Origin: a virus
Lineage: Duplodnaviria; Caudoviricetes
Virus record (IMG/VR): IMGVR_UViG_3300033388_003855
Coordinates: 1-51,545 of that record
Direction: 5' to 3' (one strand)
DNA length: 51,545 nucleotides
A program made the position numbers and the translations under genes. Every line of letters starts with the position of its first letter. Within the stretch, counting starts at the first letter, position 1. The notes under the pieces are model-generated. The model ran no database searches, was not told the DNA's origin, and saw only the letters and a program-made list of their open reading frames with translations. Shown in pieces: positions 1-51,545 of this stretch.

Positions 1-114
1 TCAACTGAGCTGGCTCAAGGGGCACCGCCGAGCGACCACGGAAACTTGACGGGTTTAATTGACGACGATCATTCGCAATATCAACTTTTAGCAGGCCGTT
101 CCGGAGGCCAAGTT
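1..114. repeat. Terminal direct repeat, copy 1 (circular assembly overlap)
   Basis: 1-114 is identical to 51432-51545. Confidence 0.97.
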
Positions 115-1101
115 CTTATCGGCGGAACCGGCGCGGGCGATGACCTAACGTTTCAGACTACAAGTGACGGCGCGAAAGGAATTTATATTTTTTCTGAATT
201 AACAGCATCCTATATCGTTGAAACGGGCGCGTCAAAAGAACTGGTTTCGGTCGCGAAAGGGACGGCATATAACAAAGCTTTTGGAACTGGATCGGGCGAT
301 GTTGCGGAAGGCGATTCGACCGTCAATTTAACCGGCGCGCAAAGTGTCGGCGGGGTTAAAACGTTTACGGGCATCATCAAGACATTTAACGATTCGCCCG
401 CTCTGAGTATGCTCAACAGCACAGACGAAGATATCGAAGGCGGAAGGGAAAGCGGCATTCATTTCAGAGGATCGCAGTCAAGTAGCCCAGAGACAATGCT
501 TGCTAAAATTCAGGCAAGCCATGACGGCGTGGCTGATGATGAAAAAGGCGACTTAATTTTCTACACAAACGACGGCTCAGATGGCGAAGCGCCGACTGAG
601 CGGCTGAGAATTGACAGCGCGGGCTTGGTGACTATAGTCGCGCTGGCTCTCGCAAGCGGAATTGTACAGGTAGACGCGAGCGGGAATTTAAGCTCCTCCG
701 TGACGTTGCCGGACGGGATTCTTGCCACAACTCAGAGCGTTGGAGATGACACCACAAAGCTCGCCACAACCGCTTTTGTTCAGGGCGAAAGGCTTAACCC
801 GCCTGTCGTAAAAACGGCGAGCTATGTCATTGTGGACGGGGACAGAAATATTTCTTTTGATAATGCGGCCGCCGACATGACAGCAACGTTTAACACGTCC
901 ACAACGATAGGCGAAGAGGGCGAGGTGGACAAACAAGGAACAGGAGAAATAACACTCACCAAGGGAGCCAGCGTCGTTTTTCAGAGTGACGCGGGCGACG
1001 TCAATGTCGATATAGACGGCGACGGAGGCGACTCTGCGACCGTAGGATGGAGAAAAATAAACGCCACTACTTTTAAACTCACCGGCAATTATAAGACGTA
1101 A
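1..1101 (+). CDS. C-terminal part of a ~1197-aa fibre-like structural protein that starts at 48939 and crosses the circular join
   Basis: Frame is open from base 1 (STELAQG...) and continuous with the 48939 frame; fibre-like motifs (GTAYNKAFG, ERLRIDSAG, TTKLATTAFVQ). Confidence 0.85.
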   Translation, partial: STELAQGAPPSDHGNLTGLIDDDHSQYQLLAGRSGGQVLIGGTGAGDDLTFQTTSDGAKGIYIFSELTASYIVETGASKELVSVAKGTAYNKAFGTGSGDVAEGDSTVNLTGAQSVGGVKTFTGIIKTFNDSPALSMLNSTDEDIEGGRESGIHFRGSQSSSPETMLAKIQASHDGVADDEKGDLIFYTNDGSDGEAPTERLRIDSAGLVTIVALALASGIVQVDASGNLSSSVTLPDGILATTQSVGDDTTKLATTAFVQGERLNPPVVKTASYVIVDGDRNISFDNAAADMTATFNTSTTIGEEGEVDKQGTGEITLTKGASVVFQSDAGDVNVDIDGDGGDSATVGWRKINATTFKLTGNYKT

Positions 1102-1793
1102 TGAGCATTAAAATATATAACAGGTCTCCTTTTACGTTCGGCCAGCCGGTTTGCTATTTTAAGCCCGAAGATATCCACGAGCGCATATTAAACAGCGGGA
1201 ACGTTTCATCGTCCTCAGATGTATCCGGACACGGCTACACGCTGACGCAAGCCGCGCCAACTTCTCAGCCCGCGCTTGGGTCTCTGAACGGCCGCGATAC
1301 ATGGGTAGGTGACGGAGTAGACAACTTTTTAGCATGTTCCGTTCCTCTTCCAGCCCAGGGAACCATCTTTTTAGTTGTAGATAGAACGGCCGGAGCGCCA
1401 TCTTATATAATGGCAGGTGATCATGTTCATAAATACCCAAATTTTTTAAGCGGCTTTAATCCGGGCGGCGGAGCCGCTGCTTTTGAATGGCTTGATGACG
1501 GTATGCGGGCAACTTTCAGCGTAAGCGCGACCGGTTTCCACGTTTTGGCGGTCAAACACGACGACAGCGCGGGCACTCCTAACACAATTGGCTATTTTGA
1601 CGGGGCGCAAGCTTTTAGCGGCGACTCGGCAAATTGGAGCGGAAGAAACATTGTTGGAATTTTGGGAGAATCAGCAGGAGTCAACCCACACGCGGGCGCG
1701 ATAGCTGGCGGGCCGCTGGTTTTTCCGAGAGTTTTCGCGGCATTTGAAGTCGCTTTGCAAACAAGATTTTATCAAAATAGATTCGCTATATAA
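1101..1793 (+). CDS. LamG/concanavalin-like beta-sandwich protein, probable virion receptor- or carbohydrate-binding protein
   Basis: Coupled to the fibre gene (TAATG); motifs SDVSGHGYTLTQ..SQP, GDGVDNFL, FHVLAV..YFDG. Confidence 0.6.
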   Translation: MSIKIYNRSPFTFGQPVCYFKPEDIHERILNSGNVSSSSDVSGHGYTLTQAAPTSQPALGSLNGRDTWVGDGVDNFLACSVPLPAQGTIFLVVDRTAGAPSYIMAGDHVHKYPNFLSGFNPGGGAAAFEWLDDGMRATFSVSATGFHVLAVKHDDSAGTPNTIGYFDGAQAFSGDSANWSGRNIVGILGESAGVNPHAGAIAGGPLVFPRVFAAFEVALQTRFYQNRFAI

Positions 1794-1798
1794 TTATT

Positions 1799-2164
1799 AT
1801 GTTGATTTTACAATTTGACTCCAAGGAAGCCGGAAAAACTGTCTTAAAAGCCGCTTGGGTGGCTTATATCAAGGATATGTTTTCCCAGGGAAAGCCGATC
1901 AGAAACGGCGGAGAGGACGTCTTAGCGACGCTGGACGGGCTGTCAGACGACGAAATCGGACGCTTAAGAGTTTGCGGACACAGAGACGAGCAGGTGGAAA
2001 TGGAAGAGGGCTTGAGCGTCTATTATACAAACTTACTCAAAGCCCATGAATTAGATATTTGGTACTGCCACGGCATACCGGATGATTATTTGGAAGGAGT
2101 TGGCGGCTATGTCAAAAAAGAACTACCGCCTGAATGGCTCTCGCCTATGCCGGGGGCTGGTTAA
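1799..2164 (+). CDS. Hypothetical protein, possibly a fibre chaperone
   Basis: 121-aa ORF continuing the operon. Confidence 0.6.
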   Translation: MLILQFDSKEAGKTVLKAAWVAYIKDMFSQGKPIRNGGEDVLATLDGLSDDEIGRLRVCGHRDEQVEMEEGLSVYYTNLLKAHELDIWYCHGIPDDYLEGVGGYVKKELPPEWLSPMPGAG

Positions 2165-2412
2165 ACAGGCGAAAAAGTAAACCCGTCATCCTCTATTGTG
2201 ACCGTGACGGCACTCTTTTCATATGGAGGACGCCATCGGGCTAACCCCGGCAATACCGAAGGGTCTAAATACACAACCTCCCCGGCCACTAGCCCATGAT
2301 TCCTTGAAACTGTCAAACCGGAGCTTCTAAGCTGTTTAAATGCTTTTCTGAGCTGTTGAACGGAGTATCTTTGAGGGTTTTTGTTTATTTTTTTAGCTTG
2401 TCGTTTTTTCAT
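2161..2412 (-). CDS. Hypothetical protein
   Basis: ATGA-coupled member of the minus-strand cassette. Confidence 0.55.
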   Translation of the reverse strand: MKKRQAKKINKNPQRYSVQQLRKAFKQLRSSGLTVSRNHGLVAGEVVYLDPSVLPGLARWRPPYEKSAVTVTIEDDGFTFSPV

Positions 2413-2597
2413 GTCATTCTCGGTGGTTCATGTTTATAAAAAGAGCTGAAAAGGGCGTCTCTGAGCCCTTCAATCGACTTTCTTAATTCAGGGGTGGGCG
2501 GCGTTTCTGTGGTCTGGTTATCGTCCAAAACTTCCAGATTACAGGGCATGTTTGGTTTGCCGCCCCCTCTTATGATTTGAGCGGGGATTGTTTTCAT
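2409..2597 (-). CDS. Hypothetical protein
   Basis: ATGA overlaps on both sides. Confidence 0.55.
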   Translation of the reverse strand: MKTIPAQIIRGGGKPNMPCNLEVLDDNQTTETPPTPELRKSIEGLRDALFSSFYKHEPPRMT

Positions 2598-3127
2598 TTT
2601 AACCTCTGAGCTAATAGTAATTGTTTAAGAGTGTCGCTATGCAGTCTTTTGGCGGTGTAGCCATCAGTGCCCGCCTTTCCTGTAGCGCGGCAAGACGTGC
2701 CGCGCATAGCCATGTAAGTTCGGACGTCAGGGAAAACGGCAAAAGCGGCGGCAAAAGCGGCGTCGGATGCGTCGGCAGATGCGGAGCCGCTTGGGGTGTT
2801 AATATTCTCATCAGACGCGGCGTTGGCATGTGCCCAGGCGCGCATAGCTATAGTTGCAGTGCTTTCAGATGGATCGTCGATCCACTTTTCAGCTGCTTGA
2901 ATTGCTTCGATCGGTCGCTTGTCGTCCGGATATTGTTTTGCGAATATTGACTGCGTTCTATGAGCGCAGAACGCAGTCAATTTTACTGCGATCATTTTTA
3001 AAATATCGTCGTCGACAAAAAAATAGAATTCACAAAGGCACTCATCGAGCCCTTTTGTCTCTAAAATATCTAGTAGATATTTATAGCGATTTTCTGATTC
3101 TGAGGATTCAGCGTGGATTGTTTTCAT
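2594..3127 (-). CDS. Imm5-like domain, Ala-rich phage protein
   Basis: Motif YPDDKRPIEAIQAAEKW followed by Ala-rich helices. Confidence 0.55.
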   Translation of the reverse strand: MKTIHAESSESENRYKYLLDILETKGLDECLCEFYFFVDDDILKMIAVKLTAFCAHRTQSIFAKQYPDDKRPIEAIQAAEKWIDDPSESTATIAMRAWAHANAASDENINTPSGSASADASDAAFAAAFAVFPDVRTYMAMRGTSCRATGKAGTDGYTAKRLHSDTLKQLLLAQRLK

Positions 3128-3495
3128 TTTGACTTTTTCATGTTTTGAGGGTTTTTAATAAAATCTATTTTAAAAAAAGTTTTAACGCGATATTTAGCCG
3201 CCGGGATTACAATTTTTTCGTAGCCTTCTTTTTTTATTTGCTCATTATGAGCGGCGGCAATGCCTAGCACAACGTCTCCAATGCCAACTTCTTTGTCGAA
3301 TGATATCGGGAAATCATTTGTATATGTGTGACTTGTGATAGAATCCCATCGTTGAATAAATGGCAGTTTTTTTCTTATTTTTGTGAGCTTCCAGGTGATA
3401 ACTGGCCACATCATGCAGACCATATAACCCAAGATAAAGCCATAAAATAATTCCATAATTTTCTCACATAAATAAAGCCGCAGCCACCAGAGCAA
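3124..3495 (-). CDS. Hypothetical membrane protein (start probably at the internal MELFYG)
   Basis: N-terminal hydrophobic segment; ATGA overlap with the next gene. Confidence 0.55.
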   Translation of the reverse strand: MLWWLRLYLCEKIMELFYGFILGYMVCMMWPVITWKLTKIRKKLPFIQRWDSITSHTYTNDFPISFDKEVGIGDVVLGIAAAHNEQIKKEGYEKIVIPAAKYRVKTFFKIDFIKNPQNMKKSK

Positions 3496-3542
3496 GCCAG
3501 GCCGCGACGACGGTTAAAAGAATAGTGATTTGGATAAAAGTT

Positions 3543-3761
3543 TTAAGCTTTTCCATATTCAAAGCCCATTTCATTGCGGATTTGCCTATATTTGTCAGCG
3601 ACTTCTTTGTTCTCGGAGCTTTCCAGGGCTTCCAACAAAACTTCGTCGGCTTTGCGGTGAGCGTCTTGAGGCTTAAATATGTGCCGTTTATGGCTGTTTC
3701 CGTGAAGTTCAGTTAAAGCGTTCAGGCGGTTGATAAAAGCGGCGTTAAGGCGTTTTTTCAT
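3543..3761 (-). CDS. Hypothetical protein
   Basis: Upstream GAGGAG; motif DAHRKADEVLLEAL seen in small phage proteins. Confidence 0.6.
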   Translation of the reverse strand: MKKRLNAAFINRLNALTELHGNSHKRHIFKPQDAHRKADEVLLEALESSENKEVADKYRQIRNEMGFEYGKA

Positions 3762-3763
3762 GG

Positions 3764-4000
3764 TTATTTCTCCTCTTGATCGTCAAACTCAATCATGGTC
3801 GGCTCATACTTTTGAATTGTGCCGTCTGGGAGTTCAATTATTGCCACCGTGTAATTTCCGGGGCCGCTTTCAAACTCCATAAATTCGCTACCCCATTGAT
3901 GAAATTTTCCCGTCCCGATCAGTTGTCTATCTTCATGCGGGCGGGACACATTAGTTGATACGAATAATTTTACAGGTCTCATATGAATTTCTCCCAACAC
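3764..4000 (-). CDS. Hypothetical phage protein
   Basis: GKFHQWG.EF.EFESGPGNYTVAIIELPDG, a recurrent small phage protein motif. Confidence 0.65.
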   Translation of the reverse strand: MLGEIHMRPVKLFVSTNVSRPHEDRQLIGTGKFHQWGSEFMEFESGPGNYTVAIIELPDGTIQKYEPTMIEFDDQEEK

Positions 4001-4411
4001 GCCAAAGCCGGGCTGATTTCCGCAACCATCGCCGGGATTGGCTATTATACGTTTGCAAATGATTTAAAAACGGCCGTCATGTCCGCCGCATTAGTATTTA
4101 TAGGCTCGGTCTTTCCAGACCTCGACACTGAGTCCATCCCGTCCAGGTGGGCGGCTAGAATCGGTTTTATTTTCTCCCTCCTTTGCATTGCCACAAACAA
4201 GCTATTACCAGCCGCCATTATCGGCGCGCTCTTCTTCCTGATCAAGTCAGGAAAACACCGGGGTTTTACGCATAAATATAGCCTTCCCGCGCTTTGCATA
4301 ACTGCGTGGTTTTTTCTTGGCAATGTCCCCTGCGCGGCCTTTGGCGTTGGTTTGTTGGTTCATTTTGGGCTTGATAAGATTAGTCCGTTTCAGTGGAAGA
4401 ACTGGCTTTAA
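3983..4411 (+). CDS. Membrane-bound metal-dependent hydrolase (YdjM/DUF2227-like)
   Basis: H...GSVFPDLD...HRGFTH...HFGLD motifs and several TM helices. Confidence 0.8.
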   Translation: MNFSQHAKAGLISATIAGIGYYTFANDLKTAVMSAALVFIGSVFPDLDTESIPSRWAARIGFIFSLLCIATNKLLPAAIIGALFFLIKSGKHRGFTHKYSLPALCITAWFFLGNVPCAAFGVGLLVHFGLDKISPFQWKNWL

Positions 4412-5174
4412 TAATTTCTTCAAATTCAAGGCCCAAAGCCTTGCTTAATTTGACAATATTCCCAACTAACGCGGGCTCACCTTTCATCCACTTATAAATC
4501 CTTTCGGGGTCAATTCCTGCTTTTATTGCGATTTGCCGTTTATTCGTCTCTAAGGCTTTAATTCGATCCAAAACAATCTCTATTTTCAATTGTTGTTTTG
4601 GTTCGTAATATTTGCCGTTAACCACAGACGCCGCTTGTTTGACTCTGTTTTTTAGCCATCTTTTTTTGTTGTAGCATGTCCCGCAAATCGGTTTCTGATT
4701 CATCTTTTCAAGCCCTGCAATATCTACAGGAGAATATTCCATAGATTTTTCGCATTCTGAGCAATAAACCGTTTTTTTGACCTCGCGTAACTTTGCCAGC
4801 TTTTTAAGGGCACGTTTTGAGCTTTCGCTTGAGCTTCTCCGGTTCACCTCCGTGGCGGTGTATGAACGGGGCTTGCCGCGCATATTATCCGTGGCTTTTT
4901 GGGCGCTCTTTTTAAATTTTTTCTTGTGCTCAGGTGGCATATTGGCGTTTATTTCCCTTCTCTTTTCTCTTGTGCCTTGGCCGATTAATCCACGGCCATG
5001 CGTTAAAGGAATATTGAATTTAATTCTATAATCGCGCGCGGTCATATCATGGGCGAGGTTAACGTGGTTTCCTAGTCCCTTGAAAAACTTTCCGCAGATC
5101 AAACATTCCAACTTGTCGTGGGCAAGGTAGGCTTCGGCCTCTTCTATTGTTTTAAATGGCTCAGTATCGTTCAT
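4380..5174 (-). CDS. MucR/Ros-type zinc-finger protein with a second CxxC pair and a C-terminal HTH
   Basis: LECLICGKFFKGLGNHVNLAHDMTARDYRIKFNIP; C-terminal IAIKAGIDPERIYKWMKG..KLSKALG. Confidence 0.75.
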   Translation of the reverse strand: MNDTEPFKTIEEAEAYLAHDKLECLICGKFFKGLGNHVNLAHDMTARDYRIKFNIPLTHGRGLIGQGTREKRREINANMPPEHKKKFKKSAQKATDNMRGKPRSYTATEVNRRSSSESSKRALKKLAKLREVKKTVYCSECEKSMEYSPVDIAGLEKMNQKPICGTCYNKKRWLKNRVKQAASVVNGKYYEPKQQLKIEIVLDRIKALETNKRQIAIKAGIDPERIYKWMKGEPALVGNIVKLSKALGLEFEEIIKASSSTETD

Positions 5175-5177
5175 TAA

Positions 5178-5570
5178 TCACTCATCAGTTGAAGAACTGG
5201 CTTTAAGTAACTCAGGGTTATCGAATTTATTTCCGACGCGCTCAATGACGTCTGACGAATAGTCTCGAAGTGGATAAAAAAATCCTCCTCGCTTGCAACA
5301 AAACGCGCCGCGATCAAAGATGACTACTAAGCGCTCAGTGGGCCCAATGTTCACAATATCCCCCTCAAATATTTTCTCGCCCTTGGAGTCATCGCGCCCG
5401 GTGTACTGCGTCACGGTTCTCGGCTGGACTTCCTTGGCGTGCATTCCGAGCTCGTCGTTCACAAAAATTAAATGCTCGTCTTCCATGTATTTGTTGCCTT
5501 TGTTAAAAACATATCCGCCGCAAACCCACTCCGAACTACCAGATGTTTGCGCTCTAAACAAAATTTCCAT
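5178..5570 (-). CDS. YopX-family protein
   Basis: EILFRA..WVCG, TVTQYTGRDDSKGEKIFEGDIV, VGNKFDNPELL. Confidence 0.9.
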   Translation of the reverse strand: MEILFRAQTSGSSEWVCGGYVFNKGNKYMEDEHLIFVNDELGMHAKEVQPRTVTQYTGRDDSKGEKIFEGDIVNIGPTERLVVIFDRGAFCCKRGGFFYPLRDYSSDVIERVGNKFDNPELLKASSSTDE

Positions 5571-5571
5571 A

Positions 5572-5778
5572 TCAATTCCCCATCAATAGTGCGTCGGCTC
5601 CGCCAAAACTAAAGCCTAAGCCTGTTAAATCGGCCATAGGCGGGACTTTCTCGATATACTCAATCCTCCCGCCCTGTTTTAAAAATTGTCCCGTTTCTTG
5701 CTCCACAAACTTGCGATTAATGTCAGGATGGTTTTTATTCGGTTGTTTTTTTCGTCTCCCAGGTTTAAGAGTGCTCAT
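5572..5778 (-). CDS. Hypothetical protein (SutA-like FL..GG.I motif)
   Basis: GGAGG RBS; QFLKQGGRIEYI. Confidence 0.55.
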   Translation of the reverse strand: MSTLKPGRRKKQPNKNHPDINRKFVEQETGQFLKQGGRIEYIEKVPPMADLTGLGFSFGGADALLMGN

Positions 5779-5792
5779 TTAACTGCCTCCGA

Positions 5793-6233
5793 TTAAATAT
5801 TGCCATCATTTATGTCGTCCATGCTTAGGGGATATGGGATGCCGTCAGAATTGCAGGCGATTTTAGGTGACGACGGCTTTTTGGGAGGGGGAACGCGGAC
5901 AGGCGATATCCGGTCGCCAGACGCCAAAAACCACTCATCGCGGGTGTGATTTTTTCTTTCCAAAATTAAATCCATCATAAATTTTATCAATTGCTTTTTG
6001 GAAAGCCGACTTAACAGCTTTTTAATATTGCTCACCCTTTTTTCTAGCCGTTTTGGATTGCCCGCGTATGTGTCCGATATACGCGAGTGAATGCTAAACG
6101 TTTGAGCGCCTTTTATTTCTTTTTTAGTGCAGATTACAAGCTCAGCGGTATTTGCTTTAGCCTCCCGGTATCCGAATTGCAGCATAATGCTTGATATTAG
6201 CTTATCGTCTATTTTGACCTCACTTCCGTACAT
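5793..6233 (-). CDS. Hypothetical protein
   Basis: 146-aa ORF with RBS in the minus-strand operon. Confidence 0.6.
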   Translation of the reverse strand: MYGSEVKIDDKLISSIMLQFGYREAKANTAELVICTKKEIKGAQTFSIHSRISDTYAGNPKRLEKRVSNIKKLLSRLSKKQLIKFMMDLILERKNHTRDEWFLASGDRISPVRVPPPKKPSSPKIACNSDGIPYPLSMDDINDGNI

Positions 6234-6456
6234 TTTGGCTGCCCTCCTTTATCCTGCACCTCAACCGCTGAATTTCCTCTTGCTGACTCTTGATCATTTC
6301 GAGCAAGCCTTTAATGTTTTTTGGAAGAGGCCAGGGCGGTTTATTTTTTTCTTTACGATTCCATTCTGACAGCGTCGGAGTGTTGACCGAAAGAATTTCG
6401 GCCAATTCTTGATCCTCTTCCACGTCAAAAATTCTTTTTAATTTCTTAATAAGCAT
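6220..6456 (-). CDS. HTH transcriptional regulator (CI-like N-terminal domain)
   Basis: KLKRIFDVEEDQELAEILSVNTPTLSEW; first gene after a promoter. Confidence 0.75.
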   Translation of the reverse strand: MLIKKLKRIFDVEEDQELAEILSVNTPTLSEWNRKEKNKPPWPLPKNIKGLLEMIKSQQEEIQRLRCRIKEGSQNVRK

Positions 6457-6491
6457 TTTAGTTTTCCTTATGTTGCGTGAGTTTTTCTTAA

Positions 6492-6521
6492 ATCATATGC
6501 GCAAAACGGACACAGATGCAA
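6492..6521 (-). promoter_or_regulatory. Sigma70-like promoter for the 2161-6456 cassette
   Basis: TTGCAT-18 nt-TATGAT on the minus strand with an AT-rich upstream region. Confidence 0.55.
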
Positions 6522-6606
6522 GCCTAAAATTAATTTATTTTTCAACGCCCTTTATTTTTGCTATGGGATAATATAGAATAATTAAAAACACCAATCAATT
6601 AAAGGT

Positions 6607-7632
6607 ATGGCTCAAAAACTTTCCGTAACAAGAAAAAATCAAATTAAAGCGCGCTCCGCAAAGACTCGCAGGCCTATTGAGCCGGCTCACCCGGATTTAA
6701 TAGCCGCGAGCTATGGCAAAAAGCTTCAAAACGAAGTTCAGCGCGGATTTGGGCTTGTCGAAGAGTTTTTATTTCCCGTGTTGAAAAATGATGTCGAGGC
6801 ATTGACCGCGACCAGGGCCGACGCTCTGGAAGATGACGCAAATTTAGTCAACACGGTCATTGACGGCATTTTAGACCGATATTTCGGCGGGATGTATTCA
6901 GCCAGCGAGCCAAACACTGTTAAATACGCCAAGAAAGTCGCTAAAAAGCTCGTCAACCCCATGCAGGCGCAGGTTGATAAATTCAGCAAAACACAGTTTA
7001 CAAAGACGTTTAACCGCATCGCTGGCGTTGATCCTCTTCAATTTGAGCCTCAATTATCCTCTTTCCTCAATGTTGCGGGTGATCAAAACGTCAATCTGAT
7101 AGTCACTCAGAACTCTAAATACTTCGACGACATCCGGCAAATGGCCAACAATGCCTTGCGGGAGGGGAAAAGCGTTTCTGAGCTTACACAAGAGATAATT
7201 CAGCTTACAGGCACAACAGAAAGCCGGGCTAATTTAATCGCTATCGACCAAGTCCAAAAGCTCAACGCCGATCTGGAAATGGAACGGCAGAAAAACAACA
7301 ATATAACGCGCGGGATATGGAGAACGCGCCGTAATGCTCGTGTAAGATCAAAAAGTAATTCCAGCGGCTATAGCGACCACGCAGGGCTTGAAGGGGCGGT
7401 TATTGATTACAGATACCCCCCGACCACAGTTTTAAAAGGGAAGCGCGCGGGGGAACGCAACCACGCCGGGAAGGACATCAATTGTAAATGATGGTACGAC
7501 CCCGTGATAGAAGACATCACCGGGAAAACTTCCAAGGTTTTGGAAGCAGCCGAAGAAAAGACAAGACAGCTCATTTCAGCCGGGAGAATACCCGGCTATA
7601 CACTCCCAAAACGCAAGACAAAGGCGGCATAA
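6607..7632 (+). CDS. Head morphogenesis protein (MuF/SPP1 gp7 family), 341 aa if UGA 7489-7491 is decoded (candidate selenocysteine)
   Basis: RANLIAIDQVQKLN, W.T...RVR...H..LEG, HAGKDINCK-UGA-WYDPV matching the family's HPG..NCRC...P; frame stays open to TAA 7630-7632. Confidence 0.85.
7501..7524 (+). promoter_or_regulatory. Candidate bacterial SECIS hairpin
   Basis: CCC-GTGAT [AGAAGAC] ATCAC-c-GGG; loop starts 17 nt after the UGA; G at loop position 2. Confidence 0.6.
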
Positions 7633-7633
7633 A

Positions 7634-8665
7634 ATGGCATATCAAAAGATTTACTTAGGGAAAAATTTCACGTTCGTCCGTCCCGCGTCAGGCGAGAAAG
7701 AATTCGATGTCTTGAATTACCACGAAAATCCATTCGATTTTCTGACTTGCGAAATCATCAATTCGACTTCTTACCCGCCGCCAAAAGCGTTTGTAAGCGA
7801 TTCGGAGGCCGGAAGGATTAAATTAAGCGGATTTGACCAAATTCCGCAGACTACACCTCTTGAAATTTTTGTGCAGGGTGTTGTCTCTCAGAAAACGGTA
7901 AACATTACCGAAGAAAAAAAAGTTTTGCTTTCAGATAAAACACTGGCAGCCGCCAAGGCCGCGCCCGGCGTCGCTATATCAGCCACTTGGGCGGGAATTA
8001 AAAAATACGCTATGATTTTCATAGGGCTGTCAATTCTGTTTTATATGATCAGTGGAACACAGGCGGGGGACACCGTTAACCGCGTTTGGTCGTGGTTTAA
8101 CGCCGCGCGAGTGGTGGAGATGGCCAGGGATTTTGACGCGCGGATAGTGACCAACAAACACCCGGTTTATGAGTCGTCCGGCTTTGTTTATGTCAACGCT
8201 CGGTATAAAGAAAAGTACGGCGACAAAGGAGACCTAAAGAAACTTTATCATTTTGTCGGCAACAGAGCCGACGACAATGACGGGAAAATGGGATTTTTTG
8301 TAATGGCCGACGTGGCGTTGGATACAACCGGGCACCCGTTGAAAATGACCAAAGGAAACGCCGAGGACTATTGCGACGAGATAGGCGGGACACTGCTAAA
8401 TCGCGCTGAATTGGAGACTTATTTGGCGCAACAATACGCGGGCGTGGACAATTTCTTTTGGCCGATTATACGCCGATCATACGTTGCGGAATGGTCAAGC
8501 AAGAGTTTTTCTTGGATGTTTGGCCGCTCTTGGCTTTACTTGAAAGAAGACGGCGAAAACCCGACGGAAAAAACGCCCCAAAATGACTTTGTGGTGGCAA
8601 GCAATGGAATTGAGGCCGCGTTCCGGTGCGGCTTTCCTGAGACATTCTATAAGAGGGCTGAATAA
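7634..8665 (+). CDS. Membrane-anchored protein with a C-terminal C-type-lectin/FGE-like domain
   Basis: TM segment near aa 126-142; AEDYCDEIGGTLLNRAELE...EWS...AFRC. Confidence 0.55.
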   Translation: MAYQKIYLGKNFTFVRPASGEKEFDVLNYHENPFDFLTCEIINSTSYPPPKAFVSDSEAGRIKLSGFDQIPQTTPLEIFVQGVVSQKTVNITEEKKVLLSDKTLAAAKAAPGVAISATWAGIKKYAMIFIGLSILFYMISGTQAGDTVNRVWSWFNAARVVEMARDFDARIVTNKHPVYESSGFVYVNARYKEKYGDKGDLKKLYHFVGNRADDNDGKMGFFVMADVALDTTGHPLKMTKGNAEDYCDEIGGTLLNRAELETYLAQQYAGVDNFFWPIIRRSYVAEWSSKSFSWMFGRSWLYLKEDGENPTEKTPQNDFVVASNGIEAAFRCGFPETFYKRAE

Positions 8666-9219
8666 TGCGCGTCGGCCTCCCTCTTCCCATGCTCAGCTTT
8701 ACCGAAAAAATTATCCAGACTAATTTTGTTCAGGGATTTTTGCGCATATTCCGCGAAACAAACGACACTCACAGAGTTCTGGCGGTGGTTCCGCTGGCAT
8801 GGTTTATCTCTCACAGCTATTACATGTTGCAGGCTCCACAGGTCGCGCACATGGCCACAAGAGTCAATATTGACGAGGGGATATGGCTTGCTTTAGGCGG
8901 CTTAATTACGCTGTTTATGTTCTCGTGGTCTGTGTTCTCGTCTGAATTCAACCCGTCGTTATACGTAAGACAGGGAATTTTTATCATTTGGACGGGGTTG
9001 ACTCACAGATGGATTTATGGGCTTGAGGCTCTTGGAACGCCGTTTTTGACAACTGTTTCGCTTATCGCTCTGACATCATATTTACCGTTCGCTTTCTGGG
9101 GATTACGCCCCGATCAATTATACATAAAGATCAAAGATGAAATCAACGCTAAGAAAAACGCGCGGCCGGCTGTTGTCACCGCTCTGGCTCCTCAAAAATC
9201 TGAAAGCGACGCCGCGTGA
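8665..9219 (+). CDS. Multi-pass membrane protein
   Basis: About four hydrophobic segments; TAATG coupling. Confidence 0.65.
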   Translation: MRVGLPLPMLSFTEKIIQTNFVQGFLRIFRETNDTHRVLAVVPLAWFISHSYYMLQAPQVAHMATRVNIDEGIWLALGGLITLFMFSWSVFSSEFNPSLYVRQGIFIIWTGLTHRWIYGLEALGTPFLTTVSLIALTSYLPFAFWGLRPDQLYIKIKDEINAKKNARPAVVTALAPQKSESDAA

Positions 9220-9544
9220 ATGGTTTGCGGCGTGTTGTTTATTTTTATTTATGCCCGGCGTCGCTTTCGGTTCGTGGGTTGACAGTATAGCCAATGCGGC
9301 GAATACATACGACCAAATTACAAATAAATATTTTTATGCCTCGGTCGGCTTGCTGATGATAACGCTTCCCGCCCTGGGAAGAATTAGGCGGGGCGGCCAA
9401 ATGCGACCGGCTATGGCCAAGGCTGTGGCCGGGCTTATTCATACCGTCAATTTTGTATGTTTGACGTTTCTGGTTATCCATTTCGCACCAGAAACGTCGA
9501 GCATTCTCGACTGGTTTCTGGACGTTTTTGGAAGGATTTTTTAA
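9137..9544 (+). CDS. Small membrane protein (holin-like; start uncertain)
   Basis: Three hydrophobic segments; stop is coupled to the protease start. Confidence 0.5.
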   Translation: MKSTLRKTRGRLLSPLWLLKNLKATPREWFAACCLFLFMPGVAFGSWVDSIANAANTYDQITNKYFYASVGLLMITLPALGRIRRGGQMRPAMAKAVAGLIHTVNFVCLTFLVIHFAPETSSILDWFLDVFGRIF

Positions 9545-10752
9545 TGGCTAAAAATTGCACAAATTGCGGAGACTGCAAGCACCTTTGCGGCGAGAATATG
9601 CGGGCGGATTCGTTCGACATAACCGGCGATTTAGCCAGCAAAATAGACAAAAACGGCTATTTGAAGGTTATGGGAACGGTGACGAGTGTCGGCGTTTTTA
9701 GCTATACGCGACCGGACGGAACAGTAGTAAGAGAATTCAGGCCGCCGGAAGAGGTGTTTAAAGCGGACTCCATAGAGACATTAAAAAATGCTCCCATCGC
9801 CGCCGGAGATAATCACCAAAAAACAATGATGGGCTTGCAGGAGCCGAACGACGCGGCAAACTTAACTTATGAAGGCGTTATTGGCTCAGACATAGTCAAG
9901 AACGCCGCAGGCGACGGTTTAGACGCGCCGGTGATCGTTTATCACCCGCAGGCAATAGAGGACATAGCAACCAAGAAAAGATTACATTTAAGCGCGGGGT
10001 ATACTCTCCGCGAACTAGAACCAACATCAGGCGTTTACAAGGGGCAGCCCTACGACGCTATTCAACGGGGCATTACTTACGGTCATGTGAGTATTGTCGA
10101 ACGTGGCCGCGCCGGTGAGCGTTGCCAAATCCGGGCGGACAGCGCCCAAAATCAAGAATCTAAACAGGAAAAAACTATGGCAAAAATGAAAATTCCGGCG
10201 CTGCAAGTCAAAAGCGGAGAAAGTATTATTTTCCGCGCCGACAGCCTGGAAGTGGAAGAAACACCCGAAATAACGGCGCTGTTGTCTCACAGGACACAGC
10301 TTAGCGTCGAGGTAAAGAAAGCCTTGACTCGCGCCGATACCGCCGAGGGAGAGCTTTCAGTATTGAAGAAAGACAACGAGGCGCTTAAGAAGGAAACAAA
10401 AGGCAGTATCAGCCCGGAGAAATACCGAGCGGACATGGACGAAAGCCTGGGCTTGATGGCTAAGCTGAAAGAGCTTGGAATTGATGTGATGAAAGAAGAC
10501 AAGCCCGATCTTTCACCCAAAGCGCTTAAAATGGCCATCATCAAGACGATTTATCCAAAAGAGGAGATGCGAGCCGACGCCAGCGATGGCGAGATTACAG
10601 GGCTGATGAAGGGCATTGACAACGACTGGAAGCACCGTGTTTCGATGGTCAAAACGAACGAAGGACGGAAATATTTTAGTGAGAACGGAGCCGCCGGAAA
10701 TGATTTGGCGCTCAACGATCAGGGATACCCCGAAACTATGAAAACAGCTTAA
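9544..10752 (+). CDS. Prohead protease/scaffold (DUF2213-like)
   Basis: GVFSY...REFRPPEEVF...LSAGY...YDAIQRGI..HVSIVERGRAG; coiled-coil C-terminus; start taken at MAKNC (TAATG). Confidence 0.88.
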   Translation: MAKNCTNCGDCKHLCGENMRADSFDITGDLASKIDKNGYLKVMGTVTSVGVFSYTRPDGTVVREFRPPEEVFKADSIETLKNAPIAAGDNHQKTMMGLQEPNDAANLTYEGVIGSDIVKNAAGDGLDAPVIVYHPQAIEDIATKKRLHLSAGYTLRELEPTSGVYKGQPYDAIQRGITYGHVSIVERGRAGERCQIRADSAQNQESKQEKTMAKMKIPALQVKSGESIIFRADSLEVEETPEITALLSHRTQLSVEVKKALTRADTAEGELSVLKKDNEALKKETKGSISPEKYRADMDESLGLMAKLKELGIDVMKEDKPDLSPKALKMAIIKTIYPKEEMRADASDGEITGLMKGIDNDWKHRVSMVKTNEGRKYFSENGAAGNDLALNDQGYPETMKTA

Positions 10753-10763
10753 AGAGGCAAAAT

Positions 10764-11519
10764 ATGCAAACAAGTGTTTCCGCCCAGAGCGGTCAATGGT
10801 ACGTCGGGCAAATCACCCAGCCGGGTGATATTGACGACAAATCGGCGCTGAATGAAGACACGTCAGCTATGAAAATTGGGATGGCGGTTATAGCTGGAAC
10901 CGATCCTGAAACGCAGATTAAGAAGCCCGTCGCCTCATTTTCATTCGATAATTTTCAGGGCATTATACACAACGCCTATGGCTTGTCTGAAAAACGGCTG
11001 CTAACAGGCGAGATTGACATTATAACCAACCAGCGCGCCAGCTTCCTAAGAAAAGGCTATATGGCTGTGCTTTGCGGCAGTCTATTTGCCGGAATCACGA
11101 TAGTTAAAGGCGAGGACGTTTATTGCTCATATAACATCTATGGAGACACTGCGCAGTGGTCATTCAGGAATACTGACGACCTGTTAAGCGGTGGTGACGT
11201 TGGTTTCGTTGTCGATACAGCGGTGTGTACAGTGACGGATTCGACGCACGGGCTTACAGTCGGTCAGACCATCGTTGTTTCCGACGCGGCTGGTTTGCCG
11301 GGCATTCACGGCGCGCACGTCATATTGACCACCGCCGACGCGAATACTTTCACGTTTGCCACTGACCAGGCAGATGATACCGGGGACACGCTCGACTATA
11401 CGACAGGCGGGTCGAGTAAAGTCCCTGCCGTTTTCATGCAGGGTGGAGTTATCGCCGCCGGCGCGACCACCATTTTGGAAATAAAAATCAACGCGGATAT
11501 GAAAATAGGCGTTAGCTAG
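10764..11519 (+). CDS. Capsid decoration/cement protein with an inserted HGL-repeat domain
   Basis: Position between protease and MCP; LRKGYMAV motif. Confidence 0.7.
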   Translation: MQTSVSAQSGQWYVGQITQPGDIDDKSALNEDTSAMKIGMAVIAGTDPETQIKKPVASFSFDNFQGIIHNAYGLSEKRLLTGEIDIITNQRASFLRKGYMAVLCGSLFAGITIVKGEDVYCSYNIYGDTAQWSFRNTDDLLSGGDVGFVVDTAVCTVTDSTHGLTVGQTIVVSDAAGLPGIHGAHVILTTADANTFTFATDQADDTGDTLDYTTGGSSKVPAVFMQGGVIAAGATTILEIKINADMKIGVS

Positions 11520-11540
11520 TAGCTAGGAGTAAAAAATAAT

Positions 11541-12737
11541 ATGTATCAAGATATTGATTATGCAATCAAATTACTTGCCACCAACCCGGCGTTTATGGCT
11601 GGGTTTGGAGCGACTAGCCCGGCGACGCAAAAGCAGGGGCTTGGCATGTTGCGCGAAAAGTTTAGAGAGGTTCATTATTCGGGGCTGGCCGCCGAGCAGC
11701 CGATTTTTCAGGGCTTATATCAGCGCGCTGACTCTATCGTCGATGTGACGCGAAATGAGGCTTATATTCGTGACTCCGTGGCGAAACGTAAACTCGAAAT
11801 CAGAGCGGACGCCAACGACGGTTTGATTTTCCAGCCGGATTTAAGACAGCTTGAGGCCAGAATTTTCGAGACAAAATATAGACCTCGTGGAATGTGGCGG
11901 GGGGTTATGCCCCAGGCCGGGGTCGTCCGAGGGGTTAAATATGTAGAGTACAGGATATTCGACAGGCGTGGAGAGGTTAAGCCGATCACAACCGGAACAG
12001 TCAAGGACATCCCTTATGTCGGGGTTTCAGGAAAAGCTTATCAGAACTATATCATTGATAAAGCTCTGGGCTATCGATACACGCAGATGGAATTGGACGC
12101 CGCCGCTTTTGCCGGGGCTCCGCTTGACATGAGACTCCGCGACGCCGTCGTGTCATCTTATGAAGAAGCTCAGGATAATGTGGCTTTCGGCGGTGACACC
12201 GAGTTTGACCTTGAAGGTTTGATTAATCACACAGGCGTTCCGAACATTCAGGCCGCCGCCGCCGCCGCTGGCTCAAATGCTCGACCATGGGCCGGCGCTG
12301 ACAAAGTCCCGGATGAGATTGTAGCCGATATTCGCGGGATGGTTACGGCTATCGCCGTGGCGTCCGGGGAGAACTACAACGCCGACAGGACACAATTTAT
12401 TTTGCTGGTTCCTCGCGTGCCTTATGATGCGCTAAATCAAAGGATGGCTGCCGGAACAGACACGACCATTCTGCAATTTGTTTTGAACCAGAAAAAGTAT
12501 GGCATCGCTGATATCAAAGTCTTGCCTCAATTAGCTGGCCAAGGCACCGGCTCAACTAATTTGGCCATCATGCTACCGATTATGGACAGGGAGGTAATAG
12601 AATTTTACACCTCCGACGCCATAATTTGGGAGCCGCCTCAACTGGTTGGCTTCGATATTCGTTTTCCGTCTCGACAAAGAGTTGGCGGCGTTGTTATCCG
12701 CTACCTTATCGCTATGACTCAACTTTACGGAATATAA
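11541..12737 (+). CDS. Major capsid protein (DUF2184-like, HK97 fold)
   Basis: GYRYTQMELDAA, AFGGD...EGLINH, GGVVIRYL.A...GI C-terminus. Confidence 0.9.
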   Translation: MYQDIDYAIKLLATNPAFMAGFGATSPATQKQGLGMLREKFREVHYSGLAAEQPIFQGLYQRADSIVDVTRNEAYIRDSVAKRKLEIRADANDGLIFQPDLRQLEARIFETKYRPRGMWRGVMPQAGVVRGVKYVEYRIFDRRGEVKPITTGTVKDIPYVGVSGKAYQNYIIDKALGYRYTQMELDAAAFAGAPLDMRLRDAVVSSYEEAQDNVAFGGDTEFDLEGLINHTGVPNIQAAAAAAGSNARPWAGADKVPDEIVADIRGMVTAIAVASGENYNADRTQFILLVPRVPYDALNQRMAAGTDTTILQFVLNQKKYGIADIKVLPQLAGQGTGSTNLAIMLPIMDREVIEFYTSDAIIWEPPQLVGFDIRFPSRQRVGGVVIRYLIAMTQLYGI

Positions 12738-12746
12738 GGAGACAAC

Positions 12747-13142
12747 ATGGCCAAAAACAAAGAGTTATTTTACAGGAAGATTTCGTCATTTTTGCCAGCT
12801 CCGACGGGGTTCAATTATTTGGACAAAAACAAGAATCCGCATTTTGTCAACTTGCCAGGTAAGACCACGCCGAAAGATAAGCCGCCTCCTCCCGTCTATA
12901 TCACAGATGAAGAATATGAAGAGCTGATAAAACCTGAACACGGCGGGCACCCGTCACCGTTCACTATTTTAATAGAGAAGGGGCCAGATAAAGGTATCAT
13001 CGCGCAGAAAGTAAGTTTTGCCGACTTGCCGGCCAGTTTGCAAAAAGAACGCGATCCGGAGGCTTTCAAGGAGCTTGAGGCCGCGCGGCGTAAGTTGGTC
13101 GCGGATGAATTAAGAAAAGACGACGCCGAGGTGGTGGAGTAA
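12747..13142 (+). CDS. Hypothetical virion-associated protein
   Basis: AGGAG RBS; directly follows the MCP gene. Confidence 0.65.
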   Translation: MAKNKELFYRKISSFLPAPTGFNYLDKNKNPHFVNLPGKTTPKDKPPPPVYITDEEYEELIKPEHGGHPSPFTILIEKGPDKGIIAQKVSFADLPASLQKERDPEAFKELEAARRKLVADELRKDDAEVVE

Positions 13143-13145
13143 ATC

Positions 13146-13571
13146 ATGGCCGTTCTAATAACCTGGGCTCAAGTAGTGGCAATCGCCAGTTCAATCGAAG
13201 ATGAGCTTAACGCCTTGCCGGGGGAAACTCAGGCGATGATTCTAAACATGGCGTGTTGCCATGTCCCGGACGTTTACGGCTGTTATTCGTCGACTATGCA
13301 GGCATATTGGGCGGCTCACATAGCCGCCACAACCTTTGTTTTGCCGGCAGGCGAGGGCGCGGAGACGACCGAGAATATTGGCTCTGTCAGCTCGTCCAGA
13401 AATCAGCCGGTTAACAATCCGCAGGCTAATGAAGGGCATTTGGAAACCGTTTATGGCCGGATGTATCAATATTATTTGGATGAGTTCAAAAAGCGCAAAG
13501 TTTTGCCGGTTGGAGTTTTTCAGGCTGGCGCGGTCGCGGGACTTCCCAAAATCATTCCTGCATGTAGCTAG
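13146..13571 (+). CDS. Head-tail adaptor (DUF4054-like)
   Basis: WAAH, IGSVS, ETVYGRMY motifs; gene order. Confidence 0.7.
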   Translation: MAVLITWAQVVAIASSIEDELNALPGETQAMILNMACCHVPDVYGCYSSTMQAYWAAHIAATTFVLPAGEGAETTENIGSVSSSRNQPVNNPQANEGHLETVYGRMYQYYLDEFKKRKVLPVGVFQAGAVAGLPKIIPACS

Positions 13572-14020
13572 TGATTAATCTAAGTGTCAATTTAACAGAC
13601 AAGGACAGCGGCTGGGATAAGTTCGCGCAAGAGTTGGATGCGCTGAAAGGTAAAAAAGTGGTGGTTGGCATTCAGTCGAATGAAGACACGGAGCTTTTGA
13701 AATATGCGAACGCTAACGAGTTCGGGACTGAGATTATTCCGCCGCGTCCCTTTATTCGTCAAACGTTTGAAAAAGAGCTTGAAACGCTTAAGGAAACCGG
13801 CTTTAAGCTCGGCGAACAGGTCATGTTTGGAAAACTTTCTCATAAATCAGCTTTGGAGCTTTGGGGCGGCAAATTCATTTCTTTAATTCGCTCCGAAGTC
13901 GCCGAGGGTAATAATTTTGAGCCTAACGCGCCGCTTACTATTCGCAAGAAGGGAGCCGGAAAACATCCACTTCAAGATTCTGGGCGGTTAATGCAGGCTT
14001 TAAAAGCGGTGGTTGAGTAA
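13571..14020 (+). CDS. Neck/tail completion morphogenesis protein
   Basis: VVVGI, ANEFGT.IIPPRPFIR, PNAPLTIRKKG..PLQDSG. Confidence 0.8.
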   Translation: MINLSVNLTDKDSGWDKFAQELDALKGKKVVVGIQSNEDTELLKYANANEFGTEIIPPRPFIRQTFEKELETLKETGFKLGEQVMFGKLSHKSALELWGGKFISLIRSEVAEGNNFEPNAPLTIRKKGAGKHPLQDSGRLMQALKAVVE

Positions 14021-14415
14021 TGCCAAGACCCGGAAAAAACATCATTCGGATTGTAAAACGCTACTCCGAAGATTACGAAATAATCCGCTATTCGCGTGAC
14101 CAAGCCGCTTATATACCACAGTTTGTGGGCGGTGTGGCTCAACCGCGCGAATCGGAAAGAGTGGCGATAAGAGGGCATTGGCAGCCGCTTGGAGCGGGAA
14201 AACTTATCTCCTCTTTGCCGGAAGGGCAGCGGCTTGAAGATGTGCGAAAATGGTGGTCTACAGGCGCAGAGAACGTCGTAAAAGCGAAAGACAAAATCGT
14301 GATCGATGATGCTTATTTCACGGTGAACGGCGTCTATAAATGGACTAATTACAGCAGTGTTTTTATAGAAGCAGACATTTTAAGAACCGGAGAAGCGGAC
14401 AATTTAGACTCATGA
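14020..14415 (+). CDS. Head closure/stopper protein
   Basis: QPL....SLPEGQR motif; gene order. Confidence 0.65.
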   Translation: MPRPGKNIIRIVKRYSEDYEIIRYSRDQAAYIPQFVGGVAQPRESERVAIRGHWQPLGAGKLISSLPEGQRLEDVRKWWSTGAENVVKAKDKIVIDDAYFTVNGVYKWTNYSSVFIEADILRTGEADNLDS

Positions 14416-15194
14416 GCCTATCAATTCAAAAAGCCGAGGAGTTTATCAATTTTATCCTGGGGAATAAATATGCCACGCCCGTGACTATTGCCGTTTCCAG
14501 CGAAGTGGCGACCGTTACAAGCGTTGCCCATGGTCTAAGCGTCGGCGACTTTATCCAGATAAATTTTGCCGTTCCTCACGCTCTGAGGGGCGATAAAGTC
14601 ATTGTGGCGACTCCGACCGCCGACACGTTCACCTATGCCGCCCCAGACGTTGACGACGGCGCGGCGACTGGAACAATTGCCTATTTTGCCGGGCTTGTCA
14701 AAGTCTTTCAAGGCAAACAAGACGAGGCCAGCGCGAACAAACCCGCGATCAGTTATCGAATAATGAACAGCCTGGCTTTTGGCCAGAACGCTGAATATTA
14801 CGAAGAAGACGGCGACGACTTAAGAGAAGACGTCGAGGAAAAGCAGCAGAAAATAGTCGAGGTTCAATTCTACACCAAGACCGAACAGCAAGCCGTCGAC
14901 CCGCTTGAAACCGCCAATGATTTAAAATTATCTCAATATATCTCAGCGAACGACCTGGCCGCCAAATTCAGAATAAACGCCAACAGGCCGCGCTCAAGAG
15001 CTTTTCAGCATGAAAACGGCTTTTCAGTTGTGGGTGTGAATATTATTCAGGACATAGATGCCCAACTCCTCGTCCGCTGGGAGCGTCGGGCTTTATGCGA
15101 ATTACGGATTCATGACACCACTATTATTTCAGAGAACGTGGACTTTTTCGACCCCGCAGACCTCATTTTTGATCTAAATATCGAGGGTATATAA
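14412..15194 (+). CDS. Tail terminator/neck protein with an inserted HGL-repeat domain
   Basis: Precedes the sheath gene; WERRA motif. Confidence 0.65.
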   Translation: MSLSIQKAEEFINFILGNKYATPVTIAVSSEVATVTSVAHGLSVGDFIQINFAVPHALRGDKVIVATPTADTFTYAAPDVDDGAATGTIAYFAGLVKVFQGKQDEASANKPAISYRIMNSLAFGQNAEYYEEDGDDLREDVEEKQQKIVEVQFYTKTEQQAVDPLETANDLKLSQYISANDLAAKFRINANRPRSRAFQHENGFSVVGVNIIQDIDAQLLVRWERRALCELRIHDTTIISENVDFFDPADLIFDLNIEGI

Positions 15195-17038
15195 TGACAG
15201 TTATAGTTAATGATTACTTAGATGTTACAGCGATTATTAAGGACACGGCTGGTTCTGTCGCGTCTCTAAGTATTACGCTCGCGCACACAGACGAAACGCC
15301 GATTGTCGCGCTTTCCCATCGCGTCAATACGTATTTAACCGCCTTGGCCGTGGGCGTGGATTGGGGAACGACCAGCAAAATTTACAAGGCCGCACAGGCT
15401 CATTACGCGCAAAAAACGCACAATCAGTTTTTTAAAGTCGGCCGGGAGATTCCCAAAGGAGCGACCCAAAGCAGCAACGATATTACCACCACCGCCGAAA
15501 TAGCGACGCTGACAGACGTCACACACGGCTTAATCGCTGGACAGGAAGTGACTGTAGGCGGCGCGGCTTCCGCCGGGCTGAATGGACTCAAGACGATTCT
15601 TGACGTTCCCACCGCCGATACTTTCACATATGACGCGCCCGGAGTTACGGCCGGAGCAGACGCGAATAACGGCTCTATCGCTTACCACGTGGGCGATCTT
15701 GACATGACAACGGCTTTAGGTGTGATTTTGGCCGAGGATGGCGATTTTATAACGCTGAACTCTATTAAGAAACTTAAAGCGGAAATCCTTGAAATAGCCG
15801 CCTTTACGAGCGGAAAAAACTTCAAATATATCACGTCTAGCGAGGACGCTAACGTGAAGAACCAGACGGCCGCTAACGTCCTGATTAGCCTTGAGGCTTT
15901 GTCTTATAGTAATGTGGCTTATATTTGGAGACACCAGGCCGGAGTAGACGCCGCTGGTGTAGACGTGGAAGTTTCCCCGGAGCTTAGCCTTTCCTCTATC
16001 GTCGTTGCTGACGAAGTAGCGACCGCCGTGGCCGCTTCAAAACATGGGTTGGCTGTTGGTGATCAAATAACCGTCGCAGACGCGACGCCGGCCGGACTGA
16101 ACGGTCTTAAAACAATCACCGCAATATTAACTGAGTTTACATTTACTTTTGCCGCTGCCAGCGTGGTGGACGGCGCTGCAACCGGAACCATCGTCTATGT
16201 TGAAACCGGCTCAGAAAAAGCTATAGTTACCGAAGCTAATCATGGCTTAAGGGTTGATGATCCTTTGACCGTCTCCGGAGCGACGCCGGCCGATTTAAAC
16301 GGGAATAAGGTCGTTCTATACGTCATTGACGCCAACACTTTTCAGTACTCCGCCGCCGATGTAGTGGACGGAGCCGCGACCGGAACTATAAATTATTTCG
16401 CTCGTTACCTGTTTTTTGAAACAGCCGTCACGGGGCTTTTGCAGTCGAAAGACATTGGGACTGTGATGTGGGACGCAAACGGCGGACTGGGGTCAATACA
16501 AGGCCAAATAGCCACGCCGATTTCGCTCTTAAGTGAAGCCGAAATAGTGAATATTATCGGTGTTAACGGAGTCGGCGGGCAGAGCGGAAACGTTTATATA
16601 AATCGTCTGGGATTTGACGTTTTCACCAAGGGGTGGATGGTTAACCAGCGTTTTATCGGCAACGAGGACGTTCGAATCTGGCTTGAGCAGCGATGGGCGG
16701 AGGCCATCATGGCCATCTATGGAAACGGCGGAAAGTCTCCCTATACTAACAGCGGGTTAAATATCTTTCTCAACGCTATTTCCGGCCCTACAAACACGCA
16801 GTTGGACAGAACCGGCTTAAACCCGCTGTCCGAGACTGAAATGGACGATATTATCGACGGGGAGGCCGGGGCTAATGATCTTTTCCAGAAGCTGGCCGGG
16901 TATGTCTATATTTACCAAAATATGGATACTATATCGGACGCTGATAGAATTTTGGGAAATGTTCCGGACGTTCGGGTTTATGTAAAAATTGGTCAGGCTA
17001 TTCATAGAATTGAAGTAAATGCGACGGCTCAAGTTTAA
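15194..17038 (+). CDS. Contractile tail sheath protein (DUF3383-like) with three inserted HGL-repeat domains
   Basis: IYKAAQAHYAQ, KSPYTNSG, QAIHRIEVNA C-terminus; precedes the tube gene. Confidence 0.85.
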   Translation: MTVIVNDYLDVTAIIKDTAGSVASLSITLAHTDETPIVALSHRVNTYLTALAVGVDWGTTSKIYKAAQAHYAQKTHNQFFKVGREIPKGATQSSNDITTTAEIATLTDVTHGLIAGQEVTVGGAASAGLNGLKTILDVPTADTFTYDAPGVTAGADANNGSIAYHVGDLDMTTALGVILAEDGDFITLNSIKKLKAEILEIAAFTSGKNFKYITSSEDANVKNQTAANVLISLEALSYSNVAYIWRHQAGVDAAGVDVEVSPELSLSSIVVADEVATAVAASKHGLAVGDQITVADATPAGLNGLKTITAILTEFTFTFAAASVVDGAATGTIVYVETGSEKAIVTEANHGLRVDDPLTVSGATPADLNGNKVVLYVIDANTFQYSAADVVDGAATGTINYFARYLFFETAVTGLLQSKDIGTVMWDANGGLGSIQGQIATPISLLSEAEIVNIIGVNGVGGQSGNVYINRLGFDVFTKGWMVNQRFIGNEDVRIWLEQRWAEAIMAIYGNGGKSPYTNSGLNIFLNAISGPTNTQLDRTGLNPLSETEMDDIIDGEAGANDLFQKLAGYVYIYQNMDTISDADRILGNVPDVRVYVKIGQAIHRIEVNATAQV

Positions 17039-17047
17039 GGAGAAAAT

Positions 17048-17506
17048 ATGTCAACTGGCGAAATCAACCCGAATGAATATGATCTAAACTTAGTGAGCGC
17101 CGCCGGCGTGCATAAAGTTAAAGGTTTTCAGTCTGGAACGTCGATAAATATAGTTTATGACGCGAATAATTTTAATTTCATAGAAGGTTCCGACCAGGAG
17201 TCAACCAGAATATTAACGAACAGCGCGGCCGCGTTATTTACTGTTATTCTAATGCAGTCCTCGGCAAGTAATGACAGATTATCAATTTTGTCAAATCTGG
17301 ACAGAGGGGCGGGAGTAGGCGCGTTTTCTTTAAGTTTTAAAGATAATTGGGGCAATACCGCGGGGGCGGCGGCGTCCGCCTGGATTGAAAAAATGCCGGA
17401 TCAAGGTTTCGATTTTGGGCCAGAGGCGACCGGACAAGCGCGCTCTTGGCTGATTAGATGCGCCGCTTATTTTGGAACGGTCGGATCAAGCAGGAGGGTT
17501 GCGTGA
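17048..17506 (+). CDS. Tail tube protein (DUF3277-like)
   Basis: LMQSSASNDRLS, AWIEKMPD, RSWLI. Confidence 0.8.
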   Translation: MSTGEINPNEYDLNLVSAAGVHKVKGFQSGTSINIVYDANNFNFIEGSDQESTRILTNSAAALFTVILMQSSASNDRLSILSNLDRGAGVGAFSLSFKDNWGNTAGAAASAWIEKMPDQGFDFGPEATGQARSWLIRCAAYFGTVGSSRRVA

Positions 17507-18015
17507 GTAATACTCCTATCCCTTTCGAGCCTAAATCCATCGAGTTTAAGATTGACGGCCTCACATATACAAAGAAAGAACTTTTGGTCACAGAGCGCAA
17601 TATTTTACTGTTTAAAATAGCGCAGCTCTTGGGAGCGTCCGGAGCGGGGCTTGGAAATCTCGACGATAATATCGACTTTGGGAAAATGTTGGCCGGCGTG
17701 TTGTATAAATATACCCCGGAGGCGGCTGCGGCTTTTGTCAAAGAAACGATCATGGCGGGGCTTGAATACCCTAAATTTGACCATTCAAGCAAAGACCCAG
17801 GCCAACCGAATTATGAGAACCATTTCACGCAGTATTATACCCACCAGATGGAAGTATTGCAAGAAATCTGGGAGCAGAATTTCGGCGAGTCCATGGAGCA
17901 GCTTAAAAAAAAATTGACGACCTTCAAGCCTTTTATGCTGATGCTTTCCATGCTGAAATTTCAGGAAGAGAGCCAAGACCGCCCAGAGCCAGACTCAACG
18001 ACCAAGAGTCCTTAA
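17503..18015 (+). CDS. Tail assembly chaperone (G product)
   Basis: GTGA-coupled start after AGGAGG; lies between tube and tape measure. Confidence 0.75.
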   Translation: MSNTPIPFEPKSIEFKIDGLTYTKKELLVTERNILLFKIAQLLGASGAGLGNLDDNIDFGKMLAGVLYKYTPEAAAAFVKETIMAGLEYPKFDHSSKDPGQPNYENHFTQYYTHQMEVLQEIWEQNFGESMEQLKKKLTTFKPFMLMLSMLKFQEESQDRPEPDSTTKSP

Positions 18016-18149
18016 TCTGGCAAATAGTCACGAACGGCCCGGCGACGCTCCAAGAGATTGAGACGCACTGGACATATAGCGATATTCTTAAATGCTTTCT
18101 GCTAATGAATCAACAAATTATAGACAGATGGAAAGCCAACCAAGAGTAG
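17905..18149 (+). CDS. -1 frameshift extension of the tail chaperone (GT product)
   Basis: A9 run at 17905-17913; -1 frame open for IDDLQAFY...ATLQEIETHWTYSDILK...NQE* to 18149. Confidence 0.7.
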
Positions 18150-18160
18150 TTGTAAAATGC

Positions 18161-18325
18161 ATGAAAAAGCTTATTTCATGCCTTGATTGTTCAAAATCAG
18201 AGAAGGACGCGCCGGTGGACGCTTTGGGCAATGAATTGCCTTATGGGTGCGGCTTGATGGGCTGTTTGATTCATGGCGTCGGCCACTATCCTTTCCAAAA
18301 ACATTCTTGCAGTGATTTTAGATAA
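18161..18325 (+). CDS. Small Cys-rich protein
   Basis: MKKLISCLDC...C...C; stop is coupled to the tape measure start. Confidence 0.5.
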   Translation: MKKLISCLDCSKSEKDAPVDALGNELPYGCGLMGCLIHGVGHYPFQKHSCSDFR

Positions 18326-19506
18326 TGCCTACAGTCCGAGAGCTTACCGCCGAGTTTAATTTCGAGGTCGACACCACGCCCGCAGAGCGTTTTAACGCGG
18401 CGATAACAAAAACCAAAAACAATCTTAAGGGATTGTCCGGCGCAAATATTGGAGCGATAGGAAAGGGGCTTAAACGAGCTTTCCGGGTTGGCGCGGCCGG
18501 GCTTGCCGCCGGGATCGGAGCGGGGGTTGTAACCGCTCTAAAATTCGGCGATATCAAACAAGCCTTATCTCAACTTGAATTCCAATTCAAAGGCAGTTTA
18601 AAGCCGCTTAGAGACGAAGTTCAGGCGATTCTTGACGACCCTGTCCTGGGGAAATTAACGACAGAATTAGAGCTTTTAAACTCAGCCGCGCAGCTTGCCG
18701 GCGAAGGAATAGACCGGAGTTTTATTGTTCGCAATTTGCGCGATATTTTAGGCTTTTCGGCTCAATTCAGGCAGAATATAGGCGAGGGGACTAGCGATTT
18801 TATCAATTTTCTCAAGAGCGGAAACCTTGATATTTTGATTAAGGCCGGCAAGGTCACTGCCGAGCAAGCCCAGTTCTTGCGAGCGGCCGGCATTGATTCA
18901 AGCAAAGAGGGCATTAAGGCGCGCGCAATCCGTTTAGAAGCATTATTTAAAGATATTTCGCCGCAAATCAGGACGAGCATTGAAAAATTAATAGACGAAG
19001 GGGCCTTGTCTCAGAGGCGTTTTATAAACTCTCTCGACGCTCTGACGGTGGAGTTAGGAGAAAAAACACTGCCAGCTTTTCAGGGCATCACTGAGCGAGC
19101 AATTAAAATGCTTGACTTGGCGCGTTTTGACATCAAAGATGGTGAAAAGGGCGTTGCAATAACCGGCGCAAAGGTTTTATTCCCATTCTTTTCTAAAATA
19201 ATACTTGACGCGGCAAAAAGCGAGGACACCCCATTTAAAGCGGTAGAACGCTTTTTGACCGGAGCTATCCAGGAAGGCCGGACAAATCCCAAAGGCACAA
19301 AAGCCCTTTTTCCAGATCCGGAGCCAGGCGCGGAGGGCGGAGTGGGCAATCAAAACAATGTTTATATAACAGTCGAATCAGGAGCCACCGCCGACACAAA
19401 CGCACTCAGAACGATGTTTCGCGACGAAATGTCAAAAACCTTTGGTCGATCTGTGATAAGCTCCAAAAACTCCACCATGAAGCGCGGCGCCGGGCAGGTT
19501 AGATAA
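18325..19506 (+). CDS. Tape measure protein (short, 393 aa)
   Basis: MPTVREL N-terminus, helical Ala/Gly-rich, NNVYITV near the C-terminus; gene order. Confidence 0.75.
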   Translation: MPTVRELTAEFNFEVDTTPAERFNAAITKTKNNLKGLSGANIGAIGKGLKRAFRVGAAGLAAGIGAGVVTALKFGDIKQALSQLEFQFKGSLKPLRDEVQAILDDPVLGKLTTELELLNSAAQLAGEGIDRSFIVRNLRDILGFSAQFRQNIGEGTSDFINFLKSGNLDILIKAGKVTAEQAQFLRAAGIDSSKEGIKARAIRLEALFKDISPQIRTSIEKLIDEGALSQRRFINSLDALTVELGEKTLPAFQGITERAIKMLDLARFDIKDGEKGVAITGAKVLFPFFSKIILDAAKSEDTPFKAVERFLTGAIQEGRTNPKGTKALFPDPEPGAEGGVGNQNNVYITVESGATADTNALRTMFRDEMSKTFGRSVISSKNSTMKRGAGQVR

Positions 19507-20033
19507 TGGTCTTTATCCCCTATGACGTTCGGACAATCATTTCACCAGAGACCGGCGCGGCCATAGAGGTTGACGCCACTCCCACGCAAGACCACGACCT
19601 CCAAAACGCCATGACCGAATTTCCCATTGAGGACGGCTCCATAGCTGGCGATCATATCACCGTTTTACCCAATGTGGTGGAGCTTGAGGCGATATTCACG
19701 GACACGCCCATAAGCAAATTCAACCCGCTGACACAACTGGAATCCAAGGAAGGGCGGAGCCGCGAGTTTTTCCGCAAAATTCAGGACATCAAAAACAATA
19801 AGCTGAAATGTAAAGTGGTGACGGGCTTGCAGTCTTACCGGGACATGTACGTCCTAAAATTAAGCGTTCCAAGGCGTTCAGGCGACGGAAAACTGGTCAG
19901 AATCATGGCGACCTTTAAGCAAATCATAATCAACGCCAGAGCCGGAACAGGTCGACAAGGAGTAACCACGCCCGTTACAGCCGACGTTGAGCACACTGCG
20001 CGCGGGCTGTTTGAAATAGGGGATTTGAGCTAA
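19506..20033 (+). CDS. Baseplate/tail tube initiator protein
   Basis: TEFPIEDGS..DH...P; VVTGLQSYRDM. Confidence 0.75.
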   Translation: MVFIPYDVRTIISPETGAAIEVDATPTQDHDLQNAMTEFPIEDGSIAGDHITVLPNVVELEAIFTDTPISKFNPLTQLESKEGRSREFFRKIQDIKNNKLKCKVVTGLQSYRDMYVLKLSVPRRSGDGKLVRIMATFKQIIINARAGTGRQGVTTPVTADVEHTARGLFEIGDLS

Positions 20034-20338
20034 TGGCAACTATAACAATCCCGCTCCGAAACGACATTTTCCACTACTCCTTCCGATTCACAATGGACGG
20101 CGTTGCTTACCCGCTGACATTGCGCTATAATAGGCGCATAGATAGTTGGATTTTAAATTTTGACGGCGTCTTATTGACAGCCAGGCTTTGTGGCGGTCAA
20201 GACATTCTCGGACAGTTTCACCACCTGGAAGTCCCGCCCGGAGAGCTTCGAGTGGTTGACCTGGACGGAGAGAATAAAGAGCCGACAAAGACTAATTTTA
20301 GTGATCGGGTGATTTTGCAATATACGGAGGCGGCTTAA
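20033..20338 (+). CDS. Baseplate plug-like protein
   Basis: IPL...YSF..MDG..Y.L.LRYN.R...W motif; gene order. Confidence 0.65.
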   Translation: MATITIPLRNDIFHYSFRFTMDGVAYPLTLRYNRRIDSWILNFDGVLLTARLCGGQDILGQFHHLEVPPGELRVVDLDGENKEPTKTNFSDRVILQYTEAA

Positions 20339-20568
20339 TGCCAACAAAGCCACTTACATTGAATGAATTAGAACAGCAATTAAGCAAATGCCGAGAGCTT
20401 GGGGCGTCAGGAGATGAGCCGGTTTTTCTCGAAGGATCCGTGGTCACCGGGATAGAAGGACTTAAAATTACAACTATAACCAGAGCGCACCATGCTGGGT
20501 TATGTGCGCCGCAAACAATGGGGATTGGTAAAATTATTAGTATATGGGGCGTTCCAGCTAATGACTGA
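20338..20568 (+). CDS. Hypothetical protein inserted in the baseplate module
   Basis: GGAGG RBS; TAATG coupling. Confidence 0.5.
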   Translation: MPTKPLTLNELEQQLSKCRELGASGDEPVFLEGSVVTGIEGLKITTITRAHHAGLCAPQTMGIGKIISIWGVPAND

Positions 20569-21469
20569 CATCCTCTTCGACCGCTCCACCATCCTCGAAT
20601 TTGAGGACAGGGACACGGGCGAAACATTCCAGATTACAGACCAGAAAATAGACTTCCAGGTTGAAAAGCAAATCTCGACCGAGCCGAACGCCGCTTATAT
20701 TGACATCTATGGATTAAGCGATGAGACGTCCGAAAAGATCAAGTTCCGGAAAAAAATCAATCAAGTTAAGTTTGGCAAAACTTTGAAGATTAAAGCGGGC
20801 TACAGGGGCAGAGAAAAGAAAATTTTCACGGGCGTGGTGATTGGAGCCAACATCATAACGGACGGCGTGGAGAAGATAACCCGGATAGAAGCTCGAAACC
20901 TTTGGTATGAGCTACAGGCCAAGAAGGTCAAAAAAACAGCCGCCAAAGGACAGCCAAAAGCGGGCTTTATCGTTGATATAATCCAAAACGACATTGGCGC
21001 AGGTCTCCCGACCGAGTCCCTTCAATACATTAACGAAGCGCTTGGAAATGAGACTTTTAAAGATGTCACAACATTTTTCGGGCCAGCTCGACAGGTGGTC
21101 GAGAAAATCAGCAATAATTTACTTTCCAGAATAATTATAAACTTTGATGACGCCGGAGTCACGTTTCAGCCCATCGGCATTGCTTTAAATCCCGACATTG
21201 TCCCGCCGCTCTCATACAGCCCGACAACGGGGCTTATAGGGACGCCAGAGTCGACGGAAACCGGGCTTGATTTCAAAGTCCAGCTCGACAACGACGCCCG
21301 GATTAATCGTTATGTAGTCGTCCAAGCTGACACGGTCAGAGCGTTGAATGATGGGGGAGTTTATGTCGTCAAGAAAGCGATTCACGCGGGGGTGAATAGG
21401 GCGGAAGGCGTTTGGGAAACTCGCTATGAGTCAGTTTTTGATTTAACTTCTCAGGGGATAAGGTTTTAA
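20561..21469 (+). CDS. Baseplate hub protein
   Basis: IDFQVEK...PN.A.I.IYGL, IKAGY, TGLIGTP; start taken at MTDILFDR. Confidence 0.8.
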   Translation: MTDILFDRSTILEFEDRDTGETFQITDQKIDFQVEKQISTEPNAAYIDIYGLSDETSEKIKFRKKINQVKFGKTLKIKAGYRGREKKIFTGVVIGANIITDGVEKITRIEARNLWYELQAKKVKKTAAKGQPKAGFIVDIIQNDIGAGLPTESLQYINEALGNETFKDVTTFFGPARQVVEKISNNLLSRIIINFDDAGVTFQPIGIALNPDIVPPLSYSPTTGLIGTPESTETGLDFKVQLDNDARINRYVVVQADTVRALNDGGVYVVKKAIHAGVNRAEGVWETRYESVFDLTSQGIRF

Positions 21470-21483
21470 TATACGGAGGTTTG

Positions 21484-21579
21484 ATGGATCAAATAATAGA
21501 GGGTGTCTGTATATTATTTAGCATGGTTTATTTGGCTATTGCTATTCCATTATTCATAAAATGGAACTCTATAAAATGA
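21484..21579 (+). CDS. 31-aa single-TM peptide
   Basis: GGAGGT RBS; MDQIIEGVCILFSMVYLAIAIPLFIKWNSIK; ATGA overlap with the spike gene. Confidence 0.5.
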   Translation: MDQIIEGVCILFSMVYLAIAIPLFIKWNSIK

Positions 21580-22220
21580 CTGAAACCGCGCGCTTAGATG
21601 AGGCTATAGACGGCCGCGTGACATTCAAACTAGACGACGTTCACACATTTTTCCCGGCAACCATTATCGCCGTCAGGCCGGACGGCCTGGTGGATGTTCA
21701 GCCGAATTTAAAAGTCATTTTGCCGGGAGAGGGAGAGGAAGCGGAAACGGAACTTCCCGTGATCAATAAGGCCATCTTGCTGGAAACTCGCAACGAGGGG
21801 GCGGTAATACGTCTTCCGAAGGAAAGCCACATTGGAACCAAGGTCGGCGTCTTAATCTCTGAGCATTCGCTTACAGAGTGGAGACAGACCGCCGGGAAAT
21901 CATTTTTGCCGGAGGAAGCGCGGAGGTTTGACTTTAACGATGCGGTAGCCCTTTTGGGACTATACCCGGAAACTTTGCCGTGGGGCCTTCCTCAGAAGCC
22001 GAACACACTGGAAATTCAGGTCGCGGCCGGAAAGAAAATCAGCATTGGAGACAATAACCCCGTTCCGATTACCGCGCCGGAGCTTTTAAATTTGATGTAT
22101 AATTTTATGACTCAGGTGTTGCTTGGAACTAACCCGGCCACGGGGGCGATGCTGGGAGCCGCGAAAATAACACAGCTCCAAGCCCTTTTAGCTCAAATAA
22201 CTAATGTTACGGTGATTTAA
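21576..22220 (+). CDS. Baseplate spike/puncturing protein (Gp138-like N-terminus)
   Basis: HTFFPATI, VDVQP, SEHSL..W, RRFDFNDAV. Confidence 0.8.
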   Translation: MTETARLDEAIDGRVTFKLDDVHTFFPATIIAVRPDGLVDVQPNLKVILPGEGEEAETELPVINKAILLETRNEGAVIRLPKESHIGTKVGVLISEHSLTEWRQTAGKSFLPEEARRFDFNDAVALLGLYPETLPWGLPQKPNTLEIQVAAGKKISIGDNNPVPITAPELLNLMYNFMTQVLLGTNPATGAMLGAAKITQLQALLAQITNVTVI

Positions 22221-22422
22221 ACCGCTTTAAAAACGCGGCTCGTTGCCAAGCGTGAGAGTTTTCGAGAAGCCATTCCAGCATAGGCAGAACGGTGTCAAGT
22301 TTAATTTTATGACCGGCAACGGCGCGGGTAATCGTGTTCTCAGTCGCGCCGACAAATTTAGCAAACTCGACGTTTGTTTTGTGGCCGGTGAGGTTTTTTA
22401 GGCTTTTGATTATTTTTTTCAT
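22207..22422 (-). CDS. HTH regulator
   Basis: NVEFAKFVGATENTITR; AAGGAG RBS. Confidence 0.65.
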   Translation of the reverse strand: MKKIIKSLKNLTGHKTNVEFAKFVGATENTITRAVAGHKIKLDTVLPMLEWLLENSHAWQRAAFLKRFKSP

Positions 22423-22425
22423 GTT

Positions 22426-22468
22426 CTCCTTAAAGCCGGGCTAAGCCCGGCGGGTTGGTTATTTTTTC
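22426..22468 (-). repeat. Conserved intergenic hairpin+RBS element, copy 1 (copy 2 at 41452-41495)
   Basis: GCCGGGC-TAA-GCCCGGC core with shared flanks. Confidence 0.8.
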
Positions 22469-22722
22469 TCTATTATCCAGACACGAAAACCGACGTCAAT
22501 AAATCTAATGGCAACGGCCGAGTCAGGGAGATTGGCGCGCATTTTATAATTCCTGAACGAGGCGTAAATGCTGTTTCGCTTTTTCTTGAAATCTTTTTTT
22601 GTGCATTTCACGAAAAAAGAATCTCCGATATCCATTTCATAAAACGGATATTTTCTCCGCCGCCGCGCTTTTGGGGAGCGCGTCGGCGGGGGGAGTGGAA
22701 TATTTTTTTCAATTTCAAACAT
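22459..22722 (-). CDS. Small putative DNA-binding protein
   Basis: IEKNIPLP...KYPFYEMDIGDSFFV...GFRVW, a common phage family motif. Confidence 0.7.
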   Translation of the reverse strand: MFEIEKNIPLPPPTRSPKARRRRKYPFYEMDIGDSFFVKCTKKDFKKKRNSIYASFRNYKMRANLPDSAVAIRFIDVGFRVWIIEKK

Positions 22723-22724
22723 TT

Positions 22725-23171
22725 TTAACCTGTTACTTTTTTAATTATTTCAGGACTAAGGGCAATATAAGCATCGTGTTCATCGCCGTCGGTGAAATCT
22801 TCGATTAAAACGCAGTCATAACCAGCGCCCTTGGCGGCTTCTAAATACTCGACTCTGTCTGTAATTTCTTGAACGTAATTAATAAAATCACCCCAATATT
22901 CATTTAGGAATTCATCTATGTCTGCACATTCTCCGTCATCGGCTAACTCTTGAACTGACGCTTTCATTTCTGGGCACAGGCCGATAAGCTTTAGAGCGTC
23001 ATTCTTGTTTGTTAGATCGAGAGTTTTGCCAACATTTAGATCAACCGTGTAAACGATTTCCCCGTAGGCGCGGGCGGCGTTAACTTGAGTTGTAAAACAA
23101 ACTCCTAATTCTTGAGACTTTGAAAAATCAAACTTTTCAAATTTTGTTTCAGTTCCATGGTAAGCAATCAT
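22725..23171 (-). CDS. ADP-ribosyltransferase-like protein (ART-PolyVal-like)
   Basis: YHGT..F.KFD, GVCFT...A.AYG, GYD.V.I motifs. Confidence 0.65.
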   Translation of the reverse strand: MIAYHGTETKFEKFDFSKSQELGVCFTTQVNAARAYGEIVYTVDLNVGKTLDLTNKNDALKLIGLCPEMKASVQELADDGECADIDEFLNEYWGDFINYVQEITDRVEYLEAAKGAGYDCVLIEDFTDGDEHDAYIALSPEIIKKVTG

Positions 23172-23225
23172 CTCTTTCTCCTTTCGAGTTTTTAATCAAG
23201 TCACAATCGCGACTTGTTGAATATC

Positions 23226-23273
23226 ATTAGACTAAATTAGTTGGATTCAGTCAAGAGAAAAACAACTAATTTA
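23226..23273 (-). promoter_or_regulatory. Promoter with an inverted-repeat operator
   Basis: TTGACT-17-TCTAAT; TAAATTAGTTG (23233-23243) and CAACTAATTTA (23263-23273) flank the -35 box. Confidence 0.6.
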
Positions 23274-23313
23274 ATTACTTTAATCTTATAAATTGATTTA
23301 AGTCAATCAAGAC

Positions 23314-23685
23314 ATGACCACTTACCAAACATTTAAAGAGACAGTAAACCAAGACCTTGCCCTTGAAGCCGGGGACTTCTCTTTTGTCACAGACCGCGAG
23401 GCCGTCAGGCAGCAGATAGAAACTAATTATAGGCTATCAACAGATAATTGGTTCTTGAACTTGGACGAGGGCATAAACTTTGCCGGAGAAGGCGGAATAT
23501 TAGGCAAAAAAGAACTTTCGCCAGCAGACGAGGCGGATTTTGTAGACACGGCGGTCAATACTTACGGAGTTCAAGAGCTAGTCAGCATTGTCTTTCCAGA
23601 GATCGAAAACAACACACAGGAAGTAAATTTGGTATATTTAGACGAGTTCTCGGACGAAGAGCAAACTTTAACAGCAGAGCTATAA
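23314..23685 (+). CDS. Baseplate wedge protein (gp25/gp46-like)
   Basis: EAVRQQI...WFLNLDEGI, YGV; precedes baseplate J. Confidence 0.75.
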   Translation: MTTYQTFKETVNQDLALEAGDFSFVTDREAVRQQIETNYRLSTDNWFLNLDEGINFAGEGGILGKKELSPADEADFVDTAVNTYGVQELVSIVFPEIENNTQEVNLVYLDEFSDEEQTLTAEL

Positions 23686-23686
23686 T

Positions 23687-25120
23687 ATGACGCTTTCTTT
23701 TGATGAATTAGGGCTACAAATACGACAGCTCGCAGAAATCCAAGCGGAATGGAGACAGCGTTTTATAGACGCTTACGGAACGGGAACGCAGGTAGACCCG
23801 GAGACTAAGTCGAATATATCTAAAATGATTGCGATGTTTTCCGACCGCGACGCTGTAATAGACGAAATTTTAGAGGCCGTTTATCTGTCCGCTTACCCTT
23901 CCACAGCCGGCGACGTCTCCCTCGACCGCGCGATGGAGATCACCGGGCACACTCGCCAAGGGGCGTTAAGCTCAACCCTCACCAACACCATCTACGCCGC
24001 TGGAACAGCCGCAACGCTGATTTTAGACGACACTCTGACTATAAGCGTTTTACAGTCCGGAGCGTTGTTCAAAAACGTCGGAGACTTCACCCTCGGCAGC
24101 CTGGGAGCGGAGACCATTAATTCAATCACCAGGAGCGGGACAACGGCCACGGCTACCATAAGCGGCGGTCATTCATACCCGGTTGACTCTTGGGTTTTCA
24201 TCGAAGGCGCCGACCAGGAAGATTACAATATTCTTGTTCAAATTACCGCAGTAGCCGCCACCACGTTTGATTTTGAAGTGGCCAATAGTCCGACCACGCC
24301 CGCGACCGGAACCTTGCTTGCAAGAGAAGCAACGCCGTTTTCCGCCGCTTCCGTGGAAAAAGGAGCAATCCAAGCCCTCGACGGCTCGCTGACAGTCATT
24401 GAAACCTCTCTCTCCGGACTTTTGAGAGTCGAGAACGCTGACGACGCAGTCCTGGGCAGAGAAACAGAGACAGACCCGGCGGCCAGATCGCGAAGAAATA
24501 CAACGCTTGGAGCTTTGGGCGGAGGAACGCCGGAGGCTATTAAGGCCATTATTTTAGATGTTTCGGGCGTGTCTGAGGTTACTGTATTTGCAAATGACGA
24601 CGATTTTACAGACGTGAACGGCGTTCCGCCTCACAGCGTGGAAGTGTTGGTAACTGGCGGAGCAAATCAAGACATTTTCGACGCTCTGACAGGCGACGCT
24701 TCCCAGAAAGGGGCGGTAAGCGGCGGAATACGCCAACACGGCAACGAAACGGGCACGGTCACGGATTCAAGCGGGAACTCTCAACCGTCGGCTTTTTCAC
24801 GTCTTGTCGCGGCCAGAATCTACGTCAATATTGTGGTCACGACCAACAGCGACATAGCTCAGGGGCCAATATTCCCTGCGACCGGAGAAGCCGAAATAAT
24901 AGCAAATCTTGCTGGAATCGCATTTGCTGGCGGTCAGGACGTCTGGAAAGCGACGATTACAAACGCCGTGACGAGTGTCGCGGGCGTCGTGACTGTCGTT
25001 CCCTTGTTCAATAGAACCACTCCGCCGACAACTGACGTAACGATTGTTATTTTGCCGACCGAACAGGCAAACATTGATTCCGGGGATATCACCGGGACTA
25101 TTGACGGAGCCCCGATCTAA
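23687..25120 (+). CDS. Baseplate J/gp47-family protein with an inserted HGL-like domain
   Basis: PSTA.DVSLD, GRETETD..ARSR, NGVPPHSVEVLVTGG. Confidence 0.88.
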   Translation: MTLSFDELGLQIRQLAEIQAEWRQRFIDAYGTGTQVDPETKSNISKMIAMFSDRDAVIDEILEAVYLSAYPSTAGDVSLDRAMEITGHTRQGALSSTLTNTIYAAGTAATLILDDTLTISVLQSGALFKNVGDFTLGSLGAETINSITRSGTTATATISGGHSYPVDSWVFIEGADQEDYNILVQITAVAATTFDFEVANSPTTPATGTLLAREATPFSAASVEKGAIQALDGSLTVIETSLSGLLRVENADDAVLGRETETDPAARSRRNTTLGALGGGTPEAIKAIILDVSGVSEVTVFANDDDFTDVNGVPPHSVEVLVTGGANQDIFDALTGDASQKGAVSGGIRQHGNETGTVTDSSGNSQPSAFSRLVAARIYVNIVVTTNSDIAQGPIFPATGEAEIIANLAGIAFAGGQDVWKATITNAVTSVAGVVTVVPLFNRTTPPTTDVTIVILPTEQANIDSGDITGTIDGAPI

Positions 25121-25225
25121 AGAGCGCTGGATGGTTTTGAGCAATTGCCGCTGTTTTTATTAACTATTTTTATAAAAACCCTGTCAAATATGTCAAAATG
25201 GCGTAAAAGAGCGCTTAAATAAATT

Positions 25226-25840
25226 ATGACCGATGAAATGTACGACAAGATCACCGACCACGAGGCGGAGATCAAAGCCCGGCAAGTCTGGCAATACGAG
25301 AACAAGGAGATTTTCGACAAGCTTTTGGAAGCTTACGCGGAAAGTCGGCAGGAATATGAAAACATCCTTTGGCAACTTTTGACCGAGCGAGGCTTAAGTA
25401 ATGCGGTGGGCGTCACGTTAGATAGGATCGGAGAATATTACCAGGCAGACAGAAACGGATTACCGGATAATCTCTATAGAAATCTCATTATAACCACTCT
25501 CAGCCGCCTACAATCCGCCGGACAGATTGAGGTTTTGCTAGACTCTCTTAGAATCCTTTCTTTAAATCCTGATGTCGCTCTGACTCAAGTTTTTCCGGCG
25601 GGGATTATAATGCACATTTTTGTTTCAGCTTTCGGCGACACTCCCAGCCCGACAGAGCTAAACGCGACAATGCAACTGGTAAAAGCGGCGGGTGTTAAAT
25701 TGGTCATTGTCGAGCAAACAACCAGCAACAGCGCATTCGTTCCCACTTACGGAACTTTGTTGCCGGGAGACGCCGGAAAGGGCTTTTCGGTCGCTCTGGA
25801 CGGCTCTGACGGCGGTTCATTTTCAACTATTATAAAATAA
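25226..25840 (+). CDS. Baseplate protein (DUF2612-like)
   Basis: AVGVTLDRIG, YRNLI, AAGV motifs. Confidence 0.75.
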   Translation: MTDEMYDKITDHEAEIKARQVWQYENKEIFDKLLEAYAESRQEYENILWQLLTERGLSNAVGVTLDRIGEYYQADRNGLPDNLYRNLIITTLSRLQSAGQIEVLLDSLRILSLNPDVALTQVFPAGIIMHIFVSAFGDTPSPTELNATMQLVKAAGVKLVIVEQTTSNSAFVPTYGTLLPGDAGKGFSVALDGSDGGSFSTIIK

Positions 25841-25843
25841 ATT

Positions 25844-27310
25844 ATGGCTAGAATAATCAGAAGAAATTTACCCTGGGGACGCGCAAGCTCCGCCGGACTT
25901 CTGGCAGACGGCGCGGACAAAATTCCAGACGCGACCAGAAAGGCCGGATATGAGGCTTTTGGAAATAAAGCGGCCGTTGGCGAGTATATGGATCAAATAG
26001 CGTATGAAGCGCAGTTTGACGCTATTCTTGGAAACGCCGCGCAATTGGCTATAGACGCCGCTCAGATCACCTGGGACAACTCAGCCGCGCGTTTCGAGAA
26101 CAAGGCCGGGGAAGAGGTGACGTTGGGCGATTACGCCCGGATTGCCGTGATAGGCATGGACACGCTGACGGGTAATATGGAAATAGACAGCGTGACCGGC
26201 TTAGAAATGTCTTATCTGGGCGGGACTCAGCAGCAGACCGGAGACAACCCGAAGCTACAACTCGGAGACGCCGGAAGCGGCGAGCCTTATAAAATCTTGC
26301 TTGGCCCGGACGCGGTTGACTGCAAGTTGGACATCTTGACGGACAAACCTTTCGACGAGCTTGAGCTTTCAAACCTCACTCAGACACAGAAACAATATGT
26401 GGCGAACCAGGGGCGCGGGAATTATATCAAAGTGAACGGGGAAGAAATTTACAACCCTTCCGCCGCCGGTGAGATCATAAAGCGCGACACCGCCGCCGTA
26501 AATCCCTATTTGCTCAGGATGAATGGCGCGCAGTGGGCATGGTCTACTCATGCGTCTGTAGATGGCCTGGCGTGGTTCAGGGACTTGAATAGAAAGTTGG
26601 ACGGGCAAAGGTGGGACGGAAGCTCCGCTTTTGTCGAAACTCAAAGCCGGTTCACCACTCCCGCGCTGATAGCCTCCACTCCTCATTTTTTCATGTTGGG
26701 GAAAGCCCGACGATTTTTCACTGATATTTCCGCGTATGATACCCGTATTCACGAGAGAACAGACCCGACAGGCGTCAGCGAAGCACAGACCGGAAATTTC
26801 GTTAATACGTCCAATGTGGTGACGTTTTCCGTGCTGGGGAATGTAAAAAACGGAATGCGAATTAATGGAGCGTCAGCAAGGGGAATCACGGACGCCACTT
26901 CCGGGACGCCAGGCACAACGATTTTAAAAAACATCGACACGACCTCCAAAACGGCGGAAATGTACAACGCTCTAACAGGCGCGGCGGTGAACGCCTCCTC
27001 GACCGGCTCTACCGCTTGCACGATGGACAACTCAGGGGCGGCGGGCGGATCGCATGATTTAGACGCTTTTCAGGGACATATTTTTTACAATGGGGTGGCG
27101 GATGAGGCGGGGCAGGATATTGCCGTATACGACACAACAACAAATGAAGCTCCGGGGTTAGCTACAAAAAATACTGCGGAGGGTACTGTCACGCCCACAT
27201 TACAGGGTCTTACATCACTGCCAAAAACTGACGGCGTAAACGGAACGCCCAGGACTCACGATCAAACACAGCCGGAGTCAACCGGCGCATATTACTACTA
27301 TAAAGCGTGA
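25844..27310 (+). CDS. Tail fibre protein
   Basis: Follows the baseplate genes; DAFQGH...GTPRT..TQP...YYYKA collar-type C-terminus. Confidence 0.75.
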   Translation: MARIIRRNLPWGRASSAGLLADGADKIPDATRKAGYEAFGNKAAVGEYMDQIAYEAQFDAILGNAAQLAIDAAQITWDNSAARFENKAGEEVTLGDYARIAVIGMDTLTGNMEIDSVTGLEMSYLGGTQQQTGDNPKLQLGDAGSGEPYKILLGPDAVDCKLDILTDKPFDELELSNLTQTQKQYVANQGRGNYIKVNGEEIYNPSAAGEIIKRDTAAVNPYLLRMNGAQWAWSTHASVDGLAWFRDLNRKLDGQRWDGSSAFVETQSRFTTPALIASTPHFFMLGKARRFFTDISAYDTRIHERTDPTGVSEAQTGNFVNTSNVVTFSVLGNVKNGMRINGASARGITDATSGTPGTTILKNIDTTSKTAEMYNALTGAAVNASSTGSTACTMDNSGAAGGSHDLDAFQGHIFYNGVADEAGQDIAVYDTTTNEAPGLATKNTAEGTVTPTLQGLTSLPKTDGVNGTPRTHDQTQPESTGAYYYYKA

Positions 27311-27798
27311 TGAAAATATTCAGAAAATGCGACTTAGTCAGAACAGAAGAGGAGGCGGTGGAATTGCTGGCCGCTCAGGACGCTTTTATAAACAACCCGC
27401 AGCCCGGCGACATTCCGCCGCGTTTAACGCCTGAACTTTGGTCAATATGGAATAGCGGTGATGTTTTGGGGTGGGGATGGGAAGAAGAGTCTTTGCCGGA
27501 CAAAGTGCGGAGAAAAGCCAAAGAGCAGGCCGAAGCGGACGAGCTGGAAAAGCTTCAAACAGACAGCAACTATTTTAAGGCAACAAAAATAAGGCCGTGG
27601 CGCGACTCAAAATTAGTTGAGTGGGTAGATGATACCTTTCTAAAACCGCTGAAATATAATCTGACAGGTGATCAAATAACCGAGCGGGCGGCGTTGCATG
27701 TGGAGCTTTGCGACTGGCCGGACTTGTTCGACGAATACAAAACAGATGAAGAAATAGACGCGCTCAAGCCGAGCGCGCCGAGTTGGATTACTGAATAA
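27307..27798 (+). CDS. Tail fibre assembly chaperone
   Basis: IRPWRDSKL...LCDWP...PSAPSWI. Confidence 0.7.
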   Translation: MMKIFRKCDLVRTEEEAVELLAAQDAFINNPQPGDIPPRLTPELWSIWNSGDVLGWGWEEESLPDKVRRKAKEQAEADELEKLQTDSNYFKATKIRPWRDSKLVEWVDDTFLKPLKYNLTGDQITERAALHVELCDWPDLFDEYKTDEEIDALKPSAPSWITE

Positions 27799-29029
27799 AT
27801 TCGGAGACGGTGGAAGGCAGAATAGTTTTAATCTTATTCACGGGGTCGAATTGATAAGCCTGGGAGCCTGTTTTAATAAGCAGGTCTCCGCTTTCCAGGC
27901 AAGCCAATTGCTCTATTGTCTCGTCGGTTATGACATGCTCAAAGGCCAGCAAATTAGAGTTTATTTGCGTCAATTTATCCCCTGCTGAGAAGTAAATATA
28001 ATCACGGGACAGGCAAGTCATGGGATTGGTGCCAAAAATTTGAAAAGTATTCCAATTAATTTCCCCTAAATCTCCCGAACTATCAACCCGGAAACCTTTT
28101 GTTCCGCAAATCATCAAGCCCCCTTCCTTGCTGCATCCTTCCAGGCTCCCATTAAAAAGCGGCCCGTTCGGTGGAACGTCTCCCGGCTGGCCGTTGTCCA
28201 AAAAGTCTTGATACGCAGCAGGAACAGCCGACGCCACTTTGTCCGTAATCAACCCGCCAGAATCAACCAGCATCCGCCTAAAATAGTTGCTATTCTCTAA
28301 ATATGCCAGGTCTCCGCTTTCATCCTCAAAGAAGAACTTTTTCGCGTCTAGCTCTGTCAGCCGCTCCACATTCAAGTCCGGCTTTTTACGTTGTCCGCCG
28401 CTCAGATCGGTATAAAAAACATGGTCGCCGTCCGTCCTGGTCAGTACGACGAAGTGGCCAACAGCGTCATTTATGACCGTTTCTTCAAAGCCGGACTCCA
28501 TGTCCAGCACAACAAGGCGGCTCAGGTAGTCCAGATAAGCCGGTTTTCCCTGAAACTCCTTTATGATATGACCATTTTTAAATCCCGCTCCTTTTCGCGG
28601 AGCGCGGGGCAGGTGGCGAACGTTTCCGGAGGAGTCCGTAATAAACCAAACGTCCAGGCTTGAGTCATCCGGCCGGTATTGGCCATAGATTATATTTCCT
28701 TTCCAGCGTCGAATACCCTTAAAACAGGGGTTTAAATTGCCATGAGTGGGAATTCTCCTATAAGTTCCCGCGTCAACCTCGCCCAGCTCATCGCAGCGTC
28801 CAGAAACGCCGTTATTCCGCAAAGCGCGGCTTGTTGATGCTTGGCTATCAGACGAGGCTAAAACAAGCGTTTGGGTGGCGTCTAAGCCTTCGATTATTTC
28901 AAGTGTGTGGATTGAAGGATTGTAAGTGGAATTTTCATCGTTGCCGGCCGGACTTGAGCCGCAGGCCGACAAAATAGCCAGAGCTATCGAAATTATAAAA
29001 AGGTGTGCTGCTTTCATGTTTTTCTCCAA
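27788..29029 (-). CDS. Lipoprotein (beta-rich), moron-like
   Basis: Signal peptide with LSAC lipobox; has its own promoter. Confidence 0.75.
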   Translation of the reverse strand: MEKNMKAAHLFIISIALAILSACGSSPAGNDENSTYNPSIHTLEIIEGLDATQTLVLASSDSQASTSRALRNNGVSGRCDELGEVDAGTYRRIPTHGNLNPCFKGIRRWKGNIIYGQYRPDDSSLDVWFITDSSGNVRHLPRAPRKGAGFKNGHIIKEFQGKPAYLDYLSRLVVLDMESGFEETVINDAVGHFVVLTRTDGDHVFYTDLSGGQRKKPDLNVERLTELDAKKFFFEDESGDLAYLENSNYFRRMLVDSGGLITDKVASAVPAAYQDFLDNGQPGDVPPNGPLFNGSLEGCSKEGGLMICGTKGFRVDSSGDLGEINWNTFQIFGTNPMTCLSRDYIYFSAGDKLTQINSNLLAFEHVITDETIEQLACLESGDLLIKTGSQAYQFDPVNKIKTILPSTVSEFIQ

Positions 29030-29098
29030 AATAAAAAAGCCCGCCTCGCTGAGGAAGCGCGACGGGCCAAAACAAAGGTAATTCGAAAAACGAGTTTT

Positions 29099-29127
29099 AG
29101 TATAACAGGCCGCGCTTTATTTATCAA
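29099..29127 (-). promoter_or_regulatory. Sigma70 promoter of the lipoprotein gene
   Basis: TTGATA-17 nt-TATACT. Confidence 0.7.
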
Positions 29128-29169
29128 GCCGGTTTAATCAGACTGCTTTTCGACCTTAAATTGAGAACA

Positions 29170-30000
29170 TTAAATTAAGCCGCGATTCGTGCCGAGGCTG
29201 TCGGTTTCGTCGTCCCACACCGGCAAATCCTTATGAGCATTTCTTAATGCCTGAGCCTCTTCACCTCGACCATAGTTCAGCAACCAACTATTCCTTCCGT
29301 CGTGATCACTAGGCAGTTGCAAAACAAGCCCCTCGGCCCATTTTACGCGCGAAGAACCGCTTTGCATTTCCGCTCCTGAAAGTTTGATATAATCGCGCTT
29401 ATCGTCGCTGTTCGCTGGCTTAAGGATGCATTTTTGAGGCTCGCCGTCATATCCTTTTAATATTGTCTTAGATGGATGCGTGATAATCATATAATTATCA
29501 TCGTCGTTGCCATCGACAACCCACGCGTCACCGCCGGGAAAATCTTTCAAGACTGGTTTGAGGGGAAAGACATGCAGATTCTCTTTGCCGCAGGTTTCGT
29601 TTTGCAATACCCAGACAACCACTTCTTTATCTTCTTCCTCCGCAGGCTCCACGCGCCATTTCTTCGCTCTTTGTTGTTCCAGTGTAGGCCACCAATCTTT
29701 GCCGTCCAGATCGCGCAAAATAGCCCGTCCACCGTCCACTAGGCCGTCGAACACTGTGATATATTCAGACCAGTTTTCGGTCGGGTAAAGATCGATTTTG
29801 CGGCCTCTGAAAGCTAATTCTAAAGCTTCCAAGAACGTGAAAAGCTTTTCCGGAGCTGGCTCCATTTCCCATTTTTTTTCCACCATTGCCTCTTTGACCA
29901 ACATCAAATCATCGACATATCCCCAGTCTCCGCCGTCATACCTCATGCGTCGGCTATTTTTAACCGACTCTCTGTAAGCGTCAAAAAAATCATATTTCAT
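29170..30000 (-). CDS. Multi-domain hypothetical protein with DUF2829/Tad2-like repeats
   Basis: FTFLEALELAFRGRKI...WWPT..QRAKKWRV, plus a degenerate N-terminal copy. Confidence 0.55.
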   Translation of the reverse strand: MKYDFFDAYRESVKNSRRMRYDGGDWGYVDDLMLVKEAMVEKKWEMEPAPEKLFTFLEALELAFRGRKIDLYPTENWSEYITVFDGLVDGGRAILRDLDGKDWWPTLEQQRAKKWRVEPAEEEDKEVVVWVLQNETCGKENLHVFPLKPVLKDFPGGDAWVVDGNDDDNYMIITHPSKTILKGYDGEPQKCILKPANSDDKRDYIKLSGAEMQSGSSRVKWAEGLVLQLPSDHDGRNSWLLNYGRGEEAQALRNAHKDLPVWDDETDSLGTNRGLI

Positions 30001-30287
30001 TCTGTCTCCTTGTAATTTTTTATTTCTTTCACAACATCAAATCCAGTCCCCCATGTTCCGCCCCTTGGCAAACTTTCATCAGCAAGCAAAAGCAGCGCGA
30101 AACTGTCATGTATCCGCGGCGTGCCTCCGCCTAATTCCAGCGATTCAGGGATGCTCACGAGGACATAAGCAACGCAATAATGACCGTTGCTCCAATATTC
30201 CTCCCAGTCCTCTTTAATTATACAACCGTTGCGAGTCTCAAACACTCGCGGCTTGTCGGTTAATTTTTTCTTGCTTAAATCGTTCAT
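29997..30287 (-). CDS. Hypothetical protein
   Basis: Coupled ORF in the operon. Confidence 0.55.
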   Translation of the reverse strand: MNDLSKKKLTDKPRVFETRNGCIIKEDWEEYWSNGHYCVAYVLVSIPESLELGGGTPRIHDSFALLLLADESLPRGGTWGTGFDVVKEIKNYKETE

Positions 30288-30289
30288 CT

Positions 30290-30481
30290 TTAACTGTTAA
30301 AGTTTTTTGTTGAGACATTATGGCTGTGGCCGTGGCCATCGTCTACACGCACACACCTTTTTAGTAGCTCTGCATGCTCCTTAATTTCTCGCGTGTTTTC
30401 TTCGATTTTTTTTAAAGTTTTCAGAACTTCCTTAAAATATTTAATCATCATTGCTCCAAAAAGCCCGCTATGCGCGGGCAT
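30290..30481 (-). CDS. Hypothetical protein (start probably at the internal MMIKY)
   Basis: GGAG precedes the internal ATG. Confidence 0.5.
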   Translation of the reverse strand: MPAHSGLFGAMMIKYFKEVLKTLKKIEENTREIKEHAELLKRCVRVDDGHGHSHNVSTKNFNS

Positions 30482-30490
30482 GTTGATTAA

Positions 30491-31720
30491 TTAACTAAAT
30501 TCCGGCGGCGGCTCTTCCTCGCCTTCATATTGCTCGCCTTGCGGCTGTTGAGCGTTGAAAGTGTCAAATTTCAGCAGCCAGCCAGAAGCCGCGACCGCGT
30601 CATTGTCGGCGATTATTTTCTTGAAAAGCTCCTCGGTCAAAGTGCCCTGATACCAGTGATGATAAAACGCCGCTTTGTACTCAGAATTTGTTTTGGCGTC
30701 GAAAAGGTCTTGAACTATAGGAAGGAGTTTGTCGGCCTTTTCCGCGCCGTTTTTCTTGCTTTGCCGAGGCTTCTCCCATGTCAATATTCGGTTTGTCCAG
30801 TTTTTGGCGGCAGCCTTGAGGTTTTCGCCGGTGATTCGGTCGAATTCTTCAACCGTAAACTCCTTGGACTCAACCAAGTCCCGTATAGCGTCTATATTCT
30901 TTGAGTCACGCCAAACCTTTTCCAGCTCTTGAACTTCGGCTGATTTTTCTTTCTTGGCCGTTTTTTTGGGCTTGTCCTCGGTCGCGCTCGTCGCTTTCGG
31001 CTCGGTCTTGGGCTTCTTTTTTACCTCCTCCGCTTTCTTGGCCTGCATAGCGGCGGCGGGAGAGTCGCCGGGGGTTTTTTCCATGTCGGCGTTGACTTTG
31101 TCAGTTATGTCAATCGGATTTGCCGCTTCGTCCATCATCTCTTCTTTGACGCCCATGCCGCCAAGTAATTCGGGACGATTAAATTTAATCAGAAAACTGG
31201 CCGATCTATATTTCAACATCATGCGGGGGAGCTTCTGCCACCATGTATTAGTGATCCATCCGGCGGCCTTAGCGTCGCCTATAGTGACTGTTTCTTCTAT
31301 TATAGTATTATAGCGCGCGTCCTCAGCAAACGCCCTAAAACCCCATTCGTCACCGTCTTTTTTCGTCCCTATCTCATCAAACTCAATACCGCGTTTAAAC
31401 ATGCCGCTTTGATTTGCTATAGTAATAATAGCCTTGGATTCAAGGCCAAGTTTACCTTTTAATAGATACGTCCATTGAAAATACATGGTTATGGTTAAGC
31501 CCAATGATTTAGCCATGTTCAAGGCAAGCATACAATTTGACTCATTTCCTTGGTATTGGGGCGGAATCATGTCTCTCGATTGGGACAGCAGCCTGGCCGC
31601 TCTGTAGCTCTGATTGTATTGAACTGTGTCCAAGAACATGCTCACGTTTTCGTCTTTGCACACCGCGGGCGTTAATGAGTTCACCGAAACGGCTGTCGGG
31701 TTTTTTTCTTCGTCTTTCAT
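30491..31720 (-). CDS. RecT-like single-strand annealing protein
   Basis: IPPQYQGN..NC.LAL.MA..LG, AKAAGW...W...PRMMLKYR.A.F....PELLGGM...EE. Confidence 0.8.
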   Translation of the reverse strand: MKDEEKNPTAVSVNSLTPAVCKDENVSMFLDTVQYNQSYRAARLLSQSRDMIPPQYQGNESNCMLALNMAKSLGLTITMYFQWTYLLKGKLGLESKAIITIANQSGMFKRGIEFDEIGTKKDGDEWGFRAFAEDARYNTIIEETVTIGDAKAAGWITNTWWQKLPRMMLKYRSASFLIKFNRPELLGGMGVKEEMMDEAANPIDITDKVNADMEKTPGDSPAAAMQAKKAEEVKKKPKTEPKATSATEDKPKKTAKKEKSAEVQELEKVWRDSKNIDAIRDLVESKEFTVEEFDRITGENLKAAAKNWTNRILTWEKPRQSKKNGAEKADKLLPIVQDLFDAKTNSEYKAAFYHHWYQGTLTEELFKKIIADNDAVAASGWLLKFDTFNAQQPQGEQYEGEEEPPPEFS

Positions 31721-31740
31721 AATTTCCTCTTTGTTTTGTT

Positions 31741-32142
31741 CTATTCGTCGATAAAAGTTAATTTAGCGATGCGTGACTTTTTATTCTTAAATTTCCAATC
31801 AGCCGCCCTTTTTCTTGCATTGTCTAAAGAGCCTTGGTCAATATACGTTTCTAATATAATCTCTCCGGCCTCATCCTCCGGCCATGTCGCACAAACTACA
31901 TAAACATCTTCTTTTTCTTCGACCACTTTCAACAGTTCTATATCAATCGCGCCCTCCATGCTCCCGTCATCCCAGAGAATGGCGACGCAGGTACTCCACT
32001 CAACAGGCAGGCAGGTTTCGCTGTCTTCATAAAACTTGCAAGCCTCCCTGAAAGGCTCGCTCACAATCACGCCGGTAGTAGTCCCGGCGGCGTTGCCTCC
32101 CTTGCCTCTGTATTCAAATCTTTTTCCGGTTAAATATGTCAT
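31741..32142 (-). CDS. Hypothetical protein
   Basis: Start taken at MTYLTGK, just after the upstream stop. Confidence 0.55.
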   Translation of the reverse strand: MTYLTGKRFEYRGKGGNAAGTTTGVIVSEPFREACKFYEDSETCLPVEWSTCVAILWDDGSMEGAIDIELLKVVEEKEDVYVVCATWPEDEAGEIILETYIDQGSLDNARKRAADWKFKNKKSRIAKLTFIDE

Positions 32143-32143
32143 T

Positions 32144-32356
32144 TTAAGCCATCTTGAATCGTTCATAAAAACTACAAAATTGAGCCAGCAACTTCGCGCG
32201 CGCGGCATACATTTCAACGCAATCATGTTTATCCATGCCGGCCTGCGCAAAGTTGTCTGTGACGTCCGACAGCATGTTCCGCCAACGGCATAGGACTTGC
32301 CATGCGCAAGTGTCGCAGGAATATATAGAGCTAGTTTTTTTCTCTTCTTCGGCCAT
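32144..32356 (-). CDS. Small Cys-containing protein
   Basis: AAGGAG RBS; CxxC..C...C. Confidence 0.6.
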   Translation of the reverse strand: MAEEEKKTSSIYSCDTCAWQVLCRWRNMLSDVTDNFAQAGMDKHDCVEMYAARAKLLAQFCSFYERFKMA

Positions 32357-32366
32357 AATTTTCTCC

Positions 32367-33305
32367 TTAAAAATTCTTATTTACTCGACTTCCAAACCTA
32401 TTTACCACCCGCTTTTCCCGGTAGCCTTTCACCGGCCGTCCGGCGTCAATCCAGGCCTGACATTCCGCGAGCGATTGATTGTATTTTGGGGTTAAAAAGG
32501 CCGCATCCTCCTCCGAAAGCTCCCAGGTATTCACCAGCCAGGGCGCGGAGCTTTCAGCGACCAAATACAACATAGGATGCGGAGTTATGAAGTTTTCCCG
32601 GCAATACCTCTCAAAACCGGCCGAATAGTGGACGTATTGCCAGATATAAGAGCGTTTCCAATTCTGGATAAATTGCGACCATTTAGACGTCGCTTTCAGG
32701 TCAATACACATGCCATGCTTTTGGTCTCCAACCATCCAGAACAGCTCTATATCGCTCTTCATTCGGCATTTTGCGCCGTTCTCGTTCTCCCAGAAGTGTT
32801 CAACCTGAAATTTGGCTCCAAGACTCCTCAGTATATCAAACAAGTTCGTTCCGTCCAGTTTTGCGCGCTTGAAGTTCACCAACATCGCGTCCAGAGAACG
32901 CCCCATACAAGCCGGAATCAATCGTTTAAAGCCGTTTGCTTTAATATCATCCAAAGCGTCATGCAACTTGCCGTGAGTCGCGTTTAGACGCCGTTGTCCT
33001 TTTTTGTCTTTTTTCGTCCAGATATACGCTTTTTCAATCTCGGCCGGGTCCACTTCGTCGGCCTCCATAATCGGCAGAATCGTTTTCCATGCCGCGCAAT
33101 TCGCGCTTAAATCAATGTCTGAGCGAAAATATTTGTCAGTGAATAGCGTCGAGCCTGTCACCTCTTGCTCTATTAAATCCTCGTACATTCTCCCCATCTC
33201 CATGAAGCCGGTCGGCTTTACCTCGCGCCCGGCTTTGTCCGGGTGGTCGATGAATGTGGCTAAGAGAGAGCTTCCTATGTCTTTGCTGTCGAAATAAGCG
33301 CTCAT
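32367..33305 (-). CDS. RecE/exonuclease VIII-like PD-(D/E)XK nuclease
   Basis: CRMKSD...IDLKAT...Y.WQ..HY..G; near the RecT-like gene. Confidence 0.75.
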   Translation of the reverse strand: MSAYFDSKDIGSSLLATFIDHPDKAGREVKPTGFMEMGRMYEDLIEQEVTGSTLFTDKYFRSDIDLSANCAAWKTILPIMEADEVDPAEIEKAYIWTKKDKKGQRRLNATHGKLHDALDDIKANGFKRLIPACMGRSLDAMLVNFKRAKLDGTNLFDILRSLGAKFQVEHFWENENGAKCRMKSDIELFWMVGDQKHGMCIDLKATSKWSQFIQNWKRSYIWQYVHYSAGFERYCRENFITPHPMLYLVAESSAPWLVNTWELSEEDAAFLTPKYNQSLAECQAWIDAGRPVKGYREKRVVNRFGSRVNKNF

Positions 33306-33550
33306 TACGCCCCGTTGTGGCTCGAAAGTTTACACCACCCCAGAATTAGATGACATCTTTTTTGCTTTTCCCAGGTCGGCGCGCAGGTCGGCGCCACGAA
33401 TTCCTGTGAACAATATTTAAAGTCGTTGTTTTTCCATGCGGCGGGAACAACCCGCTCTTTTCCCGTGTGACAATCATTAATCAAGACGACATAGTCATTT
33501 CCGGGAATTGAAGGCAATCCGCTTTCATTGAAGTCAAATTTTCTTACCAT
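33305..33550 (-). CDS. Hypothetical protein (DUF551-like)
   Basis: LP....YVV...ILGWCKL pattern. Confidence 0.5.
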   Translation of the reverse strand: MVRKFDFNESGLPSIPGNDYVVLINDCHTGKERVVPAAWKNNDFKYCSQEFVAPTCAPTWEKQKRCHLILGWCKLSSHNGA

Positions 33551-33716
33551 TGTTTTTTCTCCAATTTTGATGTTCTTTAGAGTGTTTTACAATTAAATTA
33601 ATTGTTTCGCTCATATTTTCGTCCTGGTCGATCAAGTCTCGAATATAAGCGAAAACTTCACCATCCCAGCTCACAGTCTGTGAGCCACCTTTATTTTTCT
33701 TTGTTTTACCAGCCAT
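33534..33716 (-). CDS. Ribbon-helix-helix-like regulator
   Basis: QTVSWD.EV..YI.......MSETIN.IV; first gene of the leftward operon. Confidence 0.55.
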   Translation of the reverse strand: MAGKTKKNKGGSQTVSWDGEVFAYIRDLIDQDENMSETINLIVKHSKEHQNWRKNNGKKI

Positions 33717-33762
33717 ATTTTTTTGAATTGAGATTTAAAAATTATCGGTTAACCTTGTAATA

Positions 33763-33845
33763 AGATTACAGCCAAAAACAATTAAGTCAACAAAAAACTT
33801 TACAAATAAAAACACTTGACTTTTTACAGCCGGATTGACTAAATT
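33763..33845. promoter_or_regulatory. Divergent promoter pair
   Basis: Minus strand TTGACT-16-TAATCT (33763-33790); plus strand TTGACT-18-TAAATT (33816-33845). Confidence 0.6.
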
Positions 33846-33897
33846 GAGAGTCAGGAATAAAAGTTTTTTAAATACAAAGGAGGACGTCATGAAACAC

Positions 33898-33918
33898 GGC
33901 GGGGAAGCCCGCCTTTTT
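33898..33918 (+). terminator. Intrinsic terminator inside a 12-codon leader ORF
   Basis: GGCGGG-GAAG-CCCGCC-TTTTT. Confidence 0.65.
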
Positions 33919-33957
33919 GATTATTGAATCTGAAATTAAAATTTATGGAGAAGGAAA

Positions 33958-34344
33958 ATGTTAAAAAAACTTTTAGAGGACGCTATAAAGAAACTTCTTA
34001 CAGGAGATAGCAGCGCGGATAAATCCAATGAGCCTGAATTAGGCGGCGCAATAGGACGGTACGCGATTGTTCGCAGTTATAACGAGGGAGTTAACGCCGG
34101 AGTGGTCATATCATATAATAAAGATATGATTGAATTAAGCGATTGCCGCCGCTTATGGCGGCATTGGCCAAAAGATAAAAAAAAGAGCTGGTACGAAGGC
34201 GTGGCCATTTCTGGGCTTGATGAAAAATCGCAAATATCAATAGCAGTGCCGACTAAAATTATCGTTGAAAAATATTCTATAACAATATGCTCAAAAGAGG
34301 CCGAGCAATCAATCCGGGAGTTTGCGTCGCATGAGCAAGCATAA
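33958..34344 (+). CDS. DUF6948-like phage protein
   Basis: IVRSYNEGVNAG...L.DCRRLW.W...VA..G. Confidence 0.7.
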   Translation: MLKKLLEDAIKKLLTGDSSADKSNEPELGGAIGRYAIVRSYNEGVNAGVVISYNKDMIELSDCRRLWRHWPKDKKKSWYEGVAISGLDEKSQISIAVPTKIIVEKYSITICSKEAEQSIREFASHEQA

Positions 34345-34516
34345 AAATATTGGCTCTGGCTATGGCGGTGGCTCTGGCTCTGGATCTGGCTCTGGCTCTG
34401 GCTCTGGCTATGGCGATGGCTCTGGCGGTGGCTATGGCGGTGGCTATGGCGATGGCTCTGGCGGTGGCGGTGGCTCTGGCGATGGCTATGGCGATGGCGA
34501 TTTATCATGCGCTTAA
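34331..34516 (+). CDS. Gly/Ser/Tyr/Asp low-complexity protein encoded by a GGC-NNT hexamer repeat
   Basis: Tandem ggctct/ggctat/ggcgat/ggcggt units at ~34352-34501. Confidence 0.6.
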   Translation: MSKHKNIGSGYGGGSGSGSGSGSGSGYGDGSGGGYGGGYGDGSGGGGGSGDGYGDGDLSCA

Positions 34517-34926
34517 CCACGGAACAATTCTCCGCGATGCTGGAAAACTCGCATTGCTCTATAAAGGACGAAGGCAAGCCCGAAACGCGCCGAGAACGCA
34601 AAGTAAGCAAGATTGAAAGACTGGTTCATTGGGAGCTGAAAACAGACCCAAACGTGGAGCTTTTGGAGACTCAGCCGCGCTTTGAGATTGTGCCGGGATT
34701 CAGGCGGAACGGGAAGAAATATCAAGCCGTTCATTATACGTCGGATTTCAGGATCATTGAAAACGGTCGAGAAATCGTCGTTGAAGTGAAGTCTGAGGGC
34801 GTCTTGAGGGCGAACGTAAAGAGTTATCCTATGCGCCGCAAACTGTTTTTAAAAGCATTCCCGGAGCTTGTTTTCCGGGAGATTATTTTTATGGACAATG
34901 GGGAAAGAGTTGTGAGGGAGTATTAA
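34507..34926 (+). CDS. DUF1064-family putative endonuclease
   Basis: LETQPRFEI...YTSDF...VVEVKS...Y..RRKLF. Confidence 0.8.
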   Translation: MRLTTEQFSAMLENSHCSIKDEGKPETRRERKVSKIERLVHWELKTDPNVELLETQPRFEIVPGFRRNGKKYQAVHYTSDFRIIENGREIVVEVKSEGVLRANVKSYPMRRKLFLKAFPELVFREIIFMDNGERVVREY

Positions 34927-34928
34927 AA

Positions 34929-35126
34929 ATGGATTTGGGCAAAAAATTATGGTGCGATCTCAAAACAGACGAGGAGCGCGCGGAGTTCATTAGATGCGGC
35001 CGAGCTTGGGAAACCGGCATTATTGCGCATAGCATGACCGACGATCTGATAGAGATTTTTGAATTCAGAGCTAAATATAAAAAAATTATGGCGAGAGGCG
35101 GAGATATAAGGGAACTGGAACTTTAA
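34929..35126 (+). CDS. Hypothetical protein
   Basis: ORF with RBS in the operon. Confidence 0.55.
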   Translation: MDLGKKLWCDLKTDEERAEFIRCGRAWETGIIAHSMTDDLIEIFEFRAKYKKIMARGGDIRELEL

Positions 35127-35153
35127 AACGAATATTAAAACAAAGGAGAATTT

Positions 35154-35708
35154 GTGGGCGAGAAAACAAATAATTATCCGATTGAGCGACAGCTCATAAC
35201 GAGAAAACAGGCTGAGGAGCTATATAAATGCATGGGAGATGACGCGCCGGGGAGCGTGTGGGTTTTTGCACATTTTACGGGCTCTATTCACGGGACTTGC
35301 TATATTAAACCAGGGTGGCAGGCAGTCTTGAAGGAGGTTTATTTTTGGGAGAAAACAAATCAACGATCTTCGAGAGATTGGGACGACAGACAAATCTACC
35401 CAGCCTACACCGGCGACGAGCTGGGGGCTTTGTTAGCGAATGTTCCTGGCTATCAATTTTATATACATTCAAACAAATTTTACCGGGATTATGGAGACGG
35501 GGTTTCTTTTACTGCAAGACTTCGCGCTGTTGATCGTTTCAGCGAAGTCTTGAGCGACGCCGGCAAAATGCCGCCTAAAAATCAAGTTGCACAAAAAATA
35601 TGCGAATGTGTACACGATTTGGAGGTGCAGGCAAAGGCGACGCTTGCTATTGATGGGCTTAGAAGGGGCATGATTGAACCAAAAAACTTAAAATATCAAA
35701 GGGGTTAG
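35154..35708 (+). CDS. Hypothetical protein
   Basis: AAGGAG RBS; YPAYT..ELGALL. Confidence 0.65.
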   Translation: MGEKTNNYPIERQLITRKQAEELYKCMGDDAPGSVWVFAHFTGSIHGTCYIKPGWQAVLKEVYFWEKTNQRSSRDWDDRQIYPAYTGDELGALLANVPGYQFYIHSNKFYRDYGDGVSFTARLRAVDRFSEVLSDAGKMPPKNQVAQKICECVHDLEVQAKATLAIDGLRRGMIEPKNLKYQRG

Positions 35709-35709
35709 T

Positions 35710-35850
35710 ATGACTCTATTTAATTGCGCATGCCGGGAAGAATACGACCTGGAATTCATAGCTGAATCATGTGTAGATTGTAGCCGTCCATATTGCGCGG
35801 CTTGTCAGCAGGAAGATTGCGACGATTGCGATGAGCGGGAGGAGCTATGA
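35710..35850 (+). CDS. Small Cys-rich (zinc-finger-like) protein not in the ORF track
   Basis: MTLFNCAC...CVDCSRPYCAACQQEDCDDC; fills the gap and has an ATGA overlap. Confidence 0.55.
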   Translation: MTLFNCACREEYDLEFIAESCVDCSRPYCAACQQEDCDDCDEREEL

Positions 35851-36311
35851 AAAAGTGGATAGTAAACACCGCCGAGTTAAGCGTTTGCAAGCGCGGAGAT
35901 AGAATATTCGTGGATTCTCTAGGTAGATGGAGAGTTGATGATAACGAGTATCAATTACCATTGCCTGACGGCATATTTGAGGCCATGCCGCATTGGTTTA
36001 TGGAGGAGTCGGATTGCCGGGCGTTGATTGTTGTTGAAAGTGAGATTCAATATAAACCCCCATCTTATGGGCGCCGGACGCTGGTTGAAAAAATTGGCAA
36101 TGTATATAAGGCGTCAAACGGCGAAATTACTCCGGATAAAGGGGCGGCGTTGAAAGCGCAAGGATTTTTGGACATGGAAAGCAGGATATGGTTTTGGGTC
36201 GATAGTTATTTTAGCGCGGAAGAGGGGATGTTTGGAAAAAGAACCTGCCTTGACATGCTGCTATTGCGCCGCGAAAAGTTGTTGAATTTATTGCGGGAGC
36301 CTGAACTATGA
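35847..36311 (+). CDS. Hypothetical protein
   Basis: GGAGGAG RBS; ATGA coupling. Confidence 0.6.
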   Translation: MKKWIVNTAELSVCKRGDRIFVDSLGRWRVDDNEYQLPLPDGIFEAMPHWFMEESDCRALIVVESEIQYKPPSYGRRTLVEKIGNVYKASNGEITPDKGAALKAQGFLDMESRIWFWVDSYFSAEEGMFGKRTCLDMLLLRREKLLNLLREPEL

Positions 36312-36625
36312 AAGAGAAACCGGACGGGAAGTCGAAAATCGTTGCTGTATACAACGGCAAGAATTACACGGCAAAAATGATTAGCGACGAGCTAGGCTTG
36401 AGCCGGAGAGGCGTTCAAGACCGTTTAAATAAATATAAAAAAGGCAAGAAAAGTATTGAGTGGGTATTCCGGGCGGTTGATCAGCGATACAAAAAACGGC
36501 TGATAGCGGAGCCGGGAAACAGCTCGAAAACGCAGGCTAAAACAGATGGATTCATGCGACAGACGAGAAATCAGGACAGATTGATTGAGAAATATTACGC
36601 GCCGTGCGCGCTGGATAAAAGGTAA
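36308..36625 (+). CDS. HTH DNA-binding protein
   Basis: YTAKMISDELGLSRRGVQDRL. Confidence 0.65.
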   Translation: MKEKPDGKSKIVAVYNGKNYTAKMISDELGLSRRGVQDRLNKYKKGKKSIEWVFRAVDQRYKKRLIAEPGNSSKTQAKTDGFMRQTRNQDRLIEKYYAPCALDKR

Positions 36626-36674
36626 AATAGGCCAGAATAATTTTGAACAATTAATTTAAGGGAGTAGAGAAAAA

Positions 36675-37130
36675 ATGGATAGATTTAATATAAATTGCAG
36701 GGAATGTGTACATGAAGACACTGACGAATGCGACGAATGCTCAATGGAAACTATGGAGAATTACGGATGTTCTTGCCATATAACGCCACCATGTTCGTTT
36801 TGTGCCGATTTAAATTTTGAAGAACACCCAAACTTGCATAAATATCCGCGCGAAAAAAACATTTTGGAACAATGTGTAGACGCGGGTTTTGTCATCATAA
36901 TGAAAGATGACTTAGGCAAGGTGGTGTGTGATTTTTGTGATAAAGATTGGTCTAATAGTGATCAAAGCGGCGGGTTTTTGTTTCAAAGCAAGGCGGTTTG
37001 TCCTGATTGTGAGCCGCGATTTATGGACAGAGTCAAGCAACATCACGAGCAGTCTTTTATTAGAGACCGCTGCCCAGAGGAGCAATCATTTAGTGAATGG
37101 ATAAAGAACATAAGGCGAAGGCCAGAATAA
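36675..37130 (+). CDS. Cys-rich multi-zinc-finger protein
   Basis: CREC, CDEC, CSCHITPPCSFC, CDFC, CPDC. Confidence 0.65.
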   Translation: MDRFNINCRECVHEDTDECDECSMETMENYGCSCHITPPCSFCADLNFEEHPNLHKYPREKNILEQCVDAGFVIIMKDDLGKVVCDFCDKDWSNSDQSGGFLFQSKAVCPDCEPRFMDRVKQHHEQSFIRDRCPEEQSFSEWIKNIRRRPE

Positions 37131-37139
37131 TTTTTTTGC

Positions 37140-37173
37140 TTGACTTACGTATATACATATATATATATATACG
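37140..37173 (+). promoter_or_regulatory. Promoter with a palindromic TA-repeat operator
   Basis: TTGACT followed by CGTATATA-catatatata-TATATACG. Confidence 0.55.
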
Positions 37174-37214
37174 GCATGAGAAGTAAATGATTTTAAACTT
37201 TTGTTGGAGACAAA

Positions 37215-37439
37215 ATGGGCTATGGAGGGGTTGTAGTGGCCGAAGAGCGATTTCTTGAAGATGTAAGGATGGTGCAGGTTAGCTTGACGCTGAATCCTGT
37301 TGATTTAGTTAAATTTGATCAGATTGTTGGGAAAAAGAAACGAAGCGAGAGGGTCAGAGATATGATCCGTGATTATATTGAAGCCAACACTGTGCTAGTC
37401 ATCAATAAAGGGGAAAAATGCGATGGCTTAAGCATCTAA
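37215..37439 (+). CDS. CopG/RHH regulator
   Basis: VSLTLNP..LVKFDQIVG...RSERVRDMIRDYI. Confidence 0.7.
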   Translation: MGYGGVVVAEERFLEDVRMVQVSLTLNPVDLVKFDQIVGKKKRSERVRDMIRDYIEANTVLVINKGEKCDGLSI

Positions 37440-38371
37440 CGAGCGCGAGACATGACGAAGCCCTGGCGGAATTGTTGGACGAACATGGCGCGGAGGGCTA
37501 TGGCGTTTGGTGGATTATTTTGGAAATGATCGGCCGACAAATGGATAACACGAACAAGTGCTCGGCGCGATACTCGATAAAGAAATGGGCGAAAAGTTGT
37601 CAAGTTTCACCCAAAAAGTTTCAGAAAGTTGTCAGCTTTCTGTCAAAACTTGAAAAACTTTTGATAAAAAAATGTCAAAATAATTCAAATTTTTTAATAA
37701 TTGAATGTCCCAACTTATTGAAATACCGTGATGAGTACTCAAAAAAGTCCGGACAAGCTCCGGACAAGCTCCGGACAAAGTCCGGCGTGACTCCGGAACA
37801 GATACAGAAACAGAAGACAGAAGAAGAAAGAAAGAAAGAAAAGAAACTTCCTTTTCAACCAGATTCAGCGAAACCACTGAGTAAGAGCGAATTTGACTTT
37901 TCCGCGCTTTTGATGGAAAAGGAAATTCCATTTTTGTCAATTTTCGAGCAAACGGCACATCAGGCGGTCTGGAAATCGCCGGAAGAAGACGCTGAATATC
38001 GCTCCTGGTTGCTAAGTTTTACCCAGACCATGGTCGCGTTTGGAATAGATAAACATTTGATTGTGAAGGCGATCAACAACGAGGACGAGGATAGAGCGCG
38101 TGGAGCCTTGGCGCATACCCTGGAAATGAAGCGACGAATCGAGGAAGAAGGGCAGGAGGTCAAGAATATTAGCGGGTTATTTGTGAATGGTTATGAGCGA
38201 AAATTGACGACTGAGGCCACGGAAAAGGAGCTGGCAAGGGAGCGAGCTCTTCAAAATGTCCCGAAGCCAAAGGCGGCCGTTTTGCCTATGACAGACAGGC
38301 AGGCTAAGCAAATGTTTGGAAAACTTGTGGCCAGAGGTCAAGAGCTAAAACAACAAGCGATGGAGGGTTAA
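37418..38371 (+). CDS. Replication initiator (DUF4373/Lin1244-like N-terminus)
   Basis: MRWLKH....HDE.L..L....GAEGYGVWWIILE; internal iterons. Confidence 0.8.
   Translation: MRWLKHLTSARHDEALAELLDEHGAEGYGVWWIILEMIGRQMDNTNKCSARYSIKKWAKSCQVSPKKFQKVVSFLSKLEKLLIKKCQNNSNFLIIECPNLLKYRDEYSKKSGQAPDKLRTKSGVTPEQIQKQKTEEERKKEKKLPFQPDSAKPLSKSEFDFSALLMEKEIPFLSIFEQTAHQAVWKSPEEDAEYRSWLLSFTQTMVAFGIDKHLIVKAINNEDEDRARGALAHTLEMKRRIEEEGQEVKNISGLFVNGYERKLTTEATEKELARERALQNVPKPKAAVLPMTDRQAKQMFGKLVARGQELKQQAMEG
37748..37800. repeat. Five 11-bp iterons, putative replication origin
   Basis: TCCGGACAAGC x2, TCCGGACAAAG, TCCGGCGTGAC, TCCGGAACA, followed by an A-rich tract. Confidence 0.75.
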
Positions 38372-38569
38372 TGAGCGCTTAAAAATGATGGATTTAGCTA
38401 TTTAACGACGCGAGGATTAAGAAATCAAGCCGAGAATGTAGCCAAGAGCGTTTGGATTCTTTTTAATTGATTTTAGATAGCGAGAAACGATAAAAGGAGA
38501 TTTTGAGAAACGGGGGGCTTTAACTTTCCCTCCGAATTTACTACACTTAATAAAAACTAGCAGGAGACT

Positions 38570-39424
38570 ATGAAAAAAACTATTTGTTACTACCATAAAA
38601 TCGATTTAGATGGCAAATGTAGCGCGGCTATTGTGCGGCGAAGATATCCAGATTGTGAGCTGATAGGCGTTGATTATCCAGACAGGCCGGATTTTGAGAG
38701 GATAGAGAACGGGGACAGGGTTATTGTGGTTGATTTTAGCTTTGCGCTCTGTGACATGGATAAGCTTTTTTCGGGCGGGCTTTTGGTCTGGATCGATCAT
38801 CACGAATCAGCGTTAAATGTGGCTTATCTGGGAAAATATGCCGATTGTGCGGGGGCGCGCAAGGTCGGCAAAGCAGGATGTGAGCTTACTTGGGAGTATT
38901 TTTTCCCGGAAGAGCCCATGCCGGAGGCTGTGAGGTTGCTTGGTCGCTATGACGTTTGGGACAAATCAAACATTGAGGTATGGGAAAAAGAAATTTTGCC
39001 TTTTCAATATGGAATGAGACTAACAGAATGGGCACCTGATAGCGACGCATGGCTAGACATGCTTGCTCATAATGATTATGCCGAAACTCCGCTCGATCAT
39101 GGATTGACAGTTCTGGCTTATGAAGGCCAAAGAAACGCCACTTACTCCGCCGAAATGGCTTTTCCTGTCGAGTTTGAAGGGTATGATTCCTGGGCGATTA
39201 ATAAAGCTCTTAGCAATTCTAAAATATTTGATACCCTTGACCCTTTTGGCGAAAGGCCATTATATATTTTATTTAACTATAAAAAAGGAGTCTGGAAATA
39301 TAGTCTATATTGTAATCCAGACAGCGGAATTGATGTTTCCAAAATAGCGGTTAAATATGGCGGAGGAGGACACGCCGGAGCCGCTCGTTTTAAATCCGAT
39401 AAATACTTACTCAAAGAGGTGTGA
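38570..39424 (+). CDS. DHH/DHHA1 phosphoesterase
   Basis: H..DLDG, VDF, WIDHH, GGGGHAGAA. Confidence 0.9.
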   Translation: MKKTICYYHKIDLDGKCSAAIVRRRYPDCELIGVDYPDRPDFERIENGDRVIVVDFSFALCDMDKLFSGGLLVWIDHHESALNVAYLGKYADCAGARKVGKAGCELTWEYFFPEEPMPEAVRLLGRYDVWDKSNIEVWEKEILPFQYGMRLTEWAPDSDAWLDMLAHNDYAETPLDHGLTVLAYEGQRNATYSAEMAFPVEFEGYDSWAINKALSNSKIFDTLDPFGERPLYILFNYKKGVWKYSLYCNPDSGIDVSKIAVKYGGGGHAGAARFKSDKYLLKEV

Positions 39425-39427
39425 CGC

Positions 39428-39688
39428 GTGGATATAGTCAAAGGTAATCGCGTTAAATGCGATAGCATTGGATGCGAATGGAAGAAAAATATTTCATTTT
39501 CAGAAGTCCCCTTATGGCACAATAAGCTTTGTCCATTTTGTGCCGGAAGCGTTATTATAAATGATAATGATCTGCTTATCTGGAAAAGTTTAAATGTTTT
39601 TGTGCAGTCATTTAAAAGCATCGCAGATGTGCCGGGCATCCCAAAAAAAAATATTATCATCGATACGTCACTTTTTGGAAATCGTTAA
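39428..39688 (+). CDS. Zinc-ribbon hypothetical protein
   Basis: KCDSIGCEW...W.NKLCPFC. Confidence 0.6.
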   Translation: MDIVKGNRVKCDSIGCEWKKNISFSEVPLWHNKLCPFCAGSVIINDNDLLIWKSLNVFVQSFKSIADVPGIPKKNIIIDTSLFGNR

Positions 39689-39702
39689 TCATAGAGGTCT
39701 AA

Positions 39703-40380
39703 ATGAAGAAACTTTTTATTTTGATATGCGGCATACTCCTTTCTTTTCCGGCTTTAGCAGCCGACGAGGGCATTGTGACGCGCTTCGGCCAGTGGATTGA
39801 CGGCCAGCCGGATAAATGCGAGTGTCCGGCTTGTCCGGCTCTGGAAAACGGCGTGGTTTGTCCGGACACCCCCTTGAATGAAATCAACCGCCCGCCTTTC
39901 GAAATTGAGGTGAGGCTTGACGGATTTGTGACGCCGACAGGCGGTTCAGCGCAGTTTAAAGCCGAGAATTTCACTTTTTCGGGCAAGCACAACTTTTCCC
40001 CCGTCCTTAACGTTTACGTCTCTTACAGCATCGCGAGCGTTGATAAGACCGAGTATGAAAATTCGCTTTACGACAGCGCGTGGCATTATCAAACATTTAT
40101 GACCGGGATTGGATGGTATGTTCACCCGATTATCGAAATATTTGGCGGAGCTGGAAAAACAATGGCCAAAAACGCCGAAGGATCGGAAGAATTAGGCGTT
40201 ACCATAGAGTACGGTATTAAAGCGCATTGGCCGCTAAATCAGCTCGGATATAAGCTTTTTGGGGGGTTGGTCACGAGGGAGGCTCCCTTGGCTGAGGAAG
40301 GCTCGGATATTTCGAGGAGTTTGGCCGACGCTTCGGCAAATTATATCTTTATTGGCGTCGCGTTGCCGCTAGGTTGGTAA
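39703..40380 (+). CDS. Secreted, probable outer-membrane beta-barrel protein
   Basis: Signal peptide (ALA|ADE), amphipathic strands, terminal aromatic residue. Confidence 0.6.
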   Translation: MKKLFILICGILLSFPALAADEGIVTRFGQWIDGQPDKCECPACPALENGVVCPDTPLNEINRPPFEIEVRLDGFVTPTGGSAQFKAENFTFSGKHNFSPVLNVYVSYSIASVDKTEYENSLYDSAWHYQTFMTGIGWYVHPIIEIFGGAGKTMAKNAEGSEELGVTIEYGIKAHWPLNQLGYKLFGGLVTREAPLAEEGSDISRSLADASANYIFIGVALPLGW

Positions 40381-40381
40381 G

Positions 40382-40648
40382 ATGGAAAATGGATATTTTC
40401 TTTTTGGTGGGGAATATTATTATCCCTCTGGCGGGGTTAAAGATTTAATGTTTTGCGCACATACTTTGCTGGCGGCGTTGGATCATTTGAACAATGGCAA
40501 TCATGGCTGGATAGAATGGTTTCATATTATCAATATAAAAACTGCGCAGGTGGTGGCGGCGTCTATAGACTCCGCGTTCCCTGAGTTTTTAGATGATCGA
40601 TGCTGTGTGGAATATAAATATAAATCGCCAAAATGGGGGCCGGCATAA
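40382..40648 (+). CDS. Hypothetical phage protein
   Basis: YFLFGGEYYYPSGG..D...W.HI motif. Confidence 0.65.
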   Translation: MENGYFLFGGEYYYPSGGVKDLMFCAHTLLAALDHLNNGNHGWIEWFHIINIKTAQVVAASIDSAFPEFLDDRCCVEYKYKSPKWGPA

Positions 40649-40737
40649 TGTCTTATATTGCAGGAAAAATAATTAAATGGGGCGTGATAGCCGCGCTTTT
40701 ATACGCGGCTTATGTTTGGGCGGCTGGCGGGCTTTAG
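40648..40737 (+). CDS. 29-aa TM peptide
   Basis: MSYIAGKIIKWGVIAALLYAAYVWAAGGL; TAATG coupling. Confidence 0.4.
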   Translation: MSYIAGKIIKWGVIAALLYAAYVWAAGGL

Positions 40738-40904
40738 CGGTCTGTGTACGTCTCGCATTTATCTGCGGCAAATTCAGCTAATTTTGATAAATAAGTTTTT
40801 TGTTGATGTTTTTGGGCATGGCCGCTTCCCGCGTCAACGTATTTATTGAACGGACGGCAAATACCGCTTAATTTGCAAAAGTGACAACTTTTTTTAGTTT
40901 TCAT
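40734..40904 (-). CDS. Small Cys-containing protein not in the ORF track
   Basis: MKTKKSCHFC...C...C; GGAG RBS; ATGA overlap. Confidence 0.5.
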   Translation of the reverse strand: MKTKKSCHFCKLSGICRPFNKYVDAGSGHAQKHQQKTYLSKLAEFAADKCETYTDR

Positions 40905-41152
40905 AAATTCTCCGTTTTTATGGTGATATTGGGGATATTAGGGAAGTTAGGGAAATTTGAAACGGCCGGCCGTATTGTCCGCTTCTCCAAGGGCTTTGCG
41001 GCCTCCACTAAAGCCTCCTTTAAAGCTGTTTTAAGGTCTTCATTGTAGAAAACCGCATGGCCTATTCGCCGGGGTATAGTGACTTTGTATTTAAAGCCGG
41101 AGGTTATTGTTGATCCGGATGGGAGCTGTTTAATTAGTTCGGATGTTCTCAT
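40901..41152 (-). CDS. Hypothetical protein
   Basis: ATGA coupling. Confidence 0.55.
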   Translation of the reverse strand: MRTSELIKQLPSGSTITSGFKYKVTIPRRIGHAVFYNEDLKTALKEALVEAAKPLEKRTIRPAVSNFPNFPNIPNITIKTENL

Positions 41153-41448
41153 TGCTTTTTATCTCTATGCAGTTTTTTGAATAAAGGTGATCTTTTTTTT
41201 GTCACCGGATCCTCTTGGGCTGGCTCAGATTGCAAAGTTTTTAAGATTTTGAGTCGTTTGGTTTTTGAATGCGCTTCGGCGTAAGCTACCAGCGCGCGCG
41301 CCATATTAGTCAAAGTCGGGCCGGCTGTTTCATTGTTCAGATTGCGGCCTGTGGCCTCCGAGAAGCCGAAGGCCTTGGCCGTTTGGAGGGCGTTTTTAAA
41401 GCCGTGAAGGTCTTTTAATCGAGTGAATATCTTTTTTTCTTTTTCCAT
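41149..41448 (-). CDS. HTH regulator
   Basis: Start at MEKEKK after AAGGAG; NALQTAKAFGFSEATGRNL. Confidence 0.6.
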   Translation of the reverse strand: MEKEKKIFTRLKDLHGFKNALQTAKAFGFSEATGRNLNNETAGPTLTNMARALVAYAEAHSKTKRLKILKTLQSEPAQEDPVTKKRSPLFKKLHRDKKQ

Positions 41449-41451
41449 TGG

Positions 41452-41495
41452 CTCCTTAAGCCGGGCTAAGCCCGGCGAGGGTTGATTTATTTTTT
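41452..41495 (-). repeat. Conserved intergenic hairpin+RBS element, copy 2
   Basis: Near-identical to 22426-22468. Confidence 0.8.
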
Positions 41496-41708
41496 GCAAA
41501 TTGGTCGTCGATAATAAGGAGCATTGCACTCAAATAATGGCTGCCCAACAGTATGCTTTGCGACCGGCACATATTGCCCGCTGTGAACACTGATATATTG
41601 ATCGTTTTTTTGTACGATTTCGCCGCTTTTCATAGCTTTATAAGTCGGATGAGGGACAGCAAAGCCGTGTTTTTTGTCATCAAAAGTTTTTGTTTCGATA
41701 GTTTTCAT
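41487..41708 (-). CDS. Hypothetical protein
   Basis: GGAG RBS before MKTIET; first gene after a promoter. Confidence 0.55.
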   Translation of the reverse strand: MKTIETKTFDDKKHGFAVPHPTYKAMKSGEIVQKNDQYISVHSGQYVPVAKHTVGQPLFECNAPYYRRPICKK

Positions 41709-41754
41709 TTTGTTCTCCAAAGTTTTGTTTTAGTTTCGTGACTAACATGACCTT

Positions 41755-41799
41755 ATTTTACTAAATATGCGAATATTATCAAGTAAAAAATCGCACATT
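41755..41799 (-). promoter_or_regulatory. Promoter with an imperfect inverted-repeat operator
   Basis: TTGATA-16-TAAAAT; AATATGCGA and TCGCACATT flank the -35 box. Confidence 0.5.
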
Positions 41800-41897
41800 C
41801 TGCAAAATAAATAAAAATAAATTCGCATAGTCAGGAAGACGGCCTTTTCTTTTCGGTTTCGATGCGCTATAATAAATGAAACATTAGCGAGGTAATT

Positions 41898-42164
41898 ATG
41901 AAAAAGAAGAAGAAAAGAGAAGATATAGAGCTTCCAATTAAAAATATTAAATTAAATTTTCTGAAGTCAATGTGGCGCAAACACACAGAAACGGCTTATT
42001 TTCGCTCTGACATGGCTTATGCCGGCAAGGATCACACTAACCCGCGTGCTAAAGGATTTATTGCTCTTGGCCCGTTTGGGCTTGAGTTGAGGACGGGATT
42101 TAAAAGTTTAAAGTCGGCGATGGCCGGAGCTGATAGGATTTGGGGGATAAAAAAGGCAGTATGA
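41898..42164 (+). CDS. Hypothetical basic protein
   Basis: GAGG RBS; TATAAT upstream. Confidence 0.55.
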   Translation: MKKKKKREDIELPIKNIKLNFLKSMWRKHTETAYFRSDMAYAGKDHTNPRAKGFIALGPFGLELRTGFKSLKSAMAGADRIWGIKKAV

Positions 42165-42385
42165 AAAAAAGAATAGCAAAGAAAATTGTCCGTGGTTATC
42201 CAGAAAATCGGTACAATTACAATAAAGATCAAATTAAAACAGCTTACCGAGTAGCGACGCGGGTAACAACCAGGCTTAGGAAAATATTCAAAAATAAAAT
42301 TAATATAGTCAGAGCGATGAAGACGGGAGAATTAAAAAATGTTGCTGTTCGTAAGTTGTTACCAAAATTACAAGCATTTTCTTAA
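42161..42385 (+). CDS. Hypothetical basic protein
   Basis: ATGA-coupled start MKKRIAKKI, resembling the N-terminus of 2161-2412. Confidence 0.55.
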   Translation: MKKRIAKKIVRGYPENRYNYNKDQIKTAYRVATRVTTRLRKIFKNKINIVRAMKTGELKNVAVRKLLPKLQAFS

Positions 42386-42416
42386 TAGTTTGTGTGTATA
42401 ATCACATGAGAGCAGA

Positions 42417-42977
42417 ATGAAAAAAATACCAACTATGTTTCAGCGCAATCCGGATAATATGCGCGAAATTATCAATGAATATCATCCCGCCTGTGAATGG
42501 GTAGCAGATAACGAAGGAACGGCGACGCGCAAATATGACGGCACGTGTTGCGCTATTATTGATGGCAAATTTTACAAACGACGACAAGTAAAACCAGGGC
42601 AATCTATGCCTGATGATTTTATAGAAGTTGACCGCGACGCAAACACGGATAAAATTTTCGGGTGGGTGCTTGTTAGCGATGCAGGGAAAGAAGACAAGCC
42701 ATATCGAGAGGCTTTTAATATGTTTGCGGATGAATTTGATTGCGTTGCTGATGAAACATTTGAATTATTAGGCCCAAAGGTTCAAGGCAATCCAGAAAAA
42801 CAGCTATCGCATATATTACAGTCGCATTTACACGCTGAAACATACGGAGACGTTCCGCGAACGTTTAATGCGTTAAAAGAATGGCTGGCAAGCAAAGACA
42901 TTGAAGGATTAGTTTTTCAGCATTCAGACGGGCGTATGGCCAAGATTAAAAAGCGAGATTTTGGACAAAAAAGATAA
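42417..42977 (+). CDS. RNA-ligase-like nucleotidyltransferase (DUF5565-like)
   Basis: ATRKYDGTC (KxDG), TFELLGPKVQGNP, IEGLVF, MAKIK. Confidence 0.8.
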   Translation: MKKIPTMFQRNPDNMREIINEYHPACEWVADNEGTATRKYDGTCCAIIDGKFYKRRQVKPGQSMPDDFIEVDRDANTDKIFGWVLVSDAGKEDKPYREAFNMFADEFDCVADETFELLGPKVQGNPEKQLSHILQSHLHAETYGDVPRTFNALKEWLASKDIEGLVFQHSDGRMAKIKKRDFGQKR

Positions 42978-43062
42978 GGATTACTCCATTGTGTGTATAA
43001 TCAAAATTATACACACAAGTTAACGGCGTGAAACTGGATTAGCTTTTAGGGATTAATTAAAA

Positions 43063-43239
43063 ATGGAACAAAAAGCAGAAAAAGAAAAGGAAACGAGATA
43101 TTGCGACGCTTGTGGGGAAGGCACAAGAATATGCCGGCAGAGGTTTTCCGATCTTGAATATGGGTGTGGTCATTCCCTAGATGCTTTGTTAAGTTTTTGC
43201 AAGCAATGCGCCGAGGTTTTTGAATTAGAGAACTCTTAA
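43063..43239 (+). CDS. Small zinc-finger protein not in the ORF track
   Basis: 58 aa with CDAC...CKQC. Confidence 0.5.
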   Translation: MEQKAEKEKETRYCDACGEGTRICRQRFSDLEYGCGHSLDALLSFCKQCAEVFELENS

Positions 43240-43281
43240 ACATGAGATAAAGTGAAAAAAATAAAATATCGAATTTTACGT

Positions 43282-43355
43282 GGAAACGTGTAGTTTGCGG
43301 AAAAACGTCCGGCCTTACCGGATCGCTCACCGGTTCGAATCCGGTCACGTTTCCA
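43282..43355 (+). tRNA. Atypical tRNA or tRNA-like element, identity undetermined
   Basis: Canonical T arm ACCGG-TTCGAAT-CCGGT; acceptor GGAAACGTG/CACGTTTCC; D arm GTTT/AAAC; anticodon arm TCCGG-CCTTA-CCGGA. Confidence 0.65.
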
Positions 43356-43360
43356 AATAG

Positions 43361-43471
43361 ACGGCCGGCAAAATTAGTACTAATTGCCGGCCGTTGCTTT
43401 TAAGTCGAGCGCCTTTGTAAACGGCTAAGGCGCCAGAGCCCGCGCTCTGATTCTGACAGAAACGCGGGCTC
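43361..43471 (+). ncRNA. Three consecutive GC-rich stem-loops (structured RNA or terminator)
   Basis: ACGGCCGGCA/TGCCGGCCGT; GCGCCTT/AAGGCGC; GAGCCCGCG/CGCGGGCTC. Confidence 0.4.
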
Positions 43472-43522
43472 GCTTCCCCCGTATGCTCATAATTCCAGAA
43501 GGTTGTTTTAGATTTAAGAAAC

Positions 43523-43996
43523 ATGAAACCCAGAATTGTCCAACACTTAGAATTAACCAAATTCGCCTACAACTGGCTCCTAAAGTTTGTTAAATGCGGA
43601 TTTGCATTGCGCGAGCTTAAAACATGCTCTTTAGAAATCCCAGACGCCATAGGCTGGAAGAACGGTTATTCTGTGTTAGTTGAATGCAAAACTTCCCGGC
43701 AGGACTTTTGGCTCGACTCTAAAAAACAACATCGTATTAATGAAGCTTTTGGCGTGGGCGATTATCGTTTTTATCTGTGCCCGGAGCGTATGATCAACGC
43801 CGAGGATTTGCCGCCTAAATGGGGTTTATTATGGCTCATGCCGGACGATAAGATAAAAATGGTTCACGGCCCCACTGGGAACGTTTGGAGCAACTGGCCG
43901 CGCTTTGAGTCGAACAAGCAGGCGGAAAATTTCATGCTGGTTTCTGCGTTGAGAAGAGTTAATAAAAACGGCGACTTGGAGGAGCTGTTAAGATGA
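43523..43996 (+). CDS. PD-(D/E)XK nuclease-like protein (MmcB-like)
   Basis: EIPDAIGW...VECKTSRQDF..D..K, LP..WGL. Confidence 0.7.
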   Translation: MKPRIVQHLELTKFAYNWLLKFVKCGFALRELKTCSLEIPDAIGWKNGYSVLVECKTSRQDFWLDSKKQHRINEAFGVGDYRFYLCPERMINAEDLPPKWGLLWLMPDDKIKMVHGPTGNVWSNWPRFESNKQAENFMLVSALRRVNKNGDLEELLR

Positions 43997-45189
43997 ATCT
44001 CGAAACCTTTCAACTTAAAGACCTCACCCCGGCGGAGTATAACCCGCGAACGATCACGCCGGAAGCTCTGAAAGGTCTACAGCGATCAATTGAGGAATTT
44101 GGATATTTACAGCCGATTATAGTCAATACTCACAGCGGGAACGCCCCGACTATAGTAGGCGGACACCAGAGGCTTAAGGCTTTGCTTGCTCAGGGTAAGA
44201 CGGAAGCTAAGTGCGTTGTGGTGGACTTTGACACGATCAAGGAGAAAGCCGCTAACGTCGCTTTGAACGCGGAGACTATTTCAGGCGACTGGAATTTGGA
44301 AGGGCTGGAAACGATCTTGGAAGAGCTTAAGGTCGAGTTTCCGGAGTTTGACGAAATCAATTTGGATGAGCTGGCGGACAGTCTTGAGATTGATCTTGAC
44401 TTCCTGGGAGACGAGGACGACGAAAAAAAAGACGCCGACAGCGTCCCGGAGATTGAAGAAAAGCCGGTGATTAAGGCCGGTGACTTGATTGAGCTGGGAA
44501 ATCGTCACCGCGTCCTTTGCGGAGACTCGACGCGGATTGTGGACGTGGAGACGGTGATGGGTGGAGAAAAGGCGGATATGGTTTTCACCGATCCGCCGTA
44601 TGGGATAGGAGAGGCTGGCGGTAAAAACAAATCAAGAAGCAAAAAAGCCAAAGCCAAAGATTACGGGGACAAGGCATGGGACGACAAAATCCCTCCGAAA
44701 ATAGCTTTTGATTTAATGTTTGAATGGTCTAAAGACCAAATAATATTTGGAGGCAATTATTTTGTTGAGTATCTAAAAAATAGCCCATGCTGGCTTGTTT
44801 GGCATAAAGATAACGGCGAAACTGATTTCGCTGATTGCGAGCTTGCCTGGACTTCTTTGAAGACCGCCGTGAGGCTTTATAAATATCGCTGGCATGGAAT
44901 GTTACAAGAAGACATGAAAAACAAAGAAGAACGTTTTCATCCCACCCAGAAGCCTGTTGGACTTTTTGAGGCTATTTTCAACGATTATCAATTCAAAACA
45001 TGTCTTGATCCTTTCCTCGGCTCAGGCACAACCCTAATAGCAGCAGAGAAGACCGGGCGTCGCTGTTACGGCTTAGAAATTGATCCTGGATACGTTCAAG
45101 TTGGCGTCCAGAGATGGTGCGATTTCACCGGCGAGGGCAAGGTTAAAATTAACGGGAAAGAAGTTTCTTGGAGCGAGTACAGAGGATAA
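43993..45189 (+). CDS. ParB-like domain fused to an N6A/N4C DNA methyltransferase (beta class)
   Basis: YNPR, GGHQRL; DPPY, HPTQKP, DPFLGSG. Confidence 0.92.
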   Translation: MNLETFQLKDLTPAEYNPRTITPEALKGLQRSIEEFGYLQPIIVNTHSGNAPTIVGGHQRLKALLAQGKTEAKCVVVDFDTIKEKAANVALNAETISGDWNLEGLETILEELKVEFPEFDEINLDELADSLEIDLDFLGDEDDEKKDADSVPEIEEKPVIKAGDLIELGNRHRVLCGDSTRIVDVETVMGGEKADMVFTDPPYGIGEAGGKNKSRSKKAKAKDYGDKAWDDKIPPKIAFDLMFEWSKDQIIFGGNYFVEYLKNSPCWLVWHKDNGETDFADCELAWTSLKTAVRLYKYRWHGMLQEDMKNKEERFHPTQKPVGLFEAIFNDYQFKTCLDPFLGSGTTLIAAEKTGRRCYGLEIDPGYVQVGVQRWCDFTGEGKVKINGKEVSWSEYRG

Positions 45190-45192
45190 AAG

Positions 45193-45699
45193 ATGGCTTT
45201 AAGCGCAAAGAAAACAGCAAAAATACAAGCGGATTATGAGGCTGGAATTGTTACCGTCGCTGGCATAGGGAAAAAGCACGGCGTGTCAAAGATGACGGTG
45301 ATCCGTTTAGCTAAGAGGTTGAAATGGGAGCGCGGAAAAAGTTACCAAAATGTGACTAAAGAGACTGCCCAGAAAGCAACTAAAAAGATCATAGAGCAGG
45401 AAGGCGACAAACTTTTCGATTACACCAGCAAATACATATCTAATGTAGAATATGTGAACAAGGCGCATATGGCAAACCTCGGAGCATATTTTAAAGATCT
45501 GAAAGACTGCGCCGGAAAACTTTCCAAAGCCGACGCCGACAAATATAAAACTTTTCAGCAGTTCTTTAAGCTGGCCGCGGAGACTGTTAAAATCAATTTT
45601 GAAGGGATGCGGCTTGCTATGGGCTTAGACAAAGATAAATCCGACGAACATCTTCAAGTAAATATAATCAATTACGCTGATGCTGACGATTCCTTATAA
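45193..45699 (+). CDS. terS: Terminase small subunit
   Basis: N-terminal HTH (IGKKHGVS...AKRLKW); overlaps the TerL start. Confidence 0.7.
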   Translation: MALSAKKTAKIQADYEAGIVTVAGIGKKHGVSKMTVIRLAKRLKWERGKSYQNVTKETAQKATKKIIEQEGDKLFDYTSKYISNVEYVNKAHMANLGAYFKDLKDCAGKLSKADADKYKTFQQFFKLAAETVKINFEGMRLAMGLDKDKSDEHLQVNIINYADADDSL

Positions 45700-47146
45700 A
45701 TACACCCCTCGCCGTTATCAAGTTGGAATTTTCAAGCACAGCGACATGGGGCTTAAGCGCTTTGTCGCTGTCTGGCATAGACGCGCCGGAAAAGACAAGT
45801 CCATGCTCAACTTCACTATTAAGAAGATGATGGAGCGCGACGGCGTCTATTTCTATTTCTTCCCCACTTTCGCTCAGGGCCGCAAAATCCTTTGGGACGG
45901 CATAGACCGCGACGGAATGCCGTTTGTTGACCACTTCCCCCCCGAAATTGTTATCAGCCGCAATAACTCTGAAATGAAGGTTATCATGGAGACCGCGGCC
46001 GGGCACTCCATTTTTCAGATTGTCGGAACAGATAACTATAATTCCATCATGGGGACAAACCCCGTGGGGTGTGTTTTCTCCGAGTATTCCCTCCAAAATC
46101 CACTCGTATGGGACTTTATAAGACCTATCCTGACCGAAAACGGTGGATGGGCTTTATTCAATTATACGCCCCGTGGCAAAAATCATGGCTGGGAACTTTA
46201 CGAGATGGCCAAAGACAACCCAAAATGGTTTTGCCAGCTCTTGACGGTCGGTAAGACCAAGCGTCCGGACGGCTCCCCGGTAATTTCTCTCGAAGCAATT
46301 CAGGACGAGCGCGATTCAGGCATGGATGAGGACATGATACAACAAGAGTATTATTGTTCTTTTGACGCGGCTAATCAGGGCGCTTATTACAGTAATCAGT
46401 TTAAAAAGATCGACGAAGAGGATCGCGTTAAAGTTGTTCCTTATGATCCGCTTTTGCCCGTTGAGACGGTGTGGGACTTAGGCGTTGGTGATTCAAATTC
46501 GATTTGGTTTTTTCAGCGAGTCGCGGCAGCTTCCGGAAAAACAGAGTTTAGAATTATAGATTTTTATGAACACAATAATGTTGGACTAGATCATTACATG
46601 CCGTTCGTGTTAAGCTTGCCCTATAATTATAAAGAACATTGGGCTCCGCATGATATCAAAGTAAGGGAGTGGGAGACGGGCGCGTCCCGAATTGAGACAG
46701 CCAAAAATTTAATGCTAAGCTTGCGAGAATCTAATCCCGGCAAAGAGATAAATGGCGTCAAATATAGAGACATCAAAGAGTCCGGGATTAAATTCAAAAT
46801 AGTTCCTAATATTTCAATAGAGGACGGAATAGACGCCGCCAGACGCGTTTTAAATAAATGCTGGTTTGATAAGTCAAAGCAGCCCAAGCAGGGCGGGGAA
46901 GGCTTAAGGGGTGTTGGCTATGGAGTCAACGCATTAAGGTCTTATCATAAGGATTATGACGAAAAAAATAAAACCTACAAAAACACTCCTTGCCACGATT
47001 GGAGCTCCCACGCCGCTGACGCTTTCAGATATTTGGGAGTTGTGGCGCGGCCAAAATTAACCATGGCCGAGGCTATAAAAACAGCCCAGGCTAATCCGAA
47101 CAAAAAACTTTCCGGAAATAAATTTCACAGCAGGTTTATGAAATGA
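45680..47146 (+). CDS. terL: Terminase large subunit
   Basis: HRRAGKD, VFSEY, TPRGKNH, QEYYCSF, WDLG..D, HDWSSHAADAFRY. Confidence 0.95.
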   Translation: MLTIPYKYTPRRYQVGIFKHSDMGLKRFVAVWHRRAGKDKSMLNFTIKKMMERDGVYFYFFPTFAQGRKILWDGIDRDGMPFVDHFPPEIVISRNNSEMKVIMETAAGHSIFQIVGTDNYNSIMGTNPVGCVFSEYSLQNPLVWDFIRPILTENGGWALFNYTPRGKNHGWELYEMAKDNPKWFCQLLTVGKTKRPDGSPVISLEAIQDERDSGMDEDMIQQEYYCSFDAANQGAYYSNQFKKIDEEDRVKVVPYDPLLPVETVWDLGVGDSNSIWFFQRVAAASGKTEFRIIDFYEHNNVGLDHYMPFVLSLPYNYKEHWAPHDIKVREWETGASRIETAKNLMLSLRESNPGKEINGVKYRDIKESGIKFKIVPNISIEDGIDAARRVLNKCWFDKSKQPKQGGEGLRGVGYGVNALRSYHKDYDEKNKTYKNTPCHDWSSHAADAFRYLGVVARPKLTMAEAIKTAQANPNKKLSGNKFHSRFMK

Positions 47147-47457
47147 AAAAGAGATGCAATAATTGTTTTTATCGAGTTTCAGTTAAATACTCTGTTACTC
47201 CCGCTCAATACGGGAAAAGCACGGGAAAAATAACGTTTCAAGCGCAAATAAACACCGATTACAGCGGCAAGGCCGCCAAAACCGCCGAGTGCCATCGCTA
47301 CCCGCCTGCTTTCATCCAGGCCACAATAGACGGCCATAAAGTTGTTTATTTTGGTTGGCCGCCGATTATGGTTTATGTGAATATGAAAAACGATTTTGAA
47401 CCATGGTGTGGAGAATTCAAACCCCAAAAAGACCCCCCGCCGCCAATTGAGGGATAA
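47143..47457 (+). CDS. Cys-containing hypothetical protein
   Basis: CNNC.Y...CHRYPP...WP...WCGEF. Confidence 0.65.
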   Translation: MKKRCNNCFYRVSVKYSVTPAQYGKSTGKITFQAQINTDYSGKAAKTAECHRYPPAFIQATIDGHKVVYFGWPPIMVYVNMKNDFEPWCGEFKPQKDPPPPIEG

Positions 47458-47460
47458 AAA

Positions 47461-48939
47461 ATGAAATTTGACGACCGCATAGTAGACCAGCACGGCCGGC
47501 CGTTATTCCGTGCCGATGGCTATTACAACGACGCGACCGGATACGGCGGAGCCGACGACAGCATTAAAAACACGTCATTTCTGCCCGAAGTTCCGATGTC
47601 ACAAACGGAATTGACCGCGCTCTACAAGACGTGGCTCATTCGCCGTGGCGTCGATATTCCCATAGATGACAGGCTTGGAGACGGCATAGAGTTTTTGACG
47701 AATGACGACGACTCGGAAGGGCGCAAAAAACAACTCGAAGAGCTTGAAACGATCTTTGACGACCTGGGACTTATAGACCATTTAATGCAGGGCGAAAAGT
47801 GGGAGTCGGTCTATGGAGGGGGGCTTTTATATTTTGAGTATGGCGACGACCCTAAATTTGAACTAAGAGACTCTCAACGCGGAATCCCCTTCAAAGTTTG
47901 GGCGGTTGATCGCTGGTCGGCTATCCCAACATCTTATTATCAAGATTTCATTCACGGCCTGGATCATCCCAAAATCGGCGAGCCTGAAACCTACAACGTC
48001 GTTTTATTCACAACCGGCTACAGCAGGATGCCCATTGTCCACGAATCACGAATTATTCGACTCGGCGGATTACCTCTTCCTCCCCGTGAGCTTGCCGCTA
48101 ATTTGATGTGGGGGCAGCCTATAGTCGAATTGGTCAGCGAGATATGCAAGTATTTCCAAATATCTCTTAAAGCCATGGCGGACACTTTCCAGGATTTCAA
48201 CTGGAAAACTCTTGAGATAGAGAATTTACCGGACTTGATAGCGAGCAATGAAGAGGCGGACTATGAATCAATTATCAGGCAAGCCGCGATGGCGGCGGGG
48301 ATGTGGCATAATCAAGCCATAGGTCTCCACTCTTCCGGTTTTAAGCTGGAAAAACACACAACCACAGTGACGGGCTTAACGGACATGGGCGAGCTGATGT
48401 CTAACTTTGTAGCCGCCTCGTTTGGTATTCCAGACAGCCGTTTCTTTTCAGCAAAGGGCGGCGCGCTGGCCGGTTCGTCTACTCAGAGCGATGAACGACA
48501 CTATCACAAGCGACTCAGGCGCGAGAGAAAGCGCATAGACACGCCCAGAATCCAACAAATGCTTTGGTTGTTGGGCTATGATCCAAAAGACTACCCGTTC
48601 CGCTTTCCTCCACTTGAAGAGCCGACAGAGAAAGAAAAACTTGAGGCTGATGATTTGCAAGCGGATATTGACGCCAAATATATTGGCGCTCAGGTTGTCG
48701 CCCCGGAAGAAATCGCAGTTTCCAGATTCAGCAAACCAGAACCAGTCAGGAGGCAATATATAATTGATTTCGACGCGCGCAAGGAGATGACCGACGACGA
48801 GGACACCAACCCCGACGAAGAAGAAAAAAACCCGCCTAAAAACGACCCAGAAAGCAAAGAAGACCGCGCCGACATGGCAGAGGAGGAACTAGAAGTTGAA
48901 GACGTTTGGGAGCTGGTGGTTATAGAGGAGGACGAATAA
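47461..48939 (+). CDS. Portal protein (DUF1073-like)
   Basis: LY.TWLIRR.VDIP.DD, YGG, VHESRII, GIP.SRFF, F.FPPL; follows TerL. Confidence 0.9.
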   Translation: MKFDDRIVDQHGRPLFRADGYYNDATGYGGADDSIKNTSFLPEVPMSQTELTALYKTWLIRRGVDIPIDDRLGDGIEFLTNDDDSEGRKKQLEELETIFDDLGLIDHLMQGEKWESVYGGGLLYFEYGDDPKFELRDSQRGIPFKVWAVDRWSAIPTSYYQDFIHGLDHPKIGEPETYNVVLFTTGYSRMPIVHESRIIRLGGLPLPPRELAANLMWGQPIVELVSEICKYFQISLKAMADTFQDFNWKTLEIENLPDLIASNEEADYESIIRQAAMAAGMWHNQAIGLHSSGFKLEKHTTTVTGLTDMGELMSNFVAASFGIPDSRFFSAKGGALAGSSTQSDERHYHKRLRRERKRIDTPRIQQMLWLLGYDPKDYPFRFPPLEEPTEKEKLEADDLQADIDAKYIGAQVVAPEEIAVSRFSKPEPVRRQYIIDFDARKEMTDDEDTNPDEEEKNPPKNDPESKEDRADMAEEELEVEDVWELVVIEEDE

Positions 48940-51545
48940 TGGAAAAAACTAAGAAAATAGGCATTCCAAGGGCTCTTCTTGACAATTTAAGCGGGAAAAT
49001 CGCGACTCAGGTCAAAGCAGAGATCATTCAAGAGCTGATGACAGAGCAGAAAATCAAACTAGCTCCGCAGCAGCTTGAGACTTTCGCGAAAATGGCGTCT
49101 AAATATATAGCCGTCAAAATTGATTACCCGAAAATTATCAAGTCTGCGGTCGATCAAATACCCGTTCCGCAGGACGGCAGAGACGGCGTTAATTTAGTCT
49201 GGAATGAAGTAGTCAGGGCGGATGTTATCGACGGCGTCTCCGAGCTTGTGCCGGCGGGTAAAGACGGCGAGCCAGGTCAGGACGGCGAAAGCTACAAATT
49301 GCAGTCAAAAGACCGCGCCGACATAGCTGAGCTTGTCAAAGAGACCATGACCGCGCCGGGCATTCAAGAGCTTGTCAAAGAGCTTGCAAACGCCCGCGTC
49401 TTTGTTCCCTTGAGACGCTTTAAAGACGAGCTGAAAGGCATTCAGGAGGCGTTGAATAAGATCAAGAAACGTCCCATAAACGCCGGCATTTCAGGCCGGG
49501 ACATGGTCGACGAGATAACACAGGCAATTGGGTCTGGTTGGCTATCAGATACAAAAGCGATTTGGGGACAAATCACCGGGACGCTTTCGGATCAATTAGA
49601 TTTACAGGCGGAGCTGGACGGCAAAGAGGATGCTTTTACTAAGAATACGGCGTTTAATAAAGATTTTGGTTCCACGGGCGGAACCGTCGCAGAAGGCGAT
49701 GACGCGCGTTTATCAGACGACAGAGACCCCACCCAACACGATCTTGACGGAGCCAAACACGCGGGTATAACTGGGACTCAAGACAATTTCATGAGCCTGG
49801 ACGCGTCCGGACTTCCGAAAGACTCCGGGGACAAAGCGGCCGACTTTGAGCCAGCCCTTGGCTATACGCCCGCCGACGACTCATTGGTTGTTCATTTAGC
49901 CGGGGACGAGACCATAACGGGCGTCAAAGACTTTCAGGCAGGACTTGAGGCCAAGCAAATCAAATATACTCCGCAGGTAACCCCGCCAGCTCATAGCGAA
50001 GGGCTTTTGTATTATGATGATACGGAAAAAGCTTTAACTCTATATAACGACCGGACAAACGTCGCGCTGAATATAGGCCGCGAGCTTTGGACGAGGTCAT
50101 GCAATAATACTGGCGTCGGGATAGCCGATGGCCGCGTGGTCTATATTAATGGAGTTGATAGTGGTTGCCCTACCATTGAGATAGCACAGCCGGACGAGTT
50201 TGATAAATCGCGGATTATCGGCATGGCGACCGAGGACATAGCGTCGGGCCAGCAGGGAGAAGTCACAAGATTCGGCCATGCAAAAGGGCTGAACACGGCG
50301 GGTCTAAGCGTCGGCCCGGCCTATCTTGACCATGACGGAACATTAACAAATGATGTTCCCACCGGCGCGCATTTCTATATTTTGGTCGGGACTATTTTAG
50401 TTGTGGATGCCAGCGACGGGATTGTGTCAGTTAACCCATATATTAGCGAATTAACAGCAGAGGTTACGGACACAAACGGATTTTCAACGGCAATGAGAGC
50501 GGCCACAACGCTTTCCTTTGTTGAAGGGACACGAACTTCTGCCATTGCGCCGACAGGCTCACATTTCCATTATTATATCGGCGGTCGCTCTGTTATGGTT
50601 GAGTCTTCTCCGGACATTGTGATCGCTGATTCCGAAGGGATGCACGTCATTTATTTTGATGACAAGTCCGGGGCTTTGTCTATGATATATCAGCCGACGA
50701 ACGAGCAAATAGACGTCCTCATAAGGACAAAATGCCTTGTCCACTTCATTTATTGGGACGCGACAAATAAAAAGCAAATATATTTTGGAGACGAACGCCA
50801 TGGTCTTTCGATGGCTCCTGACACGCATTCTTATTTGCATTTCACGCGCGGCGCTCAATTTTTGCAGGGCTTAGGCTTGGGTGATTTTGTCAAAGACGAT
50901 GGCGACGACGACGAGGACGCCCAATTCAGCATGGCGGCGGGCTTTATCTCCGACGAAGACCTCGTAACGTCTATTCCGGCCGTCGTCAGCACTGTCGGCC
51001 TCCCTATATATTATTTGGACGGAGCAAGCGCAAATTTAAGACAAATAGACAACGCCGGATTCTCAGTTTTGGACGATGTAACGGCGGGCGTAGGCGCAAC
51101 TGGAAGGCTCGTTTTTAACGAGTTCACGGGCGGGGCTTGGCAGTTGACCACTGTTGGCGATGGCGATTTTGTAAATCATCACGTGTTCGCATTTAACGGA
51201 CTTGATGGCGAAAGGCAGACATGTTCGATCATGGGGCAAACGTCGCATGACAAGAAAAACGACGCGAAAAAAGCTATTCCCACAGAGATTTCAGACCTTT
51301 TAATTCAGTTGCCGTTTGCGGAAATGGTGCCGATAGGCTCTATTATTTTCGAGACTAAAAACGGCTTTGGCAACGCTGTTAAGGCCAGGGTTGTTGAAAT
51401 CGACCCCGGCGTTATGTATCAAGACTGGCGTTCAACTGAGCTGGCTCAAGGGGCACCGCCGAGCGACCACGGAAACTTGACGGGTTTAATTGACGACGAT
51501 CATTCGCAATATCAACTTTTAGCAGGCCGTTCCGGAGGCCAAGTT
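48939..51545 (+). CDS. N-terminal part of the ~1197-aa fibre-like protein (continues at 1-1101); absent from the ORF track because it has no stop within the window
   Basis: TAATG coupling to portal; MEKTKKIG...; collagen-like GKDGEPGQDG, WGQITGTLSDQ.DLQ..LD.K, VVHLAGDETITGVK.F. Confidence 0.85.
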   Translation, partial: MEKTKKIGIPRALLDNLSGKIATQVKAEIIQELMTEQKIKLAPQQLETFAKMASKYIAVKIDYPKIIKSAVDQIPVPQDGRDGVNLVWNEVVRADVIDGVSELVPAGKDGEPGQDGESYKLQSKDRADIAELVKETMTAPGIQELVKELANARVFVPLRRFKDELKGIQEALNKIKKRPINAGISGRDMVDEITQAIGSGWLSDTKAIWGQITGTLSDQLDLQAELDGKEDAFTKNTAFNKDFGSTGGTVAEGDDARLSDDRDPTQHDLDGAKHAGITGTQDNFMSLDASGLPKDSGDKAADFEPALGYTPADDSLVVHLAGDETITGVKDFQAGLEAKQIKYTPQVTPPAHSEGLLYYDDTEKALTLYNDRTNVALNIGRELWTRSCNNTGVGIADGRVVYINGVDSGCPTIEIAQPDEFDKSRIIGMATEDIASGQQGEVTRFGHAKGLNTAGLSVGPAYLDHDGTLTNDVPTGAHFYILVGTILVVDASDGIVSVNPYISELTAEVTDTNGFSTAMRAATTLSFVEGTRTSAIAPTGSHFHYYIGGRSVMVESSPDIVIADSEGMHVIYFDDKSGALSMIYQPTNEQIDVLIRTKCLVHFIYWDATNKKQIYFGDERHGLSMAPDTHSYLHFTRGAQFLQGLGLGDFVKDDGDDDEDAQFSMAAGFISDEDLVTSIPAVVSTVGLPIYYLDGASANLRQIDNAGFSVLDDVTAGVGATGRLVFNEFTGGAWQLTTVGDGDFVNHHVFAFNGLDGERQTCSIMGQTSHDKKNDAKKAIPTEISDLLIQLPFAEMVPIGSIIFETKNGFGNAVKARVVEIDPGVMYQDWRSTELAQGAPPSDHGNLTGLIDDDHSQYQLLAGRSGGQV
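51432..51545. repeat. Terminal direct repeat, copy 2
   Basis: Identical to 1-114. Confidence 0.97.

What the first reader, a model, noticed from the sequence alone, without database searches (positions are those of the whole stretch)
6607..7632. Candidate phage-encoded virion selenoprotein: MuF/gp7 with UGA at the conserved Cys plus a SECIS-like hairpin
Seen: the ORF reads ...HAGKDINCK-TGA(7489-7491)-WYDPVIEDITGKTSKVLEAAEEKTRQLISAGRIPGYTLPKRKTKAA-TAA(7632), and the next ATG is at 7634. Read-through therefore fills an otherwise empty 142-nt gap in a tightly packed operon. The hairpin CCCGTGAT-AGAAGAC-ATCACCGGG has its loop 17 nt after the UGA and a G at loop position 2. A second hairpin, CTTCCAA-GGTT-TTGGAAG, lies at 7529-7546. 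Known: MuF/SPP1-gp7 proteins carry HP/PG...N-C-R-C-x3-P, so the UGA replaces the second Cys with the downstream Pro at the expected spacing. Bacterial SECIS elements lie just 3' of the UGA, with a small loop ~16-37 nt away and an early G. Other TGA codons I checked act as ordinary stops, mostly in ATGA/GTGA overlaps, so this is not genome-wide recoding. Inference: the phage uses host SelA/B/C/D to make a CxU minor head protein, possibly tying virion assembly to selenium status and implying a Sec-using host. I am not aware of a characterised phage structural selenoprotein but could not check the literature.
Basis: partly seen in the sequence, partly recalled or inferred. Interest (0 to 1): 0.93.

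Follow-up and report, generated by a model that had tools for sequence, protein, structure and literature searches.

The report
Possible selenocysteine codon in phage head protein
A phage minor head protein gene has a UGA stop codon exactly where its relatives have an essential cysteine, with intact conserved coding sequence after it, so it may be the first selenoprotein found in a bacterial virus, though this is not proven.

Summary
ORF 6607-7491 is a MuF/SPP1-gp7-type head-morphogenesis protein. It stops at TGA 7489-7491, and 46 more codons run in frame to TAA 7630-7632, one base before the next gene.

The TGA sits on the second Cys of the C-terminal CxC motif. Of 38 relatives, 34 have Cys there. 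Two relatives (P0023, P0025; about 72% identical to the window and to each other) end exactly before that column.

The window's tail is as well conserved as the body. It keeps 23 of 25 conserved tail columns, against 134 of 144 in the body, and its codon usage is coding-like. TGA is otherwise an ordinary stop in this complete 51.4-kb phage, so the code is not changed genome-wide.

Weak points:
- I could not fetch the DNA of the two truncated relatives, so their stop codon and tails are unseen.
- The hairpin meets the published loose bSECIS criteria, but so do 14.5% of all TGAs in the window. Cys-type homologues fold similarly there.
- The host, and therefore its Sec machinery, is unknown.
- No sequencing runs were listed, so reads could not confirm the TGA.

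Verdict: translated UGA is likely. Selenocysteine is the best single reading (about 0.5). Rivals are SECIS-dependent Cys insertion, near-cognate read-through and true truncation. I found no phage selenoprotein in the papers searched.

The parts
6607..7488 (+). Body of the MuF/SPP1-gp7-type head-morphogenesis gene (294 codons), ending ...GKDINCK
   Evidence: ORF. Pfam PF04233. PHROG 324 at 1.4e-45. BFVD fold matches to head-morphogenesis and minor capsid proteins, best E 8e-11.
7489..7491 (+). In-frame TGA at the second Cys of the CxC motif; candidate Sec (or Cys) codon
   Evidence: Alignment A1 plus 11 further relatives: 34 of 38 relatives have Cys here. P0023 and P0025 end immediately before it.
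7492..7632 (+). 46 in-frame codons plus TAA: the conserved C-terminal tail of the family (WxEPVIEDLTGK..LEAAE.KT..LI..GRIPGY.LPK)
   Evidence: 80.4% identical to the tail of Cys-form P0003, against 72.0% for the body. 23 of 25 conserved columns are kept. Codon-usage score is 8.1 in frame 0, against -15.3 and -5.9 in the other frames, and 0 of 520 off-frame windows score as high.
7500..7524 (+). Hairpin 1: upper stem GUGAU/AUCAC, loop AGAAGAC, lower CCC/GGG. Candidate bSECIS that meets the loose published criteria
   Evidence: Background pass rate is 14.5%. 5 of 35 Cys homologues pass.
7529..7546 (+). Hairpin 2: perfect 7-bp stem with GGUU loop. The loop starts 44 nt after the UGA, outside the usual 16-37 nt range
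7634..8665 (+). Next gene (343 aa, no family match). It starts one base after the tail's TAA, as in the Cys-type relatives
   Evidence: L001 and L085 show the next ATG directly after the full-length stop. No Pfam or PHROG hit.

Best explanation
Proposed mechanism (inferred, not shown): the gene encodes a 341-residue MuF-type minor head protein. UGA 7489-7491 is translated as selenocysteine by the host's SelA/SelB/SelC/SelD system, giving a C-K-U motif in place of the family's C-K-C. A stem-loop in the next ~20-60 nt (hairpin 1, perhaps together with hairpin 2) would recruit SelB with Sec-tRNA(Sec) to the ribosome.

Ribosomes that terminate at the UGA instead would release a 294-residue form lacking the second Cys and the tail. 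Two isoforms are therefore expected, with a ratio that depends on selenium supply.

Shown here: the UGA lies on an almost invariant Cys; the downstream frame has been kept under protein-level constraint; and two other diverged phages encode proteins that end at the same column.

Inferred: that the inserted residue is Sec, that the hairpin acts as a SECIS, and that the host can make Sec.
For: 1. 34 of 38 relatives have Cys at the column. Among the 38, P0023 (294 aa, 25-kb contig) and P0025 (315 aa, 11-kb contig) end exactly at ...DINCK / ...DIHCK.
2. The three are only ~72% identical to each other, and Cys-form P0003 is 73-80% identical to each. In a 39-row quick tree they group with P0003 and P0031 (SH-aLRT 98). 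The stop at this codon has therefore either persisted over long branches (0.2-0.3 changes per site) or arisen repeatedly.
3. The window's tail keeps 23 of 25 columns that are >=80% conserved in 18 Cys-type relatives, and both changes are conservative (D for E, I for L). The body keeps 134 of 144. There is no stop or frameshift in the 46 codons, and codon usage is coding-like.
4. The next gene starts one base after the tail's stop, as in the Cys-type relatives.
5. Hairpin 1 meets all four bSECIS criteria quoted in PMC13188914 (passages read): loop 7 nt, upper stem 5 bp, G at loop position 2, spacing 17 nt, MFE -9.3 kcal/mol.
6. TGA is otherwise a normal stop.
7. Pfam PF04233 passes its cut-off only when the TGA is read through.
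Against: - The DNA of P0023 and P0025 was not in any collection I could scan. Their stop codon, tails and hairpins are unseen.
- The hairpin is not specific. 258 of 1784 TGAs in the window pass the same test. Its energy is ordinary (z -0.85). Cys-type L085, L001 and L002 fold as well at the same place. The loop G is followed by A, not the usual G or U.
- No Rfam match.
- The host is unknown, so its Sec machinery cannot be checked. The phage carries no tRNA-Sec, and the ORFs I scanned showed no sel genes.
- A careful 13-row tree did not resolve the clade.
- None of 163 fetched loci and none of 147 distant representatives has a TGA or an end at this column, so the feature is confined to one small group.
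- From general knowledge: MuF has no known redox chemistry, and nearly all known selenoproteins are redox enzymes.
Confidence: 0.5

Rival explanations
1. True truncation. The TGA is a plain stop from a nonsense mutation at the Cys codon (TGY to TGA is one step). The phage makes only a 294-residue MuF without the second Cys and the tail, and the tail is a recent relic.
For: TGA is a normal stop in this phage. The hairpin is not distinctive. No evidence for Sec machinery. Pfam still detects the domain at 29.1 bits without the tail. Many distant MuF proteins end only ~5-15 residues after the CxC motif, so the long tail is not universal.
Against: The tail is as conserved as the body, at 23 of 25 conserved columns, is coding-like and has no stop or frameshift. 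A non-translated tail must therefore be very young. Yet two other lineages at ~72% identity end at the same codon, which would need three recent independent hits on one codon. The lost Cys is present in 34 of 38 relatives and in the CxC of distant MuF proteins.
Confidence: 0.2
2. Programmed or leaky UGA read-through by a near-cognate tRNA (Trp, possibly Cys or Arg), as in the Qbeta A1 protein (recalled). This would give a major short form and a minor long form, and the identity of the inserted residue would be secondary.
For: It would keep the tail under selection without needing Sec machinery. It would give a fixed ratio of two virion protein forms. The review PMC8310308 (passages) describes this logic for viruses.
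Against: It does not explain why the stop sits exactly on the invariant Cys in three lineages. The long form would mostly carry Trp at an invariant Cys. From recalled E. coli data, U after the UGA is not a leaky context.
Confidence: 0.12
3. SECIS-dependent insertion of cysteine. The host carries the non-canonical tRNA(ReC)/SelC*, which decodes UGA as Cys when a SECIS follows, so the product is an ordinary CxC protein.
For: Same sequence evidence as for Sec. PMC13582414 (passages) reports, citing Vargas-Rodriguez 2018, that tRNA(ReC) decodes UGA as Cys with a downstream SECIS, and that it occurs in Desulfobacterota, Armatimonadota and others.
Against: tRNA(ReC) is rarer than the canonical Sec system: ~13-17% of the genomes in that study. 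The host is unknown, and the phage carries no such tRNA.
Confidence: 0.1
4. Artefact. A sequencing or assembly error, or a rare defective variant captured in the assembly, turned TGY into TGA.
For: The window is a metagenome-assembled virus record. No sequencing run could be listed, so reads could not be checked.
Against: Proteins from two other sources (JGI and ENA) end at the same column. An error would have to recur at one base in three assemblies.
Confidence: 0.05

Closest known systems
Phage Mu F / SPP1 gp7 head-morphogenesis (minor head) proteins, Pfam PF04233
   Same: Domain match, PHROG 324, predicted fold and the conserved C-terminal CxC...P motif. According to PMC5512222 (passages), MuF proteins are head components of phages with portal-terminase packaging.
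   Different: UGA in place of the second Cys. The family has its own ~35-residue tail beyond where most distant MuF proteins end. The gene is not next to the portal gene (47461-48939). It opens a + strand block behind a block of - strand genes.
Bacterial selenoprotein genes (Sec-UGA followed by a bSECIS, Cys-containing homologues)
   Same: UGA aligned with a conserved Cys, a conserved downstream frame, a stem-loop within the 16-37 nt window, and apparent truncated homologues in other genomes. These are the criteria of the Cys/Sec-pair strategy described in PMC13188914 (passages).
   Different: The gene is phage-encoded and codes for a virion-associated protein with no known redox role. The SECIS candidate is no more distinctive than background. 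The host machinery is unverified.
Poxvirus glutathione peroxidase selenoproteins (molluscum contagiosum, fowlpox)
   Same: Virus-encoded genes that rely on the host's Sec machinery. In fowlpox the SECIS lies in the coding region (PMC8310308, passages).
   Different: Those are eukaryotic viruses carrying captured cellular redox enzymes. Here a bacterial virus's own structural-module gene would carry Sec.
Qbeta A1 read-through protein
   Same: A UGA at the end of a shorter phage protein is read through to give a C-terminally extended virion protein.
   Different: In Qbeta the inserted residue is Trp and the position is not a conserved Cys. Here the stop sits on an invariant Cys inside a conserved domain.

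Membership tests
Phage_Mu_F / SPP1 gp7 (PF04233) | Pfam model score at or above the gathering cut-off (29.6 bits) | tested here: met
   33.6 bits when TGA is read as a residue. The truncated 294-aa product scores 29.1 bits, just below the cut-off. NCBIfam TIGR01641 scores only 18-21 bits against a cut-off of 39.65.
Phage_Mu_F / SPP1 gp7 (PF04233) | Fold and phage-family membership | tested here: met
   PHROG 324 'head morphogenesis' at 1.4e-45. AF2 model pLDDT 82. BFVD gives 87 matches at E<=0.001, the top ones being head-morphogenesis or minor capsid proteins. The PDB search found nothing useful.
Phage_Mu_F / SPP1 gp7 (PF04233) | Gene adjacent to the portal gene in the head module | tested here: not met
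   The portal gene (PF06381) is at 47461-48939. A 1208-codon ORF and a block of - strand genes lie between it and 6607. The scaffold/protease-like gene, cement protein and major capsid protein follow at 9457-12737.
Bacterial selenoprotein gene | In-frame UGA aligned with Cys in homologues | tested here: met
   34 of 38 relatives have Cys at the column. 45 of 48 motif-bearing loci have TGT or TGC there, and the other 3 carry an intein-like insertion.
Bacterial selenoprotein gene | Conserved coding sequence downstream of the UGA | tested here: met
Bacterial selenoprotein gene | TGA-containing homologues in other genomes | tested here: inconclusive
   P0023 and P0025 end at the column, but their DNA could not be fetched. 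None of the 163 fetched loci has a TGA there.
Bacterial selenoprotein gene | bSECIS: loop 3-9 nt, upper stem 4-16 bp, G in the first two loop positions, 16-37 nt from the UGA, MFE <= -7.5 kcal/mol (PMC13188914) | tested here: met
   Met, but the test discriminates poorly. The background pass rate is 258 of 1784, and 5 of 35 Cys homologues pass. The implementation is my own, not bSECISearch.
Bacterial selenoprotein gene | Host has selA, selB, selC and selD | not testable with these tools
   The host is unknown. No prophage relatives were found in species-representative genomes by MuF, capsid or portal. The Atlas taxa were uninformative.
Bacterial selenoprotein gene | Selenium is incorporated at the UGA | not testable with these tools
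   Needs 75Se labelling or mass spectrometry.
Genome-wide TGA reassignment (codes 4 / 25) | Many genes with in-frame TGA, and TGA not used as a stop | tested here: not met
   24 of 82 crude ORFs end in TGA, often in ATGA overlaps. Reading by table 4 only lengthens or fuses ORFs across gene boundaries. The other same-frame case, 38570-39688, is two adjacent genes.

The most novel reading that the evidence does not exclude
A small clade of uncultured tailed phages encodes a true selenoprotein in the virion module: a MuF-type minor head protein with a C-x-U site, made with the host's SelB system. It would be the first selenoprotein of a bacterial virus. It would imply that the conserved CxC of MuF proteins is a chemically active (redox or metal) site, and that the long and short forms of a head protein are set by the host's selenium status.
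Probability: 0.5. Interest if true: 0.85.

Novelty: new variant of a known kind. Interest (0 to 1): 0.74.

Why it matters
If confirmed, this would extend selenocysteine recoding to bacteriophages. My searches found no paper on a phage selenoprotein. In the passages I read, a 2021 recoding review names only two poxviruses. A 2026 review of prokaryotic selenoproteomes has no occurrence of 'phage', 'virus', 'viral' or 'prophage'.

It would also point to the CxC motif of the widespread MuF/gp7 family as a functional centre. That fits with inteins being inserted at that motif in distant relatives. No function was assigned to the motif in what I read.

Practical consequences:
- Gene callers cut such genes short, as in P0002, P0023 and P0025.
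- A Sec codon in a phage would be a host-range marker, pointing to a Sec-using host.

Tried and rejected
- **DNA of P0023, P0025 and P0003.** Not found by scans of viral contigs, metagenome contigs or genome contigs.
- **Separately called tail ORFs.** Searches for short proteins found only P0041, a fragment of a Cys form.
- **Cluster look-ups.** They gave no accessions.
- **Host inference.** Capsid and portal scans of genome contigs found no relatives. The Atlas taxa were uninformative. Cultured phages are under 26% identical.
- **Rfam.** No hit in the whole window at gathering score, and nothing relevant in 7400-7700 at E<=10.
- **Structure.** PDB sequence and fold searches gave no informative match.
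- **Second candidate read-through, 38570-39688.** Rejected. The DHH/DHHA1 protein ends naturally after GGGH..., and the next gene starts at GTG 39428 behind AAGAGG.
- **Suppressor tRNA.** Rejected. The only ARAGORN call is Lys(CTT).
- **Frameshift at AAA-TGA.** Rejected from the sequence. Only the zero frame matches the homologues' tail.
- **Split gene with a restart at GTG 7504.** No Shine-Dalgarno-like sequence lies upstream.
- **Wider survey.** None of 147 distant representatives ends at the column.
- **Supplements.** Supplementary files of the papers were not seen. Lists of selenoprotein families there could name phage-like families.

Full report
**What is there**

The window is a complete virus record of 51,545 bp with a 114-nt terminal direct repeat. 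ORF 6607-7491 (294 codons) ends ...HAGKDINCK-TGA. The same frame stays open for 46 more codons to TAA 7630-7632, and the next gene starts at ATG 7634.

The protein belongs to the Mu F / SPP1 gp7 head-morphogenesis family:
- Pfam PF04233 scores 33.6 bits with the TGA read as a residue and 29.1 bits without the tail, against a cut-off of 29.6.
- PHROG 324 matches at 1.4e-45.
- An AlphaFold model (pLDDT 82) matches predicted structures of phage head-morphogenesis and minor capsid proteins.
- The PDB gave nothing informative.

Neighbouring genes are a DUF2213 protein, a cement protein, a major capsid protein, a neck terminator and an E217-type baseplate hub. The portal gene lies at 47461-48939.

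**The column**

A search of 5.8 billion proteins gave 39 hits, one of them the window's own 294-aa product. Of the 38 relatives:
- 34 have Cys at the column of the TGA (CKC, CRC, CFC, CMC, DKC, DRC). The 33 of these that are not cut short at their N-terminus are 301-341 aa long, and most carry the same tail.
- P0023 (294 aa, on a 25-kb contig) ends ...GKDINCK, and P0025 (315 aa, on an 11-kb contig) ends ...GKDIHCK. Both end exactly before the column.
- P0031 ends two residues before the first Cys, and P0027 diverges there. Neither is explained.

The window protein, P0023 and P0025 are 72% identical to each other. Cys-form P0003 is 73%, 80% and 77% identical to them. A quick 39-row tree groups these four with P0031 (SH-aLRT 98), unresolved inside and with terminal branches of 0.2-0.3. 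A careful 13-row tree did not recover the group with support.

Outside this group the feature is absent:
- Of 163 fetched loci, 48 carry the motif. 45 of those have TGT or TGC at the column and 3 have an intein-like insertion.
- An HMM scan of the same 163 loci with TGA read through found no TGA at the column.
- None of 147 distant representatives ends there.

**Is the tail translated?**

The window's tail is 80.4% identical to that of P0003 (37 of 46), against 72.0% for the body (211 of 293). Of 25 tail columns that are at least 80% conserved in 18 Cys-type relatives, the window keeps 23, and the two changes are D for E and I for L. In the body it keeps 134 of 144.

A codon-usage score built from the phage's own genes gives 8.1 in frame 0 and -15.3 and -5.9 in the other frames. 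In-frame windows average 12.3 (sd 4.8), and 0 of 520 off-frame windows reach 8.1. In Cys-type relatives the next gene also begins right after the full-length stop.

By inference, a tail left untranslated for more than a small part of the window's own branch would have decayed. So either the UGA is decoded, or the mutation is very recent. A very recent mutation at the same codon in three lineages is unlikely.

**The RNA**

Hairpin 1 (7500-7524) and hairpin 2 (7529-7546) exist as described. Hairpin 1 meets the four bSECIS criteria quoted in a 2026 review (PMC13188914, passages), with a loop of 7 nt, stem of 5 bp, G at loop position 2, spacing of 17 nt and -9.3 kcal/mol.

It still says little:
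- Its energy is ordinary (z -0.85).
- My implementation of the criteria passes 258 of 1784 TGA trinucleotides in the window and 5 of 35 Cys-type homologue sites.
- Cys-type L085, L001 and L002 fold as stably in the same place. The stem pairs the codons of Pro-Val with those of Thr-Gly, which are complementary by the code itself.
- Hairpin 2 has the more typical GGUU loop, but its loop lies 44 nt from the UGA.
- Rfam has no match.

**Other readings**

- *Genome-wide recoding* is excluded. The stops in 82 crude ORFs are TAA 54, TGA 24 and TAG 4, with many ATGA overlaps, and table 4 only fuses or extends ORFs across gene boundaries.
- *Second same-frame case.* 38570-39688 is two adjacent genes, not read-through.
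- *Suppressor or Sec tRNA.* The phage has none, and the ORFs I scanned showed no sel genes.
- *Cys insertion.* tRNA(ReC) with a SECIS is a real alternative (PMC13582414, passages).
- *Near-cognate read-through* would keep the tail under selection, but does not explain why the stop sits on the invariant Cys.
- *Two isoforms.* In E. coli, Sec recoding runs at 30-40% according to the abstract of PMC4513850 (search listing). Both a 294-residue and a 341-residue form should therefore be expected under the Sec reading.

**What is missing**

- I could not reach the DNA of P0023, P0025 and P0003.
- No sequencing runs were listed.
- The host is unknown.

**Literature**

Five searches found no paper on a phage selenoprotein. 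The passages I read in PMC8310308 name only molluscum contagiosum and fowlpox viruses. PMC13188914 has no occurrence of phage, virus, viral or prophage. PMC5512222 (passages) describes MuF proteins as head components often fused to injected effector domains, and the word 'cysteine' does not occur in it. Supplements were not available.

**Verdict**

A translated UGA is likely (about 0.7 when the Sec, Cys and near-cognate read-through readings are summed). Selenocysteine is the best single explanation (about 0.5). The one step that would settle most of this is to read the two contigs whose proteins end at the same column.

Noticed in passing
L025 from ~3505; L081 from ~3787; L119 from ~3287: In three distant MuF homologues the sequence after ...GxDIQ continues CFPGESKV... 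/ CFPAGTMISTLDGEKP.... This looks like an intein (Hint domain) inserted at the CxC motif, which suggests the motif is functionally critical.
   Followed up: partly
window 43284-43354 (+): ARAGORN calls a tRNA-Lys(CTT). Its anticodon loop reads GCCUUAC, with no U at position 33, and Rfam's tRNA model gives no hit at gathering score. The gene is doubtful or unusual.
   Followed up: partly
window 48906-51545 continuing into 115-1101 (+): With the 114-nt terminal repeat removed, one ORF of about 1208 codons spans the record's ends, just after the portal gene. Pfam gave only weak hits (Phage_cement_2, BppL_N).
   Followed up: partly
window 34333-34518: A tandem 12-nt repeat (10 copies in register) encodes a Gly/Ser/Tyr-rich run (GSGYGGGSGSGSG...) in a 64-codon + strand ORF, 34322-34516. 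A 177-codon - strand ORF overlaps it.
   Followed up: no
window 22410-22452 and 41435-41477: A 43-nt element is repeated at 74% identity. It ends in a G+C-rich palindrome (GCCGGGCTAAGCCCGGC) next to gene starts. It may be a shared terminator or regulatory site.
   Followed up: no
window 2594-6456 (- strand block): An oppositely oriented gene block lies just upstream of the MuF gene. It contains an Imm5-like protein, a YdjM-like membrane protein (on the + strand), a ROS/MucR plus HTH regulator, and YopX.
   Followed up: partly
window 38570-39688 (+): A DHH/DHHA1 phosphoesterase gene ends in TGA, and the next gene (GTG 39428) lies in the same frame. It looks like read-through under table 4, but it is two genes.
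   Followed up: yes
P0031 (303 aa) and P0027 (314 aa): Two relatives are odd at the motif. P0031 ends ...GKDIL, two residues before the first Cys, and P0027 diverges after ...GNDIT. Each could be a contig end, a frameshift or another stop. P0031's end would fit a stop at the first Cys codon.
   Followed up: no
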